Shown here: in pieces, positions 1 to 64,000 of the stretch
Numbering within the stretch: position 1 is the stretch's first letter
How the letters are laid out: every line of letters begins with the position of its first letter
DNA from: Gemmatimonadales bacterium
GTDB taxonomy: Bacteria > Gemmatimonadota > Gemmatimonadetes > Gemmatimonadales > JACORV01
Direction of reading: 5' to 3'
Assembly (NCBI GenBank): GCA_030697825.1
Contig: JAUYOW010000214.1
Location: 548 to 64,547, forward strand
Length of the DNA stretch: 64,000 bases
The notes under the pieces: model-generated
The model's input: the letters and a program-made list of their open reading frames with translations, nothing else
Told to the model about the DNA's origin: nothing
The model's database searches: none
Translations under genes and position numbers: made by a program

Positions 1-1
1 G

Positions 2-1243
2 GAGCGGCTCGCCCTGGACAAGTTCCGGGCCAAGTACCTCGGGAAGCCGTTCCCGGTCCACCCGACGTTCTTCCTCGGCGAAATCGCCCTGTTCAGCTTC
101 GTGGTGCTGGTGCTGACCGGGCTGTACCTCGCGCTGTTCTACGAGCCGTCGACGGAGATGGTGACTTCCGGCACCGTCACGGCGCCTGCCGCGTACGTGA
201 GCGTGCTGCTCATCGACGCTCACCCGCTCGGGGTGTTGATCAGGCGCATCCATCACTGGGCCGCGCACCTGATGATCGCGTCGGTGGGTCTGCACTTGGC
301 GCGGGTGTTCTTCACCGCGGCGTACCGCAAGCCGCGCGAGGTGAACTGGCTGCTGGGCCTGGCGCTGTTCGCCGGGACCATAGGGACGTCATTCGCGGGC
401 TACCTGCTGCCGTACGACCAGTTCTCGGTGACGGCCACCGCGATCGGCTACGGCATCGCGCGCTCGGCGCCGTGGGTAGGGGGGACGATCGCCGACTTCC
501 TGTTCGCCGGGCAGTTCCCCTCGCCGAGCACGGTCCCGCGCTTCTACGGCTACCACGTGGTCTTCGCGCCGCTGGTGCTCAGCGCGCTGATCGGTCTGCA
601 CCTGGTGATCGTGCTCAAGCAAAAGCACACCGAGTGGCCGAGGGTCGGCGCCGAACCGCCGCCCAAGGATGCCGGCCTGATCGCCGGGGTGCCCGCGTGG
701 CCCGGGCAGACGGTGCTGATGGTGGTCCTGTTCCTGATGCTGCTGGCGGCGCTGGCCACCCTGTCCGGCTTCCTCCCGGTTCATCCGACCGCCTACTTCG
801 GGCCGCCCCAGCCGGTGACGCCCGAGGTCAAGCCGGACTGGTACCTCATGTGGGTCTATGGCGCGCTGCGGATGATTCCGGGCGACATCAGCATTCACGT
901 GCTGGGAACCACGATCGGGTCGGAGGCTATCGGAGCGATGCTGGTGCCCGGCATCCTGGCCACGATCATCGTGCTGGTGCCATGGCTCGATCGCGCGCCG
1001 TCCTCGCTGTACTACGCCGAGAGCCCGCTCCGGAGCCCCGGACGGCTGGCCTTCGGGCTCGGCGGCATCACGCTGTTCCTCGCGCTTACGCTCGCGGGGT
1101 TCAGTGGCGAGCTCAAGCTGAGCACCCCGGTGCTGTGGATCGTCGCCGTGGTTGCACCACTCGCGGTCGGCTGTGCCACTTACGTGCTGGCTAAGCGCCG
1201 GCACGCGGCCGACGCATCGTCTCACTCAGGGAGGGATAGATGA
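2..1243 (+). CDS. cytochrome b of a bc-type complex (b6-like N-part and subunit-IV-like C-part in one polypeptide); 5' end lies outside the window
   Basis: Frame is open back to position 2 (ERLALDKFRAKYLGKPFPVHPTFFLGEIALFSF...). Haem-ligand helix RRIHHWAAHLMIASVGLHL. C-terminal PEVKPDWYLMWVYGALR motif. Many TM helices. Confidence 0.9.
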   Translation, partial: ERLALDKFRAKYLGKPFPVHPTFFLGEIALFSFVVLVLTGLYLALFYEPSTEMVTSGTVTAPAAYVSVLLIDAHPLGVLIRRIHHWAAHLMIASVGLHLARVFFTAAYRKPREVNWLLGLALFAGTIGTSFAGYLLPYDQFSVTATAIGYGIARSAPWVGGTIADFLFAGQFPSPSTVPRFYGYHVVFAPLVLSALIGLHLVIVLKQKHTEWPRVGAEPPPKDAGLIAGVPAWPGQTVLMVVLFLMLLAALATLSGFLPVHPTAYFGPPQPVTPEVKPDWYLMWVYGALRMIPGDISIHVLGTTIGSEAIGAMLVPGILATIIVLVPWLDRAPSSLYYAESPLRSPGRLAFGLGGITLFLALTLAGFSGELKLSTPVLWIVAVVAPLAVGCATYVLAKRRHAADASSHSGRDR

Positions 1244-1584
1244 ACCGACTGGTTGTCATTACCACGGCCGTCGCGGCACTGGCGTTCGGCGCCGGCAAGC
1301 TCGCCGCTCAGGCGCCCGATGGCGCTGCGCTCTACACCCGCAATTGCGTGACCTGCCACGGGGCCACCGGCGTACCGAACCCGGTCATGGTGCGGTCGCT
1401 CGGCGCCATCCCGGACCTCAGCGACGCTCGCGCCATGGCTGCGAAGGCGGACAGCTCCTTGATCGGCGCGGTCGCGAACGGAGTCGGCCGCAAGATGCCC
1501 GCCTACGGCACGCGCCTGACGGGAGAGCAGATCCGGGCCATCGTGACGCATCTGCGCACCCTGAGCCGGCGACCGTCCCCGTAG
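1240..1584 (+). CDS. monohaem class-I c-type cytochrome, secreted
   Basis: ATGA overlap with the cytochrome b stop. Signal peptide MNRLVVITTAVAALAFGAGKLAAQA. Single CVTCH haem motif plus a distal Met region (RKMPAYG). Confidence 0.8.
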   Translation: MNRLVVITTAVAALAFGAGKLAAQAPDGAALYTRNCVTCHGATGVPNPVMVRSLGAIPDLSDARAMAAKADSSLIGAVANGVGRKMPAYGTRLTGEQIRAIVTHLRTLSRRPSP

Positions 1585-1600
1585 CTGCGAGGAGTGAGAG

Positions 1601-2368
1601 GTGTTCGGCCGGTCTCGGGAATGGCGGGGTTGGCGCGCGGTCCCACAGCAGGTCCGGCGCCTGGCCGTCGCGTTCGCACTGGTGGCGGTCGCGTTCCTGA
1701 CCGCACGGCGGCTCTTCGTTCCCGCGACCTTCGGAGAGCGGGGGCACTATCGCGCCTCCGCGGTGGACACGATCCTGGCCAGCGAGATCCGCTACGCGGG
1801 CCATGAGGCGTGTGAGACGTGTCACGCTCCCGTCGCCGAGAAGAAGAGCCAGTCGTACCATCGCGGCGTGGCCTGCGAGGTGTGCCACGGCCCCCAGGCA
1901 GCCCACGTGTCCGCGCCGCTCGACAACAAGCCACCCGCGCCGCGCACCCGTGCGTATTGCCCGCTGTGCCACGGCTACAACCCGTCTCGCCCAACCGGCT
2001 TCCCGCAGATCGACCCGGCACTCCACAACCCGGTGCGGCCGTGCATCACGTGTCACGACCCGCACGACCCGACGCCGCCCCGTCCTCCGGAGAGCTGCGC
2101 GGCCTGCCACGGGCAGATCGCCCGCACCAAGGCCGTGTCCTACCACGCTCAGTTGCCGTGCACGCAGTGCCACGAGGCTGACCCGCGTCACGTGGTATCG
2201 CCGCGGCAGGTGCGACCGACCAAACCGAGCACCCGCGAGTTCTGCGGCCAGTGCCATGCGCAGGGCGCCGCGAGTGCGCCGGAGATCCCTCGCATAGACC
2301 TGGAGACGCACAACCGCGGCTACGTGTGCTGGCAATGCCACTATCCGCACCACCCCGAGGCGCGGTGA
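1601..2368 (+). CDS. octahaem c-type cytochrome with N-terminal membrane anchor
   Basis: GTG start preceded by GAGGAG. TM segment LAVAFALVAVAFLTA. Eight CXXCH motifs (CETCH, CEVCH, CPLCH, CITCH, CAACH, CTQCH, CGQCH, CWQCH). Confidence 0.85.
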   Translation: MFGRSREWRGWRAVPQQVRRLAVAFALVAVAFLTARRLFVPATFGERGHYRASAVDTILASEIRYAGHEACETCHAPVAEKKSQSYHRGVACEVCHGPQAAHVSAPLDNKPPAPRTRAYCPLCHGYNPSRPTGFPQIDPALHNPVRPCITCHDPHDPTPPRPPESCAACHGQIARTKAVSYHAQLPCTQCHEADPRHVVSPRQVRPTKPSTREFCGQCHAQGAASAPEIPRIDLETHNRGYVCWQCHYPHHPEAR

Positions 2369-3174
2369 TGCCCGGACGACCCCTCACTCTGGACCAAGTG
2401 CCGGTGGCCGGGCCCGCCGCTCCGGACCGGCGCGGCTTTCTCAAGGCCGCGGCGGCGGCGGTGCCGACGGTGCTGCTCGGGCTCGGGCAGGGAAGCGAGG
2501 CGGGAACCCAGCAGGAGGAAGGCCCGGTCCCGTACGATTCCCGCCAGCACTACTACGGCATGGGCATCGACGTGAACAAGTGCATCGGGTGCGGCCGCTG
2601 CGTGGAGGCGTGCGCGGCCGAGAACGACGTGCCGCGCGACGGGCACCATTTCCGCACCTGGGTGGAGCGCTACGTCATCACTGCTGACGGCGAGGCTGTG
2701 GTGGAAAGCCCGAACGGCGGGATCGAGGGCTTCTCAGGCGAGGTCGGCGAGCACGATGCGCTGCGGACCTTCTTCGTGCCGAAGCTGTGCAACCACTGCG
2801 CCAATCCGCCCTGCGTCCAGGTGTGCCCGGTGGGCGCGACGTTCACCACCGAGGACGGCGTGGTGCTGGTGGACGAGGACTGGTGCATCGGGTGCCGGTA
2901 CTGCATCCAGGCGTGCCCGTACGGGGCGCGGTTCCTGCACCCCACCAGGCGCGTCGCCCAAAAGTGCACCTTCTGCTACCACCGGATCGTGCAGGGCCTA
3001 TTGCCGGCCTGCGTCGAGGTGTGCCCTACCGGAGCGCGGATCTTCGGGGAGGTCCAGCGGCTCAGCACCCCGCTGGGGCGCTTCATGCGCTTCAACGAGA
3101 TCCAGGTGCTCAAGCCGTACCTGAACACCAAGCCCAAAGTGTTCTACGCCAACCTGGACGGAGAAGTGCGGTAG
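2368..3174 (+). CDS. NrfC/DsrO/HmcB-like 4x[4Fe-4S] ferredoxin subunit with Tat signal
   Basis: Start overlaps the upstream stop (TGATG). Twin-arginine motif DRRGFLKAAAAA. Cys clusters CIGCGRCVEAC, CNHCANPPCVQVCP, CIGCRYCIQACP and CTFCYHR...CVEVCP. Confidence 0.85.
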   Translation: MPGRPLTLDQVPVAGPAAPDRRGFLKAAAAAVPTVLLGLGQGSEAGTQQEEGPVPYDSRQHYYGMGIDVNKCIGCGRCVEACAAENDVPRDGHHFRTWVERYVITADGEAVVESPNGGIEGFSGEVGEHDALRTFFVPKLCNHCANPPCVQVCPVGATFTTEDGVVLVDEDWCIGCRYCIQACPYGARFLHPTRRVAQKCTFCYHRIVQGLLPACVEVCPTGARIFGEVQRLSTPLGRFMRFNEIQVLKPYLNTKPKVFYANLDGEVR

Positions 3175-3188
3175 CGAGGGGAGGCCGA

Positions 3189-4406
3189 TTGCAGGGCTAC
3201 ATCTATCCGAACGAGTACGAGCTGCACTGGGGCCTCCTGGTCGCCGTCTACCCCTACCTGACGGGTCTGGTGGCCGGGGCGTTCATCCTCGCGTCGTTGG
3301 CGAGGGTGTTCAACATGACCGAAGTGCAGCCCACGTACCGACTCTCGCTGCTTGCGGCGCTCGCCTGGCTGATCGCCGCCCCGCTGCCCCTGCTCGCCCA
3401 CCTCGGGCACCCGGAGCGCTCGTTCGAGATCTTCCTCACCCCGAACGTCCGCTCGGCGATGGCCATGTTCGGCTTCGTGTACGCCTGGTATCTGATGGTG
3501 GTCCTGCTGCTCGAGATCTGGTTCGACTACCGCAAGGACCTCGTCGTCTGGTCCCGGGGGGCGTCCGGCGTCCTGGCCCTGGTCCGGCGCGTGATGACCC
3601 TAGGCGCGAGCGACTTGTCGGACCGTGCCCTGCGCTTCGACCGTTCGGCGGGCAAGCTCATCACGATTATCGGCATCCCGTCGGCGTTTCTGCTGCACGG
3701 CTACGTAGGGTTCATCTTCGGGTCGGTGAAGGCCAATCCGTGGTGGAGCAGCGTGCTGATGCCGGTGGTGTTCCTGTTCTCGGCGATGGTCTCCGGCATC
3801 GCGCTCATGCTGCTGCTCTTCATGGTGACGAGCATGCTGCGCTCCAAGCCGGTGGACATGCGTTGCGCGGACAAGCTCGCGAGTCTGCTGTTCTATGCCC
3901 TCATCGTGGACTTCTCCCTGGAGATGCTCGACTTCACCCAGCGGCTGTACGAGGCGGAGGAATCGATCACGATTCTGGCGAGCATGCTTAAGAGCCGCCT
4001 GGTGCTCAGCCTGATCGTGCTCCAGGTGTCCCTCGGCACGATCGTGCCCTTGGTGGCGCTGGCCGCGGTGGCTCCGACCGTGAGGAAAGAGGGACTGGTG
4101 AAGACGCCGGAGGAGCTGCGGCGGCTGATCTACTTCATGGTGGGCGTGCTCATCCAGATCGGCATCTTCAGCACCCGCTGGAACGTGGTGATCGGCGGAC
4201 AGTTGTTCTCCAAGAGCCTGCGGGGTCTCACGGTGTACAAGGTCGAGCTCCTCGGCCTGGATGGCATCCTGATGGCGACGGCAATCCTCCTGCTGCCGTT
4301 CGTCATCCTCTATGTGCTGATCAAGCTGCTGCCTCCGTGGCCCGAAGCGGAGGCAGCCATGCCGGCGCAGGGAGCGGAGGCGCAGCCGATGGCTCAGGCA
4401 TCATGA
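3189..4406 (+). CDS. NrfD/PsrC-like polytopic membrane (quinone-interacting) subunit
   Basis: TTG start 5 nt after GGGGAGG. About 8-10 hydrophobic helices. Lies directly after the NrfC-like gene, the gene order typical of NrfCD/PsrBC-type modules. Confidence 0.8.
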   Translation: MQGYIYPNEYELHWGLLVAVYPYLTGLVAGAFILASLARVFNMTEVQPTYRLSLLAALAWLIAAPLPLLAHLGHPERSFEIFLTPNVRSAMAMFGFVYAWYLMVVLLLEIWFDYRKDLVVWSRGASGVLALVRRVMTLGASDLSDRALRFDRSAGKLITIIGIPSAFLLHGYVGFIFGSVKANPWWSSVLMPVVFLFSAMVSGIALMLLLFMVTSMLRSKPVDMRCADKLASLLFYALIVDFSLEMLDFTQRLYEAEESITILASMLKSRLVLSLIVLQVSLGTIVPLVALAAVAPTVRKEGLVKTPEELRRLIYFMVGVLIQIGIFSTRWNVVIGGQLFSKSLRGLTVYKVELLGLDGILMATAILLLPFVILYVLIKLLPPWPEAEAAMPAQGAEAQPMAQAS

Positions 4407-4810
4407 CTTCGCTCGCGCAGCGCAGCCTCGCGCTCGCCGCTCTGATCCTCGCGTGCGGAACCGGGCCGGCGAGCGCCCAGCGGCCTCAGCCGCCTAGGAT
4501 GCCACACCGGCCCGCCGGCAAGGAGCAGTGCCTGACGTGTCACGGGCCCGGAGCGAACCAGCACGTCCGGAGCACGCCGGCCAACCATCCGTACGGCGCG
4601 ACGGCATGCCCGATGTGCCATCGACCGAGCGAGACGCCGCCGCCGAACATCCCGCACCCCCTCGAGGAAGCGATGACGGATTGCCGCACCTGCCACGTCC
4701 CCGACGCGCCGCCGGGCGTCCCAACTCCCCCGGCGTCGCACGCCTCCTATGACGTATCCATCTGCCGGATGTGCCATGAGCCGGGCACGCCGCCTCCGCC
4801 GTCACGGTAG
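4403..4810 (+). CDS. tetrahaem c-type cytochrome lipoprotein
   Basis: ATGA overlap with the NrfD-like stop. Lipobox LILAC-G. Four CXXCH motifs (CLTCH, CPMCH, CRTCH, CRMCH). Pro-rich linkers. Confidence 0.8.
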   Translation: MTSLAQRSLALAALILACGTGPASAQRPQPPRMPHRPAGKEQCLTCHGPGANQHVRSTPANHPYGATACPMCHRPSETPPPNIPHPLEEAMTDCRTCHVPDAPPGVPTPPASHASYDVSICRMCHEPGTPPPPSR

Positions 4811-4878
4811 CGTCGGGCGGCTGACGCACCCGCTCGGCGGCGGCCGCATCCCGGCCGATCGCCCGGACTGGAACCCAA

Positions 4879-6546
4879 TTGTTAGATTCGCGTATGGTGC
4901 GACTCCTCTCCTGGGCCCTGCAACAGTGGCGGCGGACCGCGCTACGGTGGCGGGTCACTCTGGTGCTCCTGCTCTCGGCGACGCTCATCGGCTCGTCGGC
5001 GGCCGGCTACCGCCAGTGGAACTACATGCAGCACGACAACCGTTTCTGCACGTCGTGCCACTTGATGCAGGATCCCTTCGAGCGCTTCAACCGGAGCGCC
5101 CACGCGCAGCTCGAGTGCCACAGCTGCCACAAGGCGACGCTGAAAGCGCAGATGCGCCAGCTCTACCTCACGATGGTCGAGCGCCCGACGTCCATCGGCG
5201 GACACGCCGACGTGCCGAACAAGGTGTGCGCGGCCTGCCACATCAGGGGCGACTCCACCCGGTGGCGGATCATCGCCACGACCGCCGGTCACCGCGTGCA
5301 CCTGGAGTCGAAGGCTCCCGCGCTGCGCGGCATGCGGTGCGTCGCCTGCCACGGCGTGACCGTGCACGAGTTCGCGTCGGTGGACCGGACGTGCGGCCAG
5401 TCCGGGTGCCACGCCGCCAACCTGATTCGGCTGGGCGGAATGGGCCAGGCGAGCGAGCTGCACTGCACGACCTGTCACAACTTCCTCGCCGAGGCCCGCA
5501 CGGTGGAGGTGGACTCGCTCGGCCAGCCGTTGACGCCGGCCGCGGCGCAGTGCCTTTCCTGCCACTCCATGCAGGAGCGGATGGTCAACCTGGACGTGGC
5601 GCGCGATCCCCATGGAGGAGTGTGCGGTGACTGCCACAACCCCCACACCCAGACGTCGCCGCGGCAAGTGACTTGCGCGAGCGCGAGCTGCCACGCGGAC
5701 TGGCGCTCCCTGGGATTCCACGTGGGGGTGGCGCACCCCGAGCGCTGCACGACCTGCCACCTGCCTCACTCGTGGCGGGTCGAAGGGCAGAACTGCCTGA
5801 GGTGCCATGCCGACATCGGGCGCCAATCGCCGAGCCGGCCGCGCGCCGCGCCGGCCCGGCGTTCGGCGCTGCGGGTGAGGGGGGCGGTCCTGGACCTGGC
5901 CTCGGCGGCGGATCCCGCGTCGGTGTTCGCCATGCTTCAACTGGCGCAAGGCGGCGCGCGCGACTTGCCACGCTTCTCCCACGGTGATCACCGCGGCCAG
6001 ACCTGCGCCAGCTGCCACTCCAGCCGGGTGCGGCACGGCGAGCTGATGGTGCGCGCCACCGCCGACTGCCAGCGCTGCCACCACGCCGGTCCGGACCGGC
6101 AGCAGTGCGCGAGCTGCCACGCGCCGATGGACCTCCGCCGGGTGGCCGCCGCGGAGCCACGGTCCTTCCGCCTGTTGGCGAGCCGCGCGACCGTCACCCG
6201 ACGTCTCCCGTTCGACCATCAGCGGCACACGGCGGTCATGTGCGCCCAATGCCACTCGAACCCGATGAGCCGGGCGCCAGAGAGTGCCGACTGCGCCTCA
6301 TGCCATGCCAGCCACCACCGGTCCGCCGCCAACTGCGTCGCCTGCCACGCCGGGGCCAATCCGCTCGCGTCGCACCGCGCGGCTGACCACGCGACCTGCG
6401 CCACGGCGTCGTGCCACGGTGAGCGCGCCGCGGCGCTTCCCGCGTCGCGCGAGGCCTGTCTGATGTGCCACACCGGCCAGACCCGGCACTTGCCGGGCCG
6501 CAACTGCGAGCAATGCCACCGGGTCACGGCGGCGGGCAGCCGATGA
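4879..6546 (+). CDS. NapC/NirT/NrfH-type membrane-anchored giant multihaem cytochrome c (17 CXXCH plus 3 CX4CH)
   Basis: N-terminal TM helix VTLVLLLSATLIGSSAAG followed at once by CTSCH...CHSCH...CAACH...CVACH (a NapC-like tetrahaem head), then 13 more CXXCH. CGQSGCH, CASASCH and CATASCH are CX4CH candidates. Start is TTG 4879 or ATG 4894. Confidence 0.85.
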   Translation: MLDSRMVRLLSWALQQWRRTALRWRVTLVLLLSATLIGSSAAGYRQWNYMQHDNRFCTSCHLMQDPFERFNRSAHAQLECHSCHKATLKAQMRQLYLTMVERPTSIGGHADVPNKVCAACHIRGDSTRWRIIATTAGHRVHLESKAPALRGMRCVACHGVTVHEFASVDRTCGQSGCHAANLIRLGGMGQASELHCTTCHNFLAEARTVEVDSLGQPLTPAAAQCLSCHSMQERMVNLDVARDPHGGVCGDCHNPHTQTSPRQVTCASASCHADWRSLGFHVGVAHPERCTTCHLPHSWRVEGQNCLRCHADIGRQSPSRPRAAPARRSALRVRGAVLDLASAADPASVFAMLQLAQGGARDLPRFSHGDHRGQTCASCHSSRVRHGELMVRATADCQRCHHAGPDRQQCASCHAPMDLRRVAAAEPRSFRLLASRATVTRRLPFDHQRHTAVMCAQCHSNPMSRAPESADCASCHASHHRSAANCVACHAGANPLASHRAADHATCATASCHGERAAALPASREACLMCHTGQTRHLPGRNCEQCHRVTAAGSR

Positions 6547-7934
6547 CGATGCGTGCGCCGCGGGCTCGGCTGGTCAGCATGGCGCTCGGCGCCCTGGTGG
6601 TCGCGGCGAGTTCGGCCGACGGCCAATCGGTTCGCGTCCGATCCTCGACCACCGCCCGCTACGTCCAGCTTCAGCCTATCCGTTACGACACCGATTCCGG
6701 CGCCTTCCTGCCGCTTCCCGTCACCTACGCGGCGCCCATCACCCAGGACGTCGAGCTGTCGGTGTGGGGGCTCGGCGTTCCGGGGCTCCGGGCATACGCC
6801 CTGCTCCGCGGCCGCGCGGCGCTGGGCTCAGAGCTGGTGTGGCCGAGGTCCGACGACCGTTTCGACGCGCTGGAGGCCTTCGTTGAACTGGAGCGTCCGC
6901 TGTACCGGATCCGCGCCGGACGGCAGCATCGGGCGTCGGGTCTCGGCTGGTATGCGTTCGACGGGGTGAGCGCCACCTGGCGTCCGCGCCCCACCGTGCG
7001 CACCGAATGGTACGGCGGGCGCGGCTTCACCCGAGGGTTCCTCGAGCCGCTGGGCAGCGGGGCCCTGCGGTCGCTCGATCCCCTGCGTCCCGAACAGAGC
7101 ACCATCCTTCTGGGCGCATCCCTGTGGGCGGCGCCGACGTCCGCCAGCGCCGTAACGGCGATCTACCAGCGCGAGATTCTCAGCGACCGGAGCGGTCTGG
7201 TGTCGGAACGCGCCGCCATCGACGCGCGGATCGGTGTCGGCTCGCGGCTGGTGCTGACGGCCGCGGCGGACGCGGACCTGGCTCTCGAGACTTGGGGCCG
7301 GGCGCGGGCGAGCGCCCTGGTGAGGCTGGGCCGGCGCAGCTTCCTGGAGATCGAAGGGTTCCGCTACAAGCCACTGCTGGATCTCACCACCATCTGGGGC
7401 GTGTTCTCACCGGAAGCGCACCGCGGCGTTGCCGTCAGCGCGCGCCTGGCCCCGACCCGGAGCGTAGCACTGTCGACGTCGTACATCTACCGGCGCTACG
7501 AGCCTTTGACCCGCGGGACGCCGTTCCTCCTCGACGTGGACGACGAGGCGCAGCAGCTCACGGCCGGTGCGCGCTACGCCATCGGCGACGTGGTCGTGGA
7601 AGGAACCTATCGCCTGCAGTTCGGCTTCGGCGGCGCCCAGAGCGGCGGCGACGCGGCGCTGGCCTGGGCGCCGCCGGATGGCTGGCGCGCCGGGCTCCGC
7701 GGGACTGCCTTCCAGCAGGAGGAGGCGTTCCGGGTCGCCGATGGCACGGTGTACGGCGTCGGCCTCGACGCGAGTGGACGGCTGGGCGATCGCGCCAGGC
7801 TGCGCGCCGAGCTGATGCGCTACCTGCATCGGCCCACAGGACAGAGCGCGGTGAACTGGTCGCAGACGCGGGCCCTGCTCGGCTTCGAGTTCTGGATCGG
7901 GGCCAACCCCGACCGGCCTGGGGCGTACCGGTGA
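6543..7934 (+). CDS. predicted outer-membrane beta-barrel (porin-like) protein
   Basis: ATGA overlap with the upstream stop. Signal peptide MTMRAPRARLVSMALGALVVAASSADGQ. No Cys/haem motifs. Repeated about 10-residue alternating hydrophobic/polar stretches (e.g. RLVLTAAADADLALE, VVVEGTYRLQFGF, TVYGVGLDASGRL, ALLGFEFW). The assignment is structural inference only. Confidence 0.5.
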   Translation: MTMRAPRARLVSMALGALVVAASSADGQSVRVRSSTTARYVQLQPIRYDTDSGAFLPLPVTYAAPITQDVELSVWGLGVPGLRAYALLRGRAALGSELVWPRSDDRFDALEAFVELERPLYRIRAGRQHRASGLGWYAFDGVSATWRPRPTVRTEWYGGRGFTRGFLEPLGSGALRSLDPLRPEQSTILLGASLWAAPTSASAVTAIYQREILSDRSGLVSERAAIDARIGVGSRLVLTAAADADLALETWGRARASALVRLGRRSFLEIEGFRYKPLLDLTTIWGVFSPEAHRGVAVSARLAPTRSVALSTSYIYRRYEPLTRGTPFLLDVDDEAQQLTAGARYAIGDVVVEGTYRLQFGFGGAQSGGDAALAWAPPDGWRAGLRGTAFQQEEAFRVADGTVYGVGLDASGRLGDRARLRAELMRYLHRPTGQSAVNWSQTRALLGFEFWIGANPDRPGAYR

Positions 7935-9346
7935 TACCGGGCGTGTGGATCGGGCTCGTCGCGGCGGTCGCCTCGGCACTCGCCGCCACGCGGCAGCCGG
8001 CCGATGCGCCGCCCCGGGCTCCGGCGACGCCGGTTCTCGCGGCCGACTCGTTCCCCCATCCGCGGCACGCGCGCCTTTTCACCTCTTGCACTACCTGCCA
8101 CTCCGGACTCGCGGGCGAAGACTCCACGGCCTTCTTTCCCGCGGCGGACGTATGCGTCCCATGCCATGACGGCGCCTTGGTGCGCCGAATCGATTGGGCG
8201 GGGCCGGGACCGCGGCGACCCACCAACTTGAGCTTCTCGCACCGCGCGCACCCAGAGATCGATTGCGCCATGTGCCACGCCGCCAGCGATACGGCCGCCT
8301 TCATGGAGGTGGGGAGAGCGCGCCCCGAGCGCTGCCTGATGTGTCACGCCCCGGAGGCGGCAAGCCACCTGGAGCAGGAGAGCTGCACCCAGTGCCACCG
8401 GGTCCTGACGGAAGCCAGGGCGCTGACGGCGGCCGACATCGCGCGCTTCCCCAAGCCGCCGTCCCACGATTCCGGATGGGTCTTCACCCATAGGCGCGCG
8501 GCGGCGGGCCCCACGTGTGCCACTTGTCACGCCCGAGAGTTCTGCGCCTCCTGCCACGTCAACGCGGCCGGCGTGGAGGCGGTGCGCGCGCTGCCCACCG
8601 ACGAGCGCGTCGCCGCACTGGCACGCGCTCGGCACGTGACTTACCGGGAGCCATCGTCCCATCGCAGCGCCAGCTTCGTCCGCTCCCATGGGCTGCTGGC
8701 GCGCGAGAGCGCGGCTACGTGTGGCAATTGCCACGCGCGCGAGTCGTGCCTCACCTGTCACCGTGAGGAGGAGCGCGTCGGACCGGTGGCGCTGCTGCCG
8801 CGGCGCACCCGCGGGGGGGCGCGGGGGGTGGATTTGCGGGACATCAGGCCGCCGGATCATTCGCCCGACTTCCAGCTCCGGCACCGCACCGCCGCCGCCG
8901 TCGGGGACGCCGTTTGCAGCCGGTGCCACAGCCCGTCCTACTGCGCCAGCTGCCACGCCGGTGCCGCAGCCCCCGGCTTCCATGGGCCCGACTTCGTCGA
9001 GCGGCACTCGGAGAACGCCTACACGCGCGAGAACGATTGCGCCGCCTGCCACCAGCCTGAGGCGTTCTGCGTCCAGTGCCACCGGGCCACCGGCCGCGCC
9101 GCCTCCCAGGCGCCGATCGGCCGGTTCCACGACGCGCAGCCGGCGTGGATCTTCGGGCACGGCGGGGTCGCCCGGCGGGCCATCGAGAACTGCGCCAGCT
9201 GTCACGCCCAGGCCGACTGCCTCCAATGCCACTCGGCGTCGGTCGGCTGGCGCGTGAACCCGCACGGGCGGAGCTTCGACAGCGGACTTGGCGACCGGAA
9301 TCCCGCCATGTGCCGCCGCTGCCACCCCGGCGGCCCGCCCCGATAG
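7931..9346 (+). CDS. 16-haem c-type cytochrome (c3/c7-like repeated modules), secreted
   Basis: GTGA overlap with the barrel-gene stop. Signal peptide VIPGVWIGLVAAVASALAA. 16 CXXCH. Recurrent module H-x(8-12)-CxxCH-x(3-4)-CxxCH (e.g. THRRAAAGPTCATCHAREFCASCH). Confidence 0.85.
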   Translation: MIPGVWIGLVAAVASALAATRQPADAPPRAPATPVLAADSFPHPRHARLFTSCTTCHSGLAGEDSTAFFPAADVCVPCHDGALVRRIDWAGPGPRRPTNLSFSHRAHPEIDCAMCHAASDTAAFMEVGRARPERCLMCHAPEAASHLEQESCTQCHRVLTEARALTAADIARFPKPPSHDSGWVFTHRRAAAGPTCATCHAREFCASCHVNAAGVEAVRALPTDERVAALARARHVTYREPSSHRSASFVRSHGLLARESAATCGNCHARESCLTCHREEERVGPVALLPRRTRGGARGVDLRDIRPPDHSPDFQLRHRTAAAVGDAVCSRCHSPSYCASCHAGAAAPGFHGPDFVERHSENAYTRENDCAACHQPEAFCVQCHRATGRAASQAPIGRFHDAQPAWIFGHGGVARRAIENCASCHAQADCLQCHSASVGWRVNPHGRSFDSGLGDRNPAMCRRCHPGGPPR

Positions 9347-9354
9347 GAGCCGCA

Positions 9355-10488
9355 ATGCCTGATACCCACGTTGCCGAACGCGCCGACGGCCACCACCTTG
9401 CAGGCGAGACCATGAGCGCTGCCACCACCGCCATCGATCCGGCGCTCGTCGCCGCGATCATCGACCTCTCGGCCGACGCCATCCTCACCGTTTCGCCCGA
9501 CGAGGTCGTGATGTCGTGGAACCAGGGCGCCCGGGAGATGTTCGGGTGGACGGCAGAGGAAATAGTCGGAAGACCGTTCACTGTTCTGCTGCCGGACGAG
9601 GCCATCGCGCGCGGCGAGCTGGAGTGGATCCACAGAACCACTCTGGCTGAAGGCGCGATCCGCAACTACGAGACCCGGCGCAGGCGCAGGGACGGCACCG
9701 TTTTCGACGTGAGCCTGACCCGTACCGCGGTGCGCGCACCCAACGGCGACCTGCTGGGATTCTCCGCCATCCTGCGCGACGTCTCCGACCGCAAGCGCCT
9801 CGAGCGCCAGCTCGCGCAGTCCGAGCGCCTCGCGACCGCCGGACAGGTCGCGGCCGGAGTCGCCCACGAGATAGGGGCACCGCTGACCGCGATCGCCATA
9901 GCGGTGGACCACATGCTGCGCTCGCGCTGTGCGGTCTGCGAAGGCGCCGAGGAGATGCGGATCCTCCAGTCGCAGACCGACCGGATCGCCAAGCTGGCGC
10001 GCCAGCTCGTCAACCTCGCCAAGCCGGCCGGCCTCTTGCTGGCCCCGGTAAACGTCAACGACGTCATCGCGCAGACGTCAGGCCTGATCCAGGCGCAGCT
10101 CCACCGTCACGCCGTACTGGTCACCCTGGACCTCGATCCCGAGCTGCCGGCCGTGCTCGGCGATGAGGCCCAGATCCAGCAGGTGTTCGTCAACCTGCTG
10201 CTCAACGCGCAGCACGCCCTCGAGGCCAGGGGGGGGAGGGTGAGGATCGAGACCGGGCGCGCGGACGCCAGGACCATCGAGATAGTCGTTTCCGATGACG
10301 GCCACGGCATCGAGGCATCGGACCTTCCGCACATCTTCACGCCGTTCTTCTCCCGTTCCGGCGGGACGGGCCTCGGCCTGGCCCTGGCCGCCCAGATAGT
10401 GCGCGCGCACCACGGCACCATCGAAGCGGCCTCGCCGGAGGGCGGCGGAGCACAGTTCATCATCCGGCTTCCCACGGCGGACGCATGA
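9355..10488 (+). CDS. cytoplasmic PAS-domain sensor histidine kinase
   Basis: PAS-like N-terminus (ILTVSPDEVVMSWNQGAREMFGWTAEEIVGRP). H-box AAGVAHEIGAPL. HATPase N/G boxes (NLLLNAQHAL, DDGHGI, GGTGLGLA). No TM segment seen. Confidence 0.85.
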   Translation: MPDTHVAERADGHHLAGETMSAATTAIDPALVAAIIDLSADAILTVSPDEVVMSWNQGAREMFGWTAEEIVGRPFTVLLPDEAIARGELEWIHRTTLAEGAIRNYETRRRRRDGTVFDVSLTRTAVRAPNGDLLGFSAILRDVSDRKRLERQLAQSERLATAGQVAAGVAHEIGAPLTAIAIAVDHMLRSRCAVCEGAEEMRILQSQTDRIAKLARQLVNLAKPAGLLLAPVNVNDVIAQTSGLIQAQLHRHAVLVTLDLDPELPAVLGDEAQIQQVFVNLLLNAQHALEARGGRVRIETGRADARTIEIVVSDDGHGIEASDLPHIFTPFFSRSGGTGLGLALAAQIVRAHHGTIEAASPEGGGAQFIIRLPTADA

Positions 10489-11915
10489 CCGAGCCCGACG
10501 TTCCCGTCGCTCCGGTGCGCCGCGTCCTGGTGGTCGAGGATGACGCCGTGGTGCGCCGCCTGCTCGAGAAGGTCCTCACCGACGAGGGGTACGAGACCGT
10601 GGGCGCCGCTTCCGGCGAGGAGGCGCTCACCGAGCTCGGCCGCCACCTCTTCGATGCCGTGCTCCTCGACCTCAACCTTCCCGGCATACAGGGTATGGAC
10701 GTGCTGGCGGTGGGCCCGACCCTCCAGACCGATACGCCTTTCATCGTGATGACGGCGTTCGGCTCGGTCGATACGGCCGTCGAGGCCATGAAGAACGGCG
10801 CGTTCGACTACGTGAGCAAGCCGTTCCGCACCGACGAGCTCCTCCTCACGCTGCGCCGCGCCCACGAGGAGACGGTACTCCGGCGGGAGGTGGCGCAGCT
10901 GAGGCGCCGGGTGAAAGAGGAGGGGCCCGGCGTCCGCATGGTGGGCAAGAGCGCGGGCATCGAGCGCGTCCGCGACCTAATCGCGCGGGTCGCGCCCAGC
11001 CGCGCCACGGTGCTCATCAGCGGGGACACGGGGACCGGCAAGGAGCTCGTCGCCCGCTCGATCCACGCCCTGTCGGGCCGCGCCGAGCATGCCTTCGTAG
11101 CCGTGAACTGCGCCGCGATCCCCGAGACGCTGATCGAGTCCGAGCTGTTCGGCCACATGAAGGGCGCGTTCACCGGAGCGATCGCGAACAAGCGCGGCCT
11201 GCTGGAGGAGGCGTCCGGCGGCTCGCTCTTCCTCGACGAGGTCGGCGCCATCTCGGCGAACATTCAGGTCAAGCTGCTGCGCACGCTCCAGGAGCGCACC
11301 ATCCTGCGGGTCGGCGGCCGCGAGCCGGTGCCGATAGACATCCGCCTGATCGCCGCCACCAACCTCGATCTCGCGGAGGAAGTGCGCGAAGGACGGTTCC
11401 GCGAGGACCTCTTCTACCGGGTGAGCGTTTTCCCGATCCACGTGCCGTCGCTGCGGGAGCGGCGCGACGACATCCCGGTCCTCGCCTCGTACTTCCTCCG
11501 GCGCGCCGCTTCCGAGCACGGGGTGGAGGCGCCGGCGATCCCGCCGGCCACCATGCAGCGGTTGCTGGACTACGACTGGCCGGGCAACGTCCGCGAGCTC
11601 GAGAATTTCGTCGAGCGCTCGGTGATCATGCACGCGGGCGCCAAGACGATCCCCTTCGATCCCAGCGAGGGCCTGCACCGCCGCCAGGAGCACGACCTGC
11701 TGAAGACGGCCCGCGCGGAACGGTGGAACCTGGAACGCCTCGAGCGCGAGTACATCCTTTCCGTGCTCGAGGAAGCAGGCGGTCACCAGGGCAAGGCCGC
11801 CGATGTCCTCGGCATCGACCGCCGCACCCTCTACCGGAAGCTGAAGCTGTATGGCGGGGAGACTGATGCCAGCGTCGAGGGCACGGTTCCCGAGGCCGAG
11901 GCGGCCCAGTCCTAA
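10485..11915 (+). CDS. sigma54-dependent response regulator (NtrC family: receiver + AAA+ + Fis-type HTH)
   Basis: ATGA overlap with the kinase. Receiver VLLDLNLPG. Walker A GDTGTGKE. GAFTGA motif. Walker B LFLDEVG. C-terminal HTH AADVLGIDRRTLYRKLKLYG. Confidence 0.9.
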   Translation: MTEPDVPVAPVRRVLVVEDDAVVRRLLEKVLTDEGYETVGAASGEEALTELGRHLFDAVLLDLNLPGIQGMDVLAVGPTLQTDTPFIVMTAFGSVDTAVEAMKNGAFDYVSKPFRTDELLLTLRRAHEETVLRREVAQLRRRVKEEGPGVRMVGKSAGIERVRDLIARVAPSRATVLISGDTGTGKELVARSIHALSGRAEHAFVAVNCAAIPETLIESELFGHMKGAFTGAIANKRGLLEEASGGSLFLDEVGAISANIQVKLLRTLQERTILRVGGREPVPIDIRLIAATNLDLAEEVREGRFREDLFYRVSVFPIHVPSLRERRDDIPVLASYFLRRAASEHGVEAPAIPPATMQRLLDYDWPGNVRELENFVERSVIMHAGAKTIPFDPSEGLHRRQEHDLLKTARAERWNLERLEREYILSVLEEAGGHQGKAADVLGIDRRTLYRKLKLYGGETDASVEGTVPEAEAAQS

Positions 11916-12043
11916 GGGCTCCGCCCTTTCGCGGGACAGGAAGTCCCACCGCCCGCGCCGACGGCGACGCCGTCAGCAAGATGACTATCCCTATCCATCA
12001 TTGCTGCAACGACTTACCAGGACTCGGCGGGGACCCGATCGGT

Positions 12044-12059
12044 TGGTACGCGTTACGCA
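12044..12059 (+). promoter_or_regulatory. possible sigma54 (-24/-12) promoter for the Usp-like gene
   Basis: TGGTACG-CGTT-ACGCA against consensus TGGCACG-N4-TTGCW. GG and GC are at the correct 10-nt spacing. It lies 17 nt upstream of ATG 12075. Confidence 0.35.
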
Positions 12060-12074
12060 GTGTGTCCTTGGAGC

Positions 12075-12737
12075 ATGGTGGAGTCACTTCTCATCGCGGT
12101 AGACGCCGCACCGTTCGCCGACCGAGTCGGCGGCTGGCTTCCTGACCTGCTGCGGGCCGGGGTCCGGCGCGTCACGCTGTTCCACGCGATCGAGGCCGTG
12201 GGACCCGATGTCGCGGCGGAGCTGGACGACCTGCGGCCGAGGCTGGACCGGCTCGCCGTGCAGCTATCGGCGAAGTCGGTCGAGGTCGAGCTCTCGTTCA
12301 AGCGCGGGGACAGGTTCCGGTGGCTGGTCTCTCTCGTCGCCTTGCGCGGGTGCCAGCTGGTGGTGCTGGGCCCTCACTGCTCGCTGCGCGGGAAGGCGCG
12401 CTCGGTAGGATCTCTCCTCAGGCGTCTCCTCGGCGAGTCTCCGGCTCCGCTGCTGGTCCTTCCGCGCCCCCGGACCGAGAGCGATCCCGGGCTGTTCGAT
12501 CGACCGATCTTGGTCGAGGGGCGGGCGCAGGAACCGTGGCTCGATTCCCAGGCGCGTACGCTCGTTCCAACGGCGCTCCATTCCGCGACCCTCGAGCCCG
12601 GCGGCGGATCCCCGCCGGGCGCTTCGCTGCTGGTCACCGGGCGTTCGCCGGCCGGCGGCCGTCTGGAAGAGTTGCTGTTCGACGCACCCTGCCCGGTGCT
12701 CGTTATTCCCGCCCATGCCGACGCAATTCACGCCTAG
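12075..12737 (+). CDS. universal stress protein (Usp)-like, tandem-domain
   Basis: MVESLLIAVDAAP...VTLFHAIE...LVVLGPH...APLLVLP, and a second ...PCPVLVIPAH ending typical of Usp domains. An alternative GTG start is at 12060. Confidence 0.45.
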   Translation: MVESLLIAVDAAPFADRVGGWLPDLLRAGVRRVTLFHAIEAVGPDVAAELDDLRPRLDRLAVQLSAKSVEVELSFKRGDRFRWLVSLVALRGCQLVVLGPHCSLRGKARSVGSLLRRLLGESPAPLLVLPRPRTESDPGLFDRPILVEGRAQEPWLDSQARTLVPTALHSATLEPGGGSPPGASLLVTGRSPAGGRLEELLFDAPCPVLVIPAHADAIHA

Positions 12738-12777
12738 CATGGGGCGAGCACCCCGAGCCCTACCGTAGGTTCTGGAA

Positions 12778-12801
12778 CAGCGGCGGCTTCGGCCGCCGCT
12801 G
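12778..12801. terminator. perfect 10-bp stem / TTCG-loop hairpin between convergent genes
   Basis: CAGCGGCGGC-TTCG-GCCGCCGCTG, between the Usp-like stop (12737) and the HNH stop (12808). No U-tract, so the call is structure only. Confidence 0.45.
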
Positions 12802-12807
12802 GCGCGT

Positions 12808-13365
12808 TCAGGCGTGCGCGGCGAGTTGGGCGAGGACCTGCTGCCCGTAGAACAGGCCGATGTAACGGGCCTGGGTGGGCGTGAGGCGCCGCACCGCCCA
12901 AGCCAGATGCACGAAGTGCGGCTCGGTGGGCGGGGTGAGCGGGAACATCCCCAGCTCCTCGGGGAGGTGGTTGCCCTTGCGCGCGTTGCAGGTGGAGCAC
13001 GCGGTGACGACGTTGGTCCACGCGTCGGTACCGCCCCGCGAGAATGGAACGAGGTGGTCGCGCGTCAGGCACTCGCGGTGCTTGAGCGTGGCCTGGGTCC
13101 GGCCGCAGAACTGGCACCGGTAGTCGTCACGCGCGAAGAGGAAGGTGTTCGTCACCTGGCGGCGGAACCGCCTCGGCACGTGGACGTACTTGTTCAGGCG
13201 GATGACCGCGGGACGCGGCAGCGCGAGCCGCTCGGAGCGGACGACGCGATCCGCGTCGGCCTCCACGATCTCGGCCTTCCCGTCGATGACCAGCCTGAGC
13301 GCCCGCCTGACGGGCACCATGGTGAGCGGCTCGAAAGACGCATTGAGCGCCAGACAGCGTACCAC
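12808..13365 (-). CDS. HNH endonuclease family protein
   Basis: CQFCGR...LTRDHLVPFSRGGTDAWTNVVTACSTCNARKGNH (HNH/zinc-ribbon signature). Confidence 0.8.
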   Translation of the reverse strand: MVRCLALNASFEPLTMVPVRRALRLVIDGKAEIVEADADRVVRSERLALPRPAVIRLNKYVHVPRRFRRQVTNTFLFARDDYRCQFCGRTQATLKHRECLTRDHLVPFSRGGTDAWTNVVTACSTCNARKGNHLPEELGMFPLTPPTEPHFVHLAWAVRRLTPTQARYIGLFYGQQVLAQLAAHA

Positions 13366-13563
13366 CTCCGGACTCCTCCACGCGGGCGCTTCACCCGCAA
13401 AAAAACCCGCCGCGCTCTATGGAACGGGACGGGCGTAGCGGGATGCCCCTTACGGATGTCGCTCTCGACCTTCGTCCCATAACAGCAAGGCACCCCAGCC
13501 AGAGATACTAGCCGCGGGAGCCTCCCGGGGCAAGCTCGCCCGAGGGGAACCGCGAGGCGGGGC

Positions 13564-14946
13564 CTAGGGTTTGAAGGCGGAGGTCGCGGCGTCCAGCTGC
13601 GCCAGGACCGCCGCACGGGAGGTCCCACCCGCCACGCGGCGCCGCTCCACCGCGGCCTCGGCGCCACCCAAGCGGGCGAGGAGGGCGGGAAGTTCGGGGT
13701 CGATACCGGCCGCCTCAGCGGCCGGCATCCGGTCGATGGGCGCACCCAATTCTTCGGCTTTCCGCACCAGGGCGCCCACCAGGCCGTGCGCCTCGCGGAA
13801 CGGCCGGCCCGACTGCACGAGAAGGTCCGCGAGATCCGTCGCGAGGGTCCCGGCGTCCAGCGCCGCGGCCATCCGCTCCGGAACAACCGTGAGCCCCGCC
13901 ACGACGCCCTCCATCAGCTCCACCGCGGCACCCGCGCCGTCCAGCGTGTCGAACAGCGCGGCGTTGTTCTCCTGCATGTCCTTCTGGTAGCCGGACGGCA
14001 TGGCTTTCATCGTCGCCATCATCGCCACGAGGCGGCCGAGGAGCTGTGCCGACCTGCCGCGCACCAGCTCGAGCGAATCGGGGTTGCGCTTCTGCGGCAT
14101 CAGGCTGCTGCCGGTCGTGAACGACTCGGCGAGCACGGCGAACCCGAATTCGGCCGACGAGAAGAGCACGAGGTCTTCGGCGAGGCGGGAGAGGTGCGTG
14201 CCGACGAGAGTGGCGACGAAGGCCGCCTCGATCGCGAAGTCGCGGTCGCCGACCGCGTCGATCGAGTTGCGCGACACCGCCCTGAAGCCGAGCCGCTGGG
14301 CCAGGTCGTCCCGATCCACCGCGAAGCCCGAGCCCGCGATCGCTCCGGAGCCGAGGGGAAGGACCGATGCTCGGCCGCGCGCATCGGCCACCCGGCCGCG
14401 GTCCCGGTGGAGCGCCCACACGTGCGCCAGCGCCCAGTGCGCGTAACGGACGGGCTGCGCCCGCTGGGTGTGGGTGTAGGACGGCATCAGCACGTCCAGG
14501 CCGGCGCCGGCCTGAGCGATCAGGGCGCGAGCCAGCGACGCGAGCGCGCCGTCGAGCCGCCCCAGCGCGCGAATCGTCCACAGCCGCAGGTCCGTCGCGC
14601 ACTGGTCGTTCCGGGAACGGCCGGTGTGGAGCTTGCCGGCCAGCGGGCCGATGACTTCGCCGAGGAGCCGCTCGATCAGCGAGTGGATGTCCTCGTCCTC
14701 AGCGCCCTCGGCGACGCCCCCCGCGAGCCGCGCTTCGACGGCGTCGAGCCCTTCCAGTAGACGCGCGCGCTCGTCGGCCGTCAGGACACCGACGCCCTCG
14801 AGCGCGTGGACCCAGGCTCGGTTCGTCTCGATATCCTCCCGCCACAGCCGGCGGTCCACCGGCAGGCTGCGGTTCATCTTGTCGAGCCGCGGGTCCATGG
14901 GCTGGGCGAAGCGCCCGCCCCACATCACATGCGGGGCGTCAGACAC
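13564..14946 (-). CDS. argH: argininosuccinate lyase
   Basis: N-terminus MWGGRFAQPMDPRLDKMNRSLPVDRRLWREDIETNRAWVHAL. Fumarate-lyase signature GSSLMPQKRNPD. Confidence 0.95.
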   Translation of the reverse strand: MSDAPHVMWGGRFAQPMDPRLDKMNRSLPVDRRLWREDIETNRAWVHALEGVGVLTADERARLLEGLDAVEARLAGGVAEGAEDEDIHSLIERLLGEVIGPLAGKLHTGRSRNDQCATDLRLWTIRALGRLDGALASLARALIAQAGAGLDVLMPSYTHTQRAQPVRYAHWALAHVWALHRDRGRVADARGRASVLPLGSGAIAGSGFAVDRDDLAQRLGFRAVSRNSIDAVGDRDFAIEAAFVATLVGTHLSRLAEDLVLFSSAEFGFAVLAESFTTGSSLMPQKRNPDSLELVRGRSAQLLGRLVAMMATMKAMPSGYQKDMQENNAALFDTLDGAGAAVELMEGVVAGLTVVPERMAAALDAGTLATDLADLLVQSGRPFREAHGLVGALVRKAEELGAPIDRMPAAEAAGIDPELPALLARLGGAEAAVERRRVAGGTSRAAVLAQLDAATSAFKP

Positions 14947-15784
14947 CGGCGGCGGCCGGCGGATGCGCGCGAGCGCGGAGCGGCCCCGGCGCCCACCCCA
15001 GCAGCGCCGCGACCTTGGCGGAGTCGAGCGAAGTATCGCGCGGTCGCTCCTCGGGCCTCGCGCCTTCTCGAAGCAGCCCGGTGTTGAAGCGGTAGAGGGT
15101 GCACAGTATCCTGCCCAGCTCGAGCCGCGTCATCCGCTCCGGGCCCGCCACATGGTATGCGCCGGCGACATCGGTGCTGCAAAGCTCCCAGGCGGCCCGG
15201 GCCACGTCGTCCACCTGAACGGGGCTCCGCCACTCGTCCTTGTAGAGCGTCACCGGCTGGCCTCGCATCAGGTGGCCGCACTCGTGGTCGGGGCGCAGCA
15301 TGATCCCGCTCTCCCCCACCAGGAGCGACGGGCGGATGACGAGCGCTTCGGGATTTTCGATACGGAGCTGGGCCTCCGCTTCCGCCTTCATGGAGCCGTG
15401 CGGCATTATGGGGCCGACCGGTGAGTCTTCCGTGTAGTTGCCGCGCGCTCCGTCGAAGACCAGGTCCGTCGAGAAGAAGACGAACCGCGCCTGCTGGCGG
15501 GCGGCGAGGCGGGCGGCCTGGCGCGGCGCGTCCACAGTGATGGCGCGGTCGGACTTGTCGGCGGAGCAGAAGAAAACGGCGGCCGGCCGCTCGCGCTCGA
15601 CCACGGCCGCGAGCGCCGAGGGCGAGGTCACGTCGAGGGTGATCTCGCGCCAATTGCCGGGACGGACCGGCCGGCGCCATCCGGTGCCGGTCAGCTCGAC
15701 GTCGCGGGGCGCCAGGGCGAGGAGGCGCGAGCCCAGAAAGCCCGAAGCGCCGATGACCAGCGCGCGGCCGGGCCGTGGGCTCAG
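14939..15784 (-). CDS. RmlD-like / SDR-family NAD(P)-dependent reductase-epimerase
   Basis: Rossmann motif VIGASGFLGSRLL. RFVFFSTDLVFDG resembles the RmlD STDYVFDG block. No ATG/GTG/TTG lies before the Rossmann motif. In-frame CTG codons are at 15784 and 15760, so the 5' end is uncertain. Confidence 0.55.
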   Translation of the reverse strand: MSPRPGRALVIGASGFLGSRLLALAPRDVELTGTGWRRPVRPGNWREITLDVTSPSALAAVVERERPAAVFFCSADKSDRAITVDAPRQAARLAARQQARFVFFSTDLVFDGARGNYTEDSPVGPIMPHGSMKAEAEAQLRIENPEALVIRPSLLVGESGIMLRPDHECGHLMRGQPVTLYKDEWRSPVQVDDVARAAWELCSTDVAGAYHVAGPERMTRLELGRILCTLYRFNTGLLREGARPEERPRDTSLDSAKVAALLGWAPGPLRARAHPPAAAGV

Positions 15785-17010
15785 TCGGCCGCCTCCGCGA
15801 GCCGGGCCCCGAGCCGCCGCTCGCGGTCGGCGGCGGTGCGCACCGCCAGGCCGTAGAGCCGGATGAAGCCTTCGGAATCGCTCTGTTTGTAGACGTCGTC
15901 GGCGCCGAATGTCGCGAGGCCCTCGTGGTAGAGGGAGTGCGGCGACGACCGGCCGGCCACCCGCGCGGCGCCTTTGAAGAGCTTCATCTTCACCGTGCCG
16001 GTGACGTGGCGCTGGGTCGAGTTCACAAGCGCGTCGAGCGCTTCGCGCTCCGGCGTCCACCAGCGTCCGTCGTAGACCAGGTCCGCATAACGCCGGCCCA
16101 CGTCGTCGGCCAGAGACAGGGTGCGCCGGTCGAGCACCAGCTGCTCGAGCTCCCGGTGCGCCTGGAAGAGCACCGTGCCGGCGGGCGTCTCGTATACGCC
16201 GCGCGACTTGATGCCCACGAGCCGGTCCTCGACGATGTCCGCCCGGCCCACCCCGTGCTCACCCGCCAGCGCGTTGAGCGTCTCGATCAGCGTTACCGGG
16301 TCCATCGGCTCACCGTCGAGCGCCACCGGCTCGCCCTGCTCGAAACCGATGGCCACGACGGCCGGCGTGTTCGGCGCGTCCGCTGGATCGTTCGTCAGGA
16401 GGTAGAGGTCGGCCGGCGGCTCGCACCACGGGTCCTCCAGCACGCCGCCCTCGTGGGAGAGGTGCCAAAGGTTGCGGTCGCGGCTGTACGGCTGCTCGGC
16501 CGTCGCGGTGCTGGGGACGCCTACGCGAACCAGGTAGGCGAGCAGGTCCTCGCGGCCGCGGAACTCCCATTCGCGCCACGGTGCGATCACGGCGAGGTCG
16601 GGCGCGAAGGCGGCGTAGGTGAGCTCGAATCGCACCTGGTCGTTGCCCTTCCCGGTGCAGCCGTGCGCCAGAGCGGTCGCGCCGAAGCGGCGTGCCGCGA
16701 CCACCTGCCGCTCGGCGATGAGCGGGCGCGCCATGGCGGTGCCCAGGAGGTAGGTGCGGGCATAGACCGCGCCCGCTTTCAAGGTCGGCCAGATGAACTC
16801 CCGGACCAAGCGCTCGCGGACGTCCTCGACGACGCAGGCGTCGGCGCCCGAGCGCCGGGCCTTCTCCTCGAGCCCCTCGAGCTCGCCCGCGCCCTGGCCC
16901 ACGTCCGCGGCCACGCAGACGACCCTCGCGTCGTAGTGCTCGCGCAGCCACGGCACGATCGCCGAAGTGTCGAGCCCGCCCGAATACGCCAGCATCACCG
17001 TATGCGCCAT
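15781..17010 (-). CDS. argG: argininosuccinate synthase
   Basis: MAHTVMLAYSGGLDTSAIVPWLRE (AYSGGLDTS P-loop). Collinear with ArgG throughout. Confidence 0.95.
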   Translation of the reverse strand: MAHTVMLAYSGGLDTSAIVPWLREHYDARVVCVAADVGQGAGELEGLEEKARRSGADACVVEDVRERLVREFIWPTLKAGAVYARTYLLGTAMARPLIAERQVVAARRFGATALAHGCTGKGNDQVRFELTYAAFAPDLAVIAPWREWEFRGREDLLAYLVRVGVPSTATAEQPYSRDRNLWHLSHEGGVLEDPWCEPPADLYLLTNDPADAPNTPAVVAIGFEQGEPVALDGEPMDPVTLIETLNALAGEHGVGRADIVEDRLVGIKSRGVYETPAGTVLFQAHRELEQLVLDRRTLSLADDVGRRYADLVYDGRWWTPEREALDALVNSTQRHVTGTVKMKLFKGAARVAGRSSPHSLYHEGLATFGADDVYKQSDSEGFIRLYGLAVRTAADRERRLGARLAEAAD

Positions 17011-17034
17011 CTCGCCCCCGCCCCACGGAATGAG

Positions 17035-17056
17035 AGTTTATGCAAGGCAGCGCATA
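17035..17056. promoter_or_regulatory. AT-rich inverted repeat, candidate ArgR operator (ARG-box-like) in the argG upstream region
   Basis: TTTATGC-N8-GCATAAA is a perfect 7-bp inverted repeat, followed by AAATA. It sits in a 70-bp AT-rich island between the argR stop (17081) and the argG start (17010). Confidence 0.45.
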
Positions 17057-17080
17057 AAAATACAGCCGGCGGGCGGGGGG

Positions 17081-17536
17081 TCAATGGCGGGGCCCGGCGA
17101 GCTCCGCCACGCGGCGCGCCAGCAGCTTCCGGTCGGCGATGGTGCGCGCGATGATGAGGAGCGTATCGTCACCGGCGATGGTCCCGAGCACTTCCGGCCA
17201 TTCCTCGTGGTCGAGCGCCGCGGCCAGCGCGCTCGCGCTGCCGGTCGGAGTCCGCAATACCAGCAGCGGCCCCACACCCTCGCTCTTGAGGAGGAGCGAC
17301 GGGAGGAAGGTGCTGAGCGCGGGCGACGGCAGGATCTCCTCCCGCGAGGCGGCGTAGACGGGGGTGCCGTCGGCGTCCGGCGTCCGGGAGAGTCCGAGCT
17401 CGCGGATGTCGCGGGAGAGGGTGGCCTGGGTGACGTCGAAGCCGGCCCGCACCAGGAGCTCGCGGAGGCGTTCCTGGCTCGGGATCGGGTGCTCGCGCAC
17501 CAGGCGAAGGATGGCGGCGTGTCGTTTGGCTTTCAC
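17081..17536 (-). CDS. argR: arginine repressor
   Basis: MKAKRHAAILRLVREHPIPSQERLRELLVRAGFDVTQATLSRDIRELGL (winged-helix N-domain), plus a C-terminal oligomerisation domain with GTIAGDDT. Confidence 0.9.
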   Translation of the reverse strand: MKAKRHAAILRLVREHPIPSQERLRELLVRAGFDVTQATLSRDIRELGLSRTPDADGTPVYAASREEILPSPALSTFLPSLLLKSEGVGPLLVLRTPTGSASALAAALDHEEWPEVLGTIAGDDTLLIIARTIADRKLLARRVAELAGPRH

Positions 17537-17571
17537 TGGCTCATTGACGCGGCTCCTGCCGCAAAATATGC

Positions 17572-18552
17572 TTGACGTGGATGTCGCGCGACCCGCGGGC
17601 CCTCGCGATCGCCAGTCTCCTGGCCATGCTGGCCTGCAACGAGCCTTCGCTCGCCCCGGGTCAGCCCCCGGTGCCGCCCGTTCGGGACGTTCTCTTTCGC
17701 TACCCGAATGGCAGCCTCCACCTCATAGGGACCGACGGCACGAACAACCGGCCGGTCGGGCCGGCGGGGTTGCCCTCGTTCACGCCGCTCGCGGTCAGCC
17801 TCGACGGACGCACGGTCGCTCTCATCGTGGGGAACCAGATCGCGCTGGCGCCGCTCGAAGACCTCTCCTCGCGACGGGCCATCTACACCCAACTGCCGCC
17901 GGCGATCGGCCCCGGCGCGTTCTCCGACGACGGCCGGCGGCTGGCTGTCCCGTGCTTCGTGCCCGGCGGCGGCCCCGCCGTCCTGCTCTACGACCAGGAC
18001 CTCCAGCGGTGGGATACCGTGATCGTCGGCAGTCCGGGCTTCTCGATGGGGCCCGCGTTCTCTCCTGATGGAGCGCAGCTCGTGGGCATCGGCGAGACCG
18101 ACCTCGGGCTGTTCGTGATCCGCGTGCGCATGAGCGATCTGTACCCGACCACCCAGCCCCTCGGCGCCTCGCGCTTCCTCAACCTGCCGGTGTTCGGCTG
18201 GCCGCGTTGGACGCAAGAGCAAGGATTCATGTTCCTGGCGCGGCGCGGACTCACGACCCCGGGGCCCGACACCCTCGCGGTCGAGGCGTTCGATCCCGAC
18301 AACGCCGAGGGCGGCGCGCGCAGGCTCTTCACCGTGCTCCAGGCGCCCGACTCCGGCGGGCCGGATCTGGTGATCGGCGGCCAGTCCACCTTCTCGCTGT
18401 CGCGCGACGGATCGCAGGTCGTCCTGGCGGCATTCCCGGACACGGCGCTCCGGTACCACGGGCTCTGGGCCGCCGCGAAAGGCGGACGGCGCGTTTACCG
18501 GGTGCTGGCCGACTCGTCGCAATTCCTGCAGTACCCCCACCTGCTGAACTAG
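17572..18552 (+). CDS. secreted or lipoprotein beta-propeller (TolB/PD40-like) protein
   Basis: Signal/lipobox-like ALAIASLLAMLAC-N. Repeated motifs of the type ...SPDG/SDDG/SRDG..., as in PD40/WD40-like propellers. An ATG alternative is at 17581. Confidence 0.45.
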   Translation: MTWMSRDPRALAIASLLAMLACNEPSLAPGQPPVPPVRDVLFRYPNGSLHLIGTDGTNNRPVGPAGLPSFTPLAVSLDGRTVALIVGNQIALAPLEDLSSRRAIYTQLPPAIGPGAFSDDGRRLAVPCFVPGGGPAVLLYDQDLQRWDTVIVGSPGFSMGPAFSPDGAQLVGIGETDLGLFVIRVRMSDLYPTTQPLGASRFLNLPVFGWPRWTQEQGFMFLARRGLTTPGPDTLAVEAFDPDNAEGGARRLFTVLQAPDSGGPDLVIGGQSTFSLSRDGSQVVLAAFPDTALRYHGLWAAAKGGRRVYRVLADSSQFLQYPHLLN

Positions 18553-19871
18553 CCCCGCGCGGCGCGGGCGTTCTTCGCGGCCCGCTCCAGCGCGGCCCGC
18601 TCCAGTGGCGCGTCCACTCCGGGCCAGAAGCCGCGCTGGTACACCATCCGTCCCGCTACCCAGGCATGATGCACGTCGGCGGCGGTCGCCGAGAGAGCCA
18701 GCGCCTCTTCCGGATCGGCCGCTCCGGCGAGCGCCGGCGCGCCCAGCGAGACGGCGACGAGGTCGCCCCATGCGCTCGGCACCAGCATGCCGAGGCCGTC
18801 GAGACCCAGCGCCGCCGCGCCGTCCATCGTGACCAGGCGCAGCAGCTCCCGGGGGGTGAGGTCCGTTCCGACCGCGGCCACTCGGGCCTCGTGGAACAGG
18901 TCGACCCCGCCGCCCGCCGTCACGGAATCAGTGCCCAATCCGACCGTCACCTTGAGCGTCCGCATGAGGGCGAGGTCGGCACGGCCATGACCGAGGACCG
19001 CGTTCGACCACGGGCAGTGGGCGACCGCGGCGCCATGCCGAGCCAGGTAGCGGAAATCCTCCTCGCCGGCCGTGACGCAGTGGATGAGCAGGGGACGGAG
19101 CTCCATGAGCCCCGAGCGCGCGACCCACGCGACCGGACTGCATTGCTGCGGCCCGACCACGATGCCGCGGGCGCGCAGGGCTTCGGCGAAGGGGCCTTCG
19201 CCCCGCTCCACGAAAAGGGATTCGTCGGGCGACTCCGCGACGTGCATTGCGACCTTGCAGCCGCGGGCGCGCGCGAAAGCGGCGACGTTGCGGAGCAGGA
19301 CGGTGGAGACGGTGTAGGGTGCGTGGGGCGAGACACCGACCTCGACGCGGGCCGACGTGAAGGGCCAGAGCCGGTCGAGCGCGCGCTCCAGCTCGGCCAG
19401 CGCCGCCTCGCACTGCGCAGGATCGGGCCCGAACACCTCCTGGTAGGCGACGCCGCGCGCGCCGAGCTCCGCCAGGGCGATCGCGGCCTCACCGGAGGAG
19501 CCGGTGTCGCCGGTCGTCGTGATGCCCGCCGCGAAGCTCTCGAGCACGCCCCATCGGGCGGAAGCGCGGAAGTCGGCCGCGGTGAGGGCTTCCTTGATCC
19601 CTCTGACCGACGCGATCCACCGGGAGAACGGCCGGTCGCGAACCAGCCCGCGCAGCGCGGTCAGCTCGAGATGCGCGTGGGTGTTCACCAGCCCGGGCAT
19701 CAGGACCGCGTCGCCTAACTGCCACTCCTCGACCTCTGAGGGACGGGGGACCTCCGCGTCCCGGCCGACGGCCGCGATGCGGCCGTCCTCGCCGACGAGC
19801 ACGGCGCCGCCTTCGATCGGCGGCACCACCATCGGCAGCACCCAGCGCGCACTGAGACGGATGGCCGGCAC
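18549..19871 (-). CDS. metal-dependent amidohydrolase (chlorohydrolase / nucleoside-deaminase-like)
   Basis: ARWVLPMV...GGAVLV...GRI then LMPGLVNTHAHLELT (HxH metal motif), HV..S and GTDS motifs. GTG start 19871, just after the PBP1A stop (19876-19878). Confidence 0.75.
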   Translation of the reverse strand: MPAIRLSARWVLPMVVPPIEGGAVLVGEDGRIAAVGRDAEVPRPSEVEEWQLGDAVLMPGLVNTHAHLELTALRGLVRDRPFSRWIASVRGIKEALTAADFRASARWGVLESFAAGITTTGDTGSSGEAAIALAELGARGVAYQEVFGPDPAQCEAALAELERALDRLWPFTSARVEVGVSPHAPYTVSTVLLRNVAAFARARGCKVAMHVAESPDESLFVERGEGPFAEALRARGIVVGPQQCSPVAWVARSGLMELRPLLIHCVTAGEEDFRYLARHGAAVAHCPWSNAVLGHGRADLALMRTLKVTVGLGTDSVTAGGGVDLFHEARVAAVGTDLTPRELLRLVTMDGAAALGLDGLGMLVPSAWGDLVAVSLGAPALAGAADPEEALALSATAADVHHAWVAGRMVYQRGFWPGVDAPLERAALERAAKNARAARG

Positions 19872-19875
19872 GAAG

Positions 19876-22062
19876 CTAGTGGCCGCCCGGCGGGCGCGGT
19901 GGGGGCCTGACGTCGTCGCCACGGGGCGCGGACAGGGCGGGTGCACCCGGTCCCGGGTGCAGCGGGCATGACTCGACCGGCGCCGCGCCGGGCGAGAACA
20001 CCTCCCACCGGCGAGAGCGAGCAGGACAGTTCGGCGTCGCGAGCTTCCCGGACTCCACGTCTATCTCGCGGGTCACGACTCCGGTCGGGCGGGACCACTC
20101 GCCGGGGTTGGGTCGGCGCTCGTACACCTCGCGCATGAACGCCGTCCACGCCGGCGCCGCGAGCCGGCCGCCCTGGGCGCCGGGCTTGATGGTCTGCGGG
20201 CGGTCGAACCCCATCCAGAATCCCGCGACCAGCTCCCTCGTGAACCCGACGAACCAGACATCGGTGTAGTCGTTCGTGGTGCCGGTCTTGCCCCCGGCGG
20301 GGACGGTGAAGCCCGCGCCGCGGACCGCGGACATCGCGGTGCCGCCACGGACCACGTCGCGCAGCATGTCGGTCAGCACGAACGCCTGATCGGGTGACAT
20401 GACGCGCTGGCGCCGGATCTGCGGCTGCCAGAGGACGGTGCCTTCGGCGTCCTCCACGCGGCGGATGCCGATCGGCGAGGCGCGCACGCCCAGCGAGGCG
20501 GGAGCGGTGAAGGCCGAGACCAGCTCCAGCGCCAGTACGTCCGCCGACCCGATGAAGATCGAGGGGACGGCGGGCACGGGAGTCGTGATTCCGTAGCGCC
20601 GCGCCTCGTCCACGACCGTCTCCACTCCCAGCTCCAAGCCGAGACGGATCGCGACCAGGTTGACGGACGACGCGAGCCCGCGCCGCAACGTCATCGGGCC
20701 GTGGAATTCGCCCACTTCGAAGTTCTGCGGTTCCCAGACCGTGCCGTCGCTCATGGGGAGCGAGATGGGCGCGTCATCGAGCATCTCGTTAGGCGAATGG
20801 CCGGTGCGGATGGCGGCGGAGTACACGAAGAGTTTGAAGGTGGAGCCGGCCTGGCGCATCGCCTGCGTGGCGCGATTGAACTTCGAGTCGTCGAAGTCGC
20901 GCCCGCCCACCATGGCGCGGATCTCGCCGGTCTCGGCATCCATCGCGATCATCGCGCCCTGGAGGTAGGGCGTGGTGCCGGAGCGCGGCCCGTCGCCGTG
21001 GTCGGGGCTCGAGGCCAGGTACTGCGCGAAGGTCCGGTGGGGGAACCGGCCGTACGCGCCGTTCTCTATCGCCTCGATCTGCCCCTCGAGAGCGCGCTCG
21101 GCGGCCTGCTGCATGTCTATGTCCAGCGTGGTGTAGACGCGGAGGCCCTTCTCGTACAGGTCGCGGCCGAAGCGCGCATCGAGCGTTTGCCGGAGCCACT
21201 CGACGAAGTACGGCGCCAGCTCGCCATAGTCCTGGCGCGCCGAGAGGCCCAGCGGGTAGGCCTTCGCCTCCTCGGCCTGCTCGGCGGTGAGGTAACCCTG
21301 CCGGCGCATCAGCTCGATGACCAGGTTGCGCCGCCGCACCGCGCGCGCCGGGTAGCGGCGCGGGTTGTAGCTCTCCGGCCGCTGCGGCAGCGCGGCCAGG
21401 AGCGCCGACTCCGCGATGTTGAGGTCCCGGGCCGACTTCCCGAAGTAGCGAAGCGCGGCGGTCTCTACGCCGTAGGCGCCGTTGCCGAGGTAGATCTGGT
21501 TGAGGTAGAGCTCCAGGATGCGGTCCTTGGTGTAGGTCTGCTCCAGCTCCCGCGCTACCCAGACTTCCTTGAGCTTGCGGCTGAGCTTCTTCTCCCGGGT
21601 GATGCGATCGGGGAAGACGTTACGCGCCAGCTGCATCGTGATGGTCGAGAAGCCCTGCCCCCACGACAGTGAGAAGACGTTGGCGCGCACCGCGCCGAAG
21701 ACGCGCGAGTAGTCGATGCCGTGGTGCTGGTAGAAGCGCTTGTCCTCGACGGCGATGAACGCCGCCTTGAGATGCCGCGGCATGTCGGCGAGGCGGATGA
21801 GGGTGCGGCGCTCAAGGCCCAGCTCGGTGATGAGGCGGCCGTCCACCGCGTACACCTTCGAGGTCTGCTGGGGCCTATAGTCGTCGAGGATGGCGATGGA
21901 GGGGCACGCGCGGCCGGCGCAGACCCGGGTCCAGCTGCCGTAGACGATGCCGACCCCGAACCCGAAGACGAGCAGCAGCACGAACACCGTGCGACGCGCC
22001 CGATCGGGGGTGAAGAAGCGCGTGATGCCGCGCTGCTTCGGCTGTTTCGGTTGTTCGGCCAT
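19876..22062 (-). CDS. mrcA: class A penicillin-binding protein 1A (glycosyltransferase + transpeptidase)
   Basis: GT51 motifs EDKRFYQHHGIDY and GFSTITMQLARNVF. Transpeptidase motifs STFK, SVN and KTGTTN. N-terminal TM anchor. Confidence 0.9.
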   Translation of the reverse strand: MAEQPKQPKQRGITRFFTPDRARRTVFVLLLVFGFGVGIVYGSWTRVCAGRACPSIAILDDYRPQQTSKVYAVDGRLITELGLERRTLIRLADMPRHLKAAFIAVEDKRFYQHHGIDYSRVFGAVRANVFSLSWGQGFSTITMQLARNVFPDRITREKKLSRKLKEVWVARELEQTYTKDRILELYLNQIYLGNGAYGVETAALRYFGKSARDLNIAESALLAALPQRPESYNPRRYPARAVRRRNLVIELMRRQGYLTAEQAEEAKAYPLGLSARQDYGELAPYFVEWLRQTLDARFGRDLYEKGLRVYTTLDIDMQQAAERALEGQIEAIENGAYGRFPHRTFAQYLASSPDHGDGPRSGTTPYLQGAMIAMDAETGEIRAMVGGRDFDDSKFNRATQAMRQAGSTFKLFVYSAAIRTGHSPNEMLDDAPISLPMSDGTVWEPQNFEVGEFHGPMTLRRGLASSVNLVAIRLGLELGVETVVDEARRYGITTPVPAVPSIFIGSADVLALELVSAFTAPASLGVRASPIGIRRVEDAEGTVLWQPQIRRQRVMSPDQAFVLTDMLRDVVRGGTAMSAVRGAGFTVPAGGKTGTTNDYTDVWFVGFTRELVAGFWMGFDRPQTIKPGAQGGRLAAPAWTAFMREVYERRPNPGEWSRPTGVVTREIDVESGKLATPNCPARSRRWEVFSPGAAPVESCPLHPGPGAPALSAPRGDDVRPPPRPPGGH

Positions 22063-22239
22063 AGCCGTGGCAAGTTAGCCGGGGGTCCGAGTGCCTGCCA
22101 GCGGCGGCGGCCGCAAGAATCCGCACCGCAACGCCTCGATTCCGCACCGTTGGTTCGCTCGTACCACACTACCATTGGACCCCCAGTGGCATCGCAGGCG
22201 GCTCTGGCACAGGCGGAGCGGCGCCGCTAGGCCCGGCGC

Positions 22240-22267
22240 TTGACTCGGGAGTCCAAGCACGTATACT
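22240..22267 (+). promoter_or_regulatory. sigma70-type promoter of vapBC
   Basis: TTGACT (22240-22245), 16-nt spacer, TATACT (22262-22267), 30 nt upstream of ATG 22297. Locally AT-rich in a GC-rich genome. Confidence 0.55.
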
Positions 22268-22296
22268 ACATCTATGGATACGTATACGGCGTTGCC

Positions 22297-22518
22297 ATGA
22301 AGACCAAAGTCACGGTCACCATCGAGCGGGACCTCGTGCCGAGGGCGAAGCGCTACGCCCGGGCGCGGGGCGTCTCCCTGTCCCACCTCATTGAGGTCGC
22401 CCTGCGCGAGATGAGCGCCGGCGAGAGTACGTCCTTCGCGCAGCGGTGGCGGGGCAAGTTCCGGCCGGCCTCGCGCACCGGCGAACGGTACCGGGCACTG
22501 GCCGCCAAGTACCTGTGA
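22297..22518 (+). CDS. vapB: VapB-like antitoxin (small DNA-binding protein)
   Basis: 73-aa protein MKTKVTVTIERDLVPRAKRYARARGVSLSHLIEVALREM. The stop overlaps the PIN gene start (GTGA at 22515). Confidence 0.6.
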   Translation: MKTKVTVTIERDLVPRAKRYARARGVSLSHLIEVALREMSAGESTSFAQRWRGKFRPASRTGERYRALAAKYL

Positions 22519-22925
22519 TCATTCTGCTGGACACCGATGTCCTCATTGACGTTGCCCTGGACCGCGCCCCGCATGCCGAAGCCGCGGCGAGCCTGCTCGA
22601 TGCCGTCGAGCGCCGGCCAGGGTCCGGGTACGTAGCGTGGCACACGATCGCCAACTTCTACTACCTGGTGGCGCCGTCGCGCGGCGGCCAGGCGACGCGG
22701 GCTTTCGTGCTCGACCTGTTGCGGTTCGTGGAGGTCGCCCCCACCGTGACCGACAGCTTGCGGAAGGCGGCCAGACTCGAGATGAAAGACTTCGAGGACG
22801 CGATGCAGGTTGCCGCCGCCGAGGCGTGCGGCGCCGAGGTCATCGCCACGCGAAACATCCGCGACTATGCGAAGGCGCCGATCAGGGTGACCACGCCGCG
22901 CGCGCTGTTGGCCGAGCTGGCCTAG
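22515..22925 (+). CDS. vapC: PIN-domain toxin VapC
   Basis: VIILLDTDVLIDVALDR (first acidic PIN motif), later FEDAMQ and IATRN. Confidence 0.8.
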   Translation: MIILLDTDVLIDVALDRAPHAEAAASLLDAVERRPGSGYVAWHTIANFYYLVAPSRGGQATRAFVLDLLRFVEVAPTVTDSLRKAARLEMKDFEDAMQVAAAEACGAEVIATRNIRDYAKAPIRVTTPRALLAELA

Positions 22926-23057
22926 GCTCGCACCGGCAAGCAGGCCGTCGTAGTATTCGCGCATCCTCTCAGGGGACGCATTACGGAACTCCCGAGTCGT
23001 CTTCGTGCCGCGCTGGCCGGCCGCTACGCGATCGAGCGCGAGCTTGGCCGCGGCGGC

Positions 23058-25058
23058 ATGGCCACGGTCTTCCTCGCCGAAGACGTCAAGCACCACCGCC
23101 CCGTCGCCATCAAGCTCCTCTCGCCCGAGCTCGCCGCCGCCTTGGGCGCCGAGCGGTTCCTGCGCGAGATCGAGATCGCCGCGCGACTGCACCATCCGCA
23201 CATCCTCCCGCTCTACGACTCGGGCGAGGCTGACGGCCTGCTCTACTACGTCATGCCTTACGCCGAGGGCGAGTCGCTGCGCGACCGGCTGGAGCGCGAG
23301 AAGCAGCTTCCGCTCGATGATGCGCTCCAGATCGCGCGCGAGGTGGCCGACGCCTTGAGCTATGCGCACAGCCACGACGTGGTGCACCGGGACATCAAGC
23401 CCGAGAACATCCTGCTGGAGTCGGGGCACGCGGTGGTGGCGGACTTCGGGATCGCGCGGGCGATAACGGCAGCGGGCGGGGAGACGCTGACGGGCACGGG
23501 GATGGCGATCGGGACGCCGGCCTACATGAGCCCGGAGCAGGCGGCGGGGAGCAAGGACCTGGACGGCCGGAGCGACTTGTACTCGTTAGGCTGCGTGCTG
23601 TACGAGATGCTGGCCGGCCAGCCGCCGTTCACGGGACCGACGGTGGAGAGCGTGGTACATCAGCACCTCACGATGGACCCACATCCGATCACGAGCCTGC
23701 GGCCCGCGGTGCCGGCCGAGGTGGCGGCGGCCTTGAGCCGGGCGCTGGCCAAGACGCCGGCTGACCGGTTCAACCCGGTGGCGCTGTTCGCCGAGTCGCT
23801 GGGCGCGGTCCCGGCAGCGCGAACTGCGCCTCAGGGCGCTGCTCGCGTCTCCCGGCGCAGGATCTGGGCTGTAGCCGCCGGCCTGGTCGCGGTCGGCTTG
23901 GTTGCGCTCGTAGGTGCAGTCGCCATGCTCGGCGCGCGCGGGCGTTCGGCGCGGGTCCGCGAGACACTGGCGGCCGCCACGGCGGCGGCCGCGGCGCACC
24001 GGTTCGACGACGTATACGAGCGGCTGAGCGTGGCCGGTCTCGACGTCACGGACCGCCGCCTTGCGGGTCTCCTTCCCGCGGCCGCGGGCACCGTGTCCAT
24101 CACCACCGACCCGGCCGGCGCCACAGTGGAGGCGATCCGCGTCCACCCGATCGCCGGCTTCGAGGCGCGGCCGCCGCTCAACCTCGGACGCACCCCGATC
24201 ACGACCCGGGCGCTCGTCGCCGGCGACTACCTCATCAAGCTCCGTGGCGAAGGACGGCAGGTGTTGAGCCTCATCGTCACCATCGACGTCGGCACGGTGC
24301 GTCGCATCGTCCGGGGCCTCGTGCCTGCGGCTGACACCGCGCTGGCCGGCATGGTGCTCGTGGATTCCGGCACCACCGCGGCGGTCCCGACGCCGGGCCC
24401 CGTGCCGTCGTTCCTCATCGGCCGTCACGAAGTCACCAACTCGCAATTCCGCGCTTTTGCCGCGTCTGGAGCGTATCGCGACTCCTCGTTCTGGCCTGAC
24501 GTCATGCTGGTCGGCGGTCGGCGCGTTCCACGAGATGCGGCACTGCGTGAGTTCGTCGATCGCACCGGCCGACCAGGCCCGCGCCTGTGGTCCGGCGGCA
24601 CGTTCCCAGAGGGCGAGGCCGATCACCCCGTGGTGGGAGTATCATGGTACGAGGCGGCGGCCTACGCACGGTGGGCGCACCAGACGCTCCCGAAAATGGC
24701 CCAGTGGTACCGTGCCGCCGTTGGCGACGGAGACGGCGTCTATCCGTGGGGAAACGACGCCGTGACGGCGGAAGCCCGGGCCAACTTCGGCTTCGCCGGC
24801 AGCCGGCCAGTGGGTTCGTTCCCGCTCGGCGTGAGCCCCTTCGGATGCGACGACATGGCCGGTAACGCCAGGGAATGGCTGGCCGACTCCACGCCACGGG
24901 ACCAACGGCTCGTGGCGGGCGGATCGTGGCAGGATCCACCATACATGTTCGAGCCGGGCCACGCCGAGGCGTTCGACCCGGGGTACAGCAGCGCCGCCAT
25001 CGGCTTCCGCGTGGCCGTGGCGGCTGGCGCGACTCCCAAGCGAGGCAGTGACCGATGA
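23058..25058 (+). CDS. Ser/Thr protein kinase - TM - periplasmic FGE/SUMF1-like (sulfatase-modifying-factor) domain protein; the true start is probably upstream of 23058
   Basis: Kinase motifs GRGGMATV, VAIK, HRDIKPEN, DFG, SPE. TM IWAVAAGLVAVGLVALVGAVAML. C-terminal GRHEVTNSQF...VVGVSWYEAAAYARW...GNAREW...GGSW. The first ATG falls inside the Gly-loop (see finding). Confidence 0.85.
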   Translation: MATVFLAEDVKHHRPVAIKLLSPELAAALGAERFLREIEIAARLHHPHILPLYDSGEADGLLYYVMPYAEGESLRDRLEREKQLPLDDALQIAREVADALSYAHSHDVVHRDIKPENILLESGHAVVADFGIARAITAAGGETLTGTGMAIGTPAYMSPEQAAGSKDLDGRSDLYSLGCVLYEMLAGQPPFTGPTVESVVHQHLTMDPHPITSLRPAVPAEVAAALSRALAKTPADRFNPVALFAESLGAVPAARTAPQGAARVSRRRIWAVAAGLVAVGLVALVGAVAMLGARGRSARVRETLAAATAAAAAHRFDDVYERLSVAGLDVTDRRLAGLLPAAAGTVSITTDPAGATVEAIRVHPIAGFEARPPLNLGRTPITTRALVAGDYLIKLRGEGRQVLSLIVTIDVGTVRRIVRGLVPAADTALAGMVLVDSGTTAAVPTPGPVPSFLIGRHEVTNSQFRAFAASGAYRDSSFWPDVMLVGGRRVPRDAALREFVDRTGRPGPRLWSGGTFPEGEADHPVVGVSWYEAAAYARWAHQTLPKMAQWYRAAVGDGDGVYPWGNDAVTAEARANFGFAGSRPVGSFPLGVSPFGCDDMAGNAREWLADSTPRDQRLVAGGSWQDPPYMFEPGHAEAFDPGYSSAAIGFRVAVAAGATPKRGSDR

Positions 25059-25987
25059 CGAAGACAATAGTGCTCGCGCTGGTGGCGGCGACGCTGCTTT
25101 CAGGGCGAGCGTCCGGCCAGGTCGCGCCGACCGGGGACGCCTGGCTCAGGCGGCCGGTGGACGACCGCACCTTCCGCACCTACCTGGAGTTCTTCGGCTA
25201 CGACCAGCGACTGCCGTTCGACACCGACGCCGGGGATACGGTGCAGCTCGGCGGCGCACGGCGCGAGCACGTTTCGTTCCGGAGCACGGCAGGGACCCGC
25301 GTCACCGCTTTCTACTACCGCGCGGCGGAGGGCGGACGCCTCGGGTCGGGTGTCGTCCTGCTCCACGGCGGCGGTGCGGGGGGAAAGGATGGGGCCGGTG
25401 TCAGGTTCATCGCGGAGCTGATCGCCCGGGCGGGCATCGACGTCCTCTCAATTGACATGCCGCACTATGGCGAGCGGAGTGACGGCCTCTTCACGACGTT
25501 CGCGGAAGCCGAGAAGCACGACCGCCTTTACAATCAGCCGCCCGCCTACCTCGCCTGGGTCACCCAGATCGTTAAGGACGTGGGGCGATCCGTAGACTGG
25601 CTGGTCGCCGAGCGTGGAGTGGACGCCAGGCGGATCGGGATCGTCGGCGTGAGCCGTGGCGCCGTGCTGGCCTCCATCGCGGGCGGCGCGGACCGCCGGC
25701 TCGCCGCCGTCGTGTTGTCCTACGGCGGCCACTTCGACGCTATGGAGAACGGGCACCTGCCGGCGGCTTGCCCGGCCAACTACATCGGGCGGATCAGCCC
25801 GCGACCACTCCTCATGATCAACGGCACGCAGGACAACGACTTCGTGCGCGCCGCGTCCGTGGAACCGCTGTACCGTCTGGCGCGGTCTCCACGCGAGATC
25901 GTGTGGGAGGAGGCCGGCCATCGGGGGGTACCCTCCCCCGAGCACCAGGGAGCGATGCTGGAGTGGCTGCGGGAGCACCTGCGGTAG
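25055..25987 (+). CDS. secreted alpha/beta hydrolase (dienelactone-hydrolase / peptidase S9-like)
   Basis: ATGA overlap with the kinase stop. Signal peptide. Nucleophile elbow GVSRG. Late D and H (EEAGHRG). Confidence 0.7.
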   Translation: MTKTIVLALVAATLLSGRASGQVAPTGDAWLRRPVDDRTFRTYLEFFGYDQRLPFDTDAGDTVQLGGARREHVSFRSTAGTRVTAFYYRAAEGGRLGSGVVLLHGGGAGGKDGAGVRFIAELIARAGIDVLSIDMPHYGERSDGLFTTFAEAEKHDRLYNQPPAYLAWVTQIVKDVGRSVDWLVAERGVDARRIGIVGVSRGAVLASIAGGADRRLAAVVLSYGGHFDAMENGHLPAACPANYIGRISPRPLLMINGTQDNDFVRAASVEPLYRLARSPREIVWEEAGHRGVPSPEHQGAMLEWLREHLR

Positions 25988-26090
25988 GCTGACAGACGCA
26001 GCGGCGGCCTGCCGGTGACGAAGGAGCGACTAGATCTCCCACGGGCACCAACTTGCGTGCAACGCCCCGGCTCCGCTAGCGTACGCCGCC

Positions 26091-27290
26091 ATGCCCGACT
26101 TTCCGCCTCTCAACGAGCAGATGGACGCGATCCGACGCGGCTCGGTCGAAGTCATTCCCGAAGACCTGCTCGCGAAGAAGATCGAGCGCTCGCTCAACAC
26201 CGGCGAGCCGCTGGTCGTGAAGCAGGGCTTCGACCCCACGCGCCCGCACCTGCACCTCGGCTACATGGTGTCGATACGAAAGCTCCGAACGTTTCAGGAC
26301 CTGGGGCACCGCGTCGTTTTCCTAATAGGCGACTTCACCGCGCTGGTGGGCGACCCCAGCGGCCGCAGCGAGACCCGGCCCCGGCTCACCGAAGAAGAGG
26401 TGCAGCAGAACGCGGCGACTTACCGCGAGCAGGTGTTCAAGGTGCTCGACCCGAAGCACACGATCCTCGACCGGAACAGCCGTTGGCACGGCGAGCTGAA
26501 GCTCACGGACGTGCTGACCCTCGCGGCGCACTACACGCTGGCGCGCCTGCTGGAGCGCGACGATTTCGCCAAGCGGTTCGACGCTCGAACGCCGATCTCG
26601 ATCCTCGAGCTGCTCTATCCGCTGCTACAGGGGTACGACTCGGTCGCGCTGAAGTCGGACGTGGAAGTGGGAGGCACGGACCAGAAGTTCAACCTCCTGG
26701 TCGGGCGCACCCTGATGGAGCGCTACGGGCTGGAGCCGCAGGTGTGCGTGATAATGCCGCTGCTGCGCGGCACCGACGGCGAGCGCAAGATGTCGCAGAG
26801 CTACGACAACTTCATCGGCATCACCGAGACGCCGGAAGACCAGTACGGGAAGACGATGTCCATCCCGGACACCCTGCTCGCGGAGTGGACCACACTCGTC
26901 TCCTCGCTAGGCGCGCCCGACCTGCCGGCCGCGCTCGAGAAGTGCCGGAAGAAGCCGTACGAGGCCAAGCGCCGGCTCGCACGCGACATCGTGACGCAGT
27001 TCCACGGCGCGGAAGCGGCGGAGCGGGCCTCGGCGCACTTCGACAAGCTGTTCAAGGCGAAGGAGGCGCCGACGGAGCGGCCGCGCTTCACGCACGCGCC
27101 GGCGAGCCTTGCCGTCGTACTCAAGGACATCGGCTTCGCGAAATCGATATCCGAGGCGCGGCGGATGGTCACGCAGGGAGGAGTGCAGATCGACGGCGCG
27201 AAGGTGGCGGGCGCGAACACCGAGTTGATGGCGGGGGCCTACGTCGTGAAGTATGGTAAGCTGAAGTTCGCGGACGTCGTTATTGAATGA
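26091..27290 (+). CDS. tyrS: tyrosyl-tRNA synthetase
   Basis: HIGH-type motif (PHLHLGY), KMSQS (KMSKS motif), C-terminal S4-like domain (SEARRMVTQGGVQIDG). Confidence 0.95.
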   Translation: MPDFPPLNEQMDAIRRGSVEVIPEDLLAKKIERSLNTGEPLVVKQGFDPTRPHLHLGYMVSIRKLRTFQDLGHRVVFLIGDFTALVGDPSGRSETRPRLTEEEVQQNAATYREQVFKVLDPKHTILDRNSRWHGELKLTDVLTLAAHYTLARLLERDDFAKRFDARTPISILELLYPLLQGYDSVALKSDVEVGGTDQKFNLLVGRTLMERYGLEPQVCVIMPLLRGTDGERKMSQSYDNFIGITETPEDQYGKTMSIPDTLLAEWTTLVSSLGAPDLPAALEKCRKKPYEAKRRLARDIVTQFHGAEAAERASAHFDKLFKAKEAPTERPRFTHAPASLAVVLKDIGFAKSISEARRMVTQGGVQIDGAKVAGANTELMAGAYVVKYGKLKFADVVIE

Positions 27291-27307
27291 AGCGTGATAG
27301 GAGCAGT

Positions 27308-28495
27308 TTATCGCCTGACACTCATCACCGTTTCCAACACATCCACCACCTTCTCCATCTCGTCAATCGTATTGTAGCAGTGTGGGCTGAGCCGAATCGC
27401 CCCCTCCCGGAAGGCGCAGATCACTCCCGCCTGCTTGAGCCTCCGATGCGCTTCGCGCGCATCCTCGGGCGCCACGCACACGATCCCCGACCGGTGGAGG
27501 TCGTCGGCCGGTGAGACGATGCGCACCCCGCGGCGGCGCGACCACTCCAGCACCGGCTCCGCCAGCGAGCGCACGTACCCGCCGATCGCGTCGACGCCCA
27601 GCTCCATCAGCAGCCCCAGGGACGTCGCCATGCCGAGCTGGTCCTGGAAGGCGACGGTGTGCACCTCGAAGCGTCGCGCGTCGTCGCGAAGCCGGTCGCC
27701 GTAGTTCACCAGGTTGGTGAAGTCCTCGGTCCCCTCGAACGCCATCCACCCCACGCTCGCGGGCTCCACCGTGGGGATCAGCTCGCGCCGCACGTAGCAG
27801 AAACCGGAGCCCCACGGCGAGAGCAACCACTTCTGCCCGCCGCAGGCAAGCACGTCCACCGGCGTCTCGCGCACGTCGAGCGGCGAGTTGCCAAGTCCCT
27901 GTATCGCGTCCACGACCAGGTACGCGCCGTTGGCGCGGCACGCCGCCGAAAGGCGCGCGAGGTCGGCCCTGAAACCGTTGCTGAACTGCACGAACGACAC
28001 CGCGAGCACGCGCACCCTGGGGTCGCTCAGGCGCTCGACGAGGTAGTCCTCGTCGGGGAACCCCTCGGCGTTGACGGGCGCGAGCTCGACCTCGACGCCA
28101 CGTTTCCGGAGCGCCAGCCACGGATACACGTTGGCCGGGAACTCGCGGTCGCTGAGCAGCACGGTCTCGCCGCGCGCCAGCGGCAGCGCTCCCGCGGCGA
28201 CGTTGATCCCGTACGTCGTGTTGGGCCCGAGCGCGATCTCTTCCGGCGTCGCGTTGATGAGCCGGGCCGCGGCCGCGCGCGCTGAAGCGAGATGGGCCAT
28301 GAGCTCGCGGTCGGGCAACAGGTGTGGCGCGGTGCGCTTGGCGTTGAACGCCTCGAGCGCGAGGCGGGTGCGCTCGGGGATCGGTCCGACGGATGCGTTG
28401 TTGAGGTAGGTGGTCGCCGCGGTCCAGGGGAACTCGCGGTCGCGCAGCTCCCGTACGAGTTCGCGCAGCCGCGGCGCGGCGGCGACGTGCGTCAT
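27308..28495 (-). CDS. class V aminotransferase / cysteine-desulfurase-like PLP enzyme
   Basis: YLNNASVGP near the N-terminus. DAIQGLG. PLP-lysine region GGQKWLLSPWGSGFCYV. Confidence 0.8.
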   Translation of the reverse strand: MTHVAAAPRLRELVRELRDREFPWTAATTYLNNASVGPIPERTRLALEAFNAKRTAPHLLPDRELMAHLASARAAAARLINATPEEIALGPNTTYGINVAAGALPLARGETVLLSDREFPANVYPWLALRKRGVEVELAPVNAEGFPDEDYLVERLSDPRVRVLAVSFVQFSNGFRADLARLSAACRANGAYLVVDAIQGLGNSPLDVRETPVDVLACGGQKWLLSPWGSGFCYVRRELIPTVEPASVGWMAFEGTEDFTNLVNYGDRLRDDARRFEVHTVAFQDQLGMATSLGLLMELGVDAIGGYVRSLAEPVLEWSRRRGVRIVSPADDLHRSGIVCVAPEDAREAHRRLKQAGVICAFREGAIRLSPHCYNTIDEMEKVVDVLETVMSVRR

Positions 28496-28513
28496 GGGCG
28501 GAGTGGCGCTGGC

Positions 28514-29638
28514 ATGGTGACCGCCGCTACGTTAACCCCCGATGCGATGGCACGGCAAGCGGCGGTGAATCCCACCTGGCGTTTCGGTCTCGTCCTGGGC
28601 GGCGGCGGCATGCGCGGTCTCGCGCACGTGGGTGTGCTGCGCGCGCTCGAGGAGCGCGGCTGGATCCCCGCCGAGATCGTCGGCACCAGCATCGGGTCGC
28701 TGCTGGGAGCGGTCTGGGCCACCGGCCGGTACACCATCGCCGAGATGGAGCAGATCTCGCTCGATCTCACCCGTCGCGACATCTTCCAGATCGCGCACGG
28801 CGACATGGCGTTCAAGCGGATGCGCTCGCCCGCCCTCTACCGTTCCGAGCCCCTCGCCGCGCTCATCCAGCGCCTCGTCGGAGACGTGAAGTTCCGGGAG
28901 CTCAAGCGTACCCTCATCATCAATTCCGTCGACATCAACAGCGGCACCCAGATGTTCTGGGGGCTGCCGGGCCTCGGGGACATGCGGGTGGCGGACGCGG
29001 TGTTCGCCTCGTGCGCGCTGCCCGGGTTCTTCGCGCCCCACGAGATCGGCGGCCGCTTCTACGTGGACGGCGCGATCGTGGACAACCTTCCGGTGCGCAT
29101 CGCCGCGGCGCGCGGCATGGACGCGGTGGTGGCGGTGAACGTGGGGGCGTCGAGCCTCCTTCGCGCCGACACGCAGGAGGCGGGGTTCGCGGCGGTCTAC
29201 GCGCGCGGCTCCGAGATCGTATTCCAGCAGGCGATGGAGTGGCACCTGCGCTCCTGGGCCAAGCCACCGTTGCTCCTGGTGCAGCCCAGCGTGCAGCAAC
29301 TTCCCATGATGTCTTTCGACCACACGCGCGAGTTGATGGACGAGGGTCACCGCGCGACGCGGGTGGCGCTCGAGCGGACGGGGAACGCGATCCAGGCCGC
29401 GACCGAGGGGATCTTCCCCCGGCGGCTGGTGCAGATCCGCGTCAACGAGGAGCGGTGCATAGGCTGCGGCGCCTGCCTCAGCTACTCGGCGCCCGGGATG
29501 TTCAGGATGGAGAATGGGAAGGCAGTCGGGCCCGATGGCCCGTGCGAGTGGTCGCCGATAGACGGCGACGTGATCCGGCACTGCCCGACCTTCGCGATCA
29601 CGGCGCGGCCCGTGCCGGCCGCCTCGCCATCCGCCTAA
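28514..29638 (+). CDS. patatin-like phospholipase with C-terminal single-cluster ferredoxin domain
   Basis: Oxyanion GGGGMRG, nucleophile GTSIG, catalytic DGA. C-terminus CIGCGAC...(38 aa)...CP, a CxxCxxC...CP Fe-S ferredoxin pattern. An alternative ATG is at 28547. Confidence 0.8.
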   Translation: MVTAATLTPDAMARQAAVNPTWRFGLVLGGGGMRGLAHVGVLRALEERGWIPAEIVGTSIGSLLGAVWATGRYTIAEMEQISLDLTRRDIFQIAHGDMAFKRMRSPALYRSEPLAALIQRLVGDVKFRELKRTLIINSVDINSGTQMFWGLPGLGDMRVADAVFASCALPGFFAPHEIGGRFYVDGAIVDNLPVRIAAARGMDAVVAVNVGASSLLRADTQEAGFAAVYARGSEIVFQQAMEWHLRSWAKPPLLLVQPSVQQLPMMSFDHTRELMDEGHRATRVALERTGNAIQAATEGIFPRRLVQIRVNEERCIGCGACLSYSAPGMFRMENGKAVGPDGPCEWSPIDGDVIRHCPTFAITARPVPAASPSA

Positions 29639-31119
29639 CTGACCCTCCGCCGCGGGCCCCGGTCCGTGCGCGTCGTGTCTATCCATAGACTGTCCGGGAT
29701 GCCGGGAGGCGCCCGGCCCGCCGCGTGACAGTTGTCGCACGAGAGACCGGCCTCGAGAACGTGCCCGGCGTGGGTCAGAGGCCTTCCCGAAACAGTATCG
29801 CCTCCCGCCCGCGCCTCCTCGATCCCGTAGTGACAGTAGGTACAGCCGCCGTCGGCGACCGGGGGCCCCAGCTCCGGCCGCGGCGGTGGGGTGCGCGACG
29901 CCAGCTGGTACGCCTCCACGGTCAGAGCGAGGGCGCGCCGCATCACCTGGTCCACCACCGGCAGGTTGTGCATCGGCCCCGCGCGGTCCACGAACGCGAG
30001 CTGGCTTCCTGCCTGACGGAGCCTGACCTTCGCGGCGCGGGGGGCCGCGCTGTCGCCGAGCGCCGCTTCCGCGTCGCGCAAATAGCCGCTCACCCAATCG
30101 CGCCGACGCGCGTATCCGCGACGCCACCTTTGCAGGATGCCGCTCCATTCGCCGCCGTGGCAGCCGGTGCACGCCGCGGGCGTGGTGCGCAACGACCGTC
30201 CGGGGCGGGGCGGCGCCTGGCCCGGCGCCGCGTGACAGGAGCGGCAGGTGACCCCGGCCATGAACATCGAGTTGGGGCGGAGCTCCTCGCCCGGCATCAG
30301 GCCGAGCATGAGTCGCTGCTGCTCCGAGTGCACGCTTTCATGGCAGTCGGCGCAGGCCGCGGTCCGCGACGTGTCGGCGGGGATGGGCCGCCGGTGCCGG
30401 GACGCGTGACAGTCCAGGCACCGTAGCACGATGGACGAGCTCATCGCGACCACCCGGTGCGCCGGCTGCGTGTGGCAGGCCCGGCAGGCGAAGTCACCGT
30501 GCGTGGTGTGCGCCCGCGCGGCGTTGATCGTCGTATCGATCGTCTCGGCCGGGCGGGCGCGGTCACCCCGGTGGCAGTCGGTGCAACGCGCGACAGCTAC
30601 CGCCGTATCGCCCTCCACGAGCTGGTAGTGGCAGCGCGTGCACGGCACCTGGGCGCTCTGAAGCGAGGGATGTGGCAGCTGCAGGCCCTGGCTGGTCTGC
30701 CGCGTGTGTCGAGGAGCTGGGTGGCAGCCGGCGCAGCCGGTGTCGCTGCGCCCGGCGATTTGCGTGAAGTGGCACAGCACGCAGGCCGACGCGTCCGCGG
30801 CGAGAGACATCGAGTCCGGCGCGTGAGAGTGGCAGGCCGCGCACGGGACGACGCGGCCGTCGCCCGCCGGGTGGCTGTCGTGCGCGAACTCCACCATCGC
30901 CACGCGCGCCCGCGCCGGGCCGCCGGTCGGGTGGCAGCGCTGCGTGGAGCAAGCCCCGTCCGGCACACCGACGCGCCCGGCCTCCACGGCGCCCTCCCGG
31001 TGGCAGCCGAGACACGCCACGCGCTGGTGCGCGAGTCGCCGTGCCCCGCCCTCCTCGCGCCCACAGCCGCAGAGCGCGGCGACCAACCCGACGGCGACGC
31101 CCAAGCGCCCTACTAGCAC
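29635..31119 (-). CDS. 13-haem c-type cytochrome lipoprotein (plus one CX4CH)
   Basis: GTG 31119 overlaps the upstream stop (GTGCTAG). Signal/lipobox GLVAALCGC-G. 13 CXXCH plus CSTQRCH. Confidence 0.85.
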   Translation of the reverse strand: MLVGRLGVAVGLVAALCGCGREEGGARRLAHQRVACLGCHREGAVEAGRVGVPDGACSTQRCHPTGGPARARVAMVEFAHDSHPAGDGRVVPCAACHSHAPDSMSLAADASACVLCHFTQIAGRSDTGCAGCHPAPRHTRQTSQGLQLPHPSLQSAQVPCTRCHYQLVEGDTAVAVARCTDCHRGDRARPAETIDTTINAARAHTTHGDFACRACHTQPAHRVVAMSSSIVLRCLDCHASRHRRPIPADTSRTAACADCHESVHSEQQRLMLGLMPGEELRPNSMFMAGVTCRSCHAAPGQAPPRPGRSLRTTPAACTGCHGGEWSGILQRWRRGYARRRDWVSGYLRDAEAALGDSAAPRAAKVRLRQAGSQLAFVDRAGPMHNLPVVDQVMRRALALTVEAYQLASRTPPPRPELGPPVADGGCTYCHYGIEEARAGGDTVSGRPLTHAGHVLEAGLSCDNCHAAGRAPPGIPDSLWIDTTRTDRGPRRRVS

Positions 31120-33173
31120 AGCGTTCCCCAGAGCACGAGGCCGATCAGGAGGAGGCCGACACCGAGGAGCAGCAAGCCGCTCACGGCCGCGACCATGTTC
31201 ATCCATCCGGGCGGCGGCGGAGCCGCCTCGTCGATGATCGCCCGGCGGCTGGGTTCCTTCCCTTCCACCTTAGCCCGCAACGCCCCGGCGATCAGCGGAT
31301 GCTCCTCCTCCATGTACCGGAGCGAGGCGCGGCCAGTGAACATGACCGCGTCGAGCGGCCACTTGTCGGGCCGGAGATGGACGTTGAAGAAGTGGATGAT
31401 GAAGATGAAGGCGGTCGCGATCATCGCCTCGTACGAGTGGATGATGATGGCGACGTTGAACACGATGCCGGGGAAGATCCGCGCGAAGAACACCGGCTGC
31501 CAGAGCACGATGCCGGTCGCGCTGATGATGCCGACGCCCCACAGCTCCGCGAAGTAGTCGAACTTCTCCAGGTAGCTATACCGGCCGAACTGCGGCTTCG
31601 GCCCGCGCCCGAAGAACCACTTCACCATCGCCACCGCATCGCGCGCGTCCTGCCACCGGAAGGCGATCGACTCGGATCCGAGCAGCAGGCCGCGCTTGTC
31701 CCGCGCCCTCCACACCCGGTACGCCAGGTACGCCGCGTAGAGCCCGAAGTAACCGAAGACCATCACGCCGGCAACGCGATGGATCCGACCCGCGAGTATC
31801 CCGCCGCCCAACAGCCGTGCCAGCGCCGGCGCCCACGCGGTGCAGCTGTACCTCAGGGGCAGCCCGGTGAGGACCAGCAGGTAGAAGCTGGCCACGATCA
31901 GCGCGTGGATGACCCGGAAGACGAGGTTGAAACGCCACACGTAGGGTGGGCCGCCCCGCAACGCGGCGTCAAGCGGTTCGGCCGGCGCCGCGTGCGCCGC
32001 CGCGGGTTGCCGCCGCCGGTCGATCATCGTGCGCGCGTACCACAGGGCCGCGTGCGTACCCCACCCGATCATCGTGCCGTACAGCACGACGTTCATGAAG
32101 AACCAGATGTAGAAGATCCCCGGGTTCTGCGCGCGGCTCCTGGGGTTGGCGTGGGGCCGATACCCGGCGAACCCTCCGCTCGCGCCCTCGTGGCAGTGCC
32201 GGCAAGTCGCGATCCGGTTCCCGGCGGAGACGGTCGAGGCCGGGTCCGTCGTCCGGAACACGGCATGCGCCGTGTGGCAGTCGGCGCACTCGGCGGCCCG
32301 AACGGAGCCCAGGGCCGCGGCCTGGCCGTGATAGGTGTCGCGGAAGGTCGAGCCATACTCCTCGTGGCACCGCGTGCACGCGAGCGTCGACGCGAACCGC
32401 CAGGTGGGATCGCTGGCGCGACGGATCCCGTGCTCGCCGTGGCAGGAGATGCAGGTCGCCGCGGTGTCGGCGCCGATCGGCTCCACCCCCGAAGCCTGGC
32501 GCGCCGCGGTGCGCCCGTGGACGTCGCCCCAGTACGTCGCGCTCTCCTTCGTGTGGCACGCGCTGCACGCGCGGGCGAGCGCCAGGTCGATCTTCCGCGT
32601 GGCCTCATCGGGCACGGGACGCATGTCGTGCGTGCCGTGGCAGCGGGTGCACGCGATCGAGTCCCCGTGCACGTCGCGGGCGGCGCTCCGCACCTGCCCC
32701 GGGTGGCAGCGCCGGCACGCCTCGCGCATGTGCGCGCGGCCGGCGGCCGTCGGCAGGAAGCCGGACCGCGCGACGTCGTGCCCGCCGTGGCAAGCGACGC
32801 AGGTCGCGGCCGGCGCGTCCCCGCGCGCCCTGGCATGGACCCCCGCCCGCCAGCGGGAGTCCTGTTCGGCGTGGCAGCGACCGCACACCACCCGCAGCGC
32901 CGCCGCCGGCTGGTGCGGATAGCGCTCGACGCCGGTGTGGCAGGCGGCGCACGCCACGCTCGCGTGCGGCCCGCCCGAGAGCGCGGCGCGCGTCACGACG
33001 AGGCCCGCTCCGACGTTCCGATCGGAGGCCGCCCCGAGCAGGAACTCCCGGCTCGCGTGGCAGCGCTCGCACTCGGGGGACCGCTGGGCGCGCGCGGGCC
33101 GGGCCGGGAGGGCGGCGAACACGGCGGCGAGCGCGGTGACGACCGAGGTGCGCGCTAGCATAGTTGCACCCAC
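31113..33173 (-). CDS. CbcL-like fusion cytochrome: periplasmic 11-haem c domain + C-terminal b-type (FdnI/HydC-like) membrane domain, copy 2
   Basis: Signal peptide ...ALAAVFAALPARPARAQ. 11 CXXCH. Then about 5 TM helices with conserved His (RVIHALI, RIHRVAG, IIIHSYEAM, FIIHFFNVHLRPDKWPLD). Start is GTG 33173 or ATG 33161 (the ATG overlaps the upstream stop as ATGCTAG). Confidence 0.85.
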   Translation of the reverse strand: MGATMLARTSVVTALAAVFAALPARPARAQRSPECERCHASREFLLGAASDRNVGAGLVVTRAALSGGPHASVACAACHTGVERYPHQPAAALRVVCGRCHAEQDSRWRAGVHARARGDAPAATCVACHGGHDVARSGFLPTAAGRAHMREACRRCHPGQVRSAARDVHGDSIACTRCHGTHDMRPVPDEATRKIDLALARACSACHTKESATYWGDVHGRTAARQASGVEPIGADTAATCISCHGEHGIRRASDPTWRFASTLACTRCHEEYGSTFRDTYHGQAAALGSVRAAECADCHTAHAVFRTTDPASTVSAGNRIATCRHCHEGASGGFAGYRPHANPRSRAQNPGIFYIWFFMNVVLYGTMIGWGTHAALWYARTMIDRRRQPAAAHAAPAEPLDAALRGGPPYVWRFNLVFRVIHALIVASFYLLVLTGLPLRYSCTAWAPALARLLGGGILAGRIHRVAGVMVFGYFGLYAAYLAYRVWRARDKRGLLLGSESIAFRWQDARDAVAMVKWFFGRGPKPQFGRYSYLEKFDYFAELWGVGIISATGIVLWQPVFFARIFPGIVFNVAIIIHSYEAMIATAFIFIIHFFNVHLRPDKWPLDAVMFTGRASLRYMEEEHPLIAGALRAKVEGKEPSRRAIIDEAAPPPPGWMNMVAAVSGLLLLGVGLLLIGLVLWGTLC

Positions 33174-36100
33174 ATGATCATGCCGACGATGACCAGTCCG
33201 ACGGCGAGAGCCAGCAGGCCCAGAGTCGCAGCCGCGATCGTCATCCAGCGCGGCGGCGGCGGCGCCGGCGCGTCGGGGACGGCGCGAGGGCTGACCGGAC
33301 GCGAGGCCAGGTCACCCCAGGTTTCGGCGGTGAGCGGGTGATCCGCCTCGAGTGACTCCGCCGTGGCGCGGCCGGTGAACATCACGCCGTCCAGCGGGAA
33401 CTTGTCCGGCCTGAGGTGCACGTTGAAGAAGTGGATGAGGAACATGAAGCCGGCGGCGAGCATCGCCTCCTCGGAGTGGATGACCGCCGCGACGTTGAAC
33501 GCCCAGCCGGGCAGGATCCTCGTGAAGATGCCCGGGAACCAGCGGATCAGTCCCGTGCCACCTAGCAGCACGATCCCCCAGAACGCGCCGAAGTAGTGGA
33601 ACTTCTCGTTGTAGCCGTACCGGCCGAAGCGCGGATACGGCGCCCTGCCGAAGAACCACTTGAACATCTGCACGAAGTCGCGGAAGTCCTGGGGCTGCGG
33701 GACCACCGAGTCGGGACCCCACAACATCGCCCGCCGGTTGGTGGAGCGCAGGAGCAGCACCGTGGTGTAGACGACGTGCGCGGTGAAGTACAGCACGGTG
33801 ACGGCGCCGGCGCCGCGGTGCACCAGGCCGGCGACACGGGTGCCGCCGAGGAGGCGCATCATGTCCACCGCCCACACCGCGCACGAGAAGCGGAGCGGCA
33901 GGCCGGTGATGACGAGCGCGAAGAAGCTGACGACCGAGACGCCGTGCACCAGGCGATGGAAGAGCTTGAAGCGCCAGACGTACGGCCCTTTCCCCCGGTC
34001 GGCGCTGTCCATGGGCGTGCGCTCCTTCGGCCGCGGGGGCAACCCCAGCGCCTTCCGCCGCCGCCGCTCGGCCCACCGGATCTCAAGCAGCCGCGCCAGC
34101 CACAGCACGGTGTGCAGCCCGAACACCGCGAACACCGAGAAGAGCAGCACGTTCATCAACAGCCATGCGGCGAAGACCGGCGGGCTGTCGGAGGGATCGC
34201 GGGCACGGACGTGGGCCCGGTAGGAGACGAAGCTGGGCCGCGCGGCCGACCCGTGGCACGCGGCGCAAGTCTCTACCCTCCGCCCGGCGGACGTGGACGC
34301 GCGGGGATCGCTGGAGGGGAAGATCTCGTGAGAGCCGTGGCAGTCCACGCAGCGCGCAGCGCGGTAGTAGCCGACGCGCGTCGCGCGTCCGTGGTAGGTG
34401 TCGGCGTAGGACTCCCCCTCGCGCCGGTGGCAGGCCCCGCACCGCTCGACCAGGGCCACTTCGCGATCGAGGGCGTGTGCAGGCTTCATTCCGTGGCCGC
34501 CGTGGCAGGCAACGCAGGTGGCAGCGGTGTCGGCGTGAAGCGGGGCCGCTCCCGCGACCTGCGCGCGCGCCGCGATCCCGTGGACGTCGCGGAACGCGAC
34601 CGTCGCCACCGAGTCGTGGCAGCCCGCGCACCGCTCCGAGATGGCGATGGGGACGCCGCGCGTGGCAGGATCGCGCACCGGCTGGATCATGTGTGCCCCG
34701 TGGCACGTGGCGCAGCTCACCCGGTCCTTGTGCACGTCGCCCGGCGGGAAGGGCCGGTCCGCGTGACACGCCACGCAGCGCGCCGAGAGCGCTATCGCGC
34801 CCGCGCCGCGCTCGAGCTCCCGGCTTGGTCGCACGTCGTGCGTGCCGTGACAGCTCGCGCATCCCGCCTCCTCCCGGCCGCGGCGGCCCCCGTGGGGACC
34901 GGCCCGCCACAGCGAATCCGCCTCGGTGTGGCACGTCCCGCACGGCACCACCGCGCGCCCTTCCTCCGGGTGCGGCAGGAGGCCGGGGATGGGGTGGCAG
35001 CGCACGCAGGGCACGGACGCGTGGACGGTGCCGCTCAGCTCGTCGCGCGAAACGAAGAGCGAGTCGGCATGGTAGCCGGCCGGCGCCCGCCGGTGGAGGA
35101 ACTCGCGGTCGGCGTGGCAGATCTCGCACTGCGCGCTCGTCCGCCGCTCCGCGGCCGTCTGCGCCCGGAGGAGCGGCGCCACGGCAAGCAAGGCGGCCGC
35201 GAGAAGGCCGTACCGTTTCATCCGGGTGCGCACCTGATGCCGGCTGATGCCGAGCGCCTCCGCGGCGCGGGACTGGTTGCCTCGGGCGTGCTCGAGCGCC
35301 GCGACGAGGAGCCGGCGCTCGACCTCCTCCAGCGTCGTCCCGCCAGAGACGGCGGCGCTTGCCTGCGGCGCCGCCAGCTCGGGCGGCAGCTCACGGGTGC
35401 CGAGCGTCTCGCCGTCGGCGAGGAGCACCGCGCGCTCGATGACGTTCTTGAGCTCCCGCACGTTGCCGGGCCAGGGATAGCGGGCCAGCACGGCCAGTGC
35501 GCCCGGCTCGACCCCGCGCACTCTCTTGCCGAGCTCGCGGTTGAACTGGGCCACGAAGTGCTTGGCCAGCGGCTCGATGTCCTCGGGTCGCTCGCGCAGC
35601 GGCGGCATGGTGATGGGGATGACCCGCAGCCGGTAGAAGAGGTCGGCGCGGAACCGTCCGGCATCGACCTCCTCGGCGAGCGACCGGTTGGTGGCGGCCA
35701 TGATCCGCACGTCCACCTTCAGATCGCGGGTGGCGCCGAGGCGGCGGAACGTCTTCTCCTCGATGAACCGGAGGAGCTTGGCCTGGACACCCGGGGTCAG
35801 CTCGCCGATCTCGTCGAGGAAGAGGGTGCCGCCGTCGGCCATCTCGACCAGTCCGCGCTTGGCCGCGTGGGCGTCGGTGAAAGCGCCGCGCTCGTGCCCG
35901 AACAGCTCCGATTCCATGAGCGTCTCGGGGAGCGCGGAGCAGGTCACGTTCATGAACGGCCGCGCGGCCCTCGGGCCGAGCCGGTGTATCGCCTGCGCGA
36001 TCGCGCCCTTGCCGGTGCCGCTCTCGCCCTCGATCAGTACGGTGGTCGCATCCGCCGCGGCCAGGCGCGCGACCAGCTCGAAGACGCGCTCCATTGCCGG

Positions 36101-36535
36101 TCCGGTGCCGATCACCGTCGTGCCGGCCAGCGAGCTGCGGTCCCGCAGCGCCGCGACCTCGCGGCGCAGCGCCGTCACCGCCAGCGCCTGCCGCACGGTC
36201 GCGACCGCGCGATCCAGCGAGAACGGCTTTTCCAGGAAATCGTGCGCGCCGAGCTTCAGCGCTTCCACGGCCAGGCTGACCGTGGCGTGCGCGGTCATCA
36301 CGACCCACACGCTGTCGCCGCCGTGCGCCGCCTCGCGGAGCAGATCGAGCCCTTCGCCGTCCGGCAGGCGGAGGTCGAGCAGCACGACATCCGGCGCAGC
36401 GGTGTCCAGCCCGGCGCGCGCCTCACGCAGGGTACCGGCGGCCGCCACCTCGATGCCTTCGTGCTGCAACCGCTCGGCGAGCACGCTGCGCAGCAGGGCA
36501 TCGTCTTCCACGATGAGGAGACGCTCTCCGGCCAT
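33155..36535 (-). CDS. single uninterrupted ORF: sigma54-dependent response regulator (36535 to about 35205) joined in frame to CbcL-like 11-haem + b-type membrane cytochrome, copy 1 (internal ATG 35221 to 33155)
   Basis: Receiver (VVLLDLRLPDGEG), AAA+ (GESGTGKG, GAFTDA, LFLDEIG) and HTH (AAEALGISRHQVRTRMKRYGL) run with no stop codon into LLAAALLAVAPLLRAQ (signal-peptide-like). Then come 11 CXXCH and TM helices with RLVHGVS, LVHRGAG, AVIHSEEAM, FLIHFFNVHLRPDKFPLD. ATG 36535 shares one base with the kinase stop (TGATG). Confidence 0.8.
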   Translation of the reverse strand: MAGERLLIVEDDALLRSVLAERLQHEGIEVAAAGTLREARAGLDTAAPDVVLLDLRLPDGEGLDLLREAAHGGDSVWVVMTAHATVSLAVEALKLGAHDFLEKPFSLDRAVATVRQALAVTALRREVAALRDRSSLAGTTVIGTGPAMERVFELVARLAAADATTVLIEGESGTGKGAIAQAIHRLGPRAARPFMNVTCSALPETLMESELFGHERGAFTDAHAAKRGLVEMADGGTLFLDEIGELTPGVQAKLLRFIEEKTFRRLGATRDLKVDVRIMAATNRSLAEEVDAGRFRADLFYRLRVIPITMPPLRERPEDIEPLAKHFVAQFNRELGKRVRGVEPGALAVLARYPWPGNVRELKNVIERAVLLADGETLGTRELPPELAAPQASAAVSGGTTLEEVERRLLVAALEHARGNQSRAAEALGISRHQVRTRMKRYGLLAAALLAVAPLLRAQTAAERRTSAQCEICHADREFLHRRAPAGYHADSLFVSRDELSGTVHASVPCVRCHPIPGLLPHPEEGRAVVPCGTCHTEADSLWRAGPHGGRRGREEAGCASCHGTHDVRPSRELERGAGAIALSARCVACHADRPFPPGDVHKDRVSCATCHGAHMIQPVRDPATRGVPIAISERCAGCHDSVATVAFRDVHGIAARAQVAGAAPLHADTAATCVACHGGHGMKPAHALDREVALVERCGACHRREGESYADTYHGRATRVGYYRAARCVDCHGSHEIFPSSDPRASTSAGRRVETCAACHGSAARPSFVSYRAHVRARDPSDSPPVFAAWLLMNVLLFSVFAVFGLHTVLWLARLLEIRWAERRRRKALGLPPRPKERTPMDSADRGKGPYVWRFKLFHRLVHGVSVVSFFALVITGLPLRFSCAVWAVDMMRLLGGTRVAGLVHRGAGAVTVLYFTAHVVYTTVLLLRSTNRRAMLWGPDSVVPQPQDFRDFVQMFKWFFGRAPYPRFGRYGYNEKFHYFGAFWGIVLLGGTGLIRWFPGIFTRILPGWAFNVAAVIHSEEAMLAAGFMFLIHFFNVHLRPDKFPLDGVMFTGRATAESLEADHPLTAETWGDLASRPVSPRAVPDAPAPPPPRWMTIAAATLGLLALAVGLVIVGMIMWVQLC

Positions 36536-37995
36536 CAGGCCTCCGCCATCTCCGCCGCGGCCGCCGCGGCGCGCACCGGGAATCGCAGGTGGAAGACCGT
36601 GCCCCGGCCGACCTCGCTCTCGACCCACACGCGACCGCCGTGCGACGCGACCACGCGCGCCACCAGCGCGAGACCGAGGCCGGTACCGTACGGCTTGGTG
36701 GAGAAGAAGGGCTTGAGGATGCGGTCGATGTTCTCGGGCGCGATCCCGACTCCCGTGTCAGCCACGTCCACCGCGACATCCTCGCCGCCGGAGCGGGTCG
36801 TGACGGTGAGCGTGCCCCCGCCCGGCATGGCTTCGACCGCGTTGACCAGCAGGTTGTGCATCGCCTGCTCCAGCCGCGCCGAGTCACCATCGATGACCGG
36901 GACGGCGGGGCCGTAGTCGCGCACCACGGTCACCCGCTCGGACCCCGGCACGCCGGAGAGCCGCACCAGCGCCGCGTCTATCACCTCGTGCAGCTTCGTG
37001 GGCTGCGCGTTCAGGCCCACCGGCTTGGCGAGGCTCAGGAGGTCGCGCAGCGTCTGATCGAGCTGCACCAGCTCGAGGTCCACGCGCCGTAGCAGCGCCT
37101 TCTCTCCGTCGCTCATCGCATACTCCTGCGCGATCAGCTCGATGGCGCTCTTGATGCCGGCGAGGGGACGCTTGATCTCGTGCCCGACCTCCGCCGCCAG
37201 CGCCCCGACCTCCGCGAACCCCGCCTGCTCCACGAGAGTGCGCCCGCGGGTCTGAGCGAGACGCTCGGCCTGCTGCTCCCTGGCGATCAGCGCATCCACC
37301 GATGCGCCCAGCCGGCCGAATTCGTCGCGGCGCTCCATTCCCACCCGCGCGCCCTGCTCGCCCGCCCTGGCCCGCGCCAATCCCGCGCGCAGCTGTCCCA
37401 GCGGCGCGACAATCTCGCGCTCGAGCATCGCGCCCAGCACCACGGCATAACCGAGCCCTAGCAGTACGGTGAGCACCACGCCGTAGGTGCGTCCCCGACG
37501 GATCGTGTCTCCTATTTTCTTCTCGTTGAGCAGGAACTCCAGCGTGGCGCGCCCTCCCGGGCCTCCGACGCCCGAAAGCGCAACCACGGCGCTGACGATG
37601 GGCGCGCCGGCACCGCTCACTACCAGCCCTTCGGGCGGAATGTCCCGCGGGTCCGGCAGCGCGGCGCCGATCCTCTTGGCGCCTTCCTCGGCAGGACTGC
37701 TGGAGAGGAGAACACGGCCGTCGAACGCGACGATCCGGTAGCCCTCGGCGGGGGGACGGTTGGTGAGCGAATCGAGCCGCTCGCGCACCAGTCCCACCTG
37801 TCCGTGAGCCAGAGCGCCCTCGATCGAGGGCCGAATGGCGCGGGCGGCCATCAGCGCGTGGTCCGCGGTGAGGGTGAACTGCTCACGCTCCCAGTAGCGG
37901 AACGACAGCAGCGTCGCCGTGCCCAGCACCACGAGCAGGGCGCCCAGCCCGGTCACGAGGACCTTGGCGCGGACCGACAGGTCTTGCAGCCTCAT
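36535..37995 (-). CDS. membrane sensor histidine kinase (TM - periplasmic domain - TM - HAMP-like - HisKA - HATPase)
   Basis: Start ATG 37995 (MRLQDLSVRAKVLVTGLGALLVVLG). Second TM YGVVLTVLLGLGYAVVLGAML. H-box AAEVGHEIKRPL. N/G boxes NLLVNAVEAM, DTGVGI, GTGLGLA. Confidence 0.85.
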   Translation of the reverse strand: MRLQDLSVRAKVLVTGLGALLVVLGTATLLSFRYWEREQFTLTADHALMAARAIRPSIEGALAHGQVGLVRERLDSLTNRPPAEGYRIVAFDGRVLLSSSPAEEGAKRIGAALPDPRDIPPEGLVVSGAGAPIVSAVVALSGVGGPGGRATLEFLLNEKKIGDTIRRGRTYGVVLTVLLGLGYAVVLGAMLEREIVAPLGQLRAGLARARAGEQGARVGMERRDEFGRLGASVDALIAREQQAERLAQTRGRTLVEQAGFAEVGALAAEVGHEIKRPLAGIKSAIELIAQEYAMSDGEKALLRRVDLELVQLDQTLRDLLSLAKPVGLNAQPTKLHEVIDAALVRLSGVPGSERVTVVRDYGPAVPVIDGDSARLEQAMHNLLVNAVEAMPGGGTLTVTTRSGGEDVAVDVADTGVGIAPENIDRILKPFFSTKPYGTGLGLALVARVVASHGGRVWVESEVGRGTVFHLRFPVRAAAAAAEMAEA

Positions 37996-38012
37996 CCACT
38001 GTGCGAAAAGGC

Positions 38013-38027
38013 GCAATCCGCGTGCCG
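38013..38027 (-). promoter_or_regulatory. near-consensus sigma54 (-24/-12) promoter upstream of the kinase/regulator/cytochrome operon
   Basis: The minus strand reads CGGCACG-CGGA-TTGCG against consensus TGGCACG-N4-TTGCW. It lies in the 73-bp gap between the upstream gene stop (38069) and ATG 37995, with the -12 GC 18 nt before the ATG. Confidence 0.55.
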
Positions 38028-38068
38028 TTAAGCAAGCGGACCGCACCTCAGTGAACCGAGCCGGGGAC

Positions 38069-39277
38069 CTAGATCGCCAGAAGCCCGAGCACCGCGCCGG
38101 CAGATGCGTGCGCGGCGATGGCCGTCCCCAGGCCGCGACGCCAGAACAGATATCCGAACAGGACGGCCGGGATGGCCATGCGGGCCACCACGTAGGAGAC
38201 GGTGACGGCGACGCCCGGAAGGCCGAGGGCCGGAACCATGGGCCAGTGGACCAGCATGTCGGCAAGGGTCGCGACCACCACCGCGACACCCACGGCCCAC
38301 TCGCGCCGGGGTGGAACGAACCGCATCACCAGGACGAAGGCGACTGTGAAGAGGAAGAGCCTCAGCGCCAGCTCATCGGCGACCGCGTCGGCCACCGCGA
38401 GGACGACGGCGCGCGTCACGCCGAGCCGCGAAGCGTCGGTGGGGATGCCGAGCACTCCCTCGCTGAACGGCACCGCCAGGAGCGCCACCACGACGCCCGC
38501 CGCGCCCGCCAGTCCCGCGCGCCCGAGCAGGTCACGCCACCCGCGCGCCGGACCGAAGCGGGCGACCGGGAGCAGCGGCCGGACCTTCCGCAGCAGCGCC
38601 AGTCCGGTGGTGATGATCGGCCCGTAGAACCAGAAGGTGGCGGCGATCACGAACACGGCCGCCCCGATGCCAGTGAGCCGCACGTCGGTGAACCAGATGG
38701 TCGGACGGCGGATCGCCACGGTCACGGCCAGCGCGACGAAGGTGGCGCCGACGAGGAGCGTGCCCGGCACCCGGTCCGGCCAGCGCCGGTAAGCGAGCTT
38801 CGCGGCGTCGAGGCCCGCGCCCGCGGCGAACGCGAGGACGCCGAAGGTCAGCAGCCACGCGAGCACCGACACCGCGGTCGCGAACACCTTGTGACTGTGG
38901 AGCGCTATCGGCAGGGTGGCCACCCACCCCGCCGTGAGCCATCCGAGCAGCAGAGCAGGCACCAGATAGATCAGGCCGTGCGCCATCTGGCCGGCGGCCA
39001 CGCGCGGCGTCGTGCCATCCGGCCGCCCGAAGATGCCGAGGACCAGCCCGTGCAGCAGCCCGAGCGCCGCGCCGATCGCGTAGAGCAGCACGCTCATCAT
39101 CAGGAACGCGTGTGCGCTCAGCCGGTCGGTCGCCAGCAGGCCGACCACGGCCACGCCACCCAGCAGCAGCCCGCCAGCGAGGGACCACGCGATGAGCACC
39201 GCCGCCGGCAGCTCCACTTCGCGCTGCGGAACGTGGGTGCCCGTCGCGCCAGCCTGGAGATCCGCGTTGGTCGTCAT
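38069..39277 (-). CDS. polytopic membrane protein, possible CPBP/Abi-type intramembrane protease domain at the C-terminus
   Basis: ATG 39277 preceded by GCAGGAGGTGGTT (strong SD). At least 10 hydrophobic helices. The C-terminal DELALR...LVHW...AAHAS only loosely resembles the CPBP motifs EExxxR / FxxxH / HxxxN. Confidence 0.55.
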   Translation of the reverse strand: MTTNADLQAGATGTHVPQREVELPAAVLIAWSLAGGLLLGGVAVVGLLATDRLSAHAFLMMSVLLYAIGAALGLLHGLVLGIFGRPDGTTPRVAAGQMAHGLIYLVPALLLGWLTAGWVATLPIALHSHKVFATAVSVLAWLLTFGVLAFAAGAGLDAAKLAYRRWPDRVPGTLLVGATFVALAVTVAIRRPTIWFTDVRLTGIGAAVFVIAATFWFYGPIITTGLALLRKVRPLLPVARFGPARGWRDLLGRAGLAGAAGVVVALLAVPFSEGVLGIPTDASRLGVTRAVVLAVADAVADELALRLFLFTVAFVLVMRFVPPRREWAVGVAVVVATLADMLVHWPMVPALGLPGVAVTVSYVVARMAIPAVLFGYLFWRRGLGTAIAAHASAGAVLGLLAI

Positions 39278-39495
39278 AACCACCTCCTGCCTCGGTACAC
39301 CTTCATCTGCGCTTCCGATGGCAAGGAGAGGCATGGGCGGTGCCAGGAGACGCGGGCAGCGCGCGACAATGGCTATCGCACTTGGCGCCCGCGACTTGCG
39401 GGTAGGAGGAGGATCGAGCGGGTCGCTGTGGCGAAGGCGCGGTTGCGCCGATCGGGCCAGCAACTGTGTGAAGCGGAACAGGCGGGAGGGCAGAT

Positions 39496-40376
39496 TCAGG
39501 CCGGCGGCTTGCGTCTCCACAGGCGGTGGGTCCACAGGTACTGCTCCGGCGCCTTTCTTATCTCCTGCTCGAGCCGCGCGCGATAACGGGTAGCGATCCT
39601 CTCGATCACCTCACGCGTCTCCCCGCGCGGCTCCTCGTCCAGCACGTCCACCGAGAGCCGAAAGCGCCCGCCCGGCTCGGCGATCATCGCGCCGAAGACC
39701 ACCGGCGCACCCGAGCGCGCGGCGAAGAGCCCCGGCCCCTCCGGGGTCTTGGTCGGCCGGCCGAAGAACGGGACCCAGGTGCTGCCGTGGATGGGGCTCT
39801 GGTCCGCGACCAGGGCGACCGGCCGGGCTTCGGCCAGCGCTGCGAGCACCCCCGAGCGCGCTTCGGTCATCGGGATCGTTTCGATCCCGAGCCGGCGGCG
39901 GGTCGCTTCGGCGTAGCGCGCCGCCAGCCGGCTGGCCGGCAGTTTCACCACCGCGGCGGCCTGGCCGCGCGACCCCAGCCATGCGCCGGCCAGCTCCCAG
40001 TTGCCGAGATGCCCGGTGAGGACGATGAGGCCGCGCCCGCGCGCGAGTAGATCGCCGAGGAGCCGCCGGCCCTCGGTGTCGTCCACCAGTGGCAGGAACG
40101 CCGCGGGTCCCGTGGCGGCGAAGCGGAGGACGTCGGCCGCCATCCGACCAAAATGCGCGTACATCCGTCGGCCCAGGGCCGCGCGCCCGTCGGGCGCGAG
40201 CTCCGGGAAGGCGATGGCGAGGTTCTGGTCGGCGACGGCGCGCCTCAGCGCCAGGGGATCGCGCGCCAGCCTGCCGAGCGCCGCGCCGAGGCCGCGCGCC
40301 AGGGAACGAGGCAACACGCGCGCTGCCGCGAGGGCGGCACCGAGCGCGAGCCCGACGGCGGCGTCGCTGCGGCGGG

Positions 40377-40380
<4 letters not shown>
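39496..40380 (-). CDS. LpxL/HtrB-family lipid A (Kdo2-lipid IVA) late acyltransferase
   Basis: LTGHLGNWELAG (HxxxxE/D acyltransferase motif of the LpxL family). C-terminal PEQYLWTHRLWR, typical of the family. Confidence 0.8.
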
Positions 40381-42212
<1,832 letters not shown>

Positions 42213-42213
42213 C

Positions 42214-43785
42214 CTAGCGGCCCGTCCGCGGCGTCAGGAGCGCGATGGGCAGGACCATCTCCTCGGGCGAGGCTCCGCCGTGGAGGAAGGCGCCGCGATA
42301 CCGCGCCTGGTATTCGCGCAGCTTGGTCGGGTAGACGAAGAACCGGTCCCCGACGGCGAACAGGGCGCGCACCCCCATGCCGCGGCGCGGCAGCCCGTAG
42401 CGCTCGGGGTCGTCCACGGAGATCGCGGCGTTGGCGTCCTCCGCCCGCAGATCCTCGCCGAACTTGAAGCGGAGGTTGTTCGTGGCGTCGCGCTTGGCGA
42501 ACACCGTGGCCGGCGTGTGGCAGTGGATCGAACCGTGGTCGGTGGTGAGCACGACCCGCACGTTCCGCCGCTCGGCCTCGAGCAGGGCGGCTTTCAGAGA
42601 GGAGCGCTCGAACCAGGCGCAGGTGAGCGCGCGGAGCGCCGCCTCGTCCTTCGCGACCTCGAACAGGATGGCGCTCTCGGAGCGCGAGTGGGTGAGCTGG
42701 TCCACGAAGTTGAAGACCAGCGCTGTCACGCCGCCCTGCGACAGGTAGGCCGGCAGCTTGCGCGCCAGCTCATCGGCGTCCGAGCCGCCGAACAGCTTCT
42801 CGTACCGCACCGGCACGGGACGGCCGGTGAGCCGCTCCAGCTGCCGCGCCAGCAGCTCGGGTTCGTGCGCGTTGAGGCTCTCCTCCTCCTTCTCGGTCCA
42901 CCAGGCGGGATGCTGCGCGGCGATGTCCCGCGGCAGCAGGCCCGCGAAGAGCGCGTTACGGCTGTAGGGTGTCGCGGTCGGCAGGATGCTGTAGTAGTAG
43001 GACGTCTCGATCTCGAAGTACGGCGCGATGAGCGGCTGGATCGCCTCCCACTGGTCGAGGCGCAGGCAGTCCACGATGACGAACAGCGCCTTGCCGTGCT
43101 CCTTCAACACCGGGAGGACCATCTCCTCCACGACGTCGTGCGAGAGCGCGGGCCGGTCCGCTTCGGGGTGGCTGATCCACCCGGCGTAGTGGCGGGTGAT
43201 GAAGGCGGCGAAGTCGCGGCGCAGGCCGCTCGTCATGGCCCGCAGGGCCTCGAGCAGGCCGGGCTCGTTCGCCTCCGAGAGTCGGATGTCCCACACGGCG
43301 AGCTCGCGGACCAGGTCGATCCATTCGCGCCAGCCGAGGGCCGTGGCGCGACGCTCGTCCAGCTCGCGAAAGCGGCTCACGAACTCGCGCGAGAGGTGTT
43401 GCTGGCGGATGCGGTCGCCGTCGAGCAGCCGGGTCACGACCGAGAGGACCTGGCGCGGCTGTACCGGCTTCACGAGGTAGTCGTCGACCGCCAGGCCGAT
43501 CGCCTCGTGCATGGTGGCCGAGTCCTCCGACTTCGTCACCATGACCACCGGGATGGATGGATCGAGGGACCGGATCGCCCCGAACAGCTCCAGGCCGCGC
43601 TGCCCCGGCATCTGCTCGTCCACGAGCACCACGCCGTAGGGCTGGCGGCGGAGAAGCTCCAGCGCGTCGTCCCCGTGCGCCGCCGCCTCGACCGCGTAAC
43701 CGTGGTCGGTGAGGAAGCGACGGTGGGACTCGAGACTCTCGATCTCGTCGTCCACCCAGAGGATGCTCTTGGGCCGCGTCGCCAT
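42214..43785 (-). CDS. PorX-like response regulator: receiver domain fused to PglZ / alkaline-phosphatase-superfamily domain
   Basis: Receiver ILWVDDEIESLE...VLVDEQMPG...VVMVTK. Long C-terminal domain with ...FVIVDCLRLDQWE... and ...LTTDHGSIH..., typical of PglZ. Confidence 0.8.
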   Translation of the reverse strand: MATRPKSILWVDDEIESLESHRRFLTDHGYAVEAAAHGDDALELLRRQPYGVVLVDEQMPGQRGLELFGAIRSLDPSIPVVMVTKSEDSATMHEAIGLAVDDYLVKPVQPRQVLSVVTRLLDGDRIRQQHLSREFVSRFRELDERRATALGWREWIDLVRELAVWDIRLSEANEPGLLEALRAMTSGLRRDFAAFITRHYAGWISHPEADRPALSHDVVEEMVLPVLKEHGKALFVIVDCLRLDQWEAIQPLIAPYFEIETSYYYSILPTATPYSRNALFAGLLPRDIAAQHPAWWTEKEEESLNAHEPELLARQLERLTGRPVPVRYEKLFGGSDADELARKLPAYLSQGGVTALVFNFVDQLTHSRSESAILFEVAKDEAALRALTCAWFERSSLKAALLEAERRNVRVVLTTDHGSIHCHTPATVFAKRDATNNLRFKFGEDLRAEDANAAISVDDPERYGLPRRGMGVRALFAVGDRFFVYPTKLREYQARYRGAFLHGGASPEEMVLPIALLTPRTGR

Positions 43786-43852
43786 CCGGCCAACCTAGCC
43801 GGTTCTCCGCGCCGCCGCTACATTCCCGAGTGGGGATCCCACCACTGCCGAC

Positions 43853-44251
43853 ATGAGCCATCCCGCCCTGTCCAGCACCGACGCCGCCTTCGCGACGTTC
43901 CTCTCTGATAGCGCCCGCGGACCGGAGCGTGACGGTGTCTTCGCGCTATGGCTGGTGGTGCGCGCCGCCCTCGGCGCCGCGCCGCCCGCGGCGCCGGCGG
44001 CGCGCCAGCCCGAACGCCTGCGCGCCCTGTCGGCGAGACTGAAGAGCCTCAACGCCCCCGCCCCGCTCCGGCGGTCGCTCACCGCCGCCATCGCCGATCT
44101 CAGCGCGCCGCGCGTCGCTCCCGCCGTCGTGCTCTCGCACCTCGTCGCACCGTCGGCGGAGTGCCTGAGCCGCAAGGTCGCAGACGCCGTCTCCGCCGCG
44201 GCCAAGGCCGCCCGGCCCGTGCCGGCCGTCGCGCGCGCCGCGCCCGCCTGA
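43853..44251 (+). CDS. hypothetical Ala/Pro-rich small protein, translationally coupled to the DnaB-C-like gene
   Basis: GC3-rich ORF. The stop overlaps the downstream ATG (TGATG at 44249-44253). No recognisable motif. Confidence 0.35.
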   Translation: MSHPALSSTDAAFATFLSDSARGPERDGVFALWLVVRAALGAAPPAAPAARQPERLRALSARLKSLNAPAPLRRSLTAAIADLSAPRVAPAVVLSHLVAPSAECLSRKVADAVSAAAKAARPVPAVARAAPA

Positions 44252-45114
44252 TGCCCGACATCCCGCGGCGCACCAACCCCGCCGCCGCCGTCGTGAGCCG
44301 CGTGGACCAGCAGCTCACCGGCGCGCCGAGCAACGCCGAGACGGTCTCCAGCGGCTTTCCCAGCGTGGACCGCATTCTGGGCGGCGGCTTCAGGCGTCGC
44401 GACCTCGTCGTGCTGGGCGGGGACGTCGGCGTCGGCAAGTCGTCGTTCGCGCTCGCCATCGCGCTCCGGGTGGCGGAGCGCGGGGAGCGGGCCGTCGTCG
44501 TTTCGGGCGAGATGGACGAGGAACGGCTCTGGGAGCGCGCGCTCGGCATCGAGAGCCGGACGCGGGTGGACGACATCCGGCGCGGCAAGCTCTCCGACGA
44601 GAGGCGCGCGGCGCTGGGCGCCGCCGCGGTGCGGCTGAGGGACCGTCCGCTGATCTTCGTGCCGACCGCCGCCGACAGCTTCGACGAAGTGGCCGCGCGC
44701 ATCAACGCCGCCGGCGCGCCACTCACCATCGTGGACTACCTCCAGCTCCTGCCGCCGCGGCGCGCCGCTCGCGACCTGGCGGAGGAAACGGCCGCGGCGG
44801 TGCGCCGCCTCAAGGAAGTCGCGCTCGAAGCCGATACGGCGCTGCTGGTCGTGGCGCAGCTGCCGCGGCACAACCCCAAGCGGCGCGACCCGCGGCCCTC
44901 GCTCGACGACTTCGGGGCGCTGGGCGCGGTGAAGTACCACGCGGACGTGGTGCTGGGGCTGTACCGCGAGGAGATGTATCAGACGACCAGGGGCGTGGAA
45001 GGCGCGACGGAACTGATCGTGGCCAAGAACCGCCACGGCGCCACCGGGTTCGTGGACCTGTACTTCTACCAGGACTGGATGCGCTTCGAGGACATGGTGG
45101 ACCCCGACCGCTAG
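44251..45114 (+). CDS. DnaB-helicase C-terminal (RecA-fold ATPase) domain-only protein
   Basis: FPSVDRILGGGFRRRDLVVLGGDVGVGKSSFAL (Walker A), TIVDYLQLL (Walker B), IVAKNRHGATG. Lacks the DnaB N-terminal domain (about 287 aa in total). Confidence 0.7.
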   Translation: MPDIPRRTNPAAAVVSRVDQQLTGAPSNAETVSSGFPSVDRILGGGFRRRDLVVLGGDVGVGKSSFALAIALRVAERGERAVVVSGEMDEERLWERALGIESRTRVDDIRRGKLSDERRAALGAAAVRLRDRPLIFVPTAADSFDEVAARINAAGAPLTIVDYLQLLPPRRAARDLAEETAAAVRRLKEVALEADTALLVVAQLPRHNPKRRDPRPSLDDFGALGAVKYHADVVLGLYREEMYQTTRGVEGATELIVAKNRHGATGFVDLYFYQDWMRFEDMVDPDR

Positions 45115-45542
45115 CGCGGCCGCCCCGCCGAGGAGTCCTGCGCCTGCGCGCCGATCAGCGTGTAATGCGTCACGCCGGGGCCGGCGCTCCGGATCTGGAT
45201 CCACAACGGCGGGCCGTCACGCTCGGCATACAGTTGAACCATCTCGCCGTTCATCGCGTCCCCGACGATCCGCCAGCCGCGCTCGGCCAGCCCGCGCCGG
45301 TAGAAACCCGCCACCGAGTCGCGGGGCACGTTCACGAGGAACCTCACGCTCAGCGTCTCGTCGGTCCCCGTCGAGTCGACTAATTGCGAGCCTGCAACGA
45401 CCGGCACGTCCCGGAGCACGGCGGGCCGCGCACCGGGGGCGGGCCGTTCATCGGGGGCGGGCCGTGCACCGGGGGATTCCGCCCCGCCGCAGGCGGCAAG
45501 CGATGTGATCAGAAGAGCGGCGGCGCACGTCCTGGTGGTCAT
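45111..45542 (-). CDS. hypothetical lipoprotein
   Basis: MTTRTCAAALLITSLAAC-GG lipobox. No other motif. Confidence 0.5.
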   Translation of the reverse strand: MTTRTCAAALLITSLAACGGAESPGARPAPDERPAPGARPAVLRDVPVVAGSQLVDSTGTDETLSVRFLVNVPRDSVAGFYRRGLAERGWRIVGDAMNGEMVQLYAERDGPPLWIQIRSAGPGVTHYTLIGAQAQDSSAGRPR

Positions 45543-45642
45543 GGGCGCGAAGTATCACGGGCACGTCGTGGCGGGTCAAGCGCGCTGCGTTGCTCGGCTT
45601 GGGGGCGCGGGCTAGATTTTCCCGCATCCGCGGAGGCACGGC

Positions 45643-46382
<740 letters not shown>

Positions 46383-46386
<4 letters not shown>

Positions 46387-46883
46387 TCGTGCTCGGGGTG
46401 GACCCGGGCACCACCGCCACCGGCTACGGCGTGATCGAACGCACCGGTCCCGGCCCGCATCGCCTCATCGAATGCGGCGTCGTCCGCGCCCCGGCGCGCG
46501 CTCCCCTGGAGCAGCGCCTCGCCGCGATCTTCGAAGCCCTGACCGACCTCATCGCCCGTCACCGGCCGGACGCCATGGCCATCGAGGACGTCTTCGTGGC
46601 GAAGAACGTGCGCAGCGCCCTCGTACTCGGCCACGCGCGCGGCGTGATCCTCCTGGCGGCGGCCCGCGCCGGCGTGCCCGTCGCGACGTACCCGCCCGCC
46701 GTCATCAAGAAGGCCGTCGTGGGCGCCGGCGCCGCGACCAAGGAGCAGGTGCAACGGATGATCACGCAGCTCCTCCGGCTCAAGACCGCGCCATCGCCAT
46801 CGGACGCGGCGGATGGCGTCGCCGTCGCACTGACCCACTCCCTCCGGGCCGGCCGGCGCTTCCGCCGCGCCGTGGTCGGATGA
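46383..46883 (+). CDS. ruvC: Holliday junction resolvase RuvC
   Basis: VLGVDPGTTATGYGVIE, AIEDVF, and the C-terminal DAADGVAVALTH motif. Confidence 0.9.
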
Positions 46884-47467
46884 TCGCGCTCCTTACGGGA
46901 ACGCTCGCCCTCAAGGAGGCGGACCGCATCGTGGTGCGCACGGCCTCCGGGGTGGGGTATGAGGTCTTCGTGCCGACGCGCGCGCTCCAGACCCTGCCCT
47001 CCCCGGGGCATCCGGTGGAGATCCACACGCACCTGGTGGTGCGCGAGGACAGCCAGACCCTCTACGGCTTCGTGACACCGGAGGAGCGGCGCGTCTTCCA
47101 GCGCCTCATGCAGGCGAGCGGCGTCGGGCCGAGGCTCGCGCTCGGCATGCTGTCGGCGCTGTCGAGTGAGCGCATCGTGCGGGCCATCCGCGAGAAGGAC
47201 ATCGCCGCGCTGGTGAGCGTGCCGGGCGTGGGGAAGAAGACCGCCGAGCGGCTGGCGCTGGAGCTGGCCGACAAAACCGACGACCTGGTCGCGGAGGCCG
47301 GCGCGCCGATGACGACCGCGAGCGACGCCGCGACCAAGGCCCTGGTGCGGCTGGGCTACCGCGCCGCGGAAGCCGACGACGCGGTCCGCCGCGCGCTGGT
47401 CGCCGACGGCAAGCGCGACACCGCCGAGATAATCAAGGCGGCGCTCGCCTACCTGGCGGGAGGCTGA
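46880..47467 (+). CDS. ruvA: Holliday junction DNA helicase RuvA
   Basis: ATGA overlap with ruv[10 protein letters not shown]...GVGYEVFVP. HhH motifs [12 protein letters not shown] and [13 protein letters not shown]. Confidence 0.9.
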
Positions 47468-47468
47468 C

Positions 47469-48500
47469 GTGCCGGCGCGATCGCAGATCACCACGCCGGA
47501 CATCCTGCCCGAGGAGCACGGGGCTGAGGCCTCGCTCCGGCCGTCGCGGCTCGACGAGTTCGTCGGCCAGCCCAAGGTGCGCGAGAACCTCCAGATCGCG
47601 ATCGACGCGGCGCGGCACCGCAAGGAGCCGCTCGACCACGCGCTCTTCTTCGGCCCGCCCGGCCTCGGCAAGACGACGCTCGCCATCCTGCTCGCCAAGG
47701 AGATGGGCGTCAACCTGCGGACGTCGTCCGGCCCGGTGCTCGAGCGGCCCGGCGACCTGGTCGGTCTCCTCACCAACCTCCGCAAGGGCGACATCCTCTT
47801 CATCGACGAGATCCACCGCCTCCGGCCGACGCTAGAGGAGTTCCTCTATCCGGCGATGGAGGACTGGCGCGTCGACGTGCGCATCAGCGAGGGCCCACAC
47901 GCCGAGACGATCCCGATGGCGCTGGAGCCCTTCACGCTGATCGGCGCGACGACGCGCTACGGGCTGCTCACCCCGCCGATGCGGGCGCGGTTCGGCATGG
48001 TGGAGCGGCTCAGCTTCTACCCGCCGGAGGACCTCACGACGATCGTGACGCGCTCGGCGGGGATCATGGGAGTCACGACCGACGCCGACGGCGCCTCGGA
48101 GATCGCGCGGCGCAGCCGCGGCACTCCGCGGGTGGCCAACCGCCTGCTCCGCCGGGTGCGCGACTACGCCCTGGTGCGCGCGGACGGCGTCATCACCTGC
48201 GACGTCGCGAAGCAGGCGCTGGCGCGCCTCGACGTGGACGAGTTCGGCCTCGACGACATGGACGCGCGCATCCTCACCACCATCATCGAGAAGTTCGAGG
48301 GCGGGCCCGTGGGCCTGGGCACGGTCGCCGTCGCGGTGGGCGAGGACGCGGGTACGCTGGAAGAGGTGTACGAGCCGTTCCTCATCCAGCAGGGGTTCCT
48401 CCAGCGCACTCCCCGCGGCCGGATGGCCACCGCGGCCGCGTACCGGCACTTCGGGTTCGCCGTCCCGCCCGGCGCGCAGTCCACCCTCTTCGGGTCGTGA
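47469..48500 (+). CDS. ruvB: Holliday junction DNA helicase RuvB
   Basis: [12 protein letters not shown], Walker [40 protein letters not shown]. Confidence 0.95.
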
Positions 48501-50551
48501 CCCGCCTCGCCCGCACCGGCACCGCGCTGCTCGCCGCCGTGGCGCTCGCCGGTCGCGCCGCCGCCCAGGACAGCGCCCGCGCCGACCGGCGCTCGCGTCG
48601 CGACGCGGTCCTGCCCGACACTCGCTACCGGATCGCGATCCAGCGGGACCCGGGCAACGCGAGACTGCACCTCGAGTTCGGCCGCTGGTACCGGCGCGAG
48701 CCGACGCCGTGGATGCGCATGCAGGCGACCCCTCAGTTCCGCGAAGCGATCCGGCTCGCGACCCAAACGGGCGATCACGGGCTGGTGGCCGATGCCGAAA
48801 CCGAGATCGCGAAGGCCGCTTGGGTCTCCTACGAGCGGTTCGGACGGACGTATCAACTGATCGGTACCACGACCGCCTTCAACATCCCCGAGAGCCTCGC
48901 CAGGTGGCGCTACGTGGAGGAGTTTTTCGCGAACCGGGCGCAGCCGCTCCGGCCCGACCGCGGCGAGATGGAGTACGCCACGGCGGAAGAGCACGCGAGC
49001 GCCGCCCTCGCCGCGCAGCCGGGTCATCTCGGCGCGACCGCCCTGCTCGCGGTGATCCTCGGCGACCACGGCCGCTGGGAGGAGATCGTGACCCGGGCGC
49101 GCGCCGCGATCCGGGCGCACCCCGCGGAACCGGACGGGTACCGCGTCCTGGGCCTAGCGCTCCAGCACGGGGGCCATATCGCCGGGGCGGCGCGCGCTTT
49201 CGCGAACGCCCTCGCGCGCATGACGGCGGACCAGCGCCGACCGTACGAAAACCTCGGCGCCATCCTGCGCCGCGCGGATCAGGCACACTACGACTCCCTC
49301 CCCCCCGACCAGCAGGCGGAGCTGCGACAGCTCTACTGGGCGGTCGCGCAGCCGCTGGCGCTGGACTCCGTCAATCCCGCACAGGTCGAGTACTACGCGC
49401 GCGCGACCTACGTGGACCTCAGGTGGACGGTGCCCGAGGAGCAGCTGGTGGGCTGGCAGAGCGACCGCGGCGTGATCTGGTTGCGCTATGGGCCGCCGGA
49501 GATCTGGGCCACACTCCCGGGCGGCATGAGCGAGAGCAACTTCCTCACGATCTGGGTGTATCCGAAGCGCCGCAGCCGCTTCGTCTTCCAGGGCATGGCC
49601 AGCTACGCGCGGTCGACGTTCTCACAGGACTACGCCTGGTACGCCGACGAGGCGCGGGCCGCGGCCCCGGTGCGTTTCGACAACGTGCCGGCCGTGGTGG
49701 AGATGGACACGATCGTGGCGCAGCTGGCGCAGTTCCGCGGTCCCGCGGGTGCCACCACGCTCGCGGTCTTCGGCTTCGTGCCGGTGGGGCGCATGCTCCG
49801 AGGCGTGGACCTCGCGACCGCCGACTTTCAGATCGGCGCCATCGTGAAGGATCAGCGGATGCGCGACGTGGTGCGCAGGGTACGCACGGAACGATTGCAC
49901 GTCGGCGACAGCGCCCAGCTCGAAACCCGGACTTGGCGGCTGGATCTTGCGCCCGACACGTACCTGCTCCGCCTGGAAGCGCGCCCTCCGGCCACGCAAC
50001 GCGCCGCGCGGGGGATGACCGAGCTCACGGTCGAGCGGTTCGGCGCCGGTGCGCTGGCGCTCTCGGACGTGGTGCTGGCCGACCGGATCGAGCCGCGCGA
50101 CAGCGCGCCCTTGCGCTGGACCGACTACCTCATCGATCCCTCGGCGGGACGGGTGCGCCACGGCGCGCCGATCGCCTTCCTGTGGGAGCTGTACAACCTG
50201 ACGGGCGACTCGGCGGGAGTCGGGCGCTATCGGGTGGAGCTGGGCATCGCCGTGCGGGCCATCGAGCGGCTCGGCTTCGCGGCGCGGATCGTCGGCGGAG
50301 TGGCGGACGCGGTCGGCGTCACCGCCCTCGGCGACACGCTCGTGGCGCTATCGTTCGAGCGGGAAACGAACGTGCGGGGACGCGCGGGCCTCCCGACCCA
50401 GGTGGACGTGGAGCTGCGGGGTGCCCCCGATGGGGACTACACCGCGACGGTCACGGTGACCGACCTGCGGACGGGGCAGGCAGCGCAGCGAAGGCGGGAT
50501 TTCGTCGTCACGACCCGGCCCGGCGACCGGCCGAGAGACCGCGAGGACTGA
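48497..50551 (+). CDS. GWxTD-domain / TPR-like secreted protein, copy 1
   Basis: Signal peptide. [19 protein letters not shown] (GWxTD-type motif). Collinear with the downstream paralogue. Confidence 0.7.
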
Positions 50552-50556
50552 GCACC

Positions 50557-52689
50557 ATGCACTGGGAGAGCGCCCCCGGAATGGAACGCATGGTCCGCAC
50601 CGTCGTGGCCCCAGCCGCGCTCGCGCTCGGGCTCGTCGTGACGCCCGCCGCCGCGCAGATCCCCGCCGCGGCGGAATCCGCCGTGGCCCGCCGCGATACC
50701 CTGCTCACCGAAGCGGCCATCGAGGGTTTCCTGCGCCGCGAGCCTTCCAACGCCGCGCTGCGCGTGGAGGTCGGGCGATGGTACCGCCGTCACCATTACG
50801 CCTTCATGCGCGCCCGCGCGGATCGCTACTTCCGCGAAGCCCTCACCATGGCCCGCGCGCAGGGCAACCGCCGCGTCGAGGCCGACGCCGAGACGGAGCT
50901 GGGCCGCACCGCATTCATCCGCTACGAGCAGCTCGGGCACCGCTACACCCTGCTGGGCGACGTGACGTCCATCGATCCCATGCGCGCCATCAACGACTGG
51001 CAGTACGTCGAGCACTTCTTCCGGACGTACGCGTTCGCGAACACCGGCATCGGCGCGGGGGACTTCCGCGCCGCGGAGGACCACGCCCGCGCCGCGCTCG
51101 CGGTCGTGACCGGACACCTCGTCGCGACCGGCCTCCTCGCGACCATCCTCGGCGACCAGGACCGGTGGGAGGAGCTGGAGGCGCCGGCGCGGGCCGCCAT
51201 CCGGGCGTTCCCGCGTGAGCCCGACGGCTACCGGATCCTGGGGCTGGCGCTCCAGCGCACCGGCAGGTTGAGCGAGGCGGCCGTCGCGTTCGAGCAGGCG
51301 CTGGCGCGGATGGACTCGGTGCGCCGTCGCCCGTATGAGAACCTCGGCCTGCTGCTGCGGCGCGCCGGTGCCGCCCACTACGACTCGCTCAACGCCGAGC
51401 AGCGCGCGGAGCTGAGACTGATGTACTGGGCGGTGGCGAAGCCGCTAGCGCTGGACTCCGTCAACCGCGTGCTGCTCGAGTTCTACGCCCGCACGACGTA
51501 CGTGGACCTGCGCTGGACCGCGCCGGACGAGGGCGTCGCGGGCTGGGAGACCGACCGCGGGCTCACATACCTGCGGTACGGTCCGCCCGACGTGTGGGCG
51601 ACGCTCGGTCCGCTGGCCGCCGGGAGCGAGCTCACCATGGACGCGGAGGACCTCACGCCGCTCGCCGGCGGCCGGGTCACGACGGTCTGGCTGTACCGGC
51701 AGAGCCATGCGCGCTTCATTTTCCAGAATCAGCGCGGCTACACGGCGGCGAGCTACGCGAGCGAGTTCTCGCTGTTCGCTCGCGAGGTGCGCGAGATGGC
51801 GCCGGTGCGCTTCGACAACGTACCCGGCATCGCGGCGATGGACACCATCCTGGCGCAGATCGCGCAGTTCCGCGGCCCCTCGGGCGGCACCACGCTCGCA
51901 GTCTACGGCTTCGTGCCCGCGGGCCGGATGTTCGCCGGCGTCCAGCTCCAGTCGGTCCCCGTCGAGCTGGCGGCGTTCGTGCAGGATGGGCGGTTGCGCG
52001 ACGTGTCGCGCCGCGTCGCCACGCAGACTCTTACGCTGGGCGACTCGTCGCAGCTCGCTACCCAGACCTGGCGCTTCGACCTCTTCCCGGCGCGGGAATA
52101 CCTGCTGCGCCTCGAGGCGCGGCAGCAGGCCACCGGGCGTTCGGCCCGCGCGATCATGGGCCTGGAGGTCCGGCGCTTCGGCCCCGGCGTGCTGGCACTC
52201 TCGGACCTCGTCGTCGCCGATCGGGTCGCCCCGCGCGACTCGTCGCCGCGCCGCTGGACCGACTTCCTCATCGATCCGTCGGTGGGCCGCATCCGGAGAG
52301 GCGAGCCGGTCGCGTTCCTCTGGGAGACGTACAACCTGACGGCCGACAGCTCCGGCGTGGGCCGCTACCGCGTGGAGCTCGCCGTCTACAGCAGGGCGCT
52401 CGAACGCCGCGGCATCGGCGCGCGGATCGTCGGCGGCGTCGCGGACGCGGTCGGCCTCTCGGCCCGCGGCGACTCCCTCGCCACGATCAGCTTCGAGCGG
52501 CAGGCGCCGGTCCGCGGCCGGACCGCGTTCCCGGAGTACCTCCAGGTACAGTTGGGCGATGCGCCGGAGGGGACGTACGGCGTCGCGCTCACCGTGACGG
52601 ACCTCGTCAGCGGGCAGACCGCGACCTCGCGTCGCCAGTTCATCGTCACGACGAGGCCGGAGGACATTCCCAAACGGCTGCAGGACTGA
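50557..52689 (+). CDS. GWxTD-domain / TPR-like secreted protein, copy 2
   Basis: VAGWETDRGLTYLRYGPPD (GWxTD). Shares long collinear blocks with copy 1 (RPYENLG..LRRA...[36 protein letters not shown]). An alternative ATG is at 50581. Confidence 0.7.
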   Translation: MHWESAPGMERMVRTVVAPAALALGLVVTPAAAQIPAAAESAVARRDTLLTEAAIEGFLRREPSNAALRVEVGRWYRRHHYAFMRARADRYFREALTMARAQGNRRVEADAETELGRTAFIRYEQLGHRYTLLGDVTSIDPMRAINDWQYVEHFFRTYAFANTGIGAGDFRAAEDHARAALAVVTGHLVATGLLATILGDQDRWEELEAPARAAIRAFPREPDGYRILGLALQRTGRLSEAAVAFEQALARMDSVRRRPYENLGLLLRRAGAAHYDSLNAEQRAELRLMYWAVAKPLALDSVNRVLLEFYARTTYVDLRWTAPDEGVAGWETDRGLTYLRYGPPDVWATLGPLAAGSELTMDAEDLTPLAGGRVTTVWLYRQSHARFIFQNQRGYTAASYASEFSLFAREVREMAPVRFDNVPGIAAMDTILAQIAQFRGPSGGTTLAVYGFVPAGRMFAGVQLQSVPVELAAFVQDGRLRDVSRRVATQTLTLGDSSQLATQTWRFDLFPAREYLLRLEARQQATGRSARAIMGLEVRRFGPGVLALSDLVVADRVAPRDSSPRRWTDFLIDPSVGRIRRGEPVAFLWETYNLTADSSGVGRYRVELAVYSRALERRGIGARIVGGVADAVGLSARGDSLATISFERQAPVRGRTAFPEYLQVQLGDAPEGTYGVALTVTDLVSGQTATSRRQFIVTTRPEDIPKRLQD

Positions 52690-52695
52690 AGCAAC

Positions 52696-52742
52696 GGTTG
52701 AAGAATAGAAGACGTTGAGGGTTGAAGAGAAAAAGACGTTGA
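52696..52742 (+). repeat. purine-rich 23/24-bp tandem direct repeat (x2) in an intergenic region
   Basis: GGTTGAAGAATAGAAGACGTTGA / GGGTTGAAGAGAAAAAGACGTTGA. Lies between the GWxTD-2 stop (52689) and ATG 52758. Strikingly low in C for this genome. Confidence 0.8.
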
Positions 52743-52757
52743 AACCGGGAGCGGACC

Positions 52758-53696
52758 ATGAAGCGGACCACCGCAGGACTGGCTATCACGCTGGCCATCC
52801 TCACGGCGTGCCAGAAGCGGGAGCAGTCGGCCGCGGCGGCATCCGACTCGGCGATGAGCGTCGTGGATAGCTTCAAGACGCCCGAGTCGGTGCTCTACGA
52901 TTCCGCGGCGGACGTCTACCTCGTCTCCAACATCAACGGCAGCCCGCTCGCCCAGGACGACAACGGTTTCATCGCGCGCGTCTCGCCCGAGGGCCGAGTC
53001 GTCGCGCTCCACTGGATCGACGGCGCCTCCGACAGCGTCACGCTCAACGCGCCCAAGGGCATGGCGATCAAGGGCGACACGCTCTTCGTCGCCGACATCG
53101 ACGCGGTGCGCCTCTTCGACCTGGGAACCGGCCGCCAACTCGGCTCGCGCGCGGTGCGCGGCGCGACCTTCCTCAACGACATCGCGGTTGGGCCCGACGG
53201 CACGGTCTACTTCACCGACAGCGGCCTCAAGGCGGGGACCAGCGGCTTCGCGTCCTCGGGCACGGATGCCGTCTACCGTTTCGACGCCTCGGGAAACGCG
53301 GTCGCCATCATCCGGGGCGACAGCCTCGGGAGGCCGAACGGCATCGTGGTGGACGGGTCGGGAGCGTTCGTCGTCACCTCCGGCACGGGCGAGGCGTACC
53401 ACCTCGACGCGAACGGCCGGCGCTCTTCCTTCCCCAAGCCGCCGCACGGCCAGCTCGACGGCATCGTGCAGGTGCCGGGCGGCCCGTTCTACGTCTCGAG
53501 CTGGGAGGACTCGTCCGTCATGTCCGTGACGCCGCCTAACGACACGTACATGATGACCGTGCACGGAGTGGCGTCACCGGCCGACATCGGCTACGACTCC
53601 CGGCGCCACCGTCTGCTCATCCCGAGCTTCCTGGGGAATCGCATCGAGATCCGGCCGCTCCCGATCATGGAGGGGGCGGAGACGATGCGGCGGTAA
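52758..53696 (+). CDS. lipoprotein, SMP-30/gluconolactonase/NHL-like beta-propeller
   Basis: Lipobox LAILTAC-Q. Repeated PE(S/G)..., PKGMAI, PNGIVVD and LNDIAVGPDG blocks, typical of six-bladed propellers. Confidence 0.5.
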   Translation: MKRTTAGLAITLAILTACQKREQSAAAASDSAMSVVDSFKTPESVLYDSAADVYLVSNINGSPLAQDDNGFIARVSPEGRVVALHWIDGASDSVTLNAPKGMAIKGDTLFVADIDAVRLFDLGTGRQLGSRAVRGATFLNDIAVGPDGTVYFTDSGLKAGTSGFASSGTDAVYRFDASGNAVAIIRGDSLGRPNGIVVDGSGAFVVTSGTGEAYHLDANGRRSSFPKPPHGQLDGIVQVPGGPFYVSSWEDSSVMSVTPPNDTYMMTVHGVASPADIGYDSRRHRLLIPSFLGNRIEIRPLPIMEGAETMRR

Positions 53697-53703
53697 GACC
53701 GTC

Positions 53704-54765
53704 CTGAAGACCGCCGATTTCGACTATCGCCTCCCCCCCGAGCTGATCGCCCAGACCCCCGCCGAGCGACGGGACGGGAGCAGGATGCTGGTGGTGAGAA
53801 GGGGAGCGGGGAGCGGGGAGCGGGACCATTCGTCCGGGGCCGAACCGGCGGTGAGCCACCGCCGCTTCCGCGACTTCCCTTCGCTCGTGGAACCCGGCGA
53901 CGTGGTCGTCATCAACGATTCGCGGGTGATCCCGGCGCGACTGCTCGCGAAGCGGCGCGGCGGCGGCGAGGCGGAAGTGCTGCTCGTGGCGCGTCAGGAC
54001 GACGGCACCTGGCGCGCGCTGGTTCGGCCCGGCGCCCGCATCAAGCCGAGCGCCATGCTGAGTCTCGGCGGGGGCGACGTGATCGAGGTGGTCGATCGGC
54101 TGGCCGAAGGCGAGCGGCTGGTACGCCTGGTGGGCGACGGCGGCGACGATGGCGTGATCGCCCGGCACGGCCGGGTCCCGCTCCCGCCTTACATCGCGCG
54201 CGAGCCCACCGACCTCGACCGTGAGCGCTACCAGACCGTGTACGCCGACGCACCGGGTTCGGTGGCCGCGCCCACCGCCGGCCTGCACTTCACGCCTGAA
54301 ACGCTGGACGCTCTCCAGGTCCGGGGTGCCACTGTCTCGCGCCTAACGCTGCACGTGGGGCCGGGCACCTTCCGGCCCGTCACGGCCGATGATCCGGCCC
54401 AACATCATCTGGACGCCGAGGCGTACGTGCTGCCGGAAGCGACGGCCGCAGCGGTGAACGACGCGCGCGCCGCGGGCCGCCACGTCTGGGCCGTGGGCAC
54501 GACCGCCGTCCGCACCCTCGAGGCCAACGCGCAGTCCGACGGGGCGGTCACGCCCGGCGCGGGCTGGACCTCGCTCTTCATCCGCCCCGGCTACACCTTT
54601 CGCGTCGTGGACCGGCTGCTCACCAACTTCCATCTGCCGCGCTCGACGCTGCTCATGCTGGTGTGCGCGTTCGCGGGAAGGGAGAGGGTGCTCGCGGCGT
54701 ACGCCGAGGCGGTGCGGGAGCGGTATCGGTTCTACTCGTACGGTGACGCGATGTTGGTCCTCTGA
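53704..54765 (+). CDS. queA: S-adenosylmethionine:tRNA ribosyltransferase-isomerase
   Basis: Conserved N-terminus (L)KTADFDYRLPPELIAQTPAERRDGSRMLVV lies upstream of the first ATG (53785), and only CTG 53704 is available. Later motifs NDSRVIPARL, PLPPYI, GSVAAPTAGLHFT, VGTT..R.LE, FRFYSYGDAMLV. Confidence 0.85.
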   Translation: MKTADFDYRLPPELIAQTPAERRDGSRMLVVRRGAGSGERDHSSGAEPAVSHRRFRDFPSLVEPGDVVVINDSRVIPARLLAKRRGGGEAEVLLVARQDDGTWRALVRPGARIKPSAMLSLGGGDVIEVVDRLAEGERLVRLVGDGGDDGVIARHGRVPLPPYIAREPTDLDRERYQTVYADAPGSVAAPTAGLHFTPETLDALQVRGATVSRLTLHVGPGTFRPVTADDPAQHHLDAEAYVLPEATAAAVNDARAAGRHVWAVGTTAVRTLEANAQSDGAVTPGAGWTSLFIRPGYTFRVVDRLLTNFHLPRSTLLMLVCAFAGRERVLAAYAEAVRERYRFYSYGDAMLVL

Positions 54766-54819
54766 AGAGTTGCAGAGTTGCAGAGTTGCAGCCCAAGGCG
54801 CACCGGGGTTCAGAGTTGC
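54766..54819 (+). repeat. octamer tandem repeat (AGAGTTGC x3, plus a fourth copy 22 nt downstream) in the queA-tgt spacer
   Basis: AGAGTTGC at 54766, 54774, 54782 and 54812. It begins immediately after the queA stop (54763-54765) and ends at the tgt SD (GGAGGG 54820-54825). Confidence 0.85.
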
Positions 54820-54828
54820 GGAGGGTGG

Positions 54829-56061
54829 GTGTTCGAGTTTGAGCTCACGGCGACCGATGGCCCGGCGCGCGCCGGCCGGTGGAGGCTGCCCCACGGCATT
54901 GTCGAGACGCCGTGCTTCATGCCCGTCGGGACGCAGGGCTCGGTGCGCGCGCTCTCGCCCCGCGACCTCGAATCCATCGGCGCGAGCCTCATCCTGGCCA
55001 ATTCCTACCACCTCTTCCTCCGTCCCGGCGAGGACGTCGTGGCAAAACTCGGCGGGCTGCACCGCTTCATGGGATGGCAACGCCCCATCCTCACCGACTC
55101 GGGCGGCTTCCAGGTCTTTTCGCTCGAGACGATGCGGAAGGTGAGCGAAGAGGGAGTCGAGTTCCGCAGCCATATCGACGGATCGCTCCGCCACCTCACG
55201 CCCGAACGCGCGGTCGAGATCCAGTGCGCCCTGGGCCCCGACGTCGCGATGGCGTTCGATCACGTCGTTCCGGGCCGGAGCGGCCGCGCCGATGCCGAGG
55301 ATGCCCTGGCGAGGACGGAACGGTGGCTGGTGAGGGCGCAGAGGAGGTTTGAGGAACTGGTGAAGGGGGAGCGGGGAGCGGGGAGCGGTACCTTTGGAGC
55401 CGCGGGGTCGGCACCGGAGTCTCACTCCACACCAAAGGTACCGCTCCCCCAGGTACCGCTCCCCAACGTCCCGCTCCCTCAAACCCTCGTCCCCATCATC
55501 CAGGGCGGCATCTTCCGTGACCTCCGCCGCGGCGCCCTGGAAGGCATCCTCCGGATCGGCGACTGGAAAGCCGTCGCGGTGGGCGGCTTGTCCGTCGGAG
55601 AGCCCAAGGAGGAAATGCAGGCAGTCCTCGAAGACCTGGAAACCGTGCTGCCCAAGGGCATTCCCCGTTATCTTATGGGGGTCGGATTCCCGGAAGACGT
55701 GGTCCTGGCCATCGGCCGCGGGATGGACCTGGCCGACTGCGTCGCACCGACCCGGATGGGACGCAACGGCACCGCCTTCACCGACGACGGGCCGCTCAAC
55801 ATCCGAAACGCCAGGTTCCGGGAGGACGACGCACCGCTCGACGCCGGCTGCGACTGCGAGACGTGCACCACCTTCTCGCGGGGCTATCTCCGCCACCTCT
55901 TCGCGGCGGAGGAGTTGCTCGGCCTCAAGCTGATGTCGCTGCACAACGTGCGATACCTGATCCGGCTCGCGGCGCGCGCGCGGTCGGCCATCGTGGAAGG
56001 GACGTTCGACGGGTGGAGCCGCGCGTGGCTCGCCCGATACACGAGCAGGGAGTCGAAGTGA
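54829..56061 (+). CDS. tgt: queuine tRNA-ribosyltransferase (tRNA-guanine transglycosylase)
   Basis: GTG 54829 after GGAGGG. FEFELTATDGPARAGRWRLPHGIVETPCFMPVGTQG, LANSYHL, TDSGGFQV, LVPIIQGG, GLSVGE, Zn site CDCETC...H. Contains an approximately 39-codon insertion (see finding). Confidence 0.9.
   Translation: MFEFELTATDGPARAGRWRLPHGIVETPCFMPVGTQGSVRALSPRDLESIGASLILANSYHLFLRPGEDVVAKLGGLHRFMGWQRPILTDSGGFQVFSLETMRKVSEEGVEFRSHIDGSLRHLTPERAVEIQCALGPDVAMAFDHVVPGRSGRADAEDALARTERWLVRAQRRFEELVKGERGAGSGTFGAAGSAPESHSTPKVPLPQVPLPNVPLPQTLVPIIQGGIFRDLRRGALEGILRIGDWKAVAVGGLSVGEPKEEMQAVLEDLETVLPKGIPRYLMGVGFPEDVVLAIGRGMDLADCVAPTRMGRNGTAFTDDGPLNIRNARFREDDAPLDAGCDCETCTTFSRGYLRHLFAAEELLGLKLMSLHNVRYLIRLAARARSAIVEGTFDGWSRAWLARYTSRESK
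55365..55480 (+). repeat. in-frame palindromic repeat element inside tgt
   Basis: (GGGGAGC)x3 at 55366-55386. 18-bp perfect inverted repeat GGGGAGCGGTACCTTTGG (55380-55397) / CCAAAGGTACCGCTCCCC (55432-55449). GGTACCGCTCCCC repeated at 55437 and 55452, with a degenerate copy at about 55468. Confidence 0.85.
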
Positions 56062-56072
56062 ATGTTTTTGCG

Positions 56073-56381
56073 ATGTTCCAGCCATCGGGCCAGCAGGGCG
56101 GCGGCTCGATGGTGGTGTTCGTGCTCCAGATCGCGGCGTTCATCGGCATCTTCTGGTTCCTGCTCATCCGGCCGCAGCGCCAAACCCAGAAGAAGCACGC
56201 GGAGCTGCTGAAGCAGCTGAAGAAGGGTGACGAGATCGTGACCGCGGGCGGCGTGGTGGGCGAGATCGTGCACATCAAGGATGACCGCCTCACCATCAAG
56301 TCCGGCGAGTCGAAGCTGGTGATCGAGCGCGAGCGCGTGACGCGCGTTATCCCGCGGGCGGAGGAGAAGGCGGCGTCGTGA
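56073..56381 (+). CDS. yajC: preprotein translocase subunit YajC
   Basis: FVLQIAAFIGIFWFLLIRPQRQTQKKHAELLKQLKKGDEIVTAGGVVGEIV. An alternative GTG at 56058 overlaps the tgt stop. Confidence 0.85.
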   Translation: MFQPSGQQGGGSMVVFVLQIAAFIGIFWFLLIRPQRQTQKKHAELLKQLKKGDEIVTAGGVVGEIVHIKDDRLTIKSGESKLVIERERVTRVIPRAEEKAAS

Positions 56382-56917
56382 GCCTGCGCAACATCCATCT
56401 CTTCGGCTCGCCGGTCCTCCGGCAGCGCTCCCCCGAGATCACCACGGTGGACGACGAGGTGCGCACTCTCATCGCCGACCTCTTCGAGACGATGCGCTTC
56501 TCCAAGGGCGTCGGCCTCGCGGCCAACCAGGTCGGCCTCGCCCGGCGCGTTGCGGTGGTGGAGACCGACGAGCAGCACTCGTACGCGCTCGTCAACCCGG
56601 TCATACTCGAGCGCCAGGGCTCGGTGAAGGACGAGGAAGGCTGCCTCTCCATTCCCGACATCTATGGCGACCTTGAGCGGGCCGAGCGCGTGGTGTGCGA
56701 GGCGGGGGACGAGAACGGCGTGCGCCGGCGCATCGAGGGCACGGGGCTCCTCGCCCGCGCGATCCAGCACGAGATAGACCACCTCGACGGCATCCTCTTC
56801 CTCGACCGGGTGGGGCCGTTCAAGCGGCGGCGCCTGATCAAGGACTGGGAGAAGGGCCGCAAGGGGCAGACCGGCTACATCAAGGAGCTCGCGGCCGAGG
56901 GCGCGGCGCAGGGCTGA
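56378..56917 (+). CDS. def: peptide deformylase
   Basis: GVGLAANQVG, EGCLSIP, QHEIDHL. Confidence 0.95.
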   Translation: MSLRNIHLFGSPVLRQRSPEITTVDDEVRTLIADLFETMRFSKGVGLAANQVGLARRVAVVETDEQHSYALVNPVILERQGSVKDEEGCLSIPDIYGDLERAERVVCEAGDENGVRRRIEGTGLLARAIQHEIDHLDGILFLDRVGPFKRRRLIKDWEKGRKGQTGYIKELAAEGAAQG

Positions 56918-56940
56918 GCCCGGCCAACGCAGAGGTTTCC

Positions 56941-57876
56941 GTGCGGGTCCTCTTTTTCGGCACTCCGGAGTTCGCCGTCCCCTCGCTCTTGGCGCTCTTG
57001 GGCGAAGGGTTCGACGTCGTCGGCGTCGTGACCCGCCCCGACCAGCCGACCGGCCGCCACCGCTCGAAGGCCTCGCCATCATCGGTCAAGATCGCGGCGC
57101 TCGCCGAGGAGATCCCCGTGCTCCAGCCCGACCGCCCTTCGGCCGACGAGTTCCTCGCCGAAGTCGCGGGCTTGGCGCCGGACATTTCGGCGGTGGTGGC
57201 CTACGGTCATATCCTGCCGGAGCGGCTGCTGAGCGTCCCGCGGCTCGGCTCGGTGAACATCCACGCCTCGCTGCTGCCCGCGCTGCGCGGCGCCGCGCCG
57301 ATCCAGCGCGCCATCCTGAAGGGATTCACCGAGACGGGCGTGACCATCATACAGATGGACGCCGGTATGGACACCGGCCCGATCCTGCACCGGGTCACGA
57401 CACCCATTCTCTCCGACGAGACCGGCGGTGAGCTTTCGGTGCGGCTCGCGGAGATGGGCGCGCTGGCCCTGGTCGAGGCGCTTACGCTGATGGAGGAGAC
57501 GGGCCTGACGCCCCAGCCGCAGGATGGCGCGCAAGCGACCTACGCTCCCAAGCTGACGCGGGAAGAAGAGCGGATCGACTGGCGCTCGGGCGAGGGGGGG
57601 GGGGCCGAAGCAGTGACGCGCCGCATCCGCGCCTTCGATCCCACCCCCGGCGCGTGGACGGAGTGCCGCGGTCTTGCCATCAAGCTCTTCGGTGCTCGCG
57701 CCGCGGAGGGCAACGGCAAGCCCGGCGAGGTGCTGGTTGCCGGCGAGCTGCTGCGGATAGCGTGCGGCGGGGGCTCCGTCGAGGTGAGCGACGTGCAACC
57801 GGCCGGCCGCGCGCGGATGAGCGTGAAGGCGTTCGTGAACGGACGCGGCGTGGCGAAGGGAGACGTGCTGGCATGA
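56941..57876 (+). CDS. fmt: methionyl-tRNA formyltransferase
   Basis: VRVLFFGTPEFAVPSL...VVTRPDQPTGR, NIHASLLPALRGAAPIQRAI. Confidence 0.9.
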   Translation: MRVLFFGTPEFAVPSLLALLGEGFDVVGVVTRPDQPTGRHRSKASPSSVKIAALAEEIPVLQPDRPSADEFLAEVAGLAPDISAVVAYGHILPERLLSVPRLGSVNIHASLLPALRGAAPIQRAILKGFTETGVTIIQMDAGMDTGPILHRVTTPILSDETGGELSVRLAEMGALALVEALTLMEETGLTPQPQDGAQATYAPKLTREEERIDWRSGEGGGAEAVTRRIRAFDPTPGAWTECRGLAIKLFGARAAEGNGKPGEVLVAGELLRIACGGGSVEVSDVQPAGRARMSVKAFVNGRGVAKGDVLA

Positions 57877-58703
57877 TCGCCGCCCTGCCCCGCCTGCACG
57901 CCGTCACCGATGACCGCGTGATCGGCGAAGGGCGCGTGGTGGAGCGCGTCGCCGTCATGGCGGCGGCGGCAGGTCCCGCGCTCGCGCTGCACGTCAGGGC
58001 GCGCGCGCTTGAGGGGCGGCCGTTGCTGGCGCTGGCGCGAGCGGTGAAAGAGGCGTGCGCGGAGCGTGGCGCGTGGTGCGTGGTGAACGGTCGGGCGGAT
58101 GTGGCTCGCGCGGCGGGGGCGCATGCCGTCGTGAGCGGGCGAACCGGGCTCTCGGTGCGAGACGTGAAGCGCGTGGCGCCATCCGCGATGGTCGGCCGCT
58201 CGGTGCACGACGACCACGAGGCGCGCGCCGCCGCGGCTGAAGCCGCCGACTTCCTGATCGCGGGCGCGGTGTACGCGACTCCGAGCCACCCGGACGCGTC
58301 GCCGGCGGGCCTCGGCTTGGTGCGTGAGGCGGCGGCGCACGGTAAGCCGGTGGTCGCCATCGGCGGCCTCACGCCCGAACGGACGCCCGAGGTCATCGCC
58401 GCCGGCGCGTGGGGCGTCGCCGCGATCCGCGCGCTATGGGACGCGGCCGATCCGGCCACGGCGGTCATGGCCTTCCTGGCAGCGCTCCCCGCGCCGAGCG
58501 GCATCGTCCTGGTGGTGAACGGCGAATCCCGCCGGGCGCGCGCGGGTAGTACCCTGGCGGACCTGCTCGGCGACCTTGGCCTCGACCCGCGGGCGGTTGT
58601 GGTCGAGCACAACCGGCATATCGTTCGGAGGGACTCGCTCGGCGCCACGCCGCTCGCCCAGGGCGACGCGATCGAGCTGGTCCATTTCGTAGGCGGTGGA
58701 TGA
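57873..58703 (+). CDS. thiE: thiamine-phosphate synthase ThiE with C-terminal ThiS sulfur-carrier domain (fusion)
   Basis: ATGA overlap with fmt. ThiE blocks LHAVTDD, ALHVRAR, VNGRADVA, GRSVH, AIGGL. The last 66 aa or so, IVLVVNGESR...GDAIELVHFVGGG-stop, form a ThiS-like beta-grasp ending in GG. Confidence 0.8.
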   Translation: MIAALPRLHAVTDDRVIGEGRVVERVAVMAAAAGPALALHVRARALEGRPLLALARAVKEACAERGAWCVVNGRADVARAAGAHAVVSGRTGLSVRDVKRVAPSAMVGRSVHDDHEARAAAAEAADFLIAGAVYATPSHPDASPAGLGLVREAAAHGKPVVAIGGLTPERTPEVIAAGAWGVAAIRALWDAADPATAVMAFLAALPAPSGIVLVVNGESRRARAGSTLADLLGDLGLDPRAVVVEHNRHIVRRDSLGATPLAQGDAIELVHFVGGG

Positions 58704-58718
58704 ACGCGTGAGGACCGC

Positions 58719-59522
58719 ATGACCACGACAGTTTCGGCGCCCGTCTTCCAGGACACCCCGTTCGAGGTCGGGGGGCGCTCGTTCCGTTCCCGGCTCCTGG
58801 TGGGCACCGGGAAGTACGCGGACAACGCGACCATGGTGCGCGCCATCGAGGCCTCCGGCGCGGAGGTGGTGACGGTGGCCGTTCGCCGCGTGAGCCTCGA
58901 CCGCACCAAAGAAGAGGGCGTCCTCCATCACCTCGACCCGTCGCGGTTCTTCCTGCTCGCCAACACCGCGGGCTGTTTCACGGCGGAGGACGCGATGCGT
59001 TACGCGCGGCTCGCGCGCGAGGCCGGGTTCAACGAGTTCATCAAGCTCGAGGTCATCGGCGACCAGCAGACTCTGCTGCCCGACGCGGCCGGCCTGCTCG
59101 AGGCTACGAAGCAGCTCGCGAAGGAAGGCTTCAAGGTGATGGCGTACACCAACGAGGACCTGATCACCGCGCTGCGCCTCGAGGATGCGGGGGCAGCGGC
59201 CGTGATGCCGCTCGCCTCGCCCATCGGCTCGGGGCTGGGCCTCCTCAACCCGTACCACATCCGGATCATCAAGTCGCGGCTCAAGTGCCCGGTGATCGTG
59301 GACGCGGGCGTGGGCACGGCGTCCGACGCGTGTGTCACGATGGAGCAGGGCGTGGACGGGATCCTGATGAACACTGCGATCGCCGCCGCGCGGGACCCGG
59401 TCGCGATGGCGCACGCGATGCGGCTCGCGACCGAATCGGGCCGCGCCGCGTACCTGGCCGGCCGGATGCCGCGCCGCGAGATCGCGGTGCCGTCGAGCCC
59501 CACGACGGGGATGCTCCAATAG
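58719..59522 (+). CDS. thiG: thiazole synthase
   Basis: LLVGTGKY, IKLEVIGD, VMPLASPIGSG, VDAGVG. Confidence 0.95.
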   Translation: MTTTVSAPVFQDTPFEVGGRSFRSRLLVGTGKYADNATMVRAIEASGAEVVTVAVRRVSLDRTKEEGVLHHLDPSRFFLLANTAGCFTAEDAMRYARLAREAGFNEFIKLEVIGDQQTLLPDAAGLLEATKQLAKEGFKVMAYTNEDLITALRLEDAGAAAVMPLASPIGSGLGLLNPYHIRIIKSRLKCPVIVDAGVGTASDACVTMEQGVDGILMNTAIAAARDPVAMAHAMRLATESGRAAYLAGRMPRREIAVPSSPTTGMLQ

Positions 59523-59524
59523 CC

Positions 59525-60148
59525 CTGTTCAAGCGCTCACGGGGCGCTGGGAAGCCGGCGCGCAAGGGCGGGATCGAACCGCCCGCCAAGCCCGCGGCCA
59601 AACCTCGCCGGAGTACCTCCGGCGGATCCGGGTGGCGAGCCCGCGCCAAGTGGGTCGCCTGGCTCGTCGCCGGTATCGCCGTGATGGCGGGGTCGGGCTA
59701 TCTTGTGGCCGCGCTCGTGCTCTTCCCGTCGCCGCTGCTGCCCAACGAGCGGAACGTGACGCGGGTGATCGGACTCGGCGCGGACGAAGCGCGGCAAGAG
59801 CTGCAGCAGAAGGGGCTATCGGTTGAGATCGCGGGAACCGAACCGCACCCGACCGCGGCGAGCGGCGCGATCATCTGGCAGGACCCGGCCGAGGGCACCG
59901 CGGTCCCGCGCGGCTCGGTGGTCAGGCTCACCGTCAGCGGTGGCCCGCCTCGGGTGATGGTGCCCGACGTGCGCGGCCTGGACCTCGACCTGGCGCAGCG
60001 TCTACTGAAGGCTGTCGGCCTCACCGTCGGCGCGGTGGACACCGTGGACGAGAAGGGCGCGATGTCCGGCGTCGCGGTGGGCACCGAGCCACCCGCGCGG
60101 GACAGTTTGGCGATGGGCCGGAGCGTGATCATCTATCTGTCGAGGTAG
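59525..60148 (+). CDS. membrane-anchored protein with two PASTA domains (5' end uncertain)
   Basis: Basic tail + TM WVAWLVAGIAVMAGSGYLVAALVLF. Two PASTA-like repeats (VTRVIGLGADEARQELQQKGLSV..., VMVPDVRGLDLDLAQRLLKAVGLTV...). The only start before the TM is CTG 59525. GTG 59681 and ATG 59684 fall inside the TM. Confidence 0.55.
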   Translation: MFKRSRGAGKPARKGGIEPPAKPAAKPRRSTSGGSGWRARAKWVAWLVAGIAVMAGSGYLVAALVLFPSPLLPNERNVTRVIGLGADEARQELQQKGLSVEIAGTEPHPTAASGAIIWQDPAEGTAVPRGSVVRLTVSGGPPRVMVPDVRGLDLDLAQRLLKAVGLTVGAVDTVDEKGAMSGVAVGTEPPARDSLAMGRSVIIYLSR

Positions 60149-60155
60149 CAGCCGC

Positions 60156-60842
60156 GTGACGATTCGCATCGCGCCCAGCATCCTCAGCGCCGACCTCGCC
60201 CATCTCATGGACGAGGTGGAGCGCGTGCTCGCGGGCGGCGCGGACCAGGTCCACCTGGACGTGATGGACGGGCGGTTCGTGCCCACCCTCACCTTCGGCG
60301 CGCCGGTGGTTCAGTCGCTGCGCCGCTTCACCGACGTGCCGCTGGACTGCCATCTGATGGTGGAGGATCCGGAGAACTACATCGGGCCGTTCGCGGATGC
60401 CGGCGCCACCTTCCTCACCATCCACGCGGAAGCGACGCGGCACCTGCAGCGGCATCTTTCGGAGATCAGAAAGCGCGGAATGAAAGCCGGCGTGGCGATC
60501 AACCCTGCGACGCCGCTCACCGCGATCGAGGAGGTCGTGGACGATATCGACCTGCTGCTCGTCATGTCGGTGAACCCCGGCTTCGGCGGCCAGAGGTTCT
60601 GGGAGCCGGCGGTGGAAAAGGTGGCGCGCGCGCGTACCATACTCGACCGCGTGGAGAGCGGGGCGCTGCTCGAAGTGGACGGCGGCGTGTCGCGCGAGAC
60701 GGTGGGCCGGCTCTCGGCGGCCGGGGCCGACACCTTCGTGGCGGGGAATGCGATATTCACGGTGCCGGACGCGGCGGCGGAAGTCCGCGAGCTGAGGCAC
60801 CTGGCCCAATCGGCCCGATCCGGGAAGGCGATGCGGGTATGA
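60156..60842 (+). CDS. rpe: ribulose-phosphate 3-epimerase
   Basis: IAPSILSADLAHL, HLDVMDG.FVP, VMSVNPGFGGQ.F, VDGG. Confidence 0.95.
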   Translation: MTIRIAPSILSADLAHLMDEVERVLAGGADQVHLDVMDGRFVPTLTFGAPVVQSLRRFTDVPLDCHLMVEDPENYIGPFADAGATFLTIHAEATRHLQRHLSEIRKRGMKAGVAINPATPLTAIEEVVDDIDLLLVMSVNPGFGGQRFWEPAVEKVARARTILDRVESGALLEVDGGVSRETVGRLSAAGADTFVAGNAIFTVPDAAAEVRELRHLAQSARSGKAMRV

Positions 60843-61372
60843 AGAAGCAGTGGATCATCGTGTTGGTCGTGGTGGGCGTGCTCACGGCCGGCGCCGTCAT
60901 GGCGGTGAAGCTCTCGCCCGACATCTTCCCGGTGGAAGTGGGCTCGCGCGCGCCGGACTTCACGGCCGCGGACCTCGCGACGGGCGACCCGGTGACGCTC
61001 GCGAGCTATCGCGGCCAGGTCGTGCTGTTGAACGTCTGGGCCACCTGGTGCGAGCCGTGCCGGATCGAGATGCCGTCCTTCGAGCGGCTCCATCAGGAGC
61101 TGGGCCCGCAGGGCCTCAGGATCGTTGCGGTCAGCATAGACGAGGCCGGCCCGGACGTGGTGCGCGAGTTCCAGCGGGAGTACGGGCTCACCTTCCAGAT
61201 CCTGCACGACCGCTCCCGCGCGATCGAGCGGACCTACCAGACGACGGGCGTGCCGGAGAGCTTCGTCCTGAACCGCGAGGGCCGCATCATGAAGAAGGTG
61301 ATCGGCGCGACGGAGTGGGACTCGCCCGTGAACAAGGACCTGATCCGCCGCCTCCTGGCGCAGCGCGGGTAG
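60839..61372 (+). CDS. TlpA/ResA-like periplasmic thiol:disulfide oxidoreductase
   Basis: N-terminal TM/signal. Thioredoxin motif WATWCEPC. Possibly relevant to cytochrome c maturation, but that is inference. Confidence 0.8.
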   Translation: MKKQWIIVLVVVGVLTAGAVMAVKLSPDIFPVEVGSRAPDFTAADLATGDPVTLASYRGQVVLLNVWATWCEPCRIEMPSFERLHQELGPQGLRIVAVSIDEAGPDVVREFQREYGLTFQILHDRSRAIERTYQTTGVPESFVLNREGRIMKKVIGATEWDSPVNKDLIRRLLAQRG

Positions 61373-61373
61373 C

Positions 61374-62033
61374 ATGAGCGGCATCCGCGAAGTCCTGTTC
61401 CGCCGTTGGCAGCTCAAGGTCGCGGCGGTCGCCCTCTCAGTCATCCTCTGGGTCCTGATCCAGGCCGAGGAGACCACGTCGCAACTGGTGAGCGTCGAGC
61501 TGGAGCTCGAGGTGCCGCCCACCCTTGCGCTGGCGCGGCCCGCGCCGCCCATCCGCGCGCTGGTGACCGGCCCCGGGCGCGAGCTGATCAAGCTCTACGC
61601 TGCGCCGGTCATCATCCACGCCGCCATTCCCGCGAACGCCACCGTCCCGCGCTACACCCTCGCCATCGCGCCGGGAGACATCCGCCTTCCGCGCAACGCC
61701 AAGGTGACCATCCAGGACGTGGAGCCGCGCGAGGTGGAGCTCGACATCGACCGCTTCGTGACGCGCAACGTGCGGGTCGCGCTGCGCGGCGTGGTGGAGG
61801 CGGAGTCGGGATTCGCGCTCTCCGGCCCGCTGGTCCTCACGCCGAACGAAGTGCGAGTGAGCGGCCCCCGCATGCTGGTGGCCGAGGTGGACTCCGTGGT
61901 GACCGAGCCGATCGAGGTTCGCGGGGTGACGGCGGCGTTCGAGCGAACGGTACTGCTGGATACGCTGCGCAGCCTCTACCTGCGGGTATCGCCGCGCGAA
62001 GTCGTGCTGTCGGGCCGGGTGCGGAAGTCGTGA
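61374..62033 (+). CDS. YbbR-like domain protein
   Basis: N-terminal TM (LKVAAVALSVILWVLI), followed by repeated beta-rich modules (...V.V.L.....P..V.V.G...). Weak assignment. Confidence 0.4.
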   Translation: MSGIREVLFRRWQLKVAAVALSVILWVLIQAEETTSQLVSVELELEVPPTLALARPAPPIRALVTGPGRELIKLYAAPVIIHAAIPANATVPRYTLAIAPGDIRLPRNAKVTIQDVEPREVELDIDRFVTRNVRVALRGVVEAESGFALSGPLVLTPNEVRVSGPRMLVAEVDSVVTEPIEVRGVTAAFERTVLLDTLRSLYLRVSPREVVLSGRVRKS

Positions 62034-63079
62034 TCCTTACTCCGATCACCGTGCTGGGCATCGAGACCTCCTGCGACGAGACGTCGGCGGCGGTAGTGCG
62101 CGGCGTGCCTGACGGCGACCGCGCCGAGTTGGCTTCGTGCGTCATCCTCTCGCAGGACGTGCACCACGTCTACCAGGGCGTCGTGCCGGAGCTGGCGTCG
62201 CGCGCGCATCTCAAGGCGGTGGGGCCGGTGGTGGACCGCGCGCTCGAGGACGCGAAGTACCAGCTCGATGACGTTGACCTCGTCGCGGTGACCGCCGGGC
62301 CGGGGCTCGTCGGAGCGCTCCTGGTGGGCGTGAGCTACGCCAAGGGCCTCGCGCTCGCGATGGAGAAGCCGCTGGTCGGCATCCATCACCTCGAGGCGCA
62401 CCTCTTCGGCACGGCGCTGGAGGATGTGGACGCCGCGCCGCCTTTCATCGGGCTCATCGTCTCGGGCGGCCACACGATGCTGCTGGACGTGGAGCGCTGG
62501 GGCCACTACCGCCTTCTGGGCGCTACCCGCGACGACGCGGTCGGCGAAGCGTTCGACAAGGTCGGTTCGCTCCTCGGTCTGGGCTTTCCCGGCGGGCCGG
62601 CCATCGAGCGCGAGGCCGCGAAGGGCGACCCCTCGCGCTACCGCTTCCCTCGGCCGATGCTCCACGGTGGCCAGAAACCGGGCGACAGCGACTACTTCGA
62701 TCTTTCGATGAGCGGCCTCAAGACGGCGGTCGTCTACGCCGTTCGCGGCGTGAAGGACCTCGACGCCGAGCGGCCGCACCTGGCGCGCGGCTTCCAGGAC
62801 GCCGTGATCGCCGTGCTGGTGGCGAAGGTGCTGCGCGCAGTGGAGCGGACCGGCCGTCCGCGCGTAGTGCTGGGCGGCGGGGTCGCGTGCAACGGCGCGC
62901 TCAAGCAGGCGCTCAGGGATGCGCTGAAGCAGCGCGGAGTGACGTTGCACTCGCCCACGCCGCGCATCGCCACCGACAACGCCGCGATGATCGCGCGCAC
63001 CGGCCTCTTCCGCGCCTCCGAAGCCGGCGGCGTGGTGGACGCCGAGGCGCGGCTTCCCTTCCCCGGCCTGGAGCAGTAG
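62030..63079 (+). CDS. tsaD: tRNA N6-adenosine threonylcarbamoyltransferase
   Basis: GTGA overlap. VLGIETSCDETSAAVV, GPGLVGALLVG, HHLEAH, SGGHT, GGVACN. Confidence 0.95.
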   Translation: MILTPITVLGIETSCDETSAAVVRGVPDGDRAELASCVILSQDVHHVYQGVVPELASRAHLKAVGPVVDRALEDAKYQLDDVDLVAVTAGPGLVGALLVGVSYAKGLALAMEKPLVGIHHLEAHLFGTALEDVDAAPPFIGLIVSGGHTMLLDVERWGHYRLLGATRDDAVGEAFDKVGSLLGLGFPGGPAIEREAAKGDPSRYRFPRPMLHGGQKPGDSDYFDLSMSGLKTAVVYAVRGVKDLDAERPHLARGFQDAVIAVLVAKVLRAVERTGRPRVVLGGGVACNGALKQALRDALKQRGVTLHSPTPRIATDNAAMIARTGLFRASEAGGVVDAEARLPFPGLEQ

Positions 63080-63087
63080 CAATGCCG

Positions 63088-63128
63088 CACCCCTACACCC
63101 CACACCCCACACCCGACACCCCGTCCCC
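63088..63128 (+). repeat. C-tract repeat (six C3-4 runs; G4-capable on the minus strand) filling the tsaD-lgt spacer
   Basis: CACCCCTACACCCCACACCCCACACCCGACACCCCGTCCCC runs right up to the lgt ATG (63129). No purine-rich SD. Confidence 0.85.
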
Positions 63129-63962
63129 ATGACCGTCTACCCGTTCCTCATCCACTTCGGCCGCTTCACCGTCACCGGCTACGGCATCATGATGATGTTC
63201 GCGTTCCTGGTGGCGGGATGGGTCTACGCCAGGGAGGTGGCGCGAGCCGGCATGGACCCGGCGATAGCGTGGGACAGCGTCGTGTTCGCGGTGATGGGGG
63301 GTCTCGCGGGCGGGAAGCTCTACTACGCCGCGCTGGTGGGAGACCCGAGGGCGCTGCTCTCGCGCGGCGGACTGGTTTGGTACGGAGGGTTTGCGGGCGG
63401 GCTGATCGCCGTCTTCGCCTACATGTGGTGGAAGAAGCTCCCAATCAGGCGGCTGCTCGACCTCATCTCGCCGGCGATGGTGGTGGGTTACATGCTCGGC
63501 CGGGTGGGGTGCTTCCTCGTCAACGACGACTACGGTCTGCCGACCGCGCTGCCGTGGGGGATGGAGTTCCCGCGCGGCGCGCCGCCTTCGACCGCCGGCG
63601 TGCTGGAGCAGCAGTTCCATCTCACCATGCCGCCGGGGACGCCCGCCGAGCAGGTGATGGCGGTGCACCCGACTCAACTGTACGAAGTGGCGCTGATGTT
63701 CCTCATCTTCTGGTATCTGTGGCGCATTCGCGAGCACCAGCACGGGGCGGGCTGGCTGTTCGGGCTCTACCTGGTGCTGTCGGCCGCGGAGCGGTTCCTG
63801 GTGGAGTTCCTGCGGGCCAAGGACGACCGGTTCTTCGCGCCGTTCACGCTGGCCCAGCTCTTCAGCGTCGGCGTGGTCCTGATCGGGGCATGGATGCTGC
63901 GCCGTTACGCACAGCCGGAGATGGCACTGAACGCTCCCCCGGCGCCCGCGCCGGTTGCGTAG
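63129..63962 (+). CDS. lgt: prolipoprotein diacylglyceryl transferase
   Basis: YGIMMMFAFLVAGW, GGKLYY, GRVGCFLVNDDYG, HPTQLYE. Confidence 0.9.
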   Translation: MTVYPFLIHFGRFTVTGYGIMMMFAFLVAGWVYAREVARAGMDPAIAWDSVVFAVMGGLAGGKLYYAALVGDPRALLSRGGLVWYGGFAGGLIAVFAYMWWKKLPIRRLLDLISPAMVVGYMLGRVGCFLVNDDYGLPTALPWGMEFPRGAPPSTAGVLEQQFHLTMPPGTPAEQVMAVHPTQLYEVALMFLIFWYLWRIREHQHGAGWLFGLYLVLSAAERFLVEFLRAKDDRFFAPFTLAQLFSVGVVLIGAWMLRRYAQPEMALNAPPAPAPVA

Positions 63963-64000
63963 ACCGCCGTTCGGATTTCGAACGCCCGCTGGCGGTGAAC

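What the first reader, a model, noticed from the sequence alone, without database searches (positions are those of the whole stretch)
6543..9346. Candidate porin-cytochrome conduit: a haem-free beta-barrel gene sandwiched between a 17-20-haem and a 16-haem cytochrome
Gene 6543-7934 has a signal peptide, no Cys/haem motifs, and the alternating amphipathic strand pattern of an outer-membrane barrel. It is translationally coupled on both sides, by ATGA at 6543 and GTGA at 7931, to giant multihaem cytochromes. Cytochrome-barrel-cytochrome is the logic of MtrCAB, PioAB/MtoAB and the Geobacter OmaB-OmbB-OmcB Pcc complexes. However, the partner sizes (555 aa with 17+3 haems; 471 aa with 16 haems), the NapC-like anchor on one partner and the linkage to a bc-type complex differ from those described systems. 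The direction of flow is open. It could be outward (metal or electrode reduction) or inward (Fe(II) or electrode oxidation feeding the bc complex).
Basis: inference. Interest (0 to 1): 0.85.

Follow-up and report, generated by a model that had tools for sequence, protein, structure and literature searches.

The report
Gemmatimonadota outer-membrane barrel-cytochrome electron conduit
A haem-free gene between two giant multi-haem cytochromes encodes a predicted 22-strand outer-membrane barrel of an unnamed family, found so far only in Gemmatimonadota and always paired with such cytochromes, so it is very probably a new version of the "porin-cytochrome" wires that carry respiratory electrons across the cell envelope.

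Summary
Gene 6543-7934 encodes 463 aa with no Cys and a signal peptide. It is joined by 4-nt overlaps (ATGA, GTGA) to a 20-haem cytochrome upstream (17 CxxCH + 3 CxxxxCH, NapC/NirT membrane anchor) and a 16-haem cytochrome downstream.

AlphaFold2 (pLDDT 80.6) folds the middle protein as a 22-strand beta-barrel. The 50 best of 344 significant PDB fold matches are all outer-membrane barrels. It matches no Pfam or NCBIfam family, including MtrB/PioB.

The family has 382 clusters at 50% identity, and every named member is a Gemmatimonadota MAG. A multi-haem cytochrome follows the barrel in 33 of 33 loci, with the same 4-nt overlap in 29.

Relatives also carry a conserved 9-haem lipoprotein cytochrome upstream, which completes the MtrCAB-like part list. 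That gene is not next to the trio in this window.

Most likely mechanism, inferred rather than shown: quinol to the membrane-anchored 20-haem wire, then to the 16-haem cytochrome inside the barrel, then outside. Direction and substrate remain open.

This is a new variant of a known kind. It is of moderate to high interest because Gemmatimonadota are abundant and poorly understood in soil and groundwater.

The parts
2..1243 (+). Cytochrome b (bc1/QcrB-like). The open frame reaches the window edge, and the first listed start is GTG 101.
   Evidence: Cytochrom_B_N_2 at E=3.9e-47. NF050120 bc1 QcrB at E=1.4e-70, below the curated cut-off. The stop overlaps the next gene's start as ATGA at 1240.
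1240..1584 (+). Monohaem class-I cytochrome c, 114 aa, with a signal peptide.
   Evidence: 1 CxxCH. The L032 110-aa orthologue is 51% identical and carries Cytochrom_C/CBB3 Pfam hits.
1601..2368 (+). Octahaem cytochrome c, 255 aa, with an N-terminal hydrophobic anchor or signal.
   Evidence: 8 CxxCH. Cytochrome_C7 and Paired_CXXCH hits. 75% identical to the L033 259-aa gene that sits next to FeS-NrfD.
2368..3174 (+). NrfC/DsrO/TtrB-like four-cluster FeS protein with a Tat signal (RRGFLK).
   Evidence: Fer4_11 at E=3e-28. TtrB and DsrO hits, below their curated cut-offs. Start fixed.
3189..4406 (+). NrfD/PsrC-type integral-membrane quinone-interacting subunit.
   Evidence: PF03916 NrfD at E=2.2e-34. 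TTG start at 3189.
4403..4810 (+). Tetrahaem cytochrome c, 135 aa. It has a possible lipobox (LILAC) in this genome only.
   Evidence: 4 CxxCH and an ATGA overlap with NrfD. 57% identical to the L033 134-aa gene, which has no Cys in its signal peptide.
4894..6546 (+). cytA: a 550-aa, 20-haem cytochrome with an N-terminal TM helix and a NapC/NirT/NrfH quinol-dehydrogenase module.
   Evidence: 17 CxxCH + 3 CxxxxCH, all invariant in 21 sequences, plus 22 further conserved His. PF03264 hit. NrfH 2j7a_C match. Conserved TM helix and motif. The identical NCBI protein is named a NapC/NirT family cytochrome c.
6543..7934 (+). The finding: a 463-aa haem-free protein with a Sec signal peptide and a predicted 22-strand outer-membrane beta-barrel, of a new Gemmatimonadota family.
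   Evidence: 0 Cys. AF2 pLDDT 80.6, pTM 0.73. The 50 best of 344 significant Foldseek PDB hits are all OM barrels. No Pfam or NCBIfam family. 382 family clusters.
7931..9346 (+). cytB: a 471-aa, 16-haem cytochrome with a Sec signal peptide and no lipobox. It is the proposed barrel insert.
   Evidence: 16 CxxCH. 16 CxxCH plus 16 further His are invariant in 37 sequences, consistent with all-bis-His ligation. The start overlaps the barrel stop by 4 nt in 29 of 33 loci.
9355..10488 (+). PAS-domain histidine kinase (an alternative start is GTG 9310).
   Evidence: PAS, HisKA and HATPase_c hits. It is syntenic in L001, L032 and L034.
10485..11915 (+). Sigma-54-dependent response regulator (NtrC type).
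   Evidence: Response_reg, Sigma54_activat and HTH_8 hits. It is syntenic in relatives.

Best explanation
Gene 6543-7934 encodes a 22-strand outer-membrane beta-barrel with no plug domain. It belongs to an unnamed family seen so far only in Gemmatimonadota.

I propose that the barrel acts as the insulating sheath of a porin-cytochrome complex. The 16-haem, all-bis-His cytochrome encoded immediately downstream (cytB, translationally coupled) would sit inside the barrel and carry electrons across the outer membrane, as MtrA does in MtrB and PioA/MtoA do in PioB/MtoB.

The upstream 20-haem cytochrome (cytA) is tethered in the inner membrane by a NapC/NirT/NrfH-type module that exchanges electrons with the (mena)quinol pool. 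Its roughly 16 extra haems would form a periplasmic wire that feeds cytB.

The favoured direction is outward: quinol to cytA, to cytB in the barrel, to an extracellular acceptor such as Fe(III)/Mn(IV) minerals or humics. In most relatives a 9-haem surface lipoprotein cytochrome would be the last step.

Shown here by computation: the gene structure, the haem and His conservation, the barrel prediction, and the invariant barrel-cytochrome pairing.

Inferred: that cytB is inside the barrel, that cytA bridges the periplasm, and the direction and substrate.
For: 1. Barrel fold. AF2 gives a signal helix plus 22 long strands at pLDDT 80.6. The 50 best of 344 significant PDB fold hits are all OM barrels. 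The best TM-scores (0.52-0.55) are to 22-strand TonB-dependent receptor barrels, and MtrB (6r2q_B) is also hit. All long loops (10-21 aa) fall after odd-numbered strands and all other turns are 2-6 aa, which is the canonical OMP topology.

2. Empty lumen. The mature protein has only about 437 residues and no loop longer than 21 aa, so nothing in it can fill a 22-strand lumen. A partner protein in the lumen is the simplest reading (inference).

3. Dedicated pairing. A multi-haem cytochrome starts immediately downstream in 33 of 33 loci, with a 4-nt stop/start overlap in 29, even where the barrels are only about 30-35% identical. Distant members L036 and L037 keep the order lipoprotein cytochrome, barrel, Sec-secreted cytochrome.

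4. cytB is a pure electron-transfer wire. It has 16 invariant CxxCH plus 16 invariant extra His and about 28 aa per haem, which is denser than MtrA's roughly 33 (PMC5566968). It has a Sec signal and no lipobox.

5. cytA has a conserved TM helix and NapC/NirT motif, and all 20 of its haem sites are invariant.

6. Relatives carry a ~500-aa cytochrome (8 CxxCH + 1 further motif) with a conserved lipobox directly upstream, an analogue of MtrC/OmcB.

7. Context. The trio is co-directional and tightly packed with cytochrome b, an FeS/NrfD module and small cytochromes. Two CbcL-like quinol-oxidase genes lie elsewhere in the window.
Against: - No multimer model, fractionation or phenotype exists. Placing cytB inside the barrel rests on analogy and gene linkage alone.
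- The AF2 model of cytB is only moderately confident (pLDDT 71, with the C-terminal third below 50) and matches no solved cytochrome fold, so a rod shape was not verified.
- I could not read the model coordinates, so the lumen size is an estimate from strand number.
- The lipoprotein cytochrome found in relatives is not next to the trio in this window and was not found elsewhere in the 64 kb.
- One relative (L016) lacks cytA within about 10 kb.
- The barrel does not end in a terminal aromatic residue.
- No cultured Gemmatimonadota is known to me to respire metals (own knowledge).
- The linked bc complex and monohaem c would also fit inward electron flow.
Confidence: 0.6

Rival explanations
1. 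The architecture is the same but the flow is reversed. The barrel-cytB unit takes electrons from extracellular Fe(II), Mn(II), reduced humics or a cathode, as MtoAB and PioAB do. It passes them through cytA and the small cytochromes to the bc complex, a terminal oxidase, or uphill to the quinone pool.
For: - The trio is consistently linked to a Rieske/cytochrome b complex and a monohaem class-I cytochrome c. These are the usual partners in Fe(II)-oxidiser models (PMC5566968).
- In this window the extracellular lipoprotein cytochrome is absent, as in MtoAB/PioAB.
- An NrfCD-type module with cytochromes can act as a quinone reductase, like Qrc (one search shows weak QrcC/QrcD similarity).
Against: - NapC/NirT/NrfH modules normally work as quinol dehydrogenases (established knowledge).
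- All 36 haems appear to be bis-His, with c3/c7-type signatures that are typical of low-potential outward wires.
- Most relatives have a surface lipoprotein cytochrome, as metal reducers do.
- I looked for no carbon-fixation context, and none came up. The source habitats are groundwater, peat, permafrost and sediment.
Confidence: 0.22
2. The barrel is an ordinary solute channel. It admits a soluble redox substrate (chelated metal, an oxyanion such as selenite or tellurite, or a sulfur compound) to periplasmic cytochrome reductases. Neither cytochrome enters or crosses the outer membrane.
For: - Fold hits include diffusion channels: MOMP, OccD/OccK, chitoporin and AlgE.
- Two of 37 family members weakly hit Pfam Porin_4, best E=4e-4.
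- The cytochrome b weakly resembles ExtP of the Geobacter selenite/tellurite ext operon, below the cut-off.
Against: - A 22-strand barrel with loops of 21 aa or less and no plug would be an unusually large open hole (inference).
- Strict 4-nt translational coupling to a 16-haem cytochrome in 29 of 33 loci suggests fixed stoichiometry rather than a shared pathway.
- cytB shows no candidate catalytic haem, because every haem has a conserved distal His.
- The conserved surface-type lipoprotein cytochrome in relatives has no role in this model.
Confidence: 0.1
3. The barrel is a dedicated export or assembly pore, like an usher or Slam. It moves cytB or the lipoprotein cytochrome to the cell surface and is not itself part of the electron path.
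For: - 24-strand FimD usher barrels are among the top fold hits, TMq 0.45.
- cytB has only a Sec signal yet would need to reach the surface in some models.
- The lipoprotein cytochrome in relatives also needs a route to the surface.
Against: - The protein has no plug, POTRA or periplasmic chaperone-binding domain. It is barrel only.
- No chaperone-like gene is conserved next to it.
- The similarity to ushers is no better than to other large barrels.
Confidence: 0.06

Closest known systems
MtrCAB of Shewanella (structure 6R2Q) and the two-component MtoAB/PioAB
   Same: An outer-membrane barrel gene is co-transcribed with a haem-dense, Sec-secreted, all-bis-His cytochrome. Relatives add a surface lipoprotein cytochrome. 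A NapC/NirT-type quinol dehydrogenase supplies the chain, as CymA does. MtrB is among the structural hits.
   Different: - There is no sequence match to MtrB_PioB or to the MtrA/DmsE HMMs.
- The barrel has 22 predicted strands against 26.
- The haem counts are 16 and 20 instead of 10.
- The CymA-like module is fused to about 16 extra haems and encoded in the same operon.
- No periplasmic shuttle is needed in principle.
- The lipoprotein has 9 haem motifs, not 10, and is absent from this window.
Geobacter Pcc (OmbB-OmaB-OmcB) and the Ext clusters (ExtABCD, ExtEFG, ExtHIJKL with ExtMNOPQS)
   Same: A porin-like barrel of about 20 strands sits beside periplasmic and lipoprotein multi-haem cytochromes. 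These barrels are unrelated in sequence to Mtr (PMC5566968, PMC6295460). The Ext clusters are also linked to a b-type cytochrome complex, and the window's cytochrome b weakly hits the ExtP model.
   Different: - The haem numbers differ: 8 and 12 in Pcc (PMC5566968) against 16 and 20 here.
- The membrane-anchored NapC/NirT fusion is not part of Pcc or Ext (own knowledge).
- The phylum is different.
- Homology to OmbB/ExtB/ExtE/ExtI could not be tested because no reference sequences were available.
PCC3 and PCC4 clusters of Fe(II) oxidisers (He et al. 2017, PMC5566968)
   Same: These are candidate conduits predicted from genomes, with a porin plus very haem-rich wire cytochromes of low aa-per-haem ratio. 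PCC4 subgroup II also has a PF13247 FeS gene. Links to redox inner-membrane proteins and bc1 genes are noted in MAG surveys (PMC13264449).
   Different: - PCC3 and PCC4 are defined by a conserved ~300-aa 5-TM protein with two WX3HX13H motifs. No such gene is in this array.
- PCC3 porins have up to 42 predicted strands, and their extracellular cytochromes have a median of 34 haems and repetitive sequence.
- Hosts are mostly Proteobacteria.
NrfH / CymA / NapC (NapC/NirT family quinol dehydrogenases)
   Same: cytA shares the N-terminal TM helix, the first haem motifs and the spacing (FCxSCHxM ... SxH ... CHxCH).
   Different: Family members have 4-5 haems and about 160-200 aa. cytA has 20 haems and 550 aa. 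It scores far below the NrfH equivalog cut-off, 34.8 against 134.2 bits.

Membership tests
MtrB/PioB/MtoB barrel family (PF11854, TIGR03509) | The barrel sequence matches the MtrB_PioB profile. | tested here: not met
   The window protein has no Pfam hit even at E<=10. It has no NCBIfam hit at E<=0.1. None of the 37 family members hits MtrB_PioB at E<=1.
MtrB/PioB/MtoB barrel family (PF11854, TIGR03509) | A large barrel of 26 strands or more. | tested here: not met
   The AF2 secondary structure gives 22 transmembrane strands by loop parity. TM-score to MtrB 6r2q_B is 0.42, against 0.52-0.55 to 22-strand receptors. This is a prediction, not a solved structure.
MtrB/PioB/MtoB barrel family (PF11854, TIGR03509) | The partner is a decahaem MtrA/DmsE/PioA/MtoA cytochrome (TIGR03508). 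| tested here: not met
   cytB has no hit. cytA scores 25.1 bits against a cut-off of 192.2. The haem counts are 16 and 20.
Geobacter Pcc (OmbB-OmaB-OmcB) | An octahaem periplasmic cytochrome and a dodecahaem lipoprotein cytochrome flank the porin. | tested here: not met
   The flanking cytochromes have 20 haems (membrane-anchored) and 16 haems (Sec-secreted, no lipobox). No lipoprotein cytochrome lies next to the trio.
Geobacter Pcc (OmbB-OmaB-OmcB) | Sequence homology to OmbB, OmaB or OmcB. | not testable with these tools
PCC3/PCC4 (PMC5566968) | A conserved ~300-aa 5-TM inner-membrane protein with two WX3HX13H motifs in the cluster. | tested here: not met
   Every gene from 101 to 11915 is assigned to another family: cytochrome b, cytochromes c, an FeS protein, NrfD, a histidine kinase and a response regulator. 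No such hypothetical membrane protein is present. I did not run a motif search.
NapC/NirT family (cytA N-terminal module) | An N-terminal TM helix is followed directly by the first CxxCH, and the Pfam PF03264 match passes the gathering score. | tested here: met
   PF03264 scores 24.4 bits against a cut-off of 24.1, which is marginal. NrfH 2j7a_C matches at E=1.4e-4. The TM helix and motif are conserved in 18 homologues. NCBI names the identical protein a NapC/NirT family cytochrome c.
NapC/NirT family (cytA N-terminal module) | A tetra- or pentahaem protein of about 160-200 aa. | tested here: not met
   cytA is 550 aa with 20 invariant haem motifs. It is a fusion or extension, not a canonical member.
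Porin-cytochrome complex (functional class) | An outer-membrane beta-barrel is encoded beside, and co-transcribed with, a secreted multi-haem cytochrome. | tested here: met
   Barrel prediction. A 4-nt overlap with the 16-haem cytB gene in the window and in 29 of 33 loci.
Porin-cytochrome complex (functional class) | The cytochrome is physically inserted in the barrel and transfers electrons across the membrane. | not testable with these tools
   No multimer prediction tool was available, and the AF2 model coordinates could not be read. This needs AF3 or AF-multimer with haems, or biochemistry.
Porin-cytochrome complex (functional class) | A surface lipoprotein cytochrome (in the three-component MtrCAB/Pcc type). 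| tested here: not met
   It is absent from the window. It is present with a conserved lipobox in about 20 related loci.

The most novel reading that the evidence does not exclude
The trio would be a self-sufficient, 36-haem hard-wired path from the inner-membrane quinol pool to the cell surface. The NapC/NirT-anchored 20-haem cytA would physically span the periplasm and dock onto the 16-haem cytB threaded through a 22-strand barrel, with no soluble periplasmic shuttle. This would give the abundant but physiologically obscure Gemmatimonadota a lineage-specific capacity for extracellular electron transfer that current marker-gene surveys such as Mtr/Pcc/Cyc2 HMMs do not detect.
Probability: 0.3. 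Interest if true: 0.8.

Novelty: new variant of a known kind. Interest (0 to 1): 0.6.

Why it matters
Gemmatimonadota are among the most abundant phyla in soils, groundwater and sediments, yet their anaerobic energy metabolism is largely unknown.

This barrel family matches no Pfam or NCBIfam family, including MtrB/PioB. Surveys that rely on such HMMs probably miss it, so iron- and manganese-cycling budgets may undercount these organisms.

If it is a real conduit, it would be another independent invention of the porin-cytochrome solution. It has an unusual feature: a quinol dehydrogenase fused to a long haem wire. That could make the long-standing question of how electrons cross the periplasm directly testable in a minimal three- or four-protein system.

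It would also give an HMM-ready marker (alignment A1) for environmental surveys.

Tried and rejected
- **Known families for the barrel.** Pfam at E<=10 and NCBIfam at E<=0.1 gave nothing. Scanning all 37 family members gave only weak Porin_4 and OMP_b-brl hits in 2 members each.
- **cytB structure.** The AF2 model (pLDDT 71) gave no significant PDB fold hit. The best was an ACIII haem subunit at E=2.6. phmmer of cytB against PDB sequences gave only a c7-like domain at E=0.19. The shape of cytB therefore stays untested.
- **Sigma-54 promoter.** A TGGCAC-N5-TTGC search, prompted by the adjacent NtrC-type regulator, found 51 matches against 55.6 expected by chance, and none convincing upstream of cytA. 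I dropped this line.
- **Lipoprotein nonahaem cytochrome in the window.** tblastn found only 26%-identity haem-motif hits.
- **Window contig look-up.** Searching by the identical cytA protein found no record. The 97%-identical contig L034 is too short to show what lies upstream.
- **ORF 38069-39610 as a second barrel.** It is a multi-TM inner-membrane protein with no similarity to the barrel.
- **Literature.** Searches on Gemmatimonadota/Gemmatimonadetes with porin-cytochrome, multihaem and EET terms found no description of this cluster.
- **Chance ORF in GC-rich DNA.** I rejected this because of 175 homologues at 50-97% identity and the conserved synteny.


Full report
**1. Observation**

- ORF 6543-7934 encodes 463 aa with no Cys and no haem motif.
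- Its ATG overlaps the stop of the upstream gene (ATGA at 6543).
- Its stop overlaps the GTG of the downstream gene (GTGA at 7931).
- The upstream protein has 17 CxxCH and 3 CxxxxCH motifs. The downstream protein has 16 CxxCH.

The one correction concerns the upstream start. A 100%-identical NCBI protein, [quoted passage not shown], is 550 aa and sits on a 65.7-kb contig. That puts the start at ATG 4894, not TTG 4879.

**2. The gene array**

Pfam and NCBIfam scans and start-codon mapping give a co-directional, tightly packed array:

| Coordinates | Gene |
|---|---|
| to 1243 | cytochrome b |
| 1240-1584 | monohaem cytochrome c |
| 1601-2368 | octahaem cytochrome c |
| 2368-3174 | Tat-exported NrfC/DsrO-like FeS protein |
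| 3189-4406 | NrfD-type membrane subunit |
| 4403-4810 | tetrahaem cytochrome c |
| 4894-6546 | cytA |
| 6543-7934 | barrel |
| 7931-9346 | cytB |
| 9355-10488 | PAS histidine kinase |
| 10485-11915 | sigma-54 response regulator |

Six junctions are 1- or 4-nt overlaps. The largest gap is 83 nt, before cytA.

**3. The middle protein is an outer-membrane barrel of a new family**

It matches no Pfam family, even at E<=10, and no NCBIfam family. Among 37 family members scanned one by one, only two weakly hit Porin_4 (best E=4e-4), two hit OMP_b-brl, and none hits MtrB_PioB.

AlphaFold2 on a 37-sequence alignment (A1) gives pLDDT 80.6 and pTM 0.73. The model has an N-terminal signal helix and then beta strands throughout.

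Foldseek against the PDB returns 344 hits at E<=1e-3, and the 50 best, which are the ones listed, are all outer-membrane barrels. The best TM-scores (0.52-0.55) are to 22-strand TonB-dependent receptor barrels. FimD ushers score 0.45 and MtrB (6r2q_B) scores 0.42.

Reading the DSSP string with the loop-parity rule gives 22 transmembrane strands.

- Every long connection falls after an odd-numbered strand: 44-60, 94-107, 166-186, 276-291, 321-334 and 391-400. These would be extracellular loops.
- Every connection after an even-numbered strand is 2-6 residues. These would be periplasmic turns.
- The beta hydrophobic moment of the strands is 5.3 SD above shuffles.

The mature chain is about 437 aa and has no plug or extra domain. 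Its longest loop is 21 aa. By the standard barrel-geometry relation, 22 strands give a backbone radius near 20 Å (my calculation). Nothing in this protein could fill such a lumen. This is an inference, because I could not read the coordinates.

**4. The family is specific to Gemmatimonadota and dedicated to cytochromes**

A word-indexed search found 175 homologues at 50-97% identity, named only as hypothetical proteins of Gemmatimonadetes/Gemmatimonadales MAGs. One is labelled Acidimicrobiales.

An exhaustive profile search of 1.84 billion representatives found 382 clusters at E<=1e-3 and 258 at E<=1e-10. The named distant members are again Gemmatimonadota.

A scan of one genome per GTDB species returned 30 loci. 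All are Gemmatimonadota MAGs, from groundwater, peat, permafrost, fen, soda-lake sediment and similar habitats.

Across 33 loci with usable downstream sequence, a multi-haem cytochrome gene starts immediately after the barrel in all 33. In 29 its start codon overlaps the barrel stop by 4 nt. This includes loci whose barrels are only 32-37% identical to the window's.

The 20-haem cytA lies directly upstream in most loci. It lies downstream of cytB in L015 and is absent within about 10 kb in L016.

**5.

In about 20 relatives, a ~500-aa cytochrome with 8 CxxCH and one further haem motif precedes cytA or the barrel. It carries a strongly conserved lipobox (for example ..ATACVKD....AAGCVKD....LAGCVDE..). 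The +2 residue is never Asp, and a low-complexity linker follows. This is the signature of a surface lipoprotein cytochrome such as MtrC or OmcB.

Distant members keep the same logic.

- L036 reads lipoprotein nonahaem, barrel, 12-haem cytochrome.
- L037 reads lipoprotein nonahaem, 11-haem cytochrome, b561 cytochrome b, 21-haem lipoprotein, barrel, 16-haem cytochrome.

So the inner-membrane module is interchangeable (a NapC/NirT fusion or a CbcL-like b561 pair). The barrel-cytB pair is invariant, and the lipoprotein is present in most loci with enough upstream sequence.

In this window the lipoprotein gene is not next to the trio, and it was not found in the 64 kb. The tetrahaem gene occupies that position instead.

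**6. The two cytochromes**

*cytB.* All 16 CxxCH motifs and 16 additional His are invariant in 37 sequences. This is consistent with all haems being bis-His and gives no sign of a catalytic site. It has a Sec signal peptide and, in general, no lipobox. It has about 28 residues per haem, which is denser than MtrA's roughly 33 (PMC5566968).

*cytA.* All 20 haem motifs, including the three CxxxxCH, are invariant in 21 sequences, with 22 further conserved His. Its N-terminus is a TM helix followed by a conserved NapC/NirT signature. It matches PF03264 just above the gathering score and the NrfH structure 2j7a_C at E=1.4e-4.

cytA is therefore a CymA/NrfH-like quinol dehydrogenase extended by about 16 haems. 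Whether it reaches across the periplasm is inference.

**7. Mechanism**

The best-supported reading is a porin-cytochrome conduit. cytB would occupy the barrel and conduct electrons across the outer membrane. cytA would connect it to the quinone pool. Relatives would add a surface lipoprotein cytochrome.

I favour outward flow, for four reasons:

- The NapC/NirT module is normally a quinol dehydrogenase.
- All haems appear to be bis-His.
- Relatives have a surface lipoprotein cytochrome, as metal reducers do.
- The source habitats are groundwater, peat, permafrost and sediment.

The conserved link to a Rieske/cytochrome b complex, a DOMON protein and a monohaem c keeps inward flow, meaning Fe(II) or electrode oxidation, a live alternative.

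Two other rivals are less likely. A plain diffusion porin feeding periplasmic reductases, or a dedicated export pore, is hard to square with the missing plug, the strict translational coupling, the absence of any catalytic-looking haem, and the absence of accessory domains.

**8. Comparison with known systems**

In function the array resembles MtrCAB with CymA, MtoAB/PioAB, the Geobacter Pcc and Ext clusters, and the predicted PCC3/PCC4 clusters (PMC5566968, PMC6295460). It fails the membership tests for each:

- No MtrB_PioB or MtrA/DmsE profile match.
- 22 predicted strands instead of 26.
- 16 and 20 haems instead of 10, or 8 and 12.
- No PCC3/PCC4-type 5-TM membrane protein.

Homology to OmbB and the Ext barrels could not be tested.

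Generic surveys already report uncharacterised porin-cytochrome clusters in MAGs, some with petB/petC nearby (PMC13264449). None of the papers I retrieved describes this Gemmatimonadota family.

I therefore class it as a new variant of a known kind: an independent barrel family with an unusual quinol-dehydrogenase-wire fusion.

**9. Limits**

- No multimer prediction tool was available, and model coordinates could not be read.
- Two fold libraries were unavailable.
- The cytB model was only moderately confident and matched no solved fold.
- A sigma-54 promoter search was uninformative.
- Localisation, complex formation, direction and substrate all remain to be shown by experiment.

Noticed in passing
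window 31113-38325 (minus strand): A second EET-type locus. It holds two tandem CbcL/MtoC-like genes, each with about 11 CxxCH plus a C-terminal Ni_hydr_CYTB (b561) domain. Next to them are another sigma-54 response regulator and a HAMP histidine kinase.
   Followed up: partly
L002-L033, directly upstream of cytA or the barrel (e.g. L032 6714-8198): A conserved ~500-aa cytochrome (8 CxxCH + 1 further motif) with an invariant lipobox, likely a surface cytochrome. It is present in about 20 related loci but absent next to the trio in this window.
   Followed up: yes
L037 2283-10930: A distant family member in which the NapC/NirT-anchored cytA is replaced. In its place are an 11-haem cytochrome, a separate b561 cytochrome b and a 21-haem protein with its own lipobox. 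The inner-membrane module is therefore swappable around a constant barrel-cytB core.
   Followed up: partly
L001, L032, L033 (e.g. L032 12936-17049, minus strand): In relatives a convergent operon follows the trio: monohaem c, a ~270-aa multihaem cytochrome, (FeS-NrfD), a DOMON-domain protein, Rieske, cytochrome b. In the window the cytochrome b and NrfCD genes are instead co-directional and upstream, and no DOMON or Rieske gene is visible. They may lie off the window's 5' end.
   Followed up: partly
window 4403-4810: The signal peptide of the tetrahaem cytochrome contains a possible lipobox (LILAC-GTG). Its 57%-identical orthologue in L033 lacks it. If the lipobox is used, this small cytochrome might stand in for the missing lipoprotein cytochrome.
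   Followed up: no
L006 10930-12841 and L017 11423-13075: cytB is split into a 9-haem ORF and a 7-haem ORF in two long-read MAGs. This is either a frameshift or assembly error, or a pseudogene.
   Followed up: no
window 12060-13416; L001 and L032 downstream ends: A ~225-265-aa protein (faint Usp hit in L032) and an HNH endonuclease on the opposite strand stay syntenic downstream of the kinase/regulator pair across relatives.
   Followed up: no
L001 784-3231, L032 1-961, L033 4169-6575: An Omp85-like ~590-aa protein and a ~220-aa secreted protein recur a few kb upstream of the cytochrome cluster in relatives. In L033 they lie directly upstream. They are not seen in the window.
   Followed up: no
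P0028 and P0284: Adjacent barrel and cytA homologues on one 4.5-kb contig are labelled Acidimicrobiales (Actinomycetota, monoderm) by NCBI. This is probably a mis-binned Gemmatimonadota contig.
   Followed up: no
window 38069-39610 (minus strand): A 513-aa ORF with no Pfam hit. It is a multi-pass hydrophobic membrane protein next to the second kinase/regulator pair, and it is not related to the barrel.
   Followed up: partly

Follow-up and report, generated by a model that had tools for sequence, protein, structure and literature searches.

A conserved in-frame join of a sigma-54 response regulator to an exported multihaem cytochrome in a Gemmatimonadales gene cassette

In a 64,000-nucleotide stretch of a Gemmatimonadales genome (contig JAUYOW010000214.1, hereafter the window), we found a locus that is best explained as a cassette of six Gemmatimonadales genes for membrane electron transfer under sigma-54 control, in this case from a soil or groundwater bacterium. 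The cassette genes all lie on the minus strand, in the order MEMB (a membrane protein), sensor kinase, regulator joined to cytochrome A, cytochrome B and lipoprotein C, and an identical gene order was seen at the loci that we label L001, L002, L004, L006 and L083-L088. What sets it apart is that a sigma-54 activator and an exported cytochrome are fused in frame, with an intact signal peptide between them, and that this fusion is conserved. The cytochromes extend a known and very widespread family to Gemmatimonadales, with a conserved A/B pair and a dedicated 14-haem partner, which is of use when metagenomes from soil and groundwater are interpreted for their redox potential. All the evidence is inference from sequence, drawn from uncultured genomes; on this basis, the locus probably encodes a self-regulated quinone-to-periplasm electron module, whose regulator-cytochrome precursor would be cut by signal peptidase.

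A preliminary description of this DNA had taken cytochrome A as a gene of its own at 33155-35221. The cytochrome frame is real, but it is not a free-standing ORF, as the open frame continues from the regulator: it runs from 36628 to 33155, and the complete regulator passes into cytochrome A without a stop. The ATG at 35221 is a Met within the regulator HTH, and the real gene spans 33155-36535 and encodes 1126 residues. Residues 1-441 (35213..36535) form an NtrC-type sigma-54 response regulator with REC, AAA+ (GESGTGK, GAFTDA), AAA lid and HTH_8 (Pfam Sigma54_activat 2.7e-64, Response_reg 1.5e-23, HTH_8 4.4e-15; NCBIfam AtoC/NtrC-like), and the regulator motifs are intact in the fused proteins. 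Like the NtrC, AtoC and ZraR regulators, it has REC, AAA+ with Walker A, and HTH_8, together with a cognate kinase upstream and a nearby GG-N10-GC promoter. Unlike in these regulators, the HTH continues into a signal peptide and a cytochrome, and the sigma-54 contact loop is GAFTDA, not GAFTGA, in 17 of the 17 fused proteins that cover this region.

The HTH runs into an internal Sec-type signal peptide (35162..35221, minus strand; MKRYG-LLAAALLAVAPLLRA↓Q, the arrow marking the putative cut), which is recognised by the form of the junction and by its AxA↓Q site. The same junction is present in 18 of 18 fused proteins, where the basic end of the HTH stands as the n-region and is followed by an h+c region of 14-22 residues with a Pro/Gly breaker, then by A or G at -1 and Q at +1. 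The AxA↓Q site is also found in the N-terminal signal peptides of the B clade (57/59). In the structural model of the fusion, the AAA+ part of which is poor, the pLDDT of the junction is <50, low as in the N-terminal signal peptide of B. The fusion occurs in about 20 protein clusters, the absence of a stop being confirmed in 18 (JGI, ENA, NCBI), and in nine of the 12 regulator-adjacent loci (window, L001, L004, L006, L083-L086 and L088). In three of the fused loci (L084, L086 and L088), the b-subunit is split off, leaving two separate chains: an 11-haem c subunit with a single TM helix at its end, and an FdnI-like b subunit of 297 aa. Compared by layout, these split copies resemble the two-subunit Geobacter CbcBA, which consists of the b-type CbcB and the 7-haem CbcA with a C-terminal anchor helix (PMC13591261), whereas the window copy is a single chain and the haem count differs. 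At L002 and L087, the regulator and cytochrome A are separate genes, with a 4-nt stop/start overlap in L002 at the position equivalent to the junction.

In the reading that we favour, the hydrophobic stretch after the HTH would be a retained Sec signal peptide that targets the nascent chain to the membrane, where signal peptidase I would cut at AxA↓Q to give a normal mature cytochrome A. The regulator would keep a short hydrophobic tail, either remaining tethered to the membrane or being released once the signal-peptide remnant is cleared, and would drive the sigma-54 promoter before the kinase gene in a positive autoregulation. It is unusual for a signal peptide that lies 440 residues inside a protein to be cleaved; to our knowledge, the only precedent is the cytochrome b-c1 precursor FbcH of Bradyrhizobium. 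In FbcH, one chain holds both an exported c-type cytochrome and a part on the cytoplasm/membrane side, and signal peptidase parts the two at an internal signal peptide. Here too, an exported c-type cytochrome is joined to an upstream part through an internal signal peptide; however, both halves of FbcH belong to one respiratory complex, whereas the upstream half is here a soluble transcription activator and its cleavage is predicted. If cleaved, the fusion would be a rare bacterial polyprotein, which supplies one regulator per cytochrome and delivers the regulator to the membrane beside its kinase.

Two other readings of the join have to be weighed against the favoured one. The chain could remain uncleaved as a permanent membrane-tethered sigma-54 activator, with A serving mainly to set the activity of the regulator, as a redox sensor or tether, and B as the working oxidoreductase. 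The regulator always adjoins or is fused with the A lineage, never B, the join persists in the loci where the b-subunit is split off, L085 retains it despite having no kinase gene, and in the model a single unbroken helix leads out of the HTH into the hydrophobic stretch. However, only about 10-13 apolar residues precede the Pro/Gly in this short stretch, and the AxA↓Q peptidase site of ordinary signal peptides in the family is kept. Moreover, A retains all the haem motifs and His of a working enzyme, split versions exist (L002 and L087), and DNA binding on the membrane side looks sterically hard, because there is no linker after the recognition helix; hence, we consider an uncleaved chain improbable. 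Such a chain would couple an enhancer-binding protein, held at the membrane, to the respiratory chain, and there is a small chance that a quinone-linked 11-haem dihaem-b cytochrome would, through its redox or assembly state, directly gate the transcription of its own operon; we know of no described precedent for a one-polypeptide link of electron transport to sigma-54 activation. Cleaved or uncleaved, the join would be a new way to tie gene control to membrane electron transport.

It is likewise quite unlikely that A is synthesised separately from the conserved internal Met (MKRYGLL...), with the read-through fusion as a tolerated by-product of a lost stop. This Met does not vary among the fused proteins, a start there would yield a signal peptide of perfect n-h-c form, and the stop/start overlap of the split relative L002 falls there. 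However, an equivalent Met is found in the regulators of the split loci (RTRMERHG in L002, RTRMARYG in L087) and so is not fusion-specific, and no Shine-Dalgarno-like sequence precedes it in the window or L001, whereas GGAGG is used elsewhere in the lineage. In addition, ribosomes on the regulator must run on into A; as there is no stop after the regulator, the fusion is made whenever the regulator is.

Cytochromes A and B are two adjacent paralogues, as the preliminary description had it, each with 11 CXXCH on the minus strand (frames 33155-35221 and 31113-33173), and they are 45% identical across 663 aa. The block FNVHLRPDK(F/W)PLD.VMFTGRA and the ...LC-stop ending, also described earlier, are indeed common to both, and a C-terminal Cys is present in every Gemmatimonadota member. 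In A, the periplasmic 11-haem c domain (34187..35161; Pfam Cytochrome_C7 and c3_2) is followed by a six-TM membrane domain with a predicted FdnI-like dihaem b core, which ends ...VQLC-stop (33155..34186; Pfam Ni_hydr_CYTB 25.7 bits, cut-off 30.1). In B, the signal peptide (...ARPARA↓Q) and the periplasmic 11-haem c domain (32127..33161) precede a six-TM membrane domain with the same kind of core, which ends ...GTLC-stop (31113..32126). B is 100% identical to the NCBI protein P0001 (682 aa; Gemmatimonadales MAG) and, in agreement with this entry, most likely starts at ATG 33161. This start codon overlaps the stop of A (ATGCTAG), neighbouring cassette genes overlapping by 7 nt.

About five TM helices and four conserved membrane His had been proposed for each protein, and both numbers need to be raised to six. 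The AF2 model of B (pLDDT 85) has helices at 347-384, 413-437, 453-485, 530-554, 566-595 and 652-681, and those of A, in the model of the fusion, lie at 785-829, 858-882, 899-930, 975-999, 1010-1040 and 1096-1125. Across 57 homologues, the 11 CXXCH, 10 more His of the haem domain and six His of the membrane domain are all invariant, and hence the motif pattern is not due to chance. The invariant membrane His are 370, 419, 461, 575, 590 and 595 in B, and 808, 864, 906, 1020, 1035 and 1040 in A (fusion numbering). In each protein, the exported 11-haem c domain would be connected by one TM helix to the four helices of an FdnI-type core, with the sixth helix at the C-terminus.

A and B fall into two clean clades, which 33 positions discriminate, and are two old, separately conserved paralogue lineages that are always found together. 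The tandem duplication and the close linkage to a multihaem lipoprotein, noted in the preliminary description as a duplication coupled to such a partner, are kept across Gemmatimonadales. Since A and B are always co-made from overlapping genes, they most likely work as a pair and not as alternatives. The locus had also been put forward as a second, separately regulated entry point from the quinone pool: separate regulation agrees with the conserved sigma-54 promoter and with the locus having its own pair of kinase and sigma-54 regulator, but the co-occurrence of A and B fits a working pair better than alternative entry points.

By their sequences, A and B belong to the CbcL/MtrH/MtoC inner-membrane cytochrome family, of which CbcL of Geobacter sulfurreducens (GSU0274) was reportedly described by Zacharoff in 2016. 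As a stand-in for CbcL we used P0435 (617 aa), a CbcL-type protein assigned to Desulfuromonadales, which was picked by the haem positions published for GSU0274 and is not GSU0274 itself; in BLASTP, it is 34% identical to B across 609 aa (E 2e-102) and 33% identical to A across 647 aa (E 1e-103). The haem positions of P0435 (34, 57, 82, 105, 129, 158, 186, 229 and 257) are those of GSU0274, and the same nine positions are found in P0438, whose 90% cluster also holds a Desulfuromonadales protein. The homology to CbcL-type proteins extends beyond the CXXCH motifs, with the membrane domains being 40-45% identical, and the TM helices are colinear with the published TM list of GSU0274 (Table S2), with an offset of 53-63 residues, approximately two haem units. 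With the b-domain alone as a query, 2082 clusters were retrieved (E<=1e-3; clusters at 50% identity), among them 9-haem proteins of the CbcL type with 40-44% identity, and the family was found in at least 600 species in a genome scan.

The CbcL design recognised earlier, a multihaem c domain on an FdnI/HydC-like b domain, is borne out by sequence and fold matches. Like CbcL, A and B have a signal peptide, a periplasmic multihaem c domain and six TM helices with an FdnI/HydC-like core, and they share the motifs HT..W, R..H, HR, IHS.EA and HFFN.H.RP.KFP.D. Unlike the 9-haem CbcL, A and B have 11 haem motifs, which had been regarded as a distinction; however, 11-haem forms are common, occurring in Geothrix and Verrucomicrobiota among others, and the published range in the family is 3-23, in 15 phyla (Zhong and Shi 2018, PMC6295460), so that the count does not set these proteins apart. 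They differ from CbcL in being tandem, co-conserved paralogues with a C-terminal Cys in the context of a kinase and a sigma-54 regulator, and in the fusion of copy A to this regulator.

The sole solved structure that matches the membrane domain of A and B is FdnI, the gamma subunit of E. coli formate dehydrogenase-N (PDB 1kqf chain C). The match of the B membrane domain to 1kqf_C has an E of 1.5e-6 by sequence and, in Foldseek, a probability of 1.00, a TM-score of 0.76 and an rmsd of 3.7 A, while TIGR01583 (E 1e-7) and PF01292 (25.7/28.5 bits) are both under the curated cut-offs. The FdnI ligands H18, H57, H155 and H169 align with the invariant H419, H461, H575 and H595 of B, and four invariant His in the four-helix FdnI-type core are expected to bind two b haems. 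The spacing of H575 and H595 is 20 residues vs 14 in FdnI, as the last core helix has 6 residues inserted between its two His, and H590 lies 15 residues from H575; the candidate for the fourth ligand is thus H590 or H595. A and B also differ from FdnI by an extra TM helix on each side of the core and by the fused c-type domain. No FdnG/FdnH or hydrogenase catalytic partners were found among the neighbours (kinase, regulator, cytochromes and MEMB), and therefore the JGI label 'cytochrome b subunit of formate dehydrogenase' fits the domain only.

The third cytochrome, C (494 aa; 29635..31119, minus strand), is a probable lipoprotein. It had been described as a 13-haem lipoprotein, and 13 CXXCH are indeed in frame, but a conserved CX4CH (CSTQRCH in the window, CDRSGCH and CTSAACH in homologues) brings the total to 14 haem motifs. 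C most likely starts at GTG 31119 rather than at 31206, and this start overlaps the stop of B (GTGCTAG). In the window, L001 and L002, the h-region is followed by a conserved candidate lipobox Cys, the LCGC box of the window being atypical. There is a weak PDB match to 6i5b_A (E 1e-3), and the L001 orthologue is 51% identical. Near the L001 locus lies a cbb3 oxidase maturation cluster (FixG/H/I/S and FixP).

In the module that we favour, A and B would act as a pair in electron exchange between the membrane quinone pool and the periplasm, electrons passing from a quinol site through the b haems and the 11 c haems to the lipid-anchored cytochrome C. The opposite direction, as in an MtoC-like module in which C takes electrons from a donor, for example Fe(II), in the periplasm or outside the cell and passes them to the c haems and then the quinone, seems to us rather unlikely, although more plausible than the two alternative readings of the join. 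Cultured Gemmatimonadota are mostly aerobic or facultative, which would suit such a module, as would the cbb3 cluster of L001. The sequence itself carries no sign of direction, and the Fe(II)-oxidation partners MtoA/B and Cyc2 are absent from the operon, as are, among the operon genes, an outer-membrane conduit or porin and a terminal reductase. Low-potential extracellular acceptors, which the preliminary description brought in from CbcL, would be hypothetical for this operon. For the family as a whole, both directions have been proposed, and its members are present in Fe(III) reducers and Fe(II) oxidisers alike, which speaks for a reverse module, with no sequence feature that tells them apart (PMC6295460).

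Upstream of the regulator lies a sensor histidine kinase of 486 aa (36535..37995, minus strand), which combines a pair of TM helices and a roughly 190-aa periplasmic domain with HisKA and HATPase_c, and whose C-terminal half is AtoS/ZraS-like (NCBIfam). Its stop overlaps the ATG of the regulator, and its orthologues occur within the cassette. The first cassette gene encodes MEMB, a conserved polytopic membrane protein of 402 aa (38069..39277, minus strand), which is 47-59% identical to the first cassette gene product of L001, L002 and L083-L088; neither a Pfam search nor a PDB search with a 9-sequence profile gave a match for MEMB.

A plain scan of the window for the sigma-54 consensus showed no enrichment (20 matches vs 18 expected), and no sigma-70-like site was found in 10.4 kb. 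A predicted sigma-54 promoter, P2 (CGGCACGCGGATTGC; 38013..38027, minus strand), with GG-N10-GC spacing, is located 17 nt before the kinase start codon and is conserved at the same intergenic spot in 11 of 11 loci. It is identical in eight loci (window, L002, L006, L083-L086 and L088), has one substitution in L001 and L004, and is more diverged in L087 (CGGCATGCCAATTGC). A weaker sigma-54-like -24/-12 element (TGGCACCGCCCATGCC; 39330..39345, minus strand) lies about 55-70 nt upstream of MEMB; its form, YGGCAC-N5-xTGC, recurs upstream of the MEMB orthologue in seven of nine loci with a variable sequence. P2 also forms the 3' arm of a predicted RNA hairpin between MEMB and the kinase gene (38010..38047, minus strand), which is followed by a short T-run; with a tail of only 4 T, it was not called by a simple terminator scan of the window. 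The hairpin folds at -28 to -38 kcal/mol in 9/11 loci, where the left arm varies by wobble or compensatory changes and the right arm is constant, and in L085 and L087 P2 is kept without the left arm.

A tightly packed run of genes was found at positions 29635-39277 of the window (G+C about 70%), on the minus strand. It starts with MEMB, a 402-aa polytopic membrane protein (38069-39277), and continues with a sensor histidine kinase (36535-37995), a single reading frame of 1126 aa that we call regulator~A (33155-36535), cytochrome B (31113-33161; 100% identical to P0001, a Gemmatimonadales MAG protein) and cytochrome C (29635-31119, probable GTG start at 31119). Start and stop codons overlap as TGATG between kinase and regulator, as ATGCTAG between A and B and as GTGCTAG between B and C. 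The preliminary description had given cytochrome A a gene of its own; however, no stop codon lies upstream of the start chosen there, the frame runs on unbroken to 36628, and the codon proposed as the start encodes the Met of ...GISRHQVRTRMKRYGLL, at the end of the HTH recognition helix. Residues 1-441 (from MAGERLL) form a complete NtrC-type regulator, with Pfam matches to Response_reg (1.5e-23), Sigma54_activat (2.7e-64), the AAA lid and HTH_8 (4.4e-15) and AtoC/NtrC-like matches in NCBIfam. The HTH runs in frame into A across a regulator/signal-peptide junction at 35162-35251 (minus strand), which is also present in L001, L004, L006, L083-L086 and L088. The GAFTDA loop is present in every fused protein that contains the AAA+ region, and the Walker A motif GESGTGK is intact in each of these with a single exception.

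The identical in-frame junction was found in 18 (about 20) protein clusters from JGI, ENA and NCBI, and also in the genome representatives L004 and L006. Since it recurs in independent JGI, ENA, NCBI and GTDB assemblies whose cytochrome part is 53-97% identical to A, we rejected the possibility that the fusion stems from faulty assembly or sequencing. We scored the layout in the 12 loci with a readable regulator neighbour. Half of them carry the full regulator~A fusion (the window, L001, L004, L006, L083 and L085). In three (L084, L086 and L088), the regulator continues into the 11-haem domain and one TM helix only (839-849 aa), followed downstream by a separate 297-aa FdnI-like b subunit (4-nt overlap), an extra full copy of A, designated A2, and then B and C; this split-b-subunit architecture spans L084 3083-6507, L086 3598-7007 and L088 3568-7007. 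The regulator is split from the cytochrome in the remaining three (L002, L087 and the outgroup L008). A history of repeated fusion and fission, drawn from the NJ tree, was discarded, because most of the 'unfused A' proteins (starting ML...) are A2 copies behind a fused copy. Our literature search found no description of a regulator-multihaem cytochrome fusion or of the split-subunit variant. In summary, the locus is distinguished by the conserved fusion of regulator, signal peptide and cytochrome and by its split-subunit variant. In L085 (4660-9420), the fusion follows MEMB with no kinase gene between them, and the Walker A motif differs from GESGTGK.

The junction follows ...M(K/R/Q)(R/K)(Y/W/H)G and consists of 14-22 residues with a short apolar run, Pro/Gly, small residues at -3/-1 and Gln at +1. 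The AxA|Q site is shared with the N-terminal signal peptides of 57 of the 59 B-clade proteins and of the A2 copies. The segment is variable in sequence and is modelled with a pLDDT below 50, as is the signal peptide of B. Given this retained and complete signal-peptide anatomy, we infer that regulator~A is a precursor, which would be directed to the membrane during translation and cleaved by signal peptidase I. One product would be a normal mature A, and the other a regulator with a hydrophobic tail, held at the membrane beside its kinase, the tail perhaps being cleared later. On this view, the mature proteins would be almost the same whether the genes are split or fused, which would explain why both forms exist. 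The cytochrome b-c1 precursor FbcH of Bradyrhizobium is a precedent.

Two other readings of the fused frame were weighed against this cleaved precursor. In one, regulator~A would stay intact as a permanently tethered, redox-coupled activator; the AxA|Q site at the junction speaks against it. In the other, A would be translated separately, from an internal Met. An invariant Met is present at the junction; it occurs in the split regulators too, and no Shine-Dalgarno-like sequence precedes it in the window or in L001, in a lineage that uses GGAGG elsewhere.

We then considered the cytochromes themselves. The preliminary description was right in counting 11 CXXCH motifs for A, 11 for B and 13 for C, and in giving A and B the same architecture: they are 45% identical, with the shared block and the ...LC ends present. 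The CbcL-like design that it proposed was also borne out. The membrane domain is matched by E. coli FdnI (1kqf_C) in sequence (E 1.5e-6), and FdnI was the only real match in the fold comparison (TM-score 0.76, rmsd 3.7 A). Geobacter sulfurreducens CbcL, GSU0274, was represented by its published haem and TM positions as a fingerprint, and CbcL-type proteins were taken from representative and profile searches. GSU0274 has 619 aa and haems at 34, 57, 82, 105, 129, 158, 186, 229 and 257 (Table S2, PMC6295460); the TM helices of B are colinear with its list, shifted by 53-63 residues. A search with the b domain among 1.84 billion representatives gave 2082 clusters, including proteins of 40-44% identity that have 9 haems in CbcL spacing, and a profile built from the latter retrieved 'cbcY [Geobacteraceae]' and several proteins with the exact haem positions of GSU0274. 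Among these, P0438 shares a 90% cluster with a Desulfuromonadales protein, and P0435 is matched in BLASTP by B (34% over 609 residues, E 2e-102) and by A (33% over 647 residues, E 1e-103). The homology to CbcL-type proteins thus reaches well beyond the CXXCH motifs, and by sequence A and B are members of the CbcL/MtrH/MtoC family of Zhong and Shi, which covers 15 phyla, with 3-23 CXXCH, 416-1034 aa and six TM helices (PMC6295460). A 278-aa chain titled 'Cytochrome c' in the PDB (28pb_A, a recent deposition) resembles the family profile over its first haems (E 6e-17, B residues 31-181); it was rejected as a CbcL structure, matching a CbcL-type protein at E 5e-5 only.

Within this family, the possession of 11 rather than 9 haems, which had been offered as a distinction, falls inside the published range. 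Table S2 also lists 11-haem and 19-haem members (PMC6295460), with which the haem spacings of our matches agree, and we found 11-haem members in Geothrix fuzhouensis, Verrucomicrobiota, Pseudomonadota and others. A genome scan returned at least 600 stretches (599 confirmed) from many phyla, with Geobacter absent from the best 80 of these matches. A and B are genuine members of a family already known and widespread, and most of the features first claimed to set them apart are ordinary.

Several structural details had to be revised. AlphaFold models B with six TM helices (pLDDT 85.4), where about five had been described, and six membrane-domain His, instead of four, are invariant among 57 homologues. 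In single-sequence and profile alignments, the FdnI ligands H18, H57, H155 and H169 fall on the invariant H419, H461, H575 and H595 of B. The fourth b-haem ligand is ambiguous between H590 and H595, because the H575-H595 pair is split by a 6-residue insertion relative to FdnI and the invariant H590 lies nearby, 15 residues from H575. Beyond the four FdnI ligand equivalents, the membrane domain has two more invariant His. H370 (window about 32052-32054), in HT..W, sits where the extra first TM helix ends on the cytoplasmic side, and H590 (about 31392-31394) belongs to HFFNxH; they may point to a quinone site or to another cofactor. As for C, a conserved CX4CH motif adds to the 13 haems first assigned (CSTQRCH, 30949-30969, minus strand, residues 51-57 from the GTG at 31119; CDRSGCH and CTSAACH in homologues), so that C is probably a 14-haem protein. 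The Cys that closes its signal peptide is conserved among homologues.

A C-terminal Cys ends every Gemmatimonadota member of the family, just past the sixth TM helix and on the predicted periplasmic side. Its codons are the last of A (33158-33160) and B (31116-31118), and it is also found in L007 and L008. It is retained even where there is no overlap with the next gene, whereas the Acidobacteriota and CbcL-type relatives are without it.

The order MEMB, kinase, regulator, A, B and C is kept in all readable Gemmatimonadales loci (L001, L002, L004, L006 and L083-L088), except that L085 is without the kinase gene. In the NJ tree, A and B form two clean clades, told apart by 33 positions, many of them in the membrane domain, and they always co-occur in the loci read. 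The more distant Gemmatimonadota loci L007 and L008 have one cytochrome copy and C (in L008, in the order kinase, regulator, cytochrome, C), and therefore the A/B duplication arose within Gemmatimonadales. Because of the constant co-occurrence and the overlapping genes, we infer that A and B are a working pair, which fits better than two alternative entry points. MEMB is conserved and is the first cassette gene in all loci, with no match in Pfam or in a PDB profile search. Its C-terminal ExxxR and RGxxTAxxxH loosely recall CPBP/Rce1-type proteases; an assignment as such an intramembrane protease (ExxxR, DxxxH, RGxxTAxxxH) was rejected, as neither search supports it, and the His of DxxxH is not invariant.

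A and B would act as CbcL-type conduits from the quinone pool to the periplasm; electrons would cross two b haems, then eleven c haems, before reaching C, the probable 14-haem lipoprotein. In CbcL, the nine haems are His-His coordinated, and CbcL reduces the periplasmic PpcA (PMC13591261); the ten extra invariant His in the haem domain of the A/B family are consistent with such coordination. The proposed extracellular acceptor is unsupported, as the operon has no porin, MtrAB-like pair or terminal reductase. Electrons could also flow in reverse along the same chain of haems.

We next looked at the regulation of the operon. The window as a whole gave 20 matches to the plain sigma-54 consensus against 18 expected, which is no enrichment, and the CGGCACGCGGATTGC element was recognised by locus comparison only. 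It lies between MEMB and the kinase gene (38013-38027, minus strand), has the canonical GG-N10-GC spacing, and is identical in 8 loci, with one change in 2 and more divergence in L087. We read it as a near-consensus sigma-54 promoter for kinase, regulator~A, B and C. The kinase start codon is 17 nt past its TTGC, implying a very short leader; in L085, the promoter is kept ahead of a 70-nt leader with a strong GAAGGAGG ribosome site. CGGCACGCGGATTGC is also the 3' arm of a hairpin (38010-38047, minus strand), which is found in 9 loci at -28 to -38 kcal/mol with a short T-run after it. The left arm shows wobble and compensatory changes and the right arm is constant; L085 and L087 have the right arm only. 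Hence, the element may serve as a terminator-like insulator after MEMB as well as a promoter, although a terminator scan of the window does not call the hairpin, whose tail is 4 T only. A weaker sigma-54-like element lies upstream of MEMB (39330-39345), and 10.4 kb searched for sigma-70-like sites yielded none. The regulator is encoded within its own presumed target operon, and the simplest interpretation is therefore positive autoregulation.

The suggestion of two separately controlled modules fits a second multihaem cluster on the plus strand (1-9.3 kb; 1-11915 with the regulator), followed by a second sigma-54 response regulator at 10299-11915. It encodes a bc-type cytochrome b, a mono-haem c, a Fer4_11 iron-sulfur protein and cytochromes with 8, 4, 17 (with a NapC-like N-terminus) and 16 haems. 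The convergent neighbour of the operon is a patatin-like phospholipase (28292-29638, plus strand), unusual in also having a 4Fe-4S ferredoxin-like motif at its C terminus.

Follow-up and report, generated by a model that had tools for sequence, protein, structure and literature searches.

We found that a gene of a Gemmatimonadales bacterium encodes a sigma-54 response regulator that reads in frame into a multihaem membrane cytochrome, and that this fusion is conserved among related bacteria. Its product is most likely a polyprotein that signal peptidase would split into two proteins at an internal signal peptide; we put the probability of this reading at about 0.6. The polyprotein reading is favoured because all 61 junctions compared fit the cleavage rules and because unfused orthologues encode the two halves as separate proteins.

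A sigma-54 activator and a multihaem cytochrome share one reading frame

The window, which is the whole stretch of 64,000 nucleotides that was analysed (contig JAUYOW010000214.1), contains a single minus-strand ORF at 33155..36628, with 1157 aa when counted from GTG. ATG 36535 (MAGERLL), where homologues begin, was taken as the start, giving a protein of 1126 aa; this ATG overlaps the stop codon of the kinase gene that lies upstream (TGATG). Across the junction the sequence is ...GISRHQVRTR-ATG(35221)-KRYGLLAAALLAVAPLLRAQTAAERRTSAQCEICH without a stop codon, and the first-pass annotation was right that none occurs between 36535 and 33155. The gene and its parts are the following.

33155..36535, minus strand: fused regulator, signal peptide and cytochrome gene, 1126 aa, stop codon included in the range
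36194..36517, minus strand: receiver domain, residues 7-114, with D11, D12, D54 and K103
35612..36112, minus strand: sigma-54-interaction AAA+ domain, residues 142-308, Walker A GESGTGKG, loop GAFTDA
35210..35335, minus strand: Fis-type HTH, residues 401-442, complete Pfam HTH_8, ending at Y442
35162..35221, minus strand: internal signal-peptide-like segment MKRYGLLAAALLAVAPLLRA, M439-A458, with a predicted signal peptidase I site between A458 and Q459
34184..35161, minus strand: predicted periplasmic multihaem c-type domain, residues 459-784, 11 CxxCH
33158..34183, minus strand: membrane part, with a post-haem helix (785-830), an FdnI/HydC-type cytochrome b domain (~855-1037) and a C-terminal helix (1096-1125)

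Pfam searches, with positions given in the numbering of the 1157-aa ORF, placed Response_reg at 38-145 (E 1.5e-23), Sigma54_activat at 173-339 (E 2.7e-64), AAA_lid_14 at 345-425 and HTH_8 at 432-473, the last covering the full profile (1-42/42) and ending at the Y of MKRY. By these domains the regulator half is a complete NtrC-type sigma-54 response regulator. C-terminal to HTH_8, matches to Cytochrome_C7 and c3 marked multihaem c-type domains, and 11 CxxCH motifs were counted in the fused protein. The b domain has predicted helices, and its Pfam and NCBIfam matches all lie under the curated cut-offs: Ni_hydr_CYTB (886-1068, 1157 numbering) scored 25.7 bits against a cut-off of 30.1, and the formate dehydrogenase gamma model TIGR01583 gave E 1.6e-7 with a score far under its own. 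The cytochrome half has the predicted make-up of an 11-haem c/FdnI-type b cytochrome of CbcL-like architecture. Unlike the usual bEBP, whose C-terminus follows soon after the Fis-type HTH, the chain runs 684 residues past Y442. The second bEBP in the window (10485-11915) stops 21 residues after ...KLKLYG, and the comparison previously drawn with it was correct.

The fusion is conserved and has close unfused relatives

Since the genome has a G+C content of 70.8%, a long stop-free frame alone is weak evidence, and conservation carries the weight instead. The in-frame fusion was present in 61 protein clusters with 46-98% identity (JGI, ENA, NCBI, Logan), all of them from metagenome assemblies. 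Furthermore, the junction motif was carried by 17 GTDB species-representative Gemmatimonadales MAGs, in frame in 17/17. All fused sequences had one junction layout in common, the invariant HTH end SRHQxRTRMKRYGL followed by a Leu/Ala-rich stretch. Across 51 fused homologues, D11, D12, K103, GESGTGKG and all haem motifs were invariant, D54 was conserved at ≥90%, and GAFTDA and the HTH residues were invariant or nearly so, indicating strong purifying selection on both halves. From these comparisons the fusion is genuine and conserved, not a sequencing error. The fused clade consists of uncultured soil Gemmatimonadales, and the fusion arose at least two times independently.

Alignment of the junction with orthologous loci also revealed close unfused relatives with the same operon (L021 and L022), in which the regulator stops after the HTH and the cytochrome has its own signal peptide, predicted to be cleaved before a Gln homologous to Q459. 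The L021 regulator is 73% identical to that of the window and ends ...RMARYGLAGPRKP*; after a 14-nt spacer the cytochrome begins GTG-KKRTVVWTTVLLAALLLGLCAESARG, and its mature end, QTAVERQLSAQCQLCH, aligns with QTAAERRTSAQCEICH of the window. In L022, the regulator stop and the cytochrome start overlap by 4 nt. Neither such relatives nor repeated fusion had been foreseen in the first-pass annotation. The unfused relatives have M or L at the position of Met439, which belongs to the conserved HTH. Their GAFTDA loop, found in 119/119 of them and in 13/57 other bEBPs, is a natural variant of the GAFTGA-type loop. In relatives of ~830 aa, the membrane part is a separate downstream gene. Three further loci (L023-L025) have separate regulator genes whose products end in a similar hydrophobic tail; the existence of these stand-alone proteins indicated that such a tail is tolerated. 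Two more cytochrome genes follow the fusion in the window.

31113..33161, minus strand: unfused paralogue with its own signal peptide MLARTSVVTALAAVFAALPARPARA, predicted to be cut before Q, a cytochrome b domain and 11 CxxCH; start codon overlapping the stop of the fusion gene (ATGCTAG)
29635..31104, minus strand: third cytochrome gene, with a provisional start placed by synteny with L003; 13 CxxCH were counted on the longer ORF 29635-31206, one of them upstream of the start at 31104

The junction has the anatomy of a cleavable signal peptide

We assessed the 61 junctions with a rule-based check (-3/-1 positions, breaker and length). The positively charged n-region, RTRMKR, coincides with the end of the HTH recognition helix (RTRMKRYG). 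It is followed by a hydrophobic stretch with a Pro/Gly breaker, 14-22 residues long (median 18) from the Leu after G443 to the site, in which the apolar run is ~10-16 residues across the family. Position -1 was A in 58/61 and G in 3/61, position -3 was A in 42, L in 13 and I, S, M, G, P or V in one each, Gln stood at +1, and Pro or Gly occurred within -7..-2 in 61/61. Residue identity along the stretch was low while hydrophobicity stayed at 0.8-1.0, and A458 and Q459 were conserved at 0.94 and 0.90. These results fit the n-, h- and c-regions that had been read into MKRYGL... before. The AF2 model of the fusion, of moderate quality (pLDDT 69.8), has one helix at 432-451 and pLDDT <50 at 452-459, the predicted cleavage site. 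The segment starts at residue 439 of 1126, not at the precursor N-terminus; in unfused orthologues the homologous segment is N-terminal, and the bond between A458 and Q459 is homologous to its cleavage site. Judged on this anatomy, the segment looks like a cleavable Sec signal peptide rather than a stable membrane anchor.

The operon lies behind a conserved predicted sigma-54 promoter

The fusion gene belongs to an operon with the order kinase-regulator-cytochrome, and the genes and elements upstream of it are the following.

39331..39345, minus strand: sigma-54-type -24/-12 element TGGCACCGCCCATGC, ~55 nt upstream of the 402-aa gene, putative function
38069..39277, minus strand: gene for a 402-aa polytopic membrane protein, first of the cluster
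38013..38027, minus strand: sigma-54-type promoter CGGCACGCGGATTGC(G), with the -12 GC ~20 nt before the kinase ATG
36535..37995, minus strand: sensor histidine kinase, 486 aa, with HAMP, HisKA and HATPase_c, its stop overlapping the regulator start

Of the 22 sequences that offered upstream DNA for scanning, window included, 19 matched the promoter pattern (GGCACGCGGATTGC) ahead of the kinase gene; most matches were identical, and they came from fused and unfused loci. Enhancer sites for the activator were looked for and not identified, so the case for autoregulation is made by the promoter. The earlier proposal that the activator controls the adjoining cytochrome gained indirect support, in the form of the conserved -24/-12 element before the operon.

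Elements similar to the one before the 402-aa gene were found at the same place in L001, L003, L004, L006, L020, L021 and L023. The 402-aa gene itself lies upstream of the kinase gene in the six loci whose gene lists were read (L001, L002, L003, L021, L022 and L023), whether fused or unfused. Its product had no match in Pfam or NCBIfam and only 148 homologues, all annotated as hypothetical. The AF2 model (pLDDT 88) is all-helical and had no fold match in the PDB, and we found no protease signature in the protein that holds across lineages. No protease gene was found linked to the operon.

A polyprotein cut by signal peptidase is the probable explanation

We infer that transcription from the sigma-54 promoter before the kinase gene would give one mRNA, from which receiver, AAA+ sigma-54 activator domain, Fis-type HTH and, directly and without a linker, the Sec-type signal peptide would be translated as a single chain. 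As the hydrophobic stretch leaves the ribosome, the chain would be directed to the Sec translocon; the 11-haem domain would pass into the periplasm and mature there, with the cytochrome b helices inserting in the membrane. Signal peptidase I would then cut between A458 and Q459. One product would be a CbcL-like bc-type membrane cytochrome, as made from a separate gene in unfused relatives, and the other a 458-residue activator in which the 16-residue signal-peptide remnant (after G443) forms a hydrophobic C-terminal tail. With ~13 apolar residues, this tail is too short to hold stably as a transmembrane anchor, so release of the activator is probable, whether spontaneous or through signal-peptide-degrading proteases such as RseP or SppA. 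For RseP, removal of leftover signal peptides and liberation of the cytoplasmic part of FecR are documented (PMC8144685). The freed activator would bind DNA and activate its own operon. As a consequence, regulator and cytochrome would be synthesised 1:1, and the regulator would be born at the membrane beside its membrane-bound kinase. The first-pass annotation had offered a chimera that might be cut by signal peptidase as one of three options, and the junctions support this option best.

Several considerations speak against a polyprotein. A signal peptide behind ~440 folded residues is unusual for signal peptidase substrates, equimolar amounts of an activator and a respiratory cytochrome would be an odd dosage, and the cleavage-site pattern could be inherited from an ancestral N-terminal signal peptide. 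Against the last objection, the pattern persists down to 46% identity and in fusions of two independent origins.

The same junctions bear on whether the chain is cut at all. If the hydrophobic stretch were a permanent signal-anchor, the activator would stay attached to the haem/cytochrome b module and the chimera would act as a ToxR/CadC-like membrane sensor-regulator, with haem redox state or the quinone pool tuning the activator. The continuous ORF kept throughout the clusters agrees with this, as do the recognition helix that extends into the hydrophobic helix in the AF2 model and the tailed stand-alone regulators, which hint that membrane association may be useful. We nevertheless consider an uncleaved chimera unlikely: the short apolar run with its invariable breaker is typical of cleaved signal peptides, the -3/-1/+1 pattern stays conserved amid an otherwise variable stretch, and the unfused orthologues are two proteins. 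Moreover, without a linker between HTH and membrane the DNA would have to lie against the bilayer, and signal input is already provided for by the regulator's receiver domain and cognate kinase.

A distinctly improbable alternative, also raised in the first-pass annotation, is that the cytochrome is made mainly by in-frame initiation at ATG 35221, with MKRYGL... as its signal peptide and the fusion as a minor by-product. Met occupies the junction position in 59/61 clusters, AGGTG lies 9 nt upstream of the ATG in the window, and a surplus of cytochrome over regulator would make sense as dosage. However, the AGGTG is part of CAGGTG, which merely encodes Gln-Val and becomes CAGATC or CAGATT in Ile variants, whereas the regulator start has a strong GGAGG before it. 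In two fused clusters the junction residue is Leu, and in the one locus read among them (P0060/L001, from a distant fused lineage) the codon is CTG and the only in-frame GTG/TTG near the junction is without an n-region, so that no independent cytochrome start is needed. Read-through would not be prevented in any case, since there is no stop, and the fusion protein would still be made. A stop lost through sequencing or assembly error, a recent pseudogene, or programmed frameshifting or termination near MKRYGL could be suspected from the metagenomic origin of all sources, from a +1-frame TGA that overlaps the window's junction ATG (A-TGA-A) and from frameshifts inside the cytochrome part of some relatives (P0059/L011, L017). 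Such artefact or decay is essentially refuted by the conserved in-frame junction, which is identical across independent projects and assemblers (Illumina/megahit-style contigs with k141 names, and the differently named contigs of a separate project, MFD) and keeps its frame despite length variation of the stretch, and by the purifying selection on both halves; the +1-frame TGA is missing in 7/21 compared sequences (MRR and MHR variants). Because neither a conserved SD-like site nor a conserved off-frame stop was found at the junction among the fused sequences compared, frameshifting and nested initiation are both unsupported there.

As an extension of the polyprotein reading, it is conceivable, though doubtful, that the activator is membrane-tethered and kept off DNA until export of its passenger cytochrome is complete and the signal peptide is cut and cleared, so that transcription is gated by export and maturation. 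If so, a sigma-54 activator would be released from the membrane in the manner of SREBP or FecR, with signal peptidase as the site-1 protease, and the two fusion origins and the tailed stand-alone regulators would reflect selection for tethering, not neutral stop loss.

Implications

In textbooks, sigma-54 activators are soluble and their C-terminal HTH is free. The fused family suggests that the same residues can serve in a DNA-recognition helix and as the n-region of a signal peptide, and that a single chain can comprise a cytoplasmic regulator and a periplasmic cytochrome. Should the predicted cleavage take place, the rare bacterial polyproteins with internal signal peptides would extend to a regulator/enzyme pair, and the family would offer a natural setting in which to study the handling of a signal sequence by Sec and signal peptidase when a large folded domain precedes it. 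A regulator that stays tethered, or is released under control, would represent a new coupling of gene expression to envelope biogenesis. A literature search found no publication describing a sigma-54 activator fused to an exported cytochrome, or one with a covalent link through the membrane to a respiratory enzyme that is exported, in line with the impression of the first-pass annotation. Public databases already hold these ORFs with automatic dual annotation, for example 'NtrC family response regulator/cytochrome b subunit of formate dehydrogenase'. Annotation pipelines at present call the ORFs either regulators or cytochrome b subunits, and the respiratory genes of Gemmatimonadales, which are abundant in soil and peat, are mis-stated as a result.

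Comparison with known systems

CbcL and its relatives are bc-type inner-membrane quinol:cytochrome oxidoreductases. In CbcL of Geobacter sulfurreducens, a multihaem c domain with nine CxxCH comes before a HydC/FdnI-like dihaem b membrane domain (PMC6295460). The window protein has 11 CxxCH and is CbcL-like in its predicted architecture. In the Geobacter cbcBA operon, which has a sigma-54 promoter, a gene for an RpoN-dependent response regulator lies immediately before the b- and c-type cytochrome genes, and the bEBP BccR is required (bioRxiv 10.1101/2021.04.15.440034). Similarly, the window has a sigma-54 promoter, then kinase, bEBP and bc-type cytochromes, but the Geobacter regulator and cytochromes are separate proteins and the window belongs to Gemmatimonadota. 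The regulator half has the domain order and SRHQxR helix of NtrC/AtoC/ZraR-type bEBPs, including the unfused Gemmatimonadales and Longimicrobiales orthologues, which share GAFTDA and the same operon with kinase and cytochromes. Ordinary bEBPs and these orthologues end 2-21 residues after the HTH, whereas the window protein does not stop.

Tethered regulators freed by proteolysis include RseA, FecR (by RseP), pro-sigma-K and the eukaryotic SREBP and ATF6, and ToxR and CadC are membrane-bound activators; to our knowledge, none of them is a sigma-54 activator. The predicted topology of the window protein resembles theirs, with a cytoplasmic regulatory domain, one membrane-crossing segment and an extracytoplasmic part. 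They differ from the window protein in having genuine transmembrane anchors as well as linkers, and what they carry outside the cytoplasm is a sensor and not a respiratory enzyme; the hydrophobic run of the window protein is shorter than a typical anchor, and its release by proteolysis is a prediction. Another parallel is FbcH, the cytochrome b/c1 polyprotein of Bradyrhizobium japonicum, in which one ORF reportedly gives two proteins through an internal signal peptide, signal peptidase being said to release the downstream c-type cytochrome. In other bacteria the FbcH-equivalent proteins are encoded by adjacent genes, just as the halves of the window ORF are separate adjacent genes in L021 and L022. 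The upstream partner in FbcH is an integral membrane subunit of the same enzyme, whereas in the window it is a predicted soluble DNA-binding AAA+ activator, with the n-region of the signal peptide inside its DNA-recognition helix.

One reading frame runs from the regulator into the cytochrome

In the ORF listing of the window, regulator and cytochrome fall in a single stop-free frame, 33155..36628 on the minus strand. Its homologues start with MAGERLL, which corresponds to ATG 36535 in the window and gives a protein of 1126 aa; this ATG and the TGA of the upstream kinase gene have one A in common (TGATG). Pfam analysis placed Response_reg, Sigma54_activat, AAA_lid_14 and HTH_8 (the Fis-type HTH) in residues 1-442, with a complete HTH_8 match (profile 1-42/42) whose last residue is the Y of MKRY, and multihaem c domains followed by a cytochrome b561/FdnI-type domain after residue 442. 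The fused protein carries 11 CxxCH motifs. The junction reads as follows.

Minus strand, junction DNA, no stop: GGC ATC AGC CGG CAT CAG GTG CGC ACC CGG ATG AAA CGG TAC GGC CTT CTC GCG...
Junction protein: GISRHQVRTR-M-KRYGLLAAALLAVAPLLRAQTAAERRTSAQCEICH

Since the genome has 70.8% G+C, a stop-free frame is by itself weak proof, and the case was therefore built on cross-sequence comparison. With the full-length protein as query, both halves were found in one chain in 61 clusters drawn from JGI, ENA, NCBI and Logan. About 18 clusters of 1126-1158 aa were 60-98% identical over the full length, about 40 of ~830 aa ended after the haem domain and one helix, the cytochrome b part being encoded by an overlapping gene just downstream, and two of 801 aa were just 46% identical. 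When one genome per GTDB species was scanned, the junction motif was present in 17 loci, all in MAGs of Gemmatimonadales or Gemmatimonadota and including megahit-style (k141) contigs as well as MAGs from a separate project (MFD). Regulator leads into cytochrome in frame and without a stop in 17/17 of these species representatives. The in-frame ORF noticed in the first-pass annotation was thus confirmed by the ORF listing, the junction read, the 61 clusters and the 17 loci, and the same conservation rules out its suggestion of a lost or mis-sequenced stop codon.

Of 1.84 billion representatives (50% identity) searched with a profile, just three were intact fusions (P0001, P0037 and P0058), indicating that the family is real yet phylogenetically narrow. 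The remaining strong matches covered the cytochrome part of the profile only, mostly close to the protein N-terminus, and those other internal matches that were inspected proved to be ordinary multihaem proteins. The family occurs only in uncultured Gemmatimonadota, and its fused ORFs appear in public databases under automatic names only. In two loci, L011 (P0059) and L017, frameshifts within the cytochrome half left 2 or 4 CxxCH in frame, while the junction between regulator and signal peptide was unbroken despite them; these are either assembly errors or decaying copies.

The junction has the anatomy of a signal peptide

Residue conservation at the junction was scored over 51 aligned members. 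The HTH end (L428 G429 x S431 R432 H433 Q R436 T R M K/R R x G443 L444) was invariant or nearly so; the next dozen positions had an identity of 0.2-0.7, yet were 80-100% hydrophobic; and conservation peaked again at A458 (0.94) and Q459 (0.90), with variable sequence from there to the first CxxCH. Across the 61 clusters, the -1 residue before the Gln was Ala in 58 and Gly in 3, the -3 residue was A in 42, L in 13 and I, S, M, G, P or V in one each, Pro or Gly occurred within -7..-2 in 61/61, and the stretch between the Leu following G443 and the site was 14-22 residues long (median 18). Read from sequence, the junction has the n/h/c layout and follows the -3/-1 rule of a predicted signal peptidase I substrate.

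The apolar run in the window protein has 13 residues, fewer than expected of a stable transmembrane anchor, compared with >30 apolar residues in the helix that follows the haem domain. AlphaFold2 with the family alignment gave a model of moderate confidence (pLDDT 69.8) with a single continuous helix at 432-451, suggesting that the DNA-recognition helix extends into the hydrophobic core, and with a low-confidence loop over 452-459, at the predicted cleavage site. Sec exports c-type cytochromes unfolded. A Tat signal was rejected because many members have KR instead of RR, and a lipoprotein signal because Cys is absent at the site.

Relatives with two genes, or with a tail only

Using the regulator half alone as query, we recovered close stand-alone regulators. 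The one at L021 is 73% identical and comes from the same JGI sample as L003, the 98%-identical locus; its operon matches that of the window, comprising genes for a membrane protein of unknown function, the kinase and the regulator, a pair of CbcL-like cytochromes and one more multihaem protein. The L021 regulator ends in ...RTRMARYGLAGPRKP and a stop, and 14 nt on the cytochrome gene begins, its product bearing a signal peptide of its own, VKKRTVVWTTVLLAALLLGLCAESARG/QTAVERQLSAQCQLCH (slash, predicted cleavage); the mature end of this cytochrome aligns with QTAAERRTSAQCEICH of the window protein. The regulator at L022, 61% identical and on a 5.4-Mb contig, ends in ...RNRLKKFGVEI with its stop overlapping the cytochrome ATG. 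These layouts indicate that the fused gene is the two-gene form minus a short regulator tail, stop, spacer, start codon and signal-peptide n-region, and the basic HTH end appears to serve as the n-region in the fused form. The downstream paralogue in the window has a normal signal peptide (...ARA/Q), and its start overlaps the stop of the fusion (ATGCTAG).

A third state was found in three loci, where the regulator keeps a signal-peptide-like hydrophobic tail and then terminates; its stop shares bases with the ATG of a cytochrome gene that encodes a new signal peptide, MLRRAFLLAALGAACAVPVRA/Q.

L023:7290-8100, tail-only form
L024:1982-2400, tail-only form
L025:3019-3586, tail-only form

The idea that these forms arose by tandem duplication of the junction was dropped, as DNA similarity in L025 was not above shuffles. 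In an NJ tree of the regulator halves, which is rough and only indicative, the clade with Leu at the junction was almost all unfused, with the fused P0058/P0060 basal, and the clade with Met was mostly fused, with unfused and tail-only forms nested within; this pattern suggests at least two independent fusions, with either reversals or more fusions in addition. The multihaem c and cytochrome b parts are joined in the ~1130-aa proteins and are two overlapping genes in the ~830-aa and 801-aa proteins, as compared at the following places.

33158-34183, minus strand, membrane (cytochrome b) part in the window
L002:12487-13380 and L001:12399-13271, regions compared with it in other loci

Joined and split states interleave on the regulator tree, suggesting that the parts have often fused and split at this second junction too.

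The operon has a conserved sigma-54-type promoter

Two promoter-like elements were identified.

38013-38027, minus strand, -24/-12 element CGGCACGCGGATTGCG in the short spacer before the kinase gene, ~20 nt before its ATG
39331-39345, minus strand, second element GGCAC-N5-(A/C)TGC, upstream of the cluster's first gene and present in several loci

A match to the first element, identical in most sequences, was present at the same place in 19/22 with scannable upstream DNA (window counted, fused and unfused alike), although the flanking DNA had diverged. Sigma-54-like sites across the whole window were not above chance (51 observed versus 55.6 expected from shuffles), so the promoter was called from position and cross-locus conservation, which make the operon very probably sigma-54 dependent. 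The functional residues of the activator are intact, and its GAFTDA loop is the family norm (56/59 fused proteins scored, 119/119 unfused relatives), compared with 13/57 unrelated sigma-54-dependent activators (bEBPs). The embedded activator is the obvious candidate for driving its own operon. In a search for enhancer (UAS) motifs upstream of the conserved promoter, nothing stood out beyond the promoter block and a short TCCGC.TGC element, in a region shared with coding sequence. Within 37995-38027 (minus strand) the kinase ATG lies ~20 nt past the -12 GC and an SD-like sequence is absent in between; from this distance, the 5′ leader of the operon mRNA would be very short or absent.

In fused and unfused lineages alike, the operon begins with the gene for a conserved polytopic membrane protein of 402 aa.

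38069-39277, minus strand, operon-head membrane protein in the window
L001:7278-8465, L002:7252-8472, L021:3123-4376 and L022:3218-4399, its counterparts

It has 148 homologues only, every one 'hypothetical', and no Pfam match even at E<=10. Its AlphaFold2 model is confident (pLDDT 88) with ~12 helices and has no fold match in the PDB (best Foldseek E 0.4). A [DE]ExxxR motif is invariant. A role as a CPBP-type intramembrane protease freeing the regulator is not supported, since the candidate His residues are Tyr/Asn in L001/L022 and Pfam and PDB gave no match.

Other modules and unusual fusions

The window holds a second, ordinary sigma-54/cytochrome module at 7007-11915 on the plus strand.

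7007-9346, plus strand, 779-aa multihaem cytochrome
9076-10488, plus strand, PAS histidine kinase
10485-11915, plus strand, bEBP with GAFTGA and a normal stop 21 residues past the HTH

The two modules indicate that this genome couples sigma-54 two-component systems to multihaem cytochromes more than once. Between the second module and an argininosuccinate lyase gene lies a gene for a 202-aa HNH endonuclease (12808-13416, minus strand). Elsewhere, three other bEBPs run from the Fis-type HTH directly into an export signal with different passengers: P0099 (...LYRRMKRLGI-LGAMLIFALRAGA/QEAQ, then an unknown secreted part), P0087 (into a TolC/OEP-like protein) and P0076 (PilR-like, into a type IV prepilin signal, KG/FTLIE). 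Each is a small cluster and may be an artefact. P0479 (1423 aa) combines SecA domains (DEAD, preprotein cross-linking, wing/scaffold) with four C-terminal HTH_8 repeats, an odd architecture tied to the fused gene solely by the HTH match.

Discussion

We read the observed fusion, with its conservation, signal-peptide anatomy, two-gene orthologues and promoter, as a gene for a polyprotein with an internal Sec signal peptide (probability about 0.6). As the hydrophobic stretch emerges, the chain would be targeted to Sec, the haem domain exported and the b-type helices inserted, and signal peptidase I would cut between A458 and Q459, leaving the regulator with a 16-residue hydrophobic tail. The tail-bearing regulator might then come loose on its own, the tail being too short an anchor, or be released by proteases that clear signal peptides; in E. 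coli, RseP clears signal peptides and also frees the cytoplasmic part of FecR (PMC8144685). Such a polyprotein would imply equimolar synthesis and a regulator born at the membrane beside its kinase. Of the chimera, perhaps cut by signal peptidase, that the first-pass annotation envisaged, the single reading frame and the signal-peptide anatomy (61/61 clusters) are borne out, and the cut is a prediction. The tryptic peptides AQTAAER and YGLLAAALLAVAPLLR would mark uncleaved or tail-bearing forms, and QTAAER (semi-tryptic or pyro-Glu) the cleaved form. The fusion may be adaptive, or it may reflect a loss of ~60 nt between two tightly coupled genes that did no harm; that fusions recur and that tail-only forms exist tips the balance slightly towards membrane association being of some benefit.

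An activator that stays uncleaved and permanently anchored in the membrane is unlikely: it leaves the signal-peptide-like c-region to be explained, the recognition helix would meet the bilayer without any linker, and in close relatives the halves work as two proteins. Separate synthesis of the cytochrome by nested in-frame initiation at ATG 35221, also raised at first pass, has no support of its own. This Met belongs to the HTH, with Met or Leu there in unfused relatives, and in the P0060 lineage the codon is CTG and the sole in-frame GTG/TTG fall within the hydrophobic core. The upstream CAGGTG is a Gln-Val codon pair that becomes CAGATC/CAGATT in Ile variants, which argues against a conserved internal ribosome-binding site, and a clear GGAGG sits before the regulator start instead. 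With no stop at the junction, each ribosome translating the regulator would go on into the cytochrome. As a conserved device, +1 frameshifting onto the TGA of A-TGA-A was excluded because this TGA is missing in 7/21 compared sequences, the MRR/MHR variants.

The literature search found nothing relevant on a membrane-anchored bEBP or a bEBP-cytochrome fusion, in keeping with the earlier remark that the arrangement was not known to be described. The arrangement should be unexpected to those who work on sigma-54 regulation or on protein export, and it lends itself to direct testing. The processing proposed here resembles that of Bradyrhizobium FbcH, a polyprotein of cytochromes b and c1 that is cleaved at an internal signal peptide. 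Geobacter CbcL joins a multihaem c domain to a HydC/FdnI-like b domain (PMC6295460); the cytochrome half here has the architecture so described and is a candidate member of this type, with 11 CxxCH versus 9 and b-domain matches that fall under curated cut-offs. The regulatory logic is similar to that of the Geobacter cbcBA operon, which has a sigma-54 promoter, requires the bEBP BccR and has an RpoN-dependent response-regulator gene directly upstream of its b and c cytochrome genes (bioRxiv 10.1101/2021.04.15.440034). The fused gene is a variation on known kinds: two-component regulators of the bEBP class, cytochromes like CbcL, and polyproteins that contain an internal signal peptide. Its novelty lies in joining an exported enzyme to a DNA-binding AAA+ activator of the soluble type, and in the two roles given to the HTH end.
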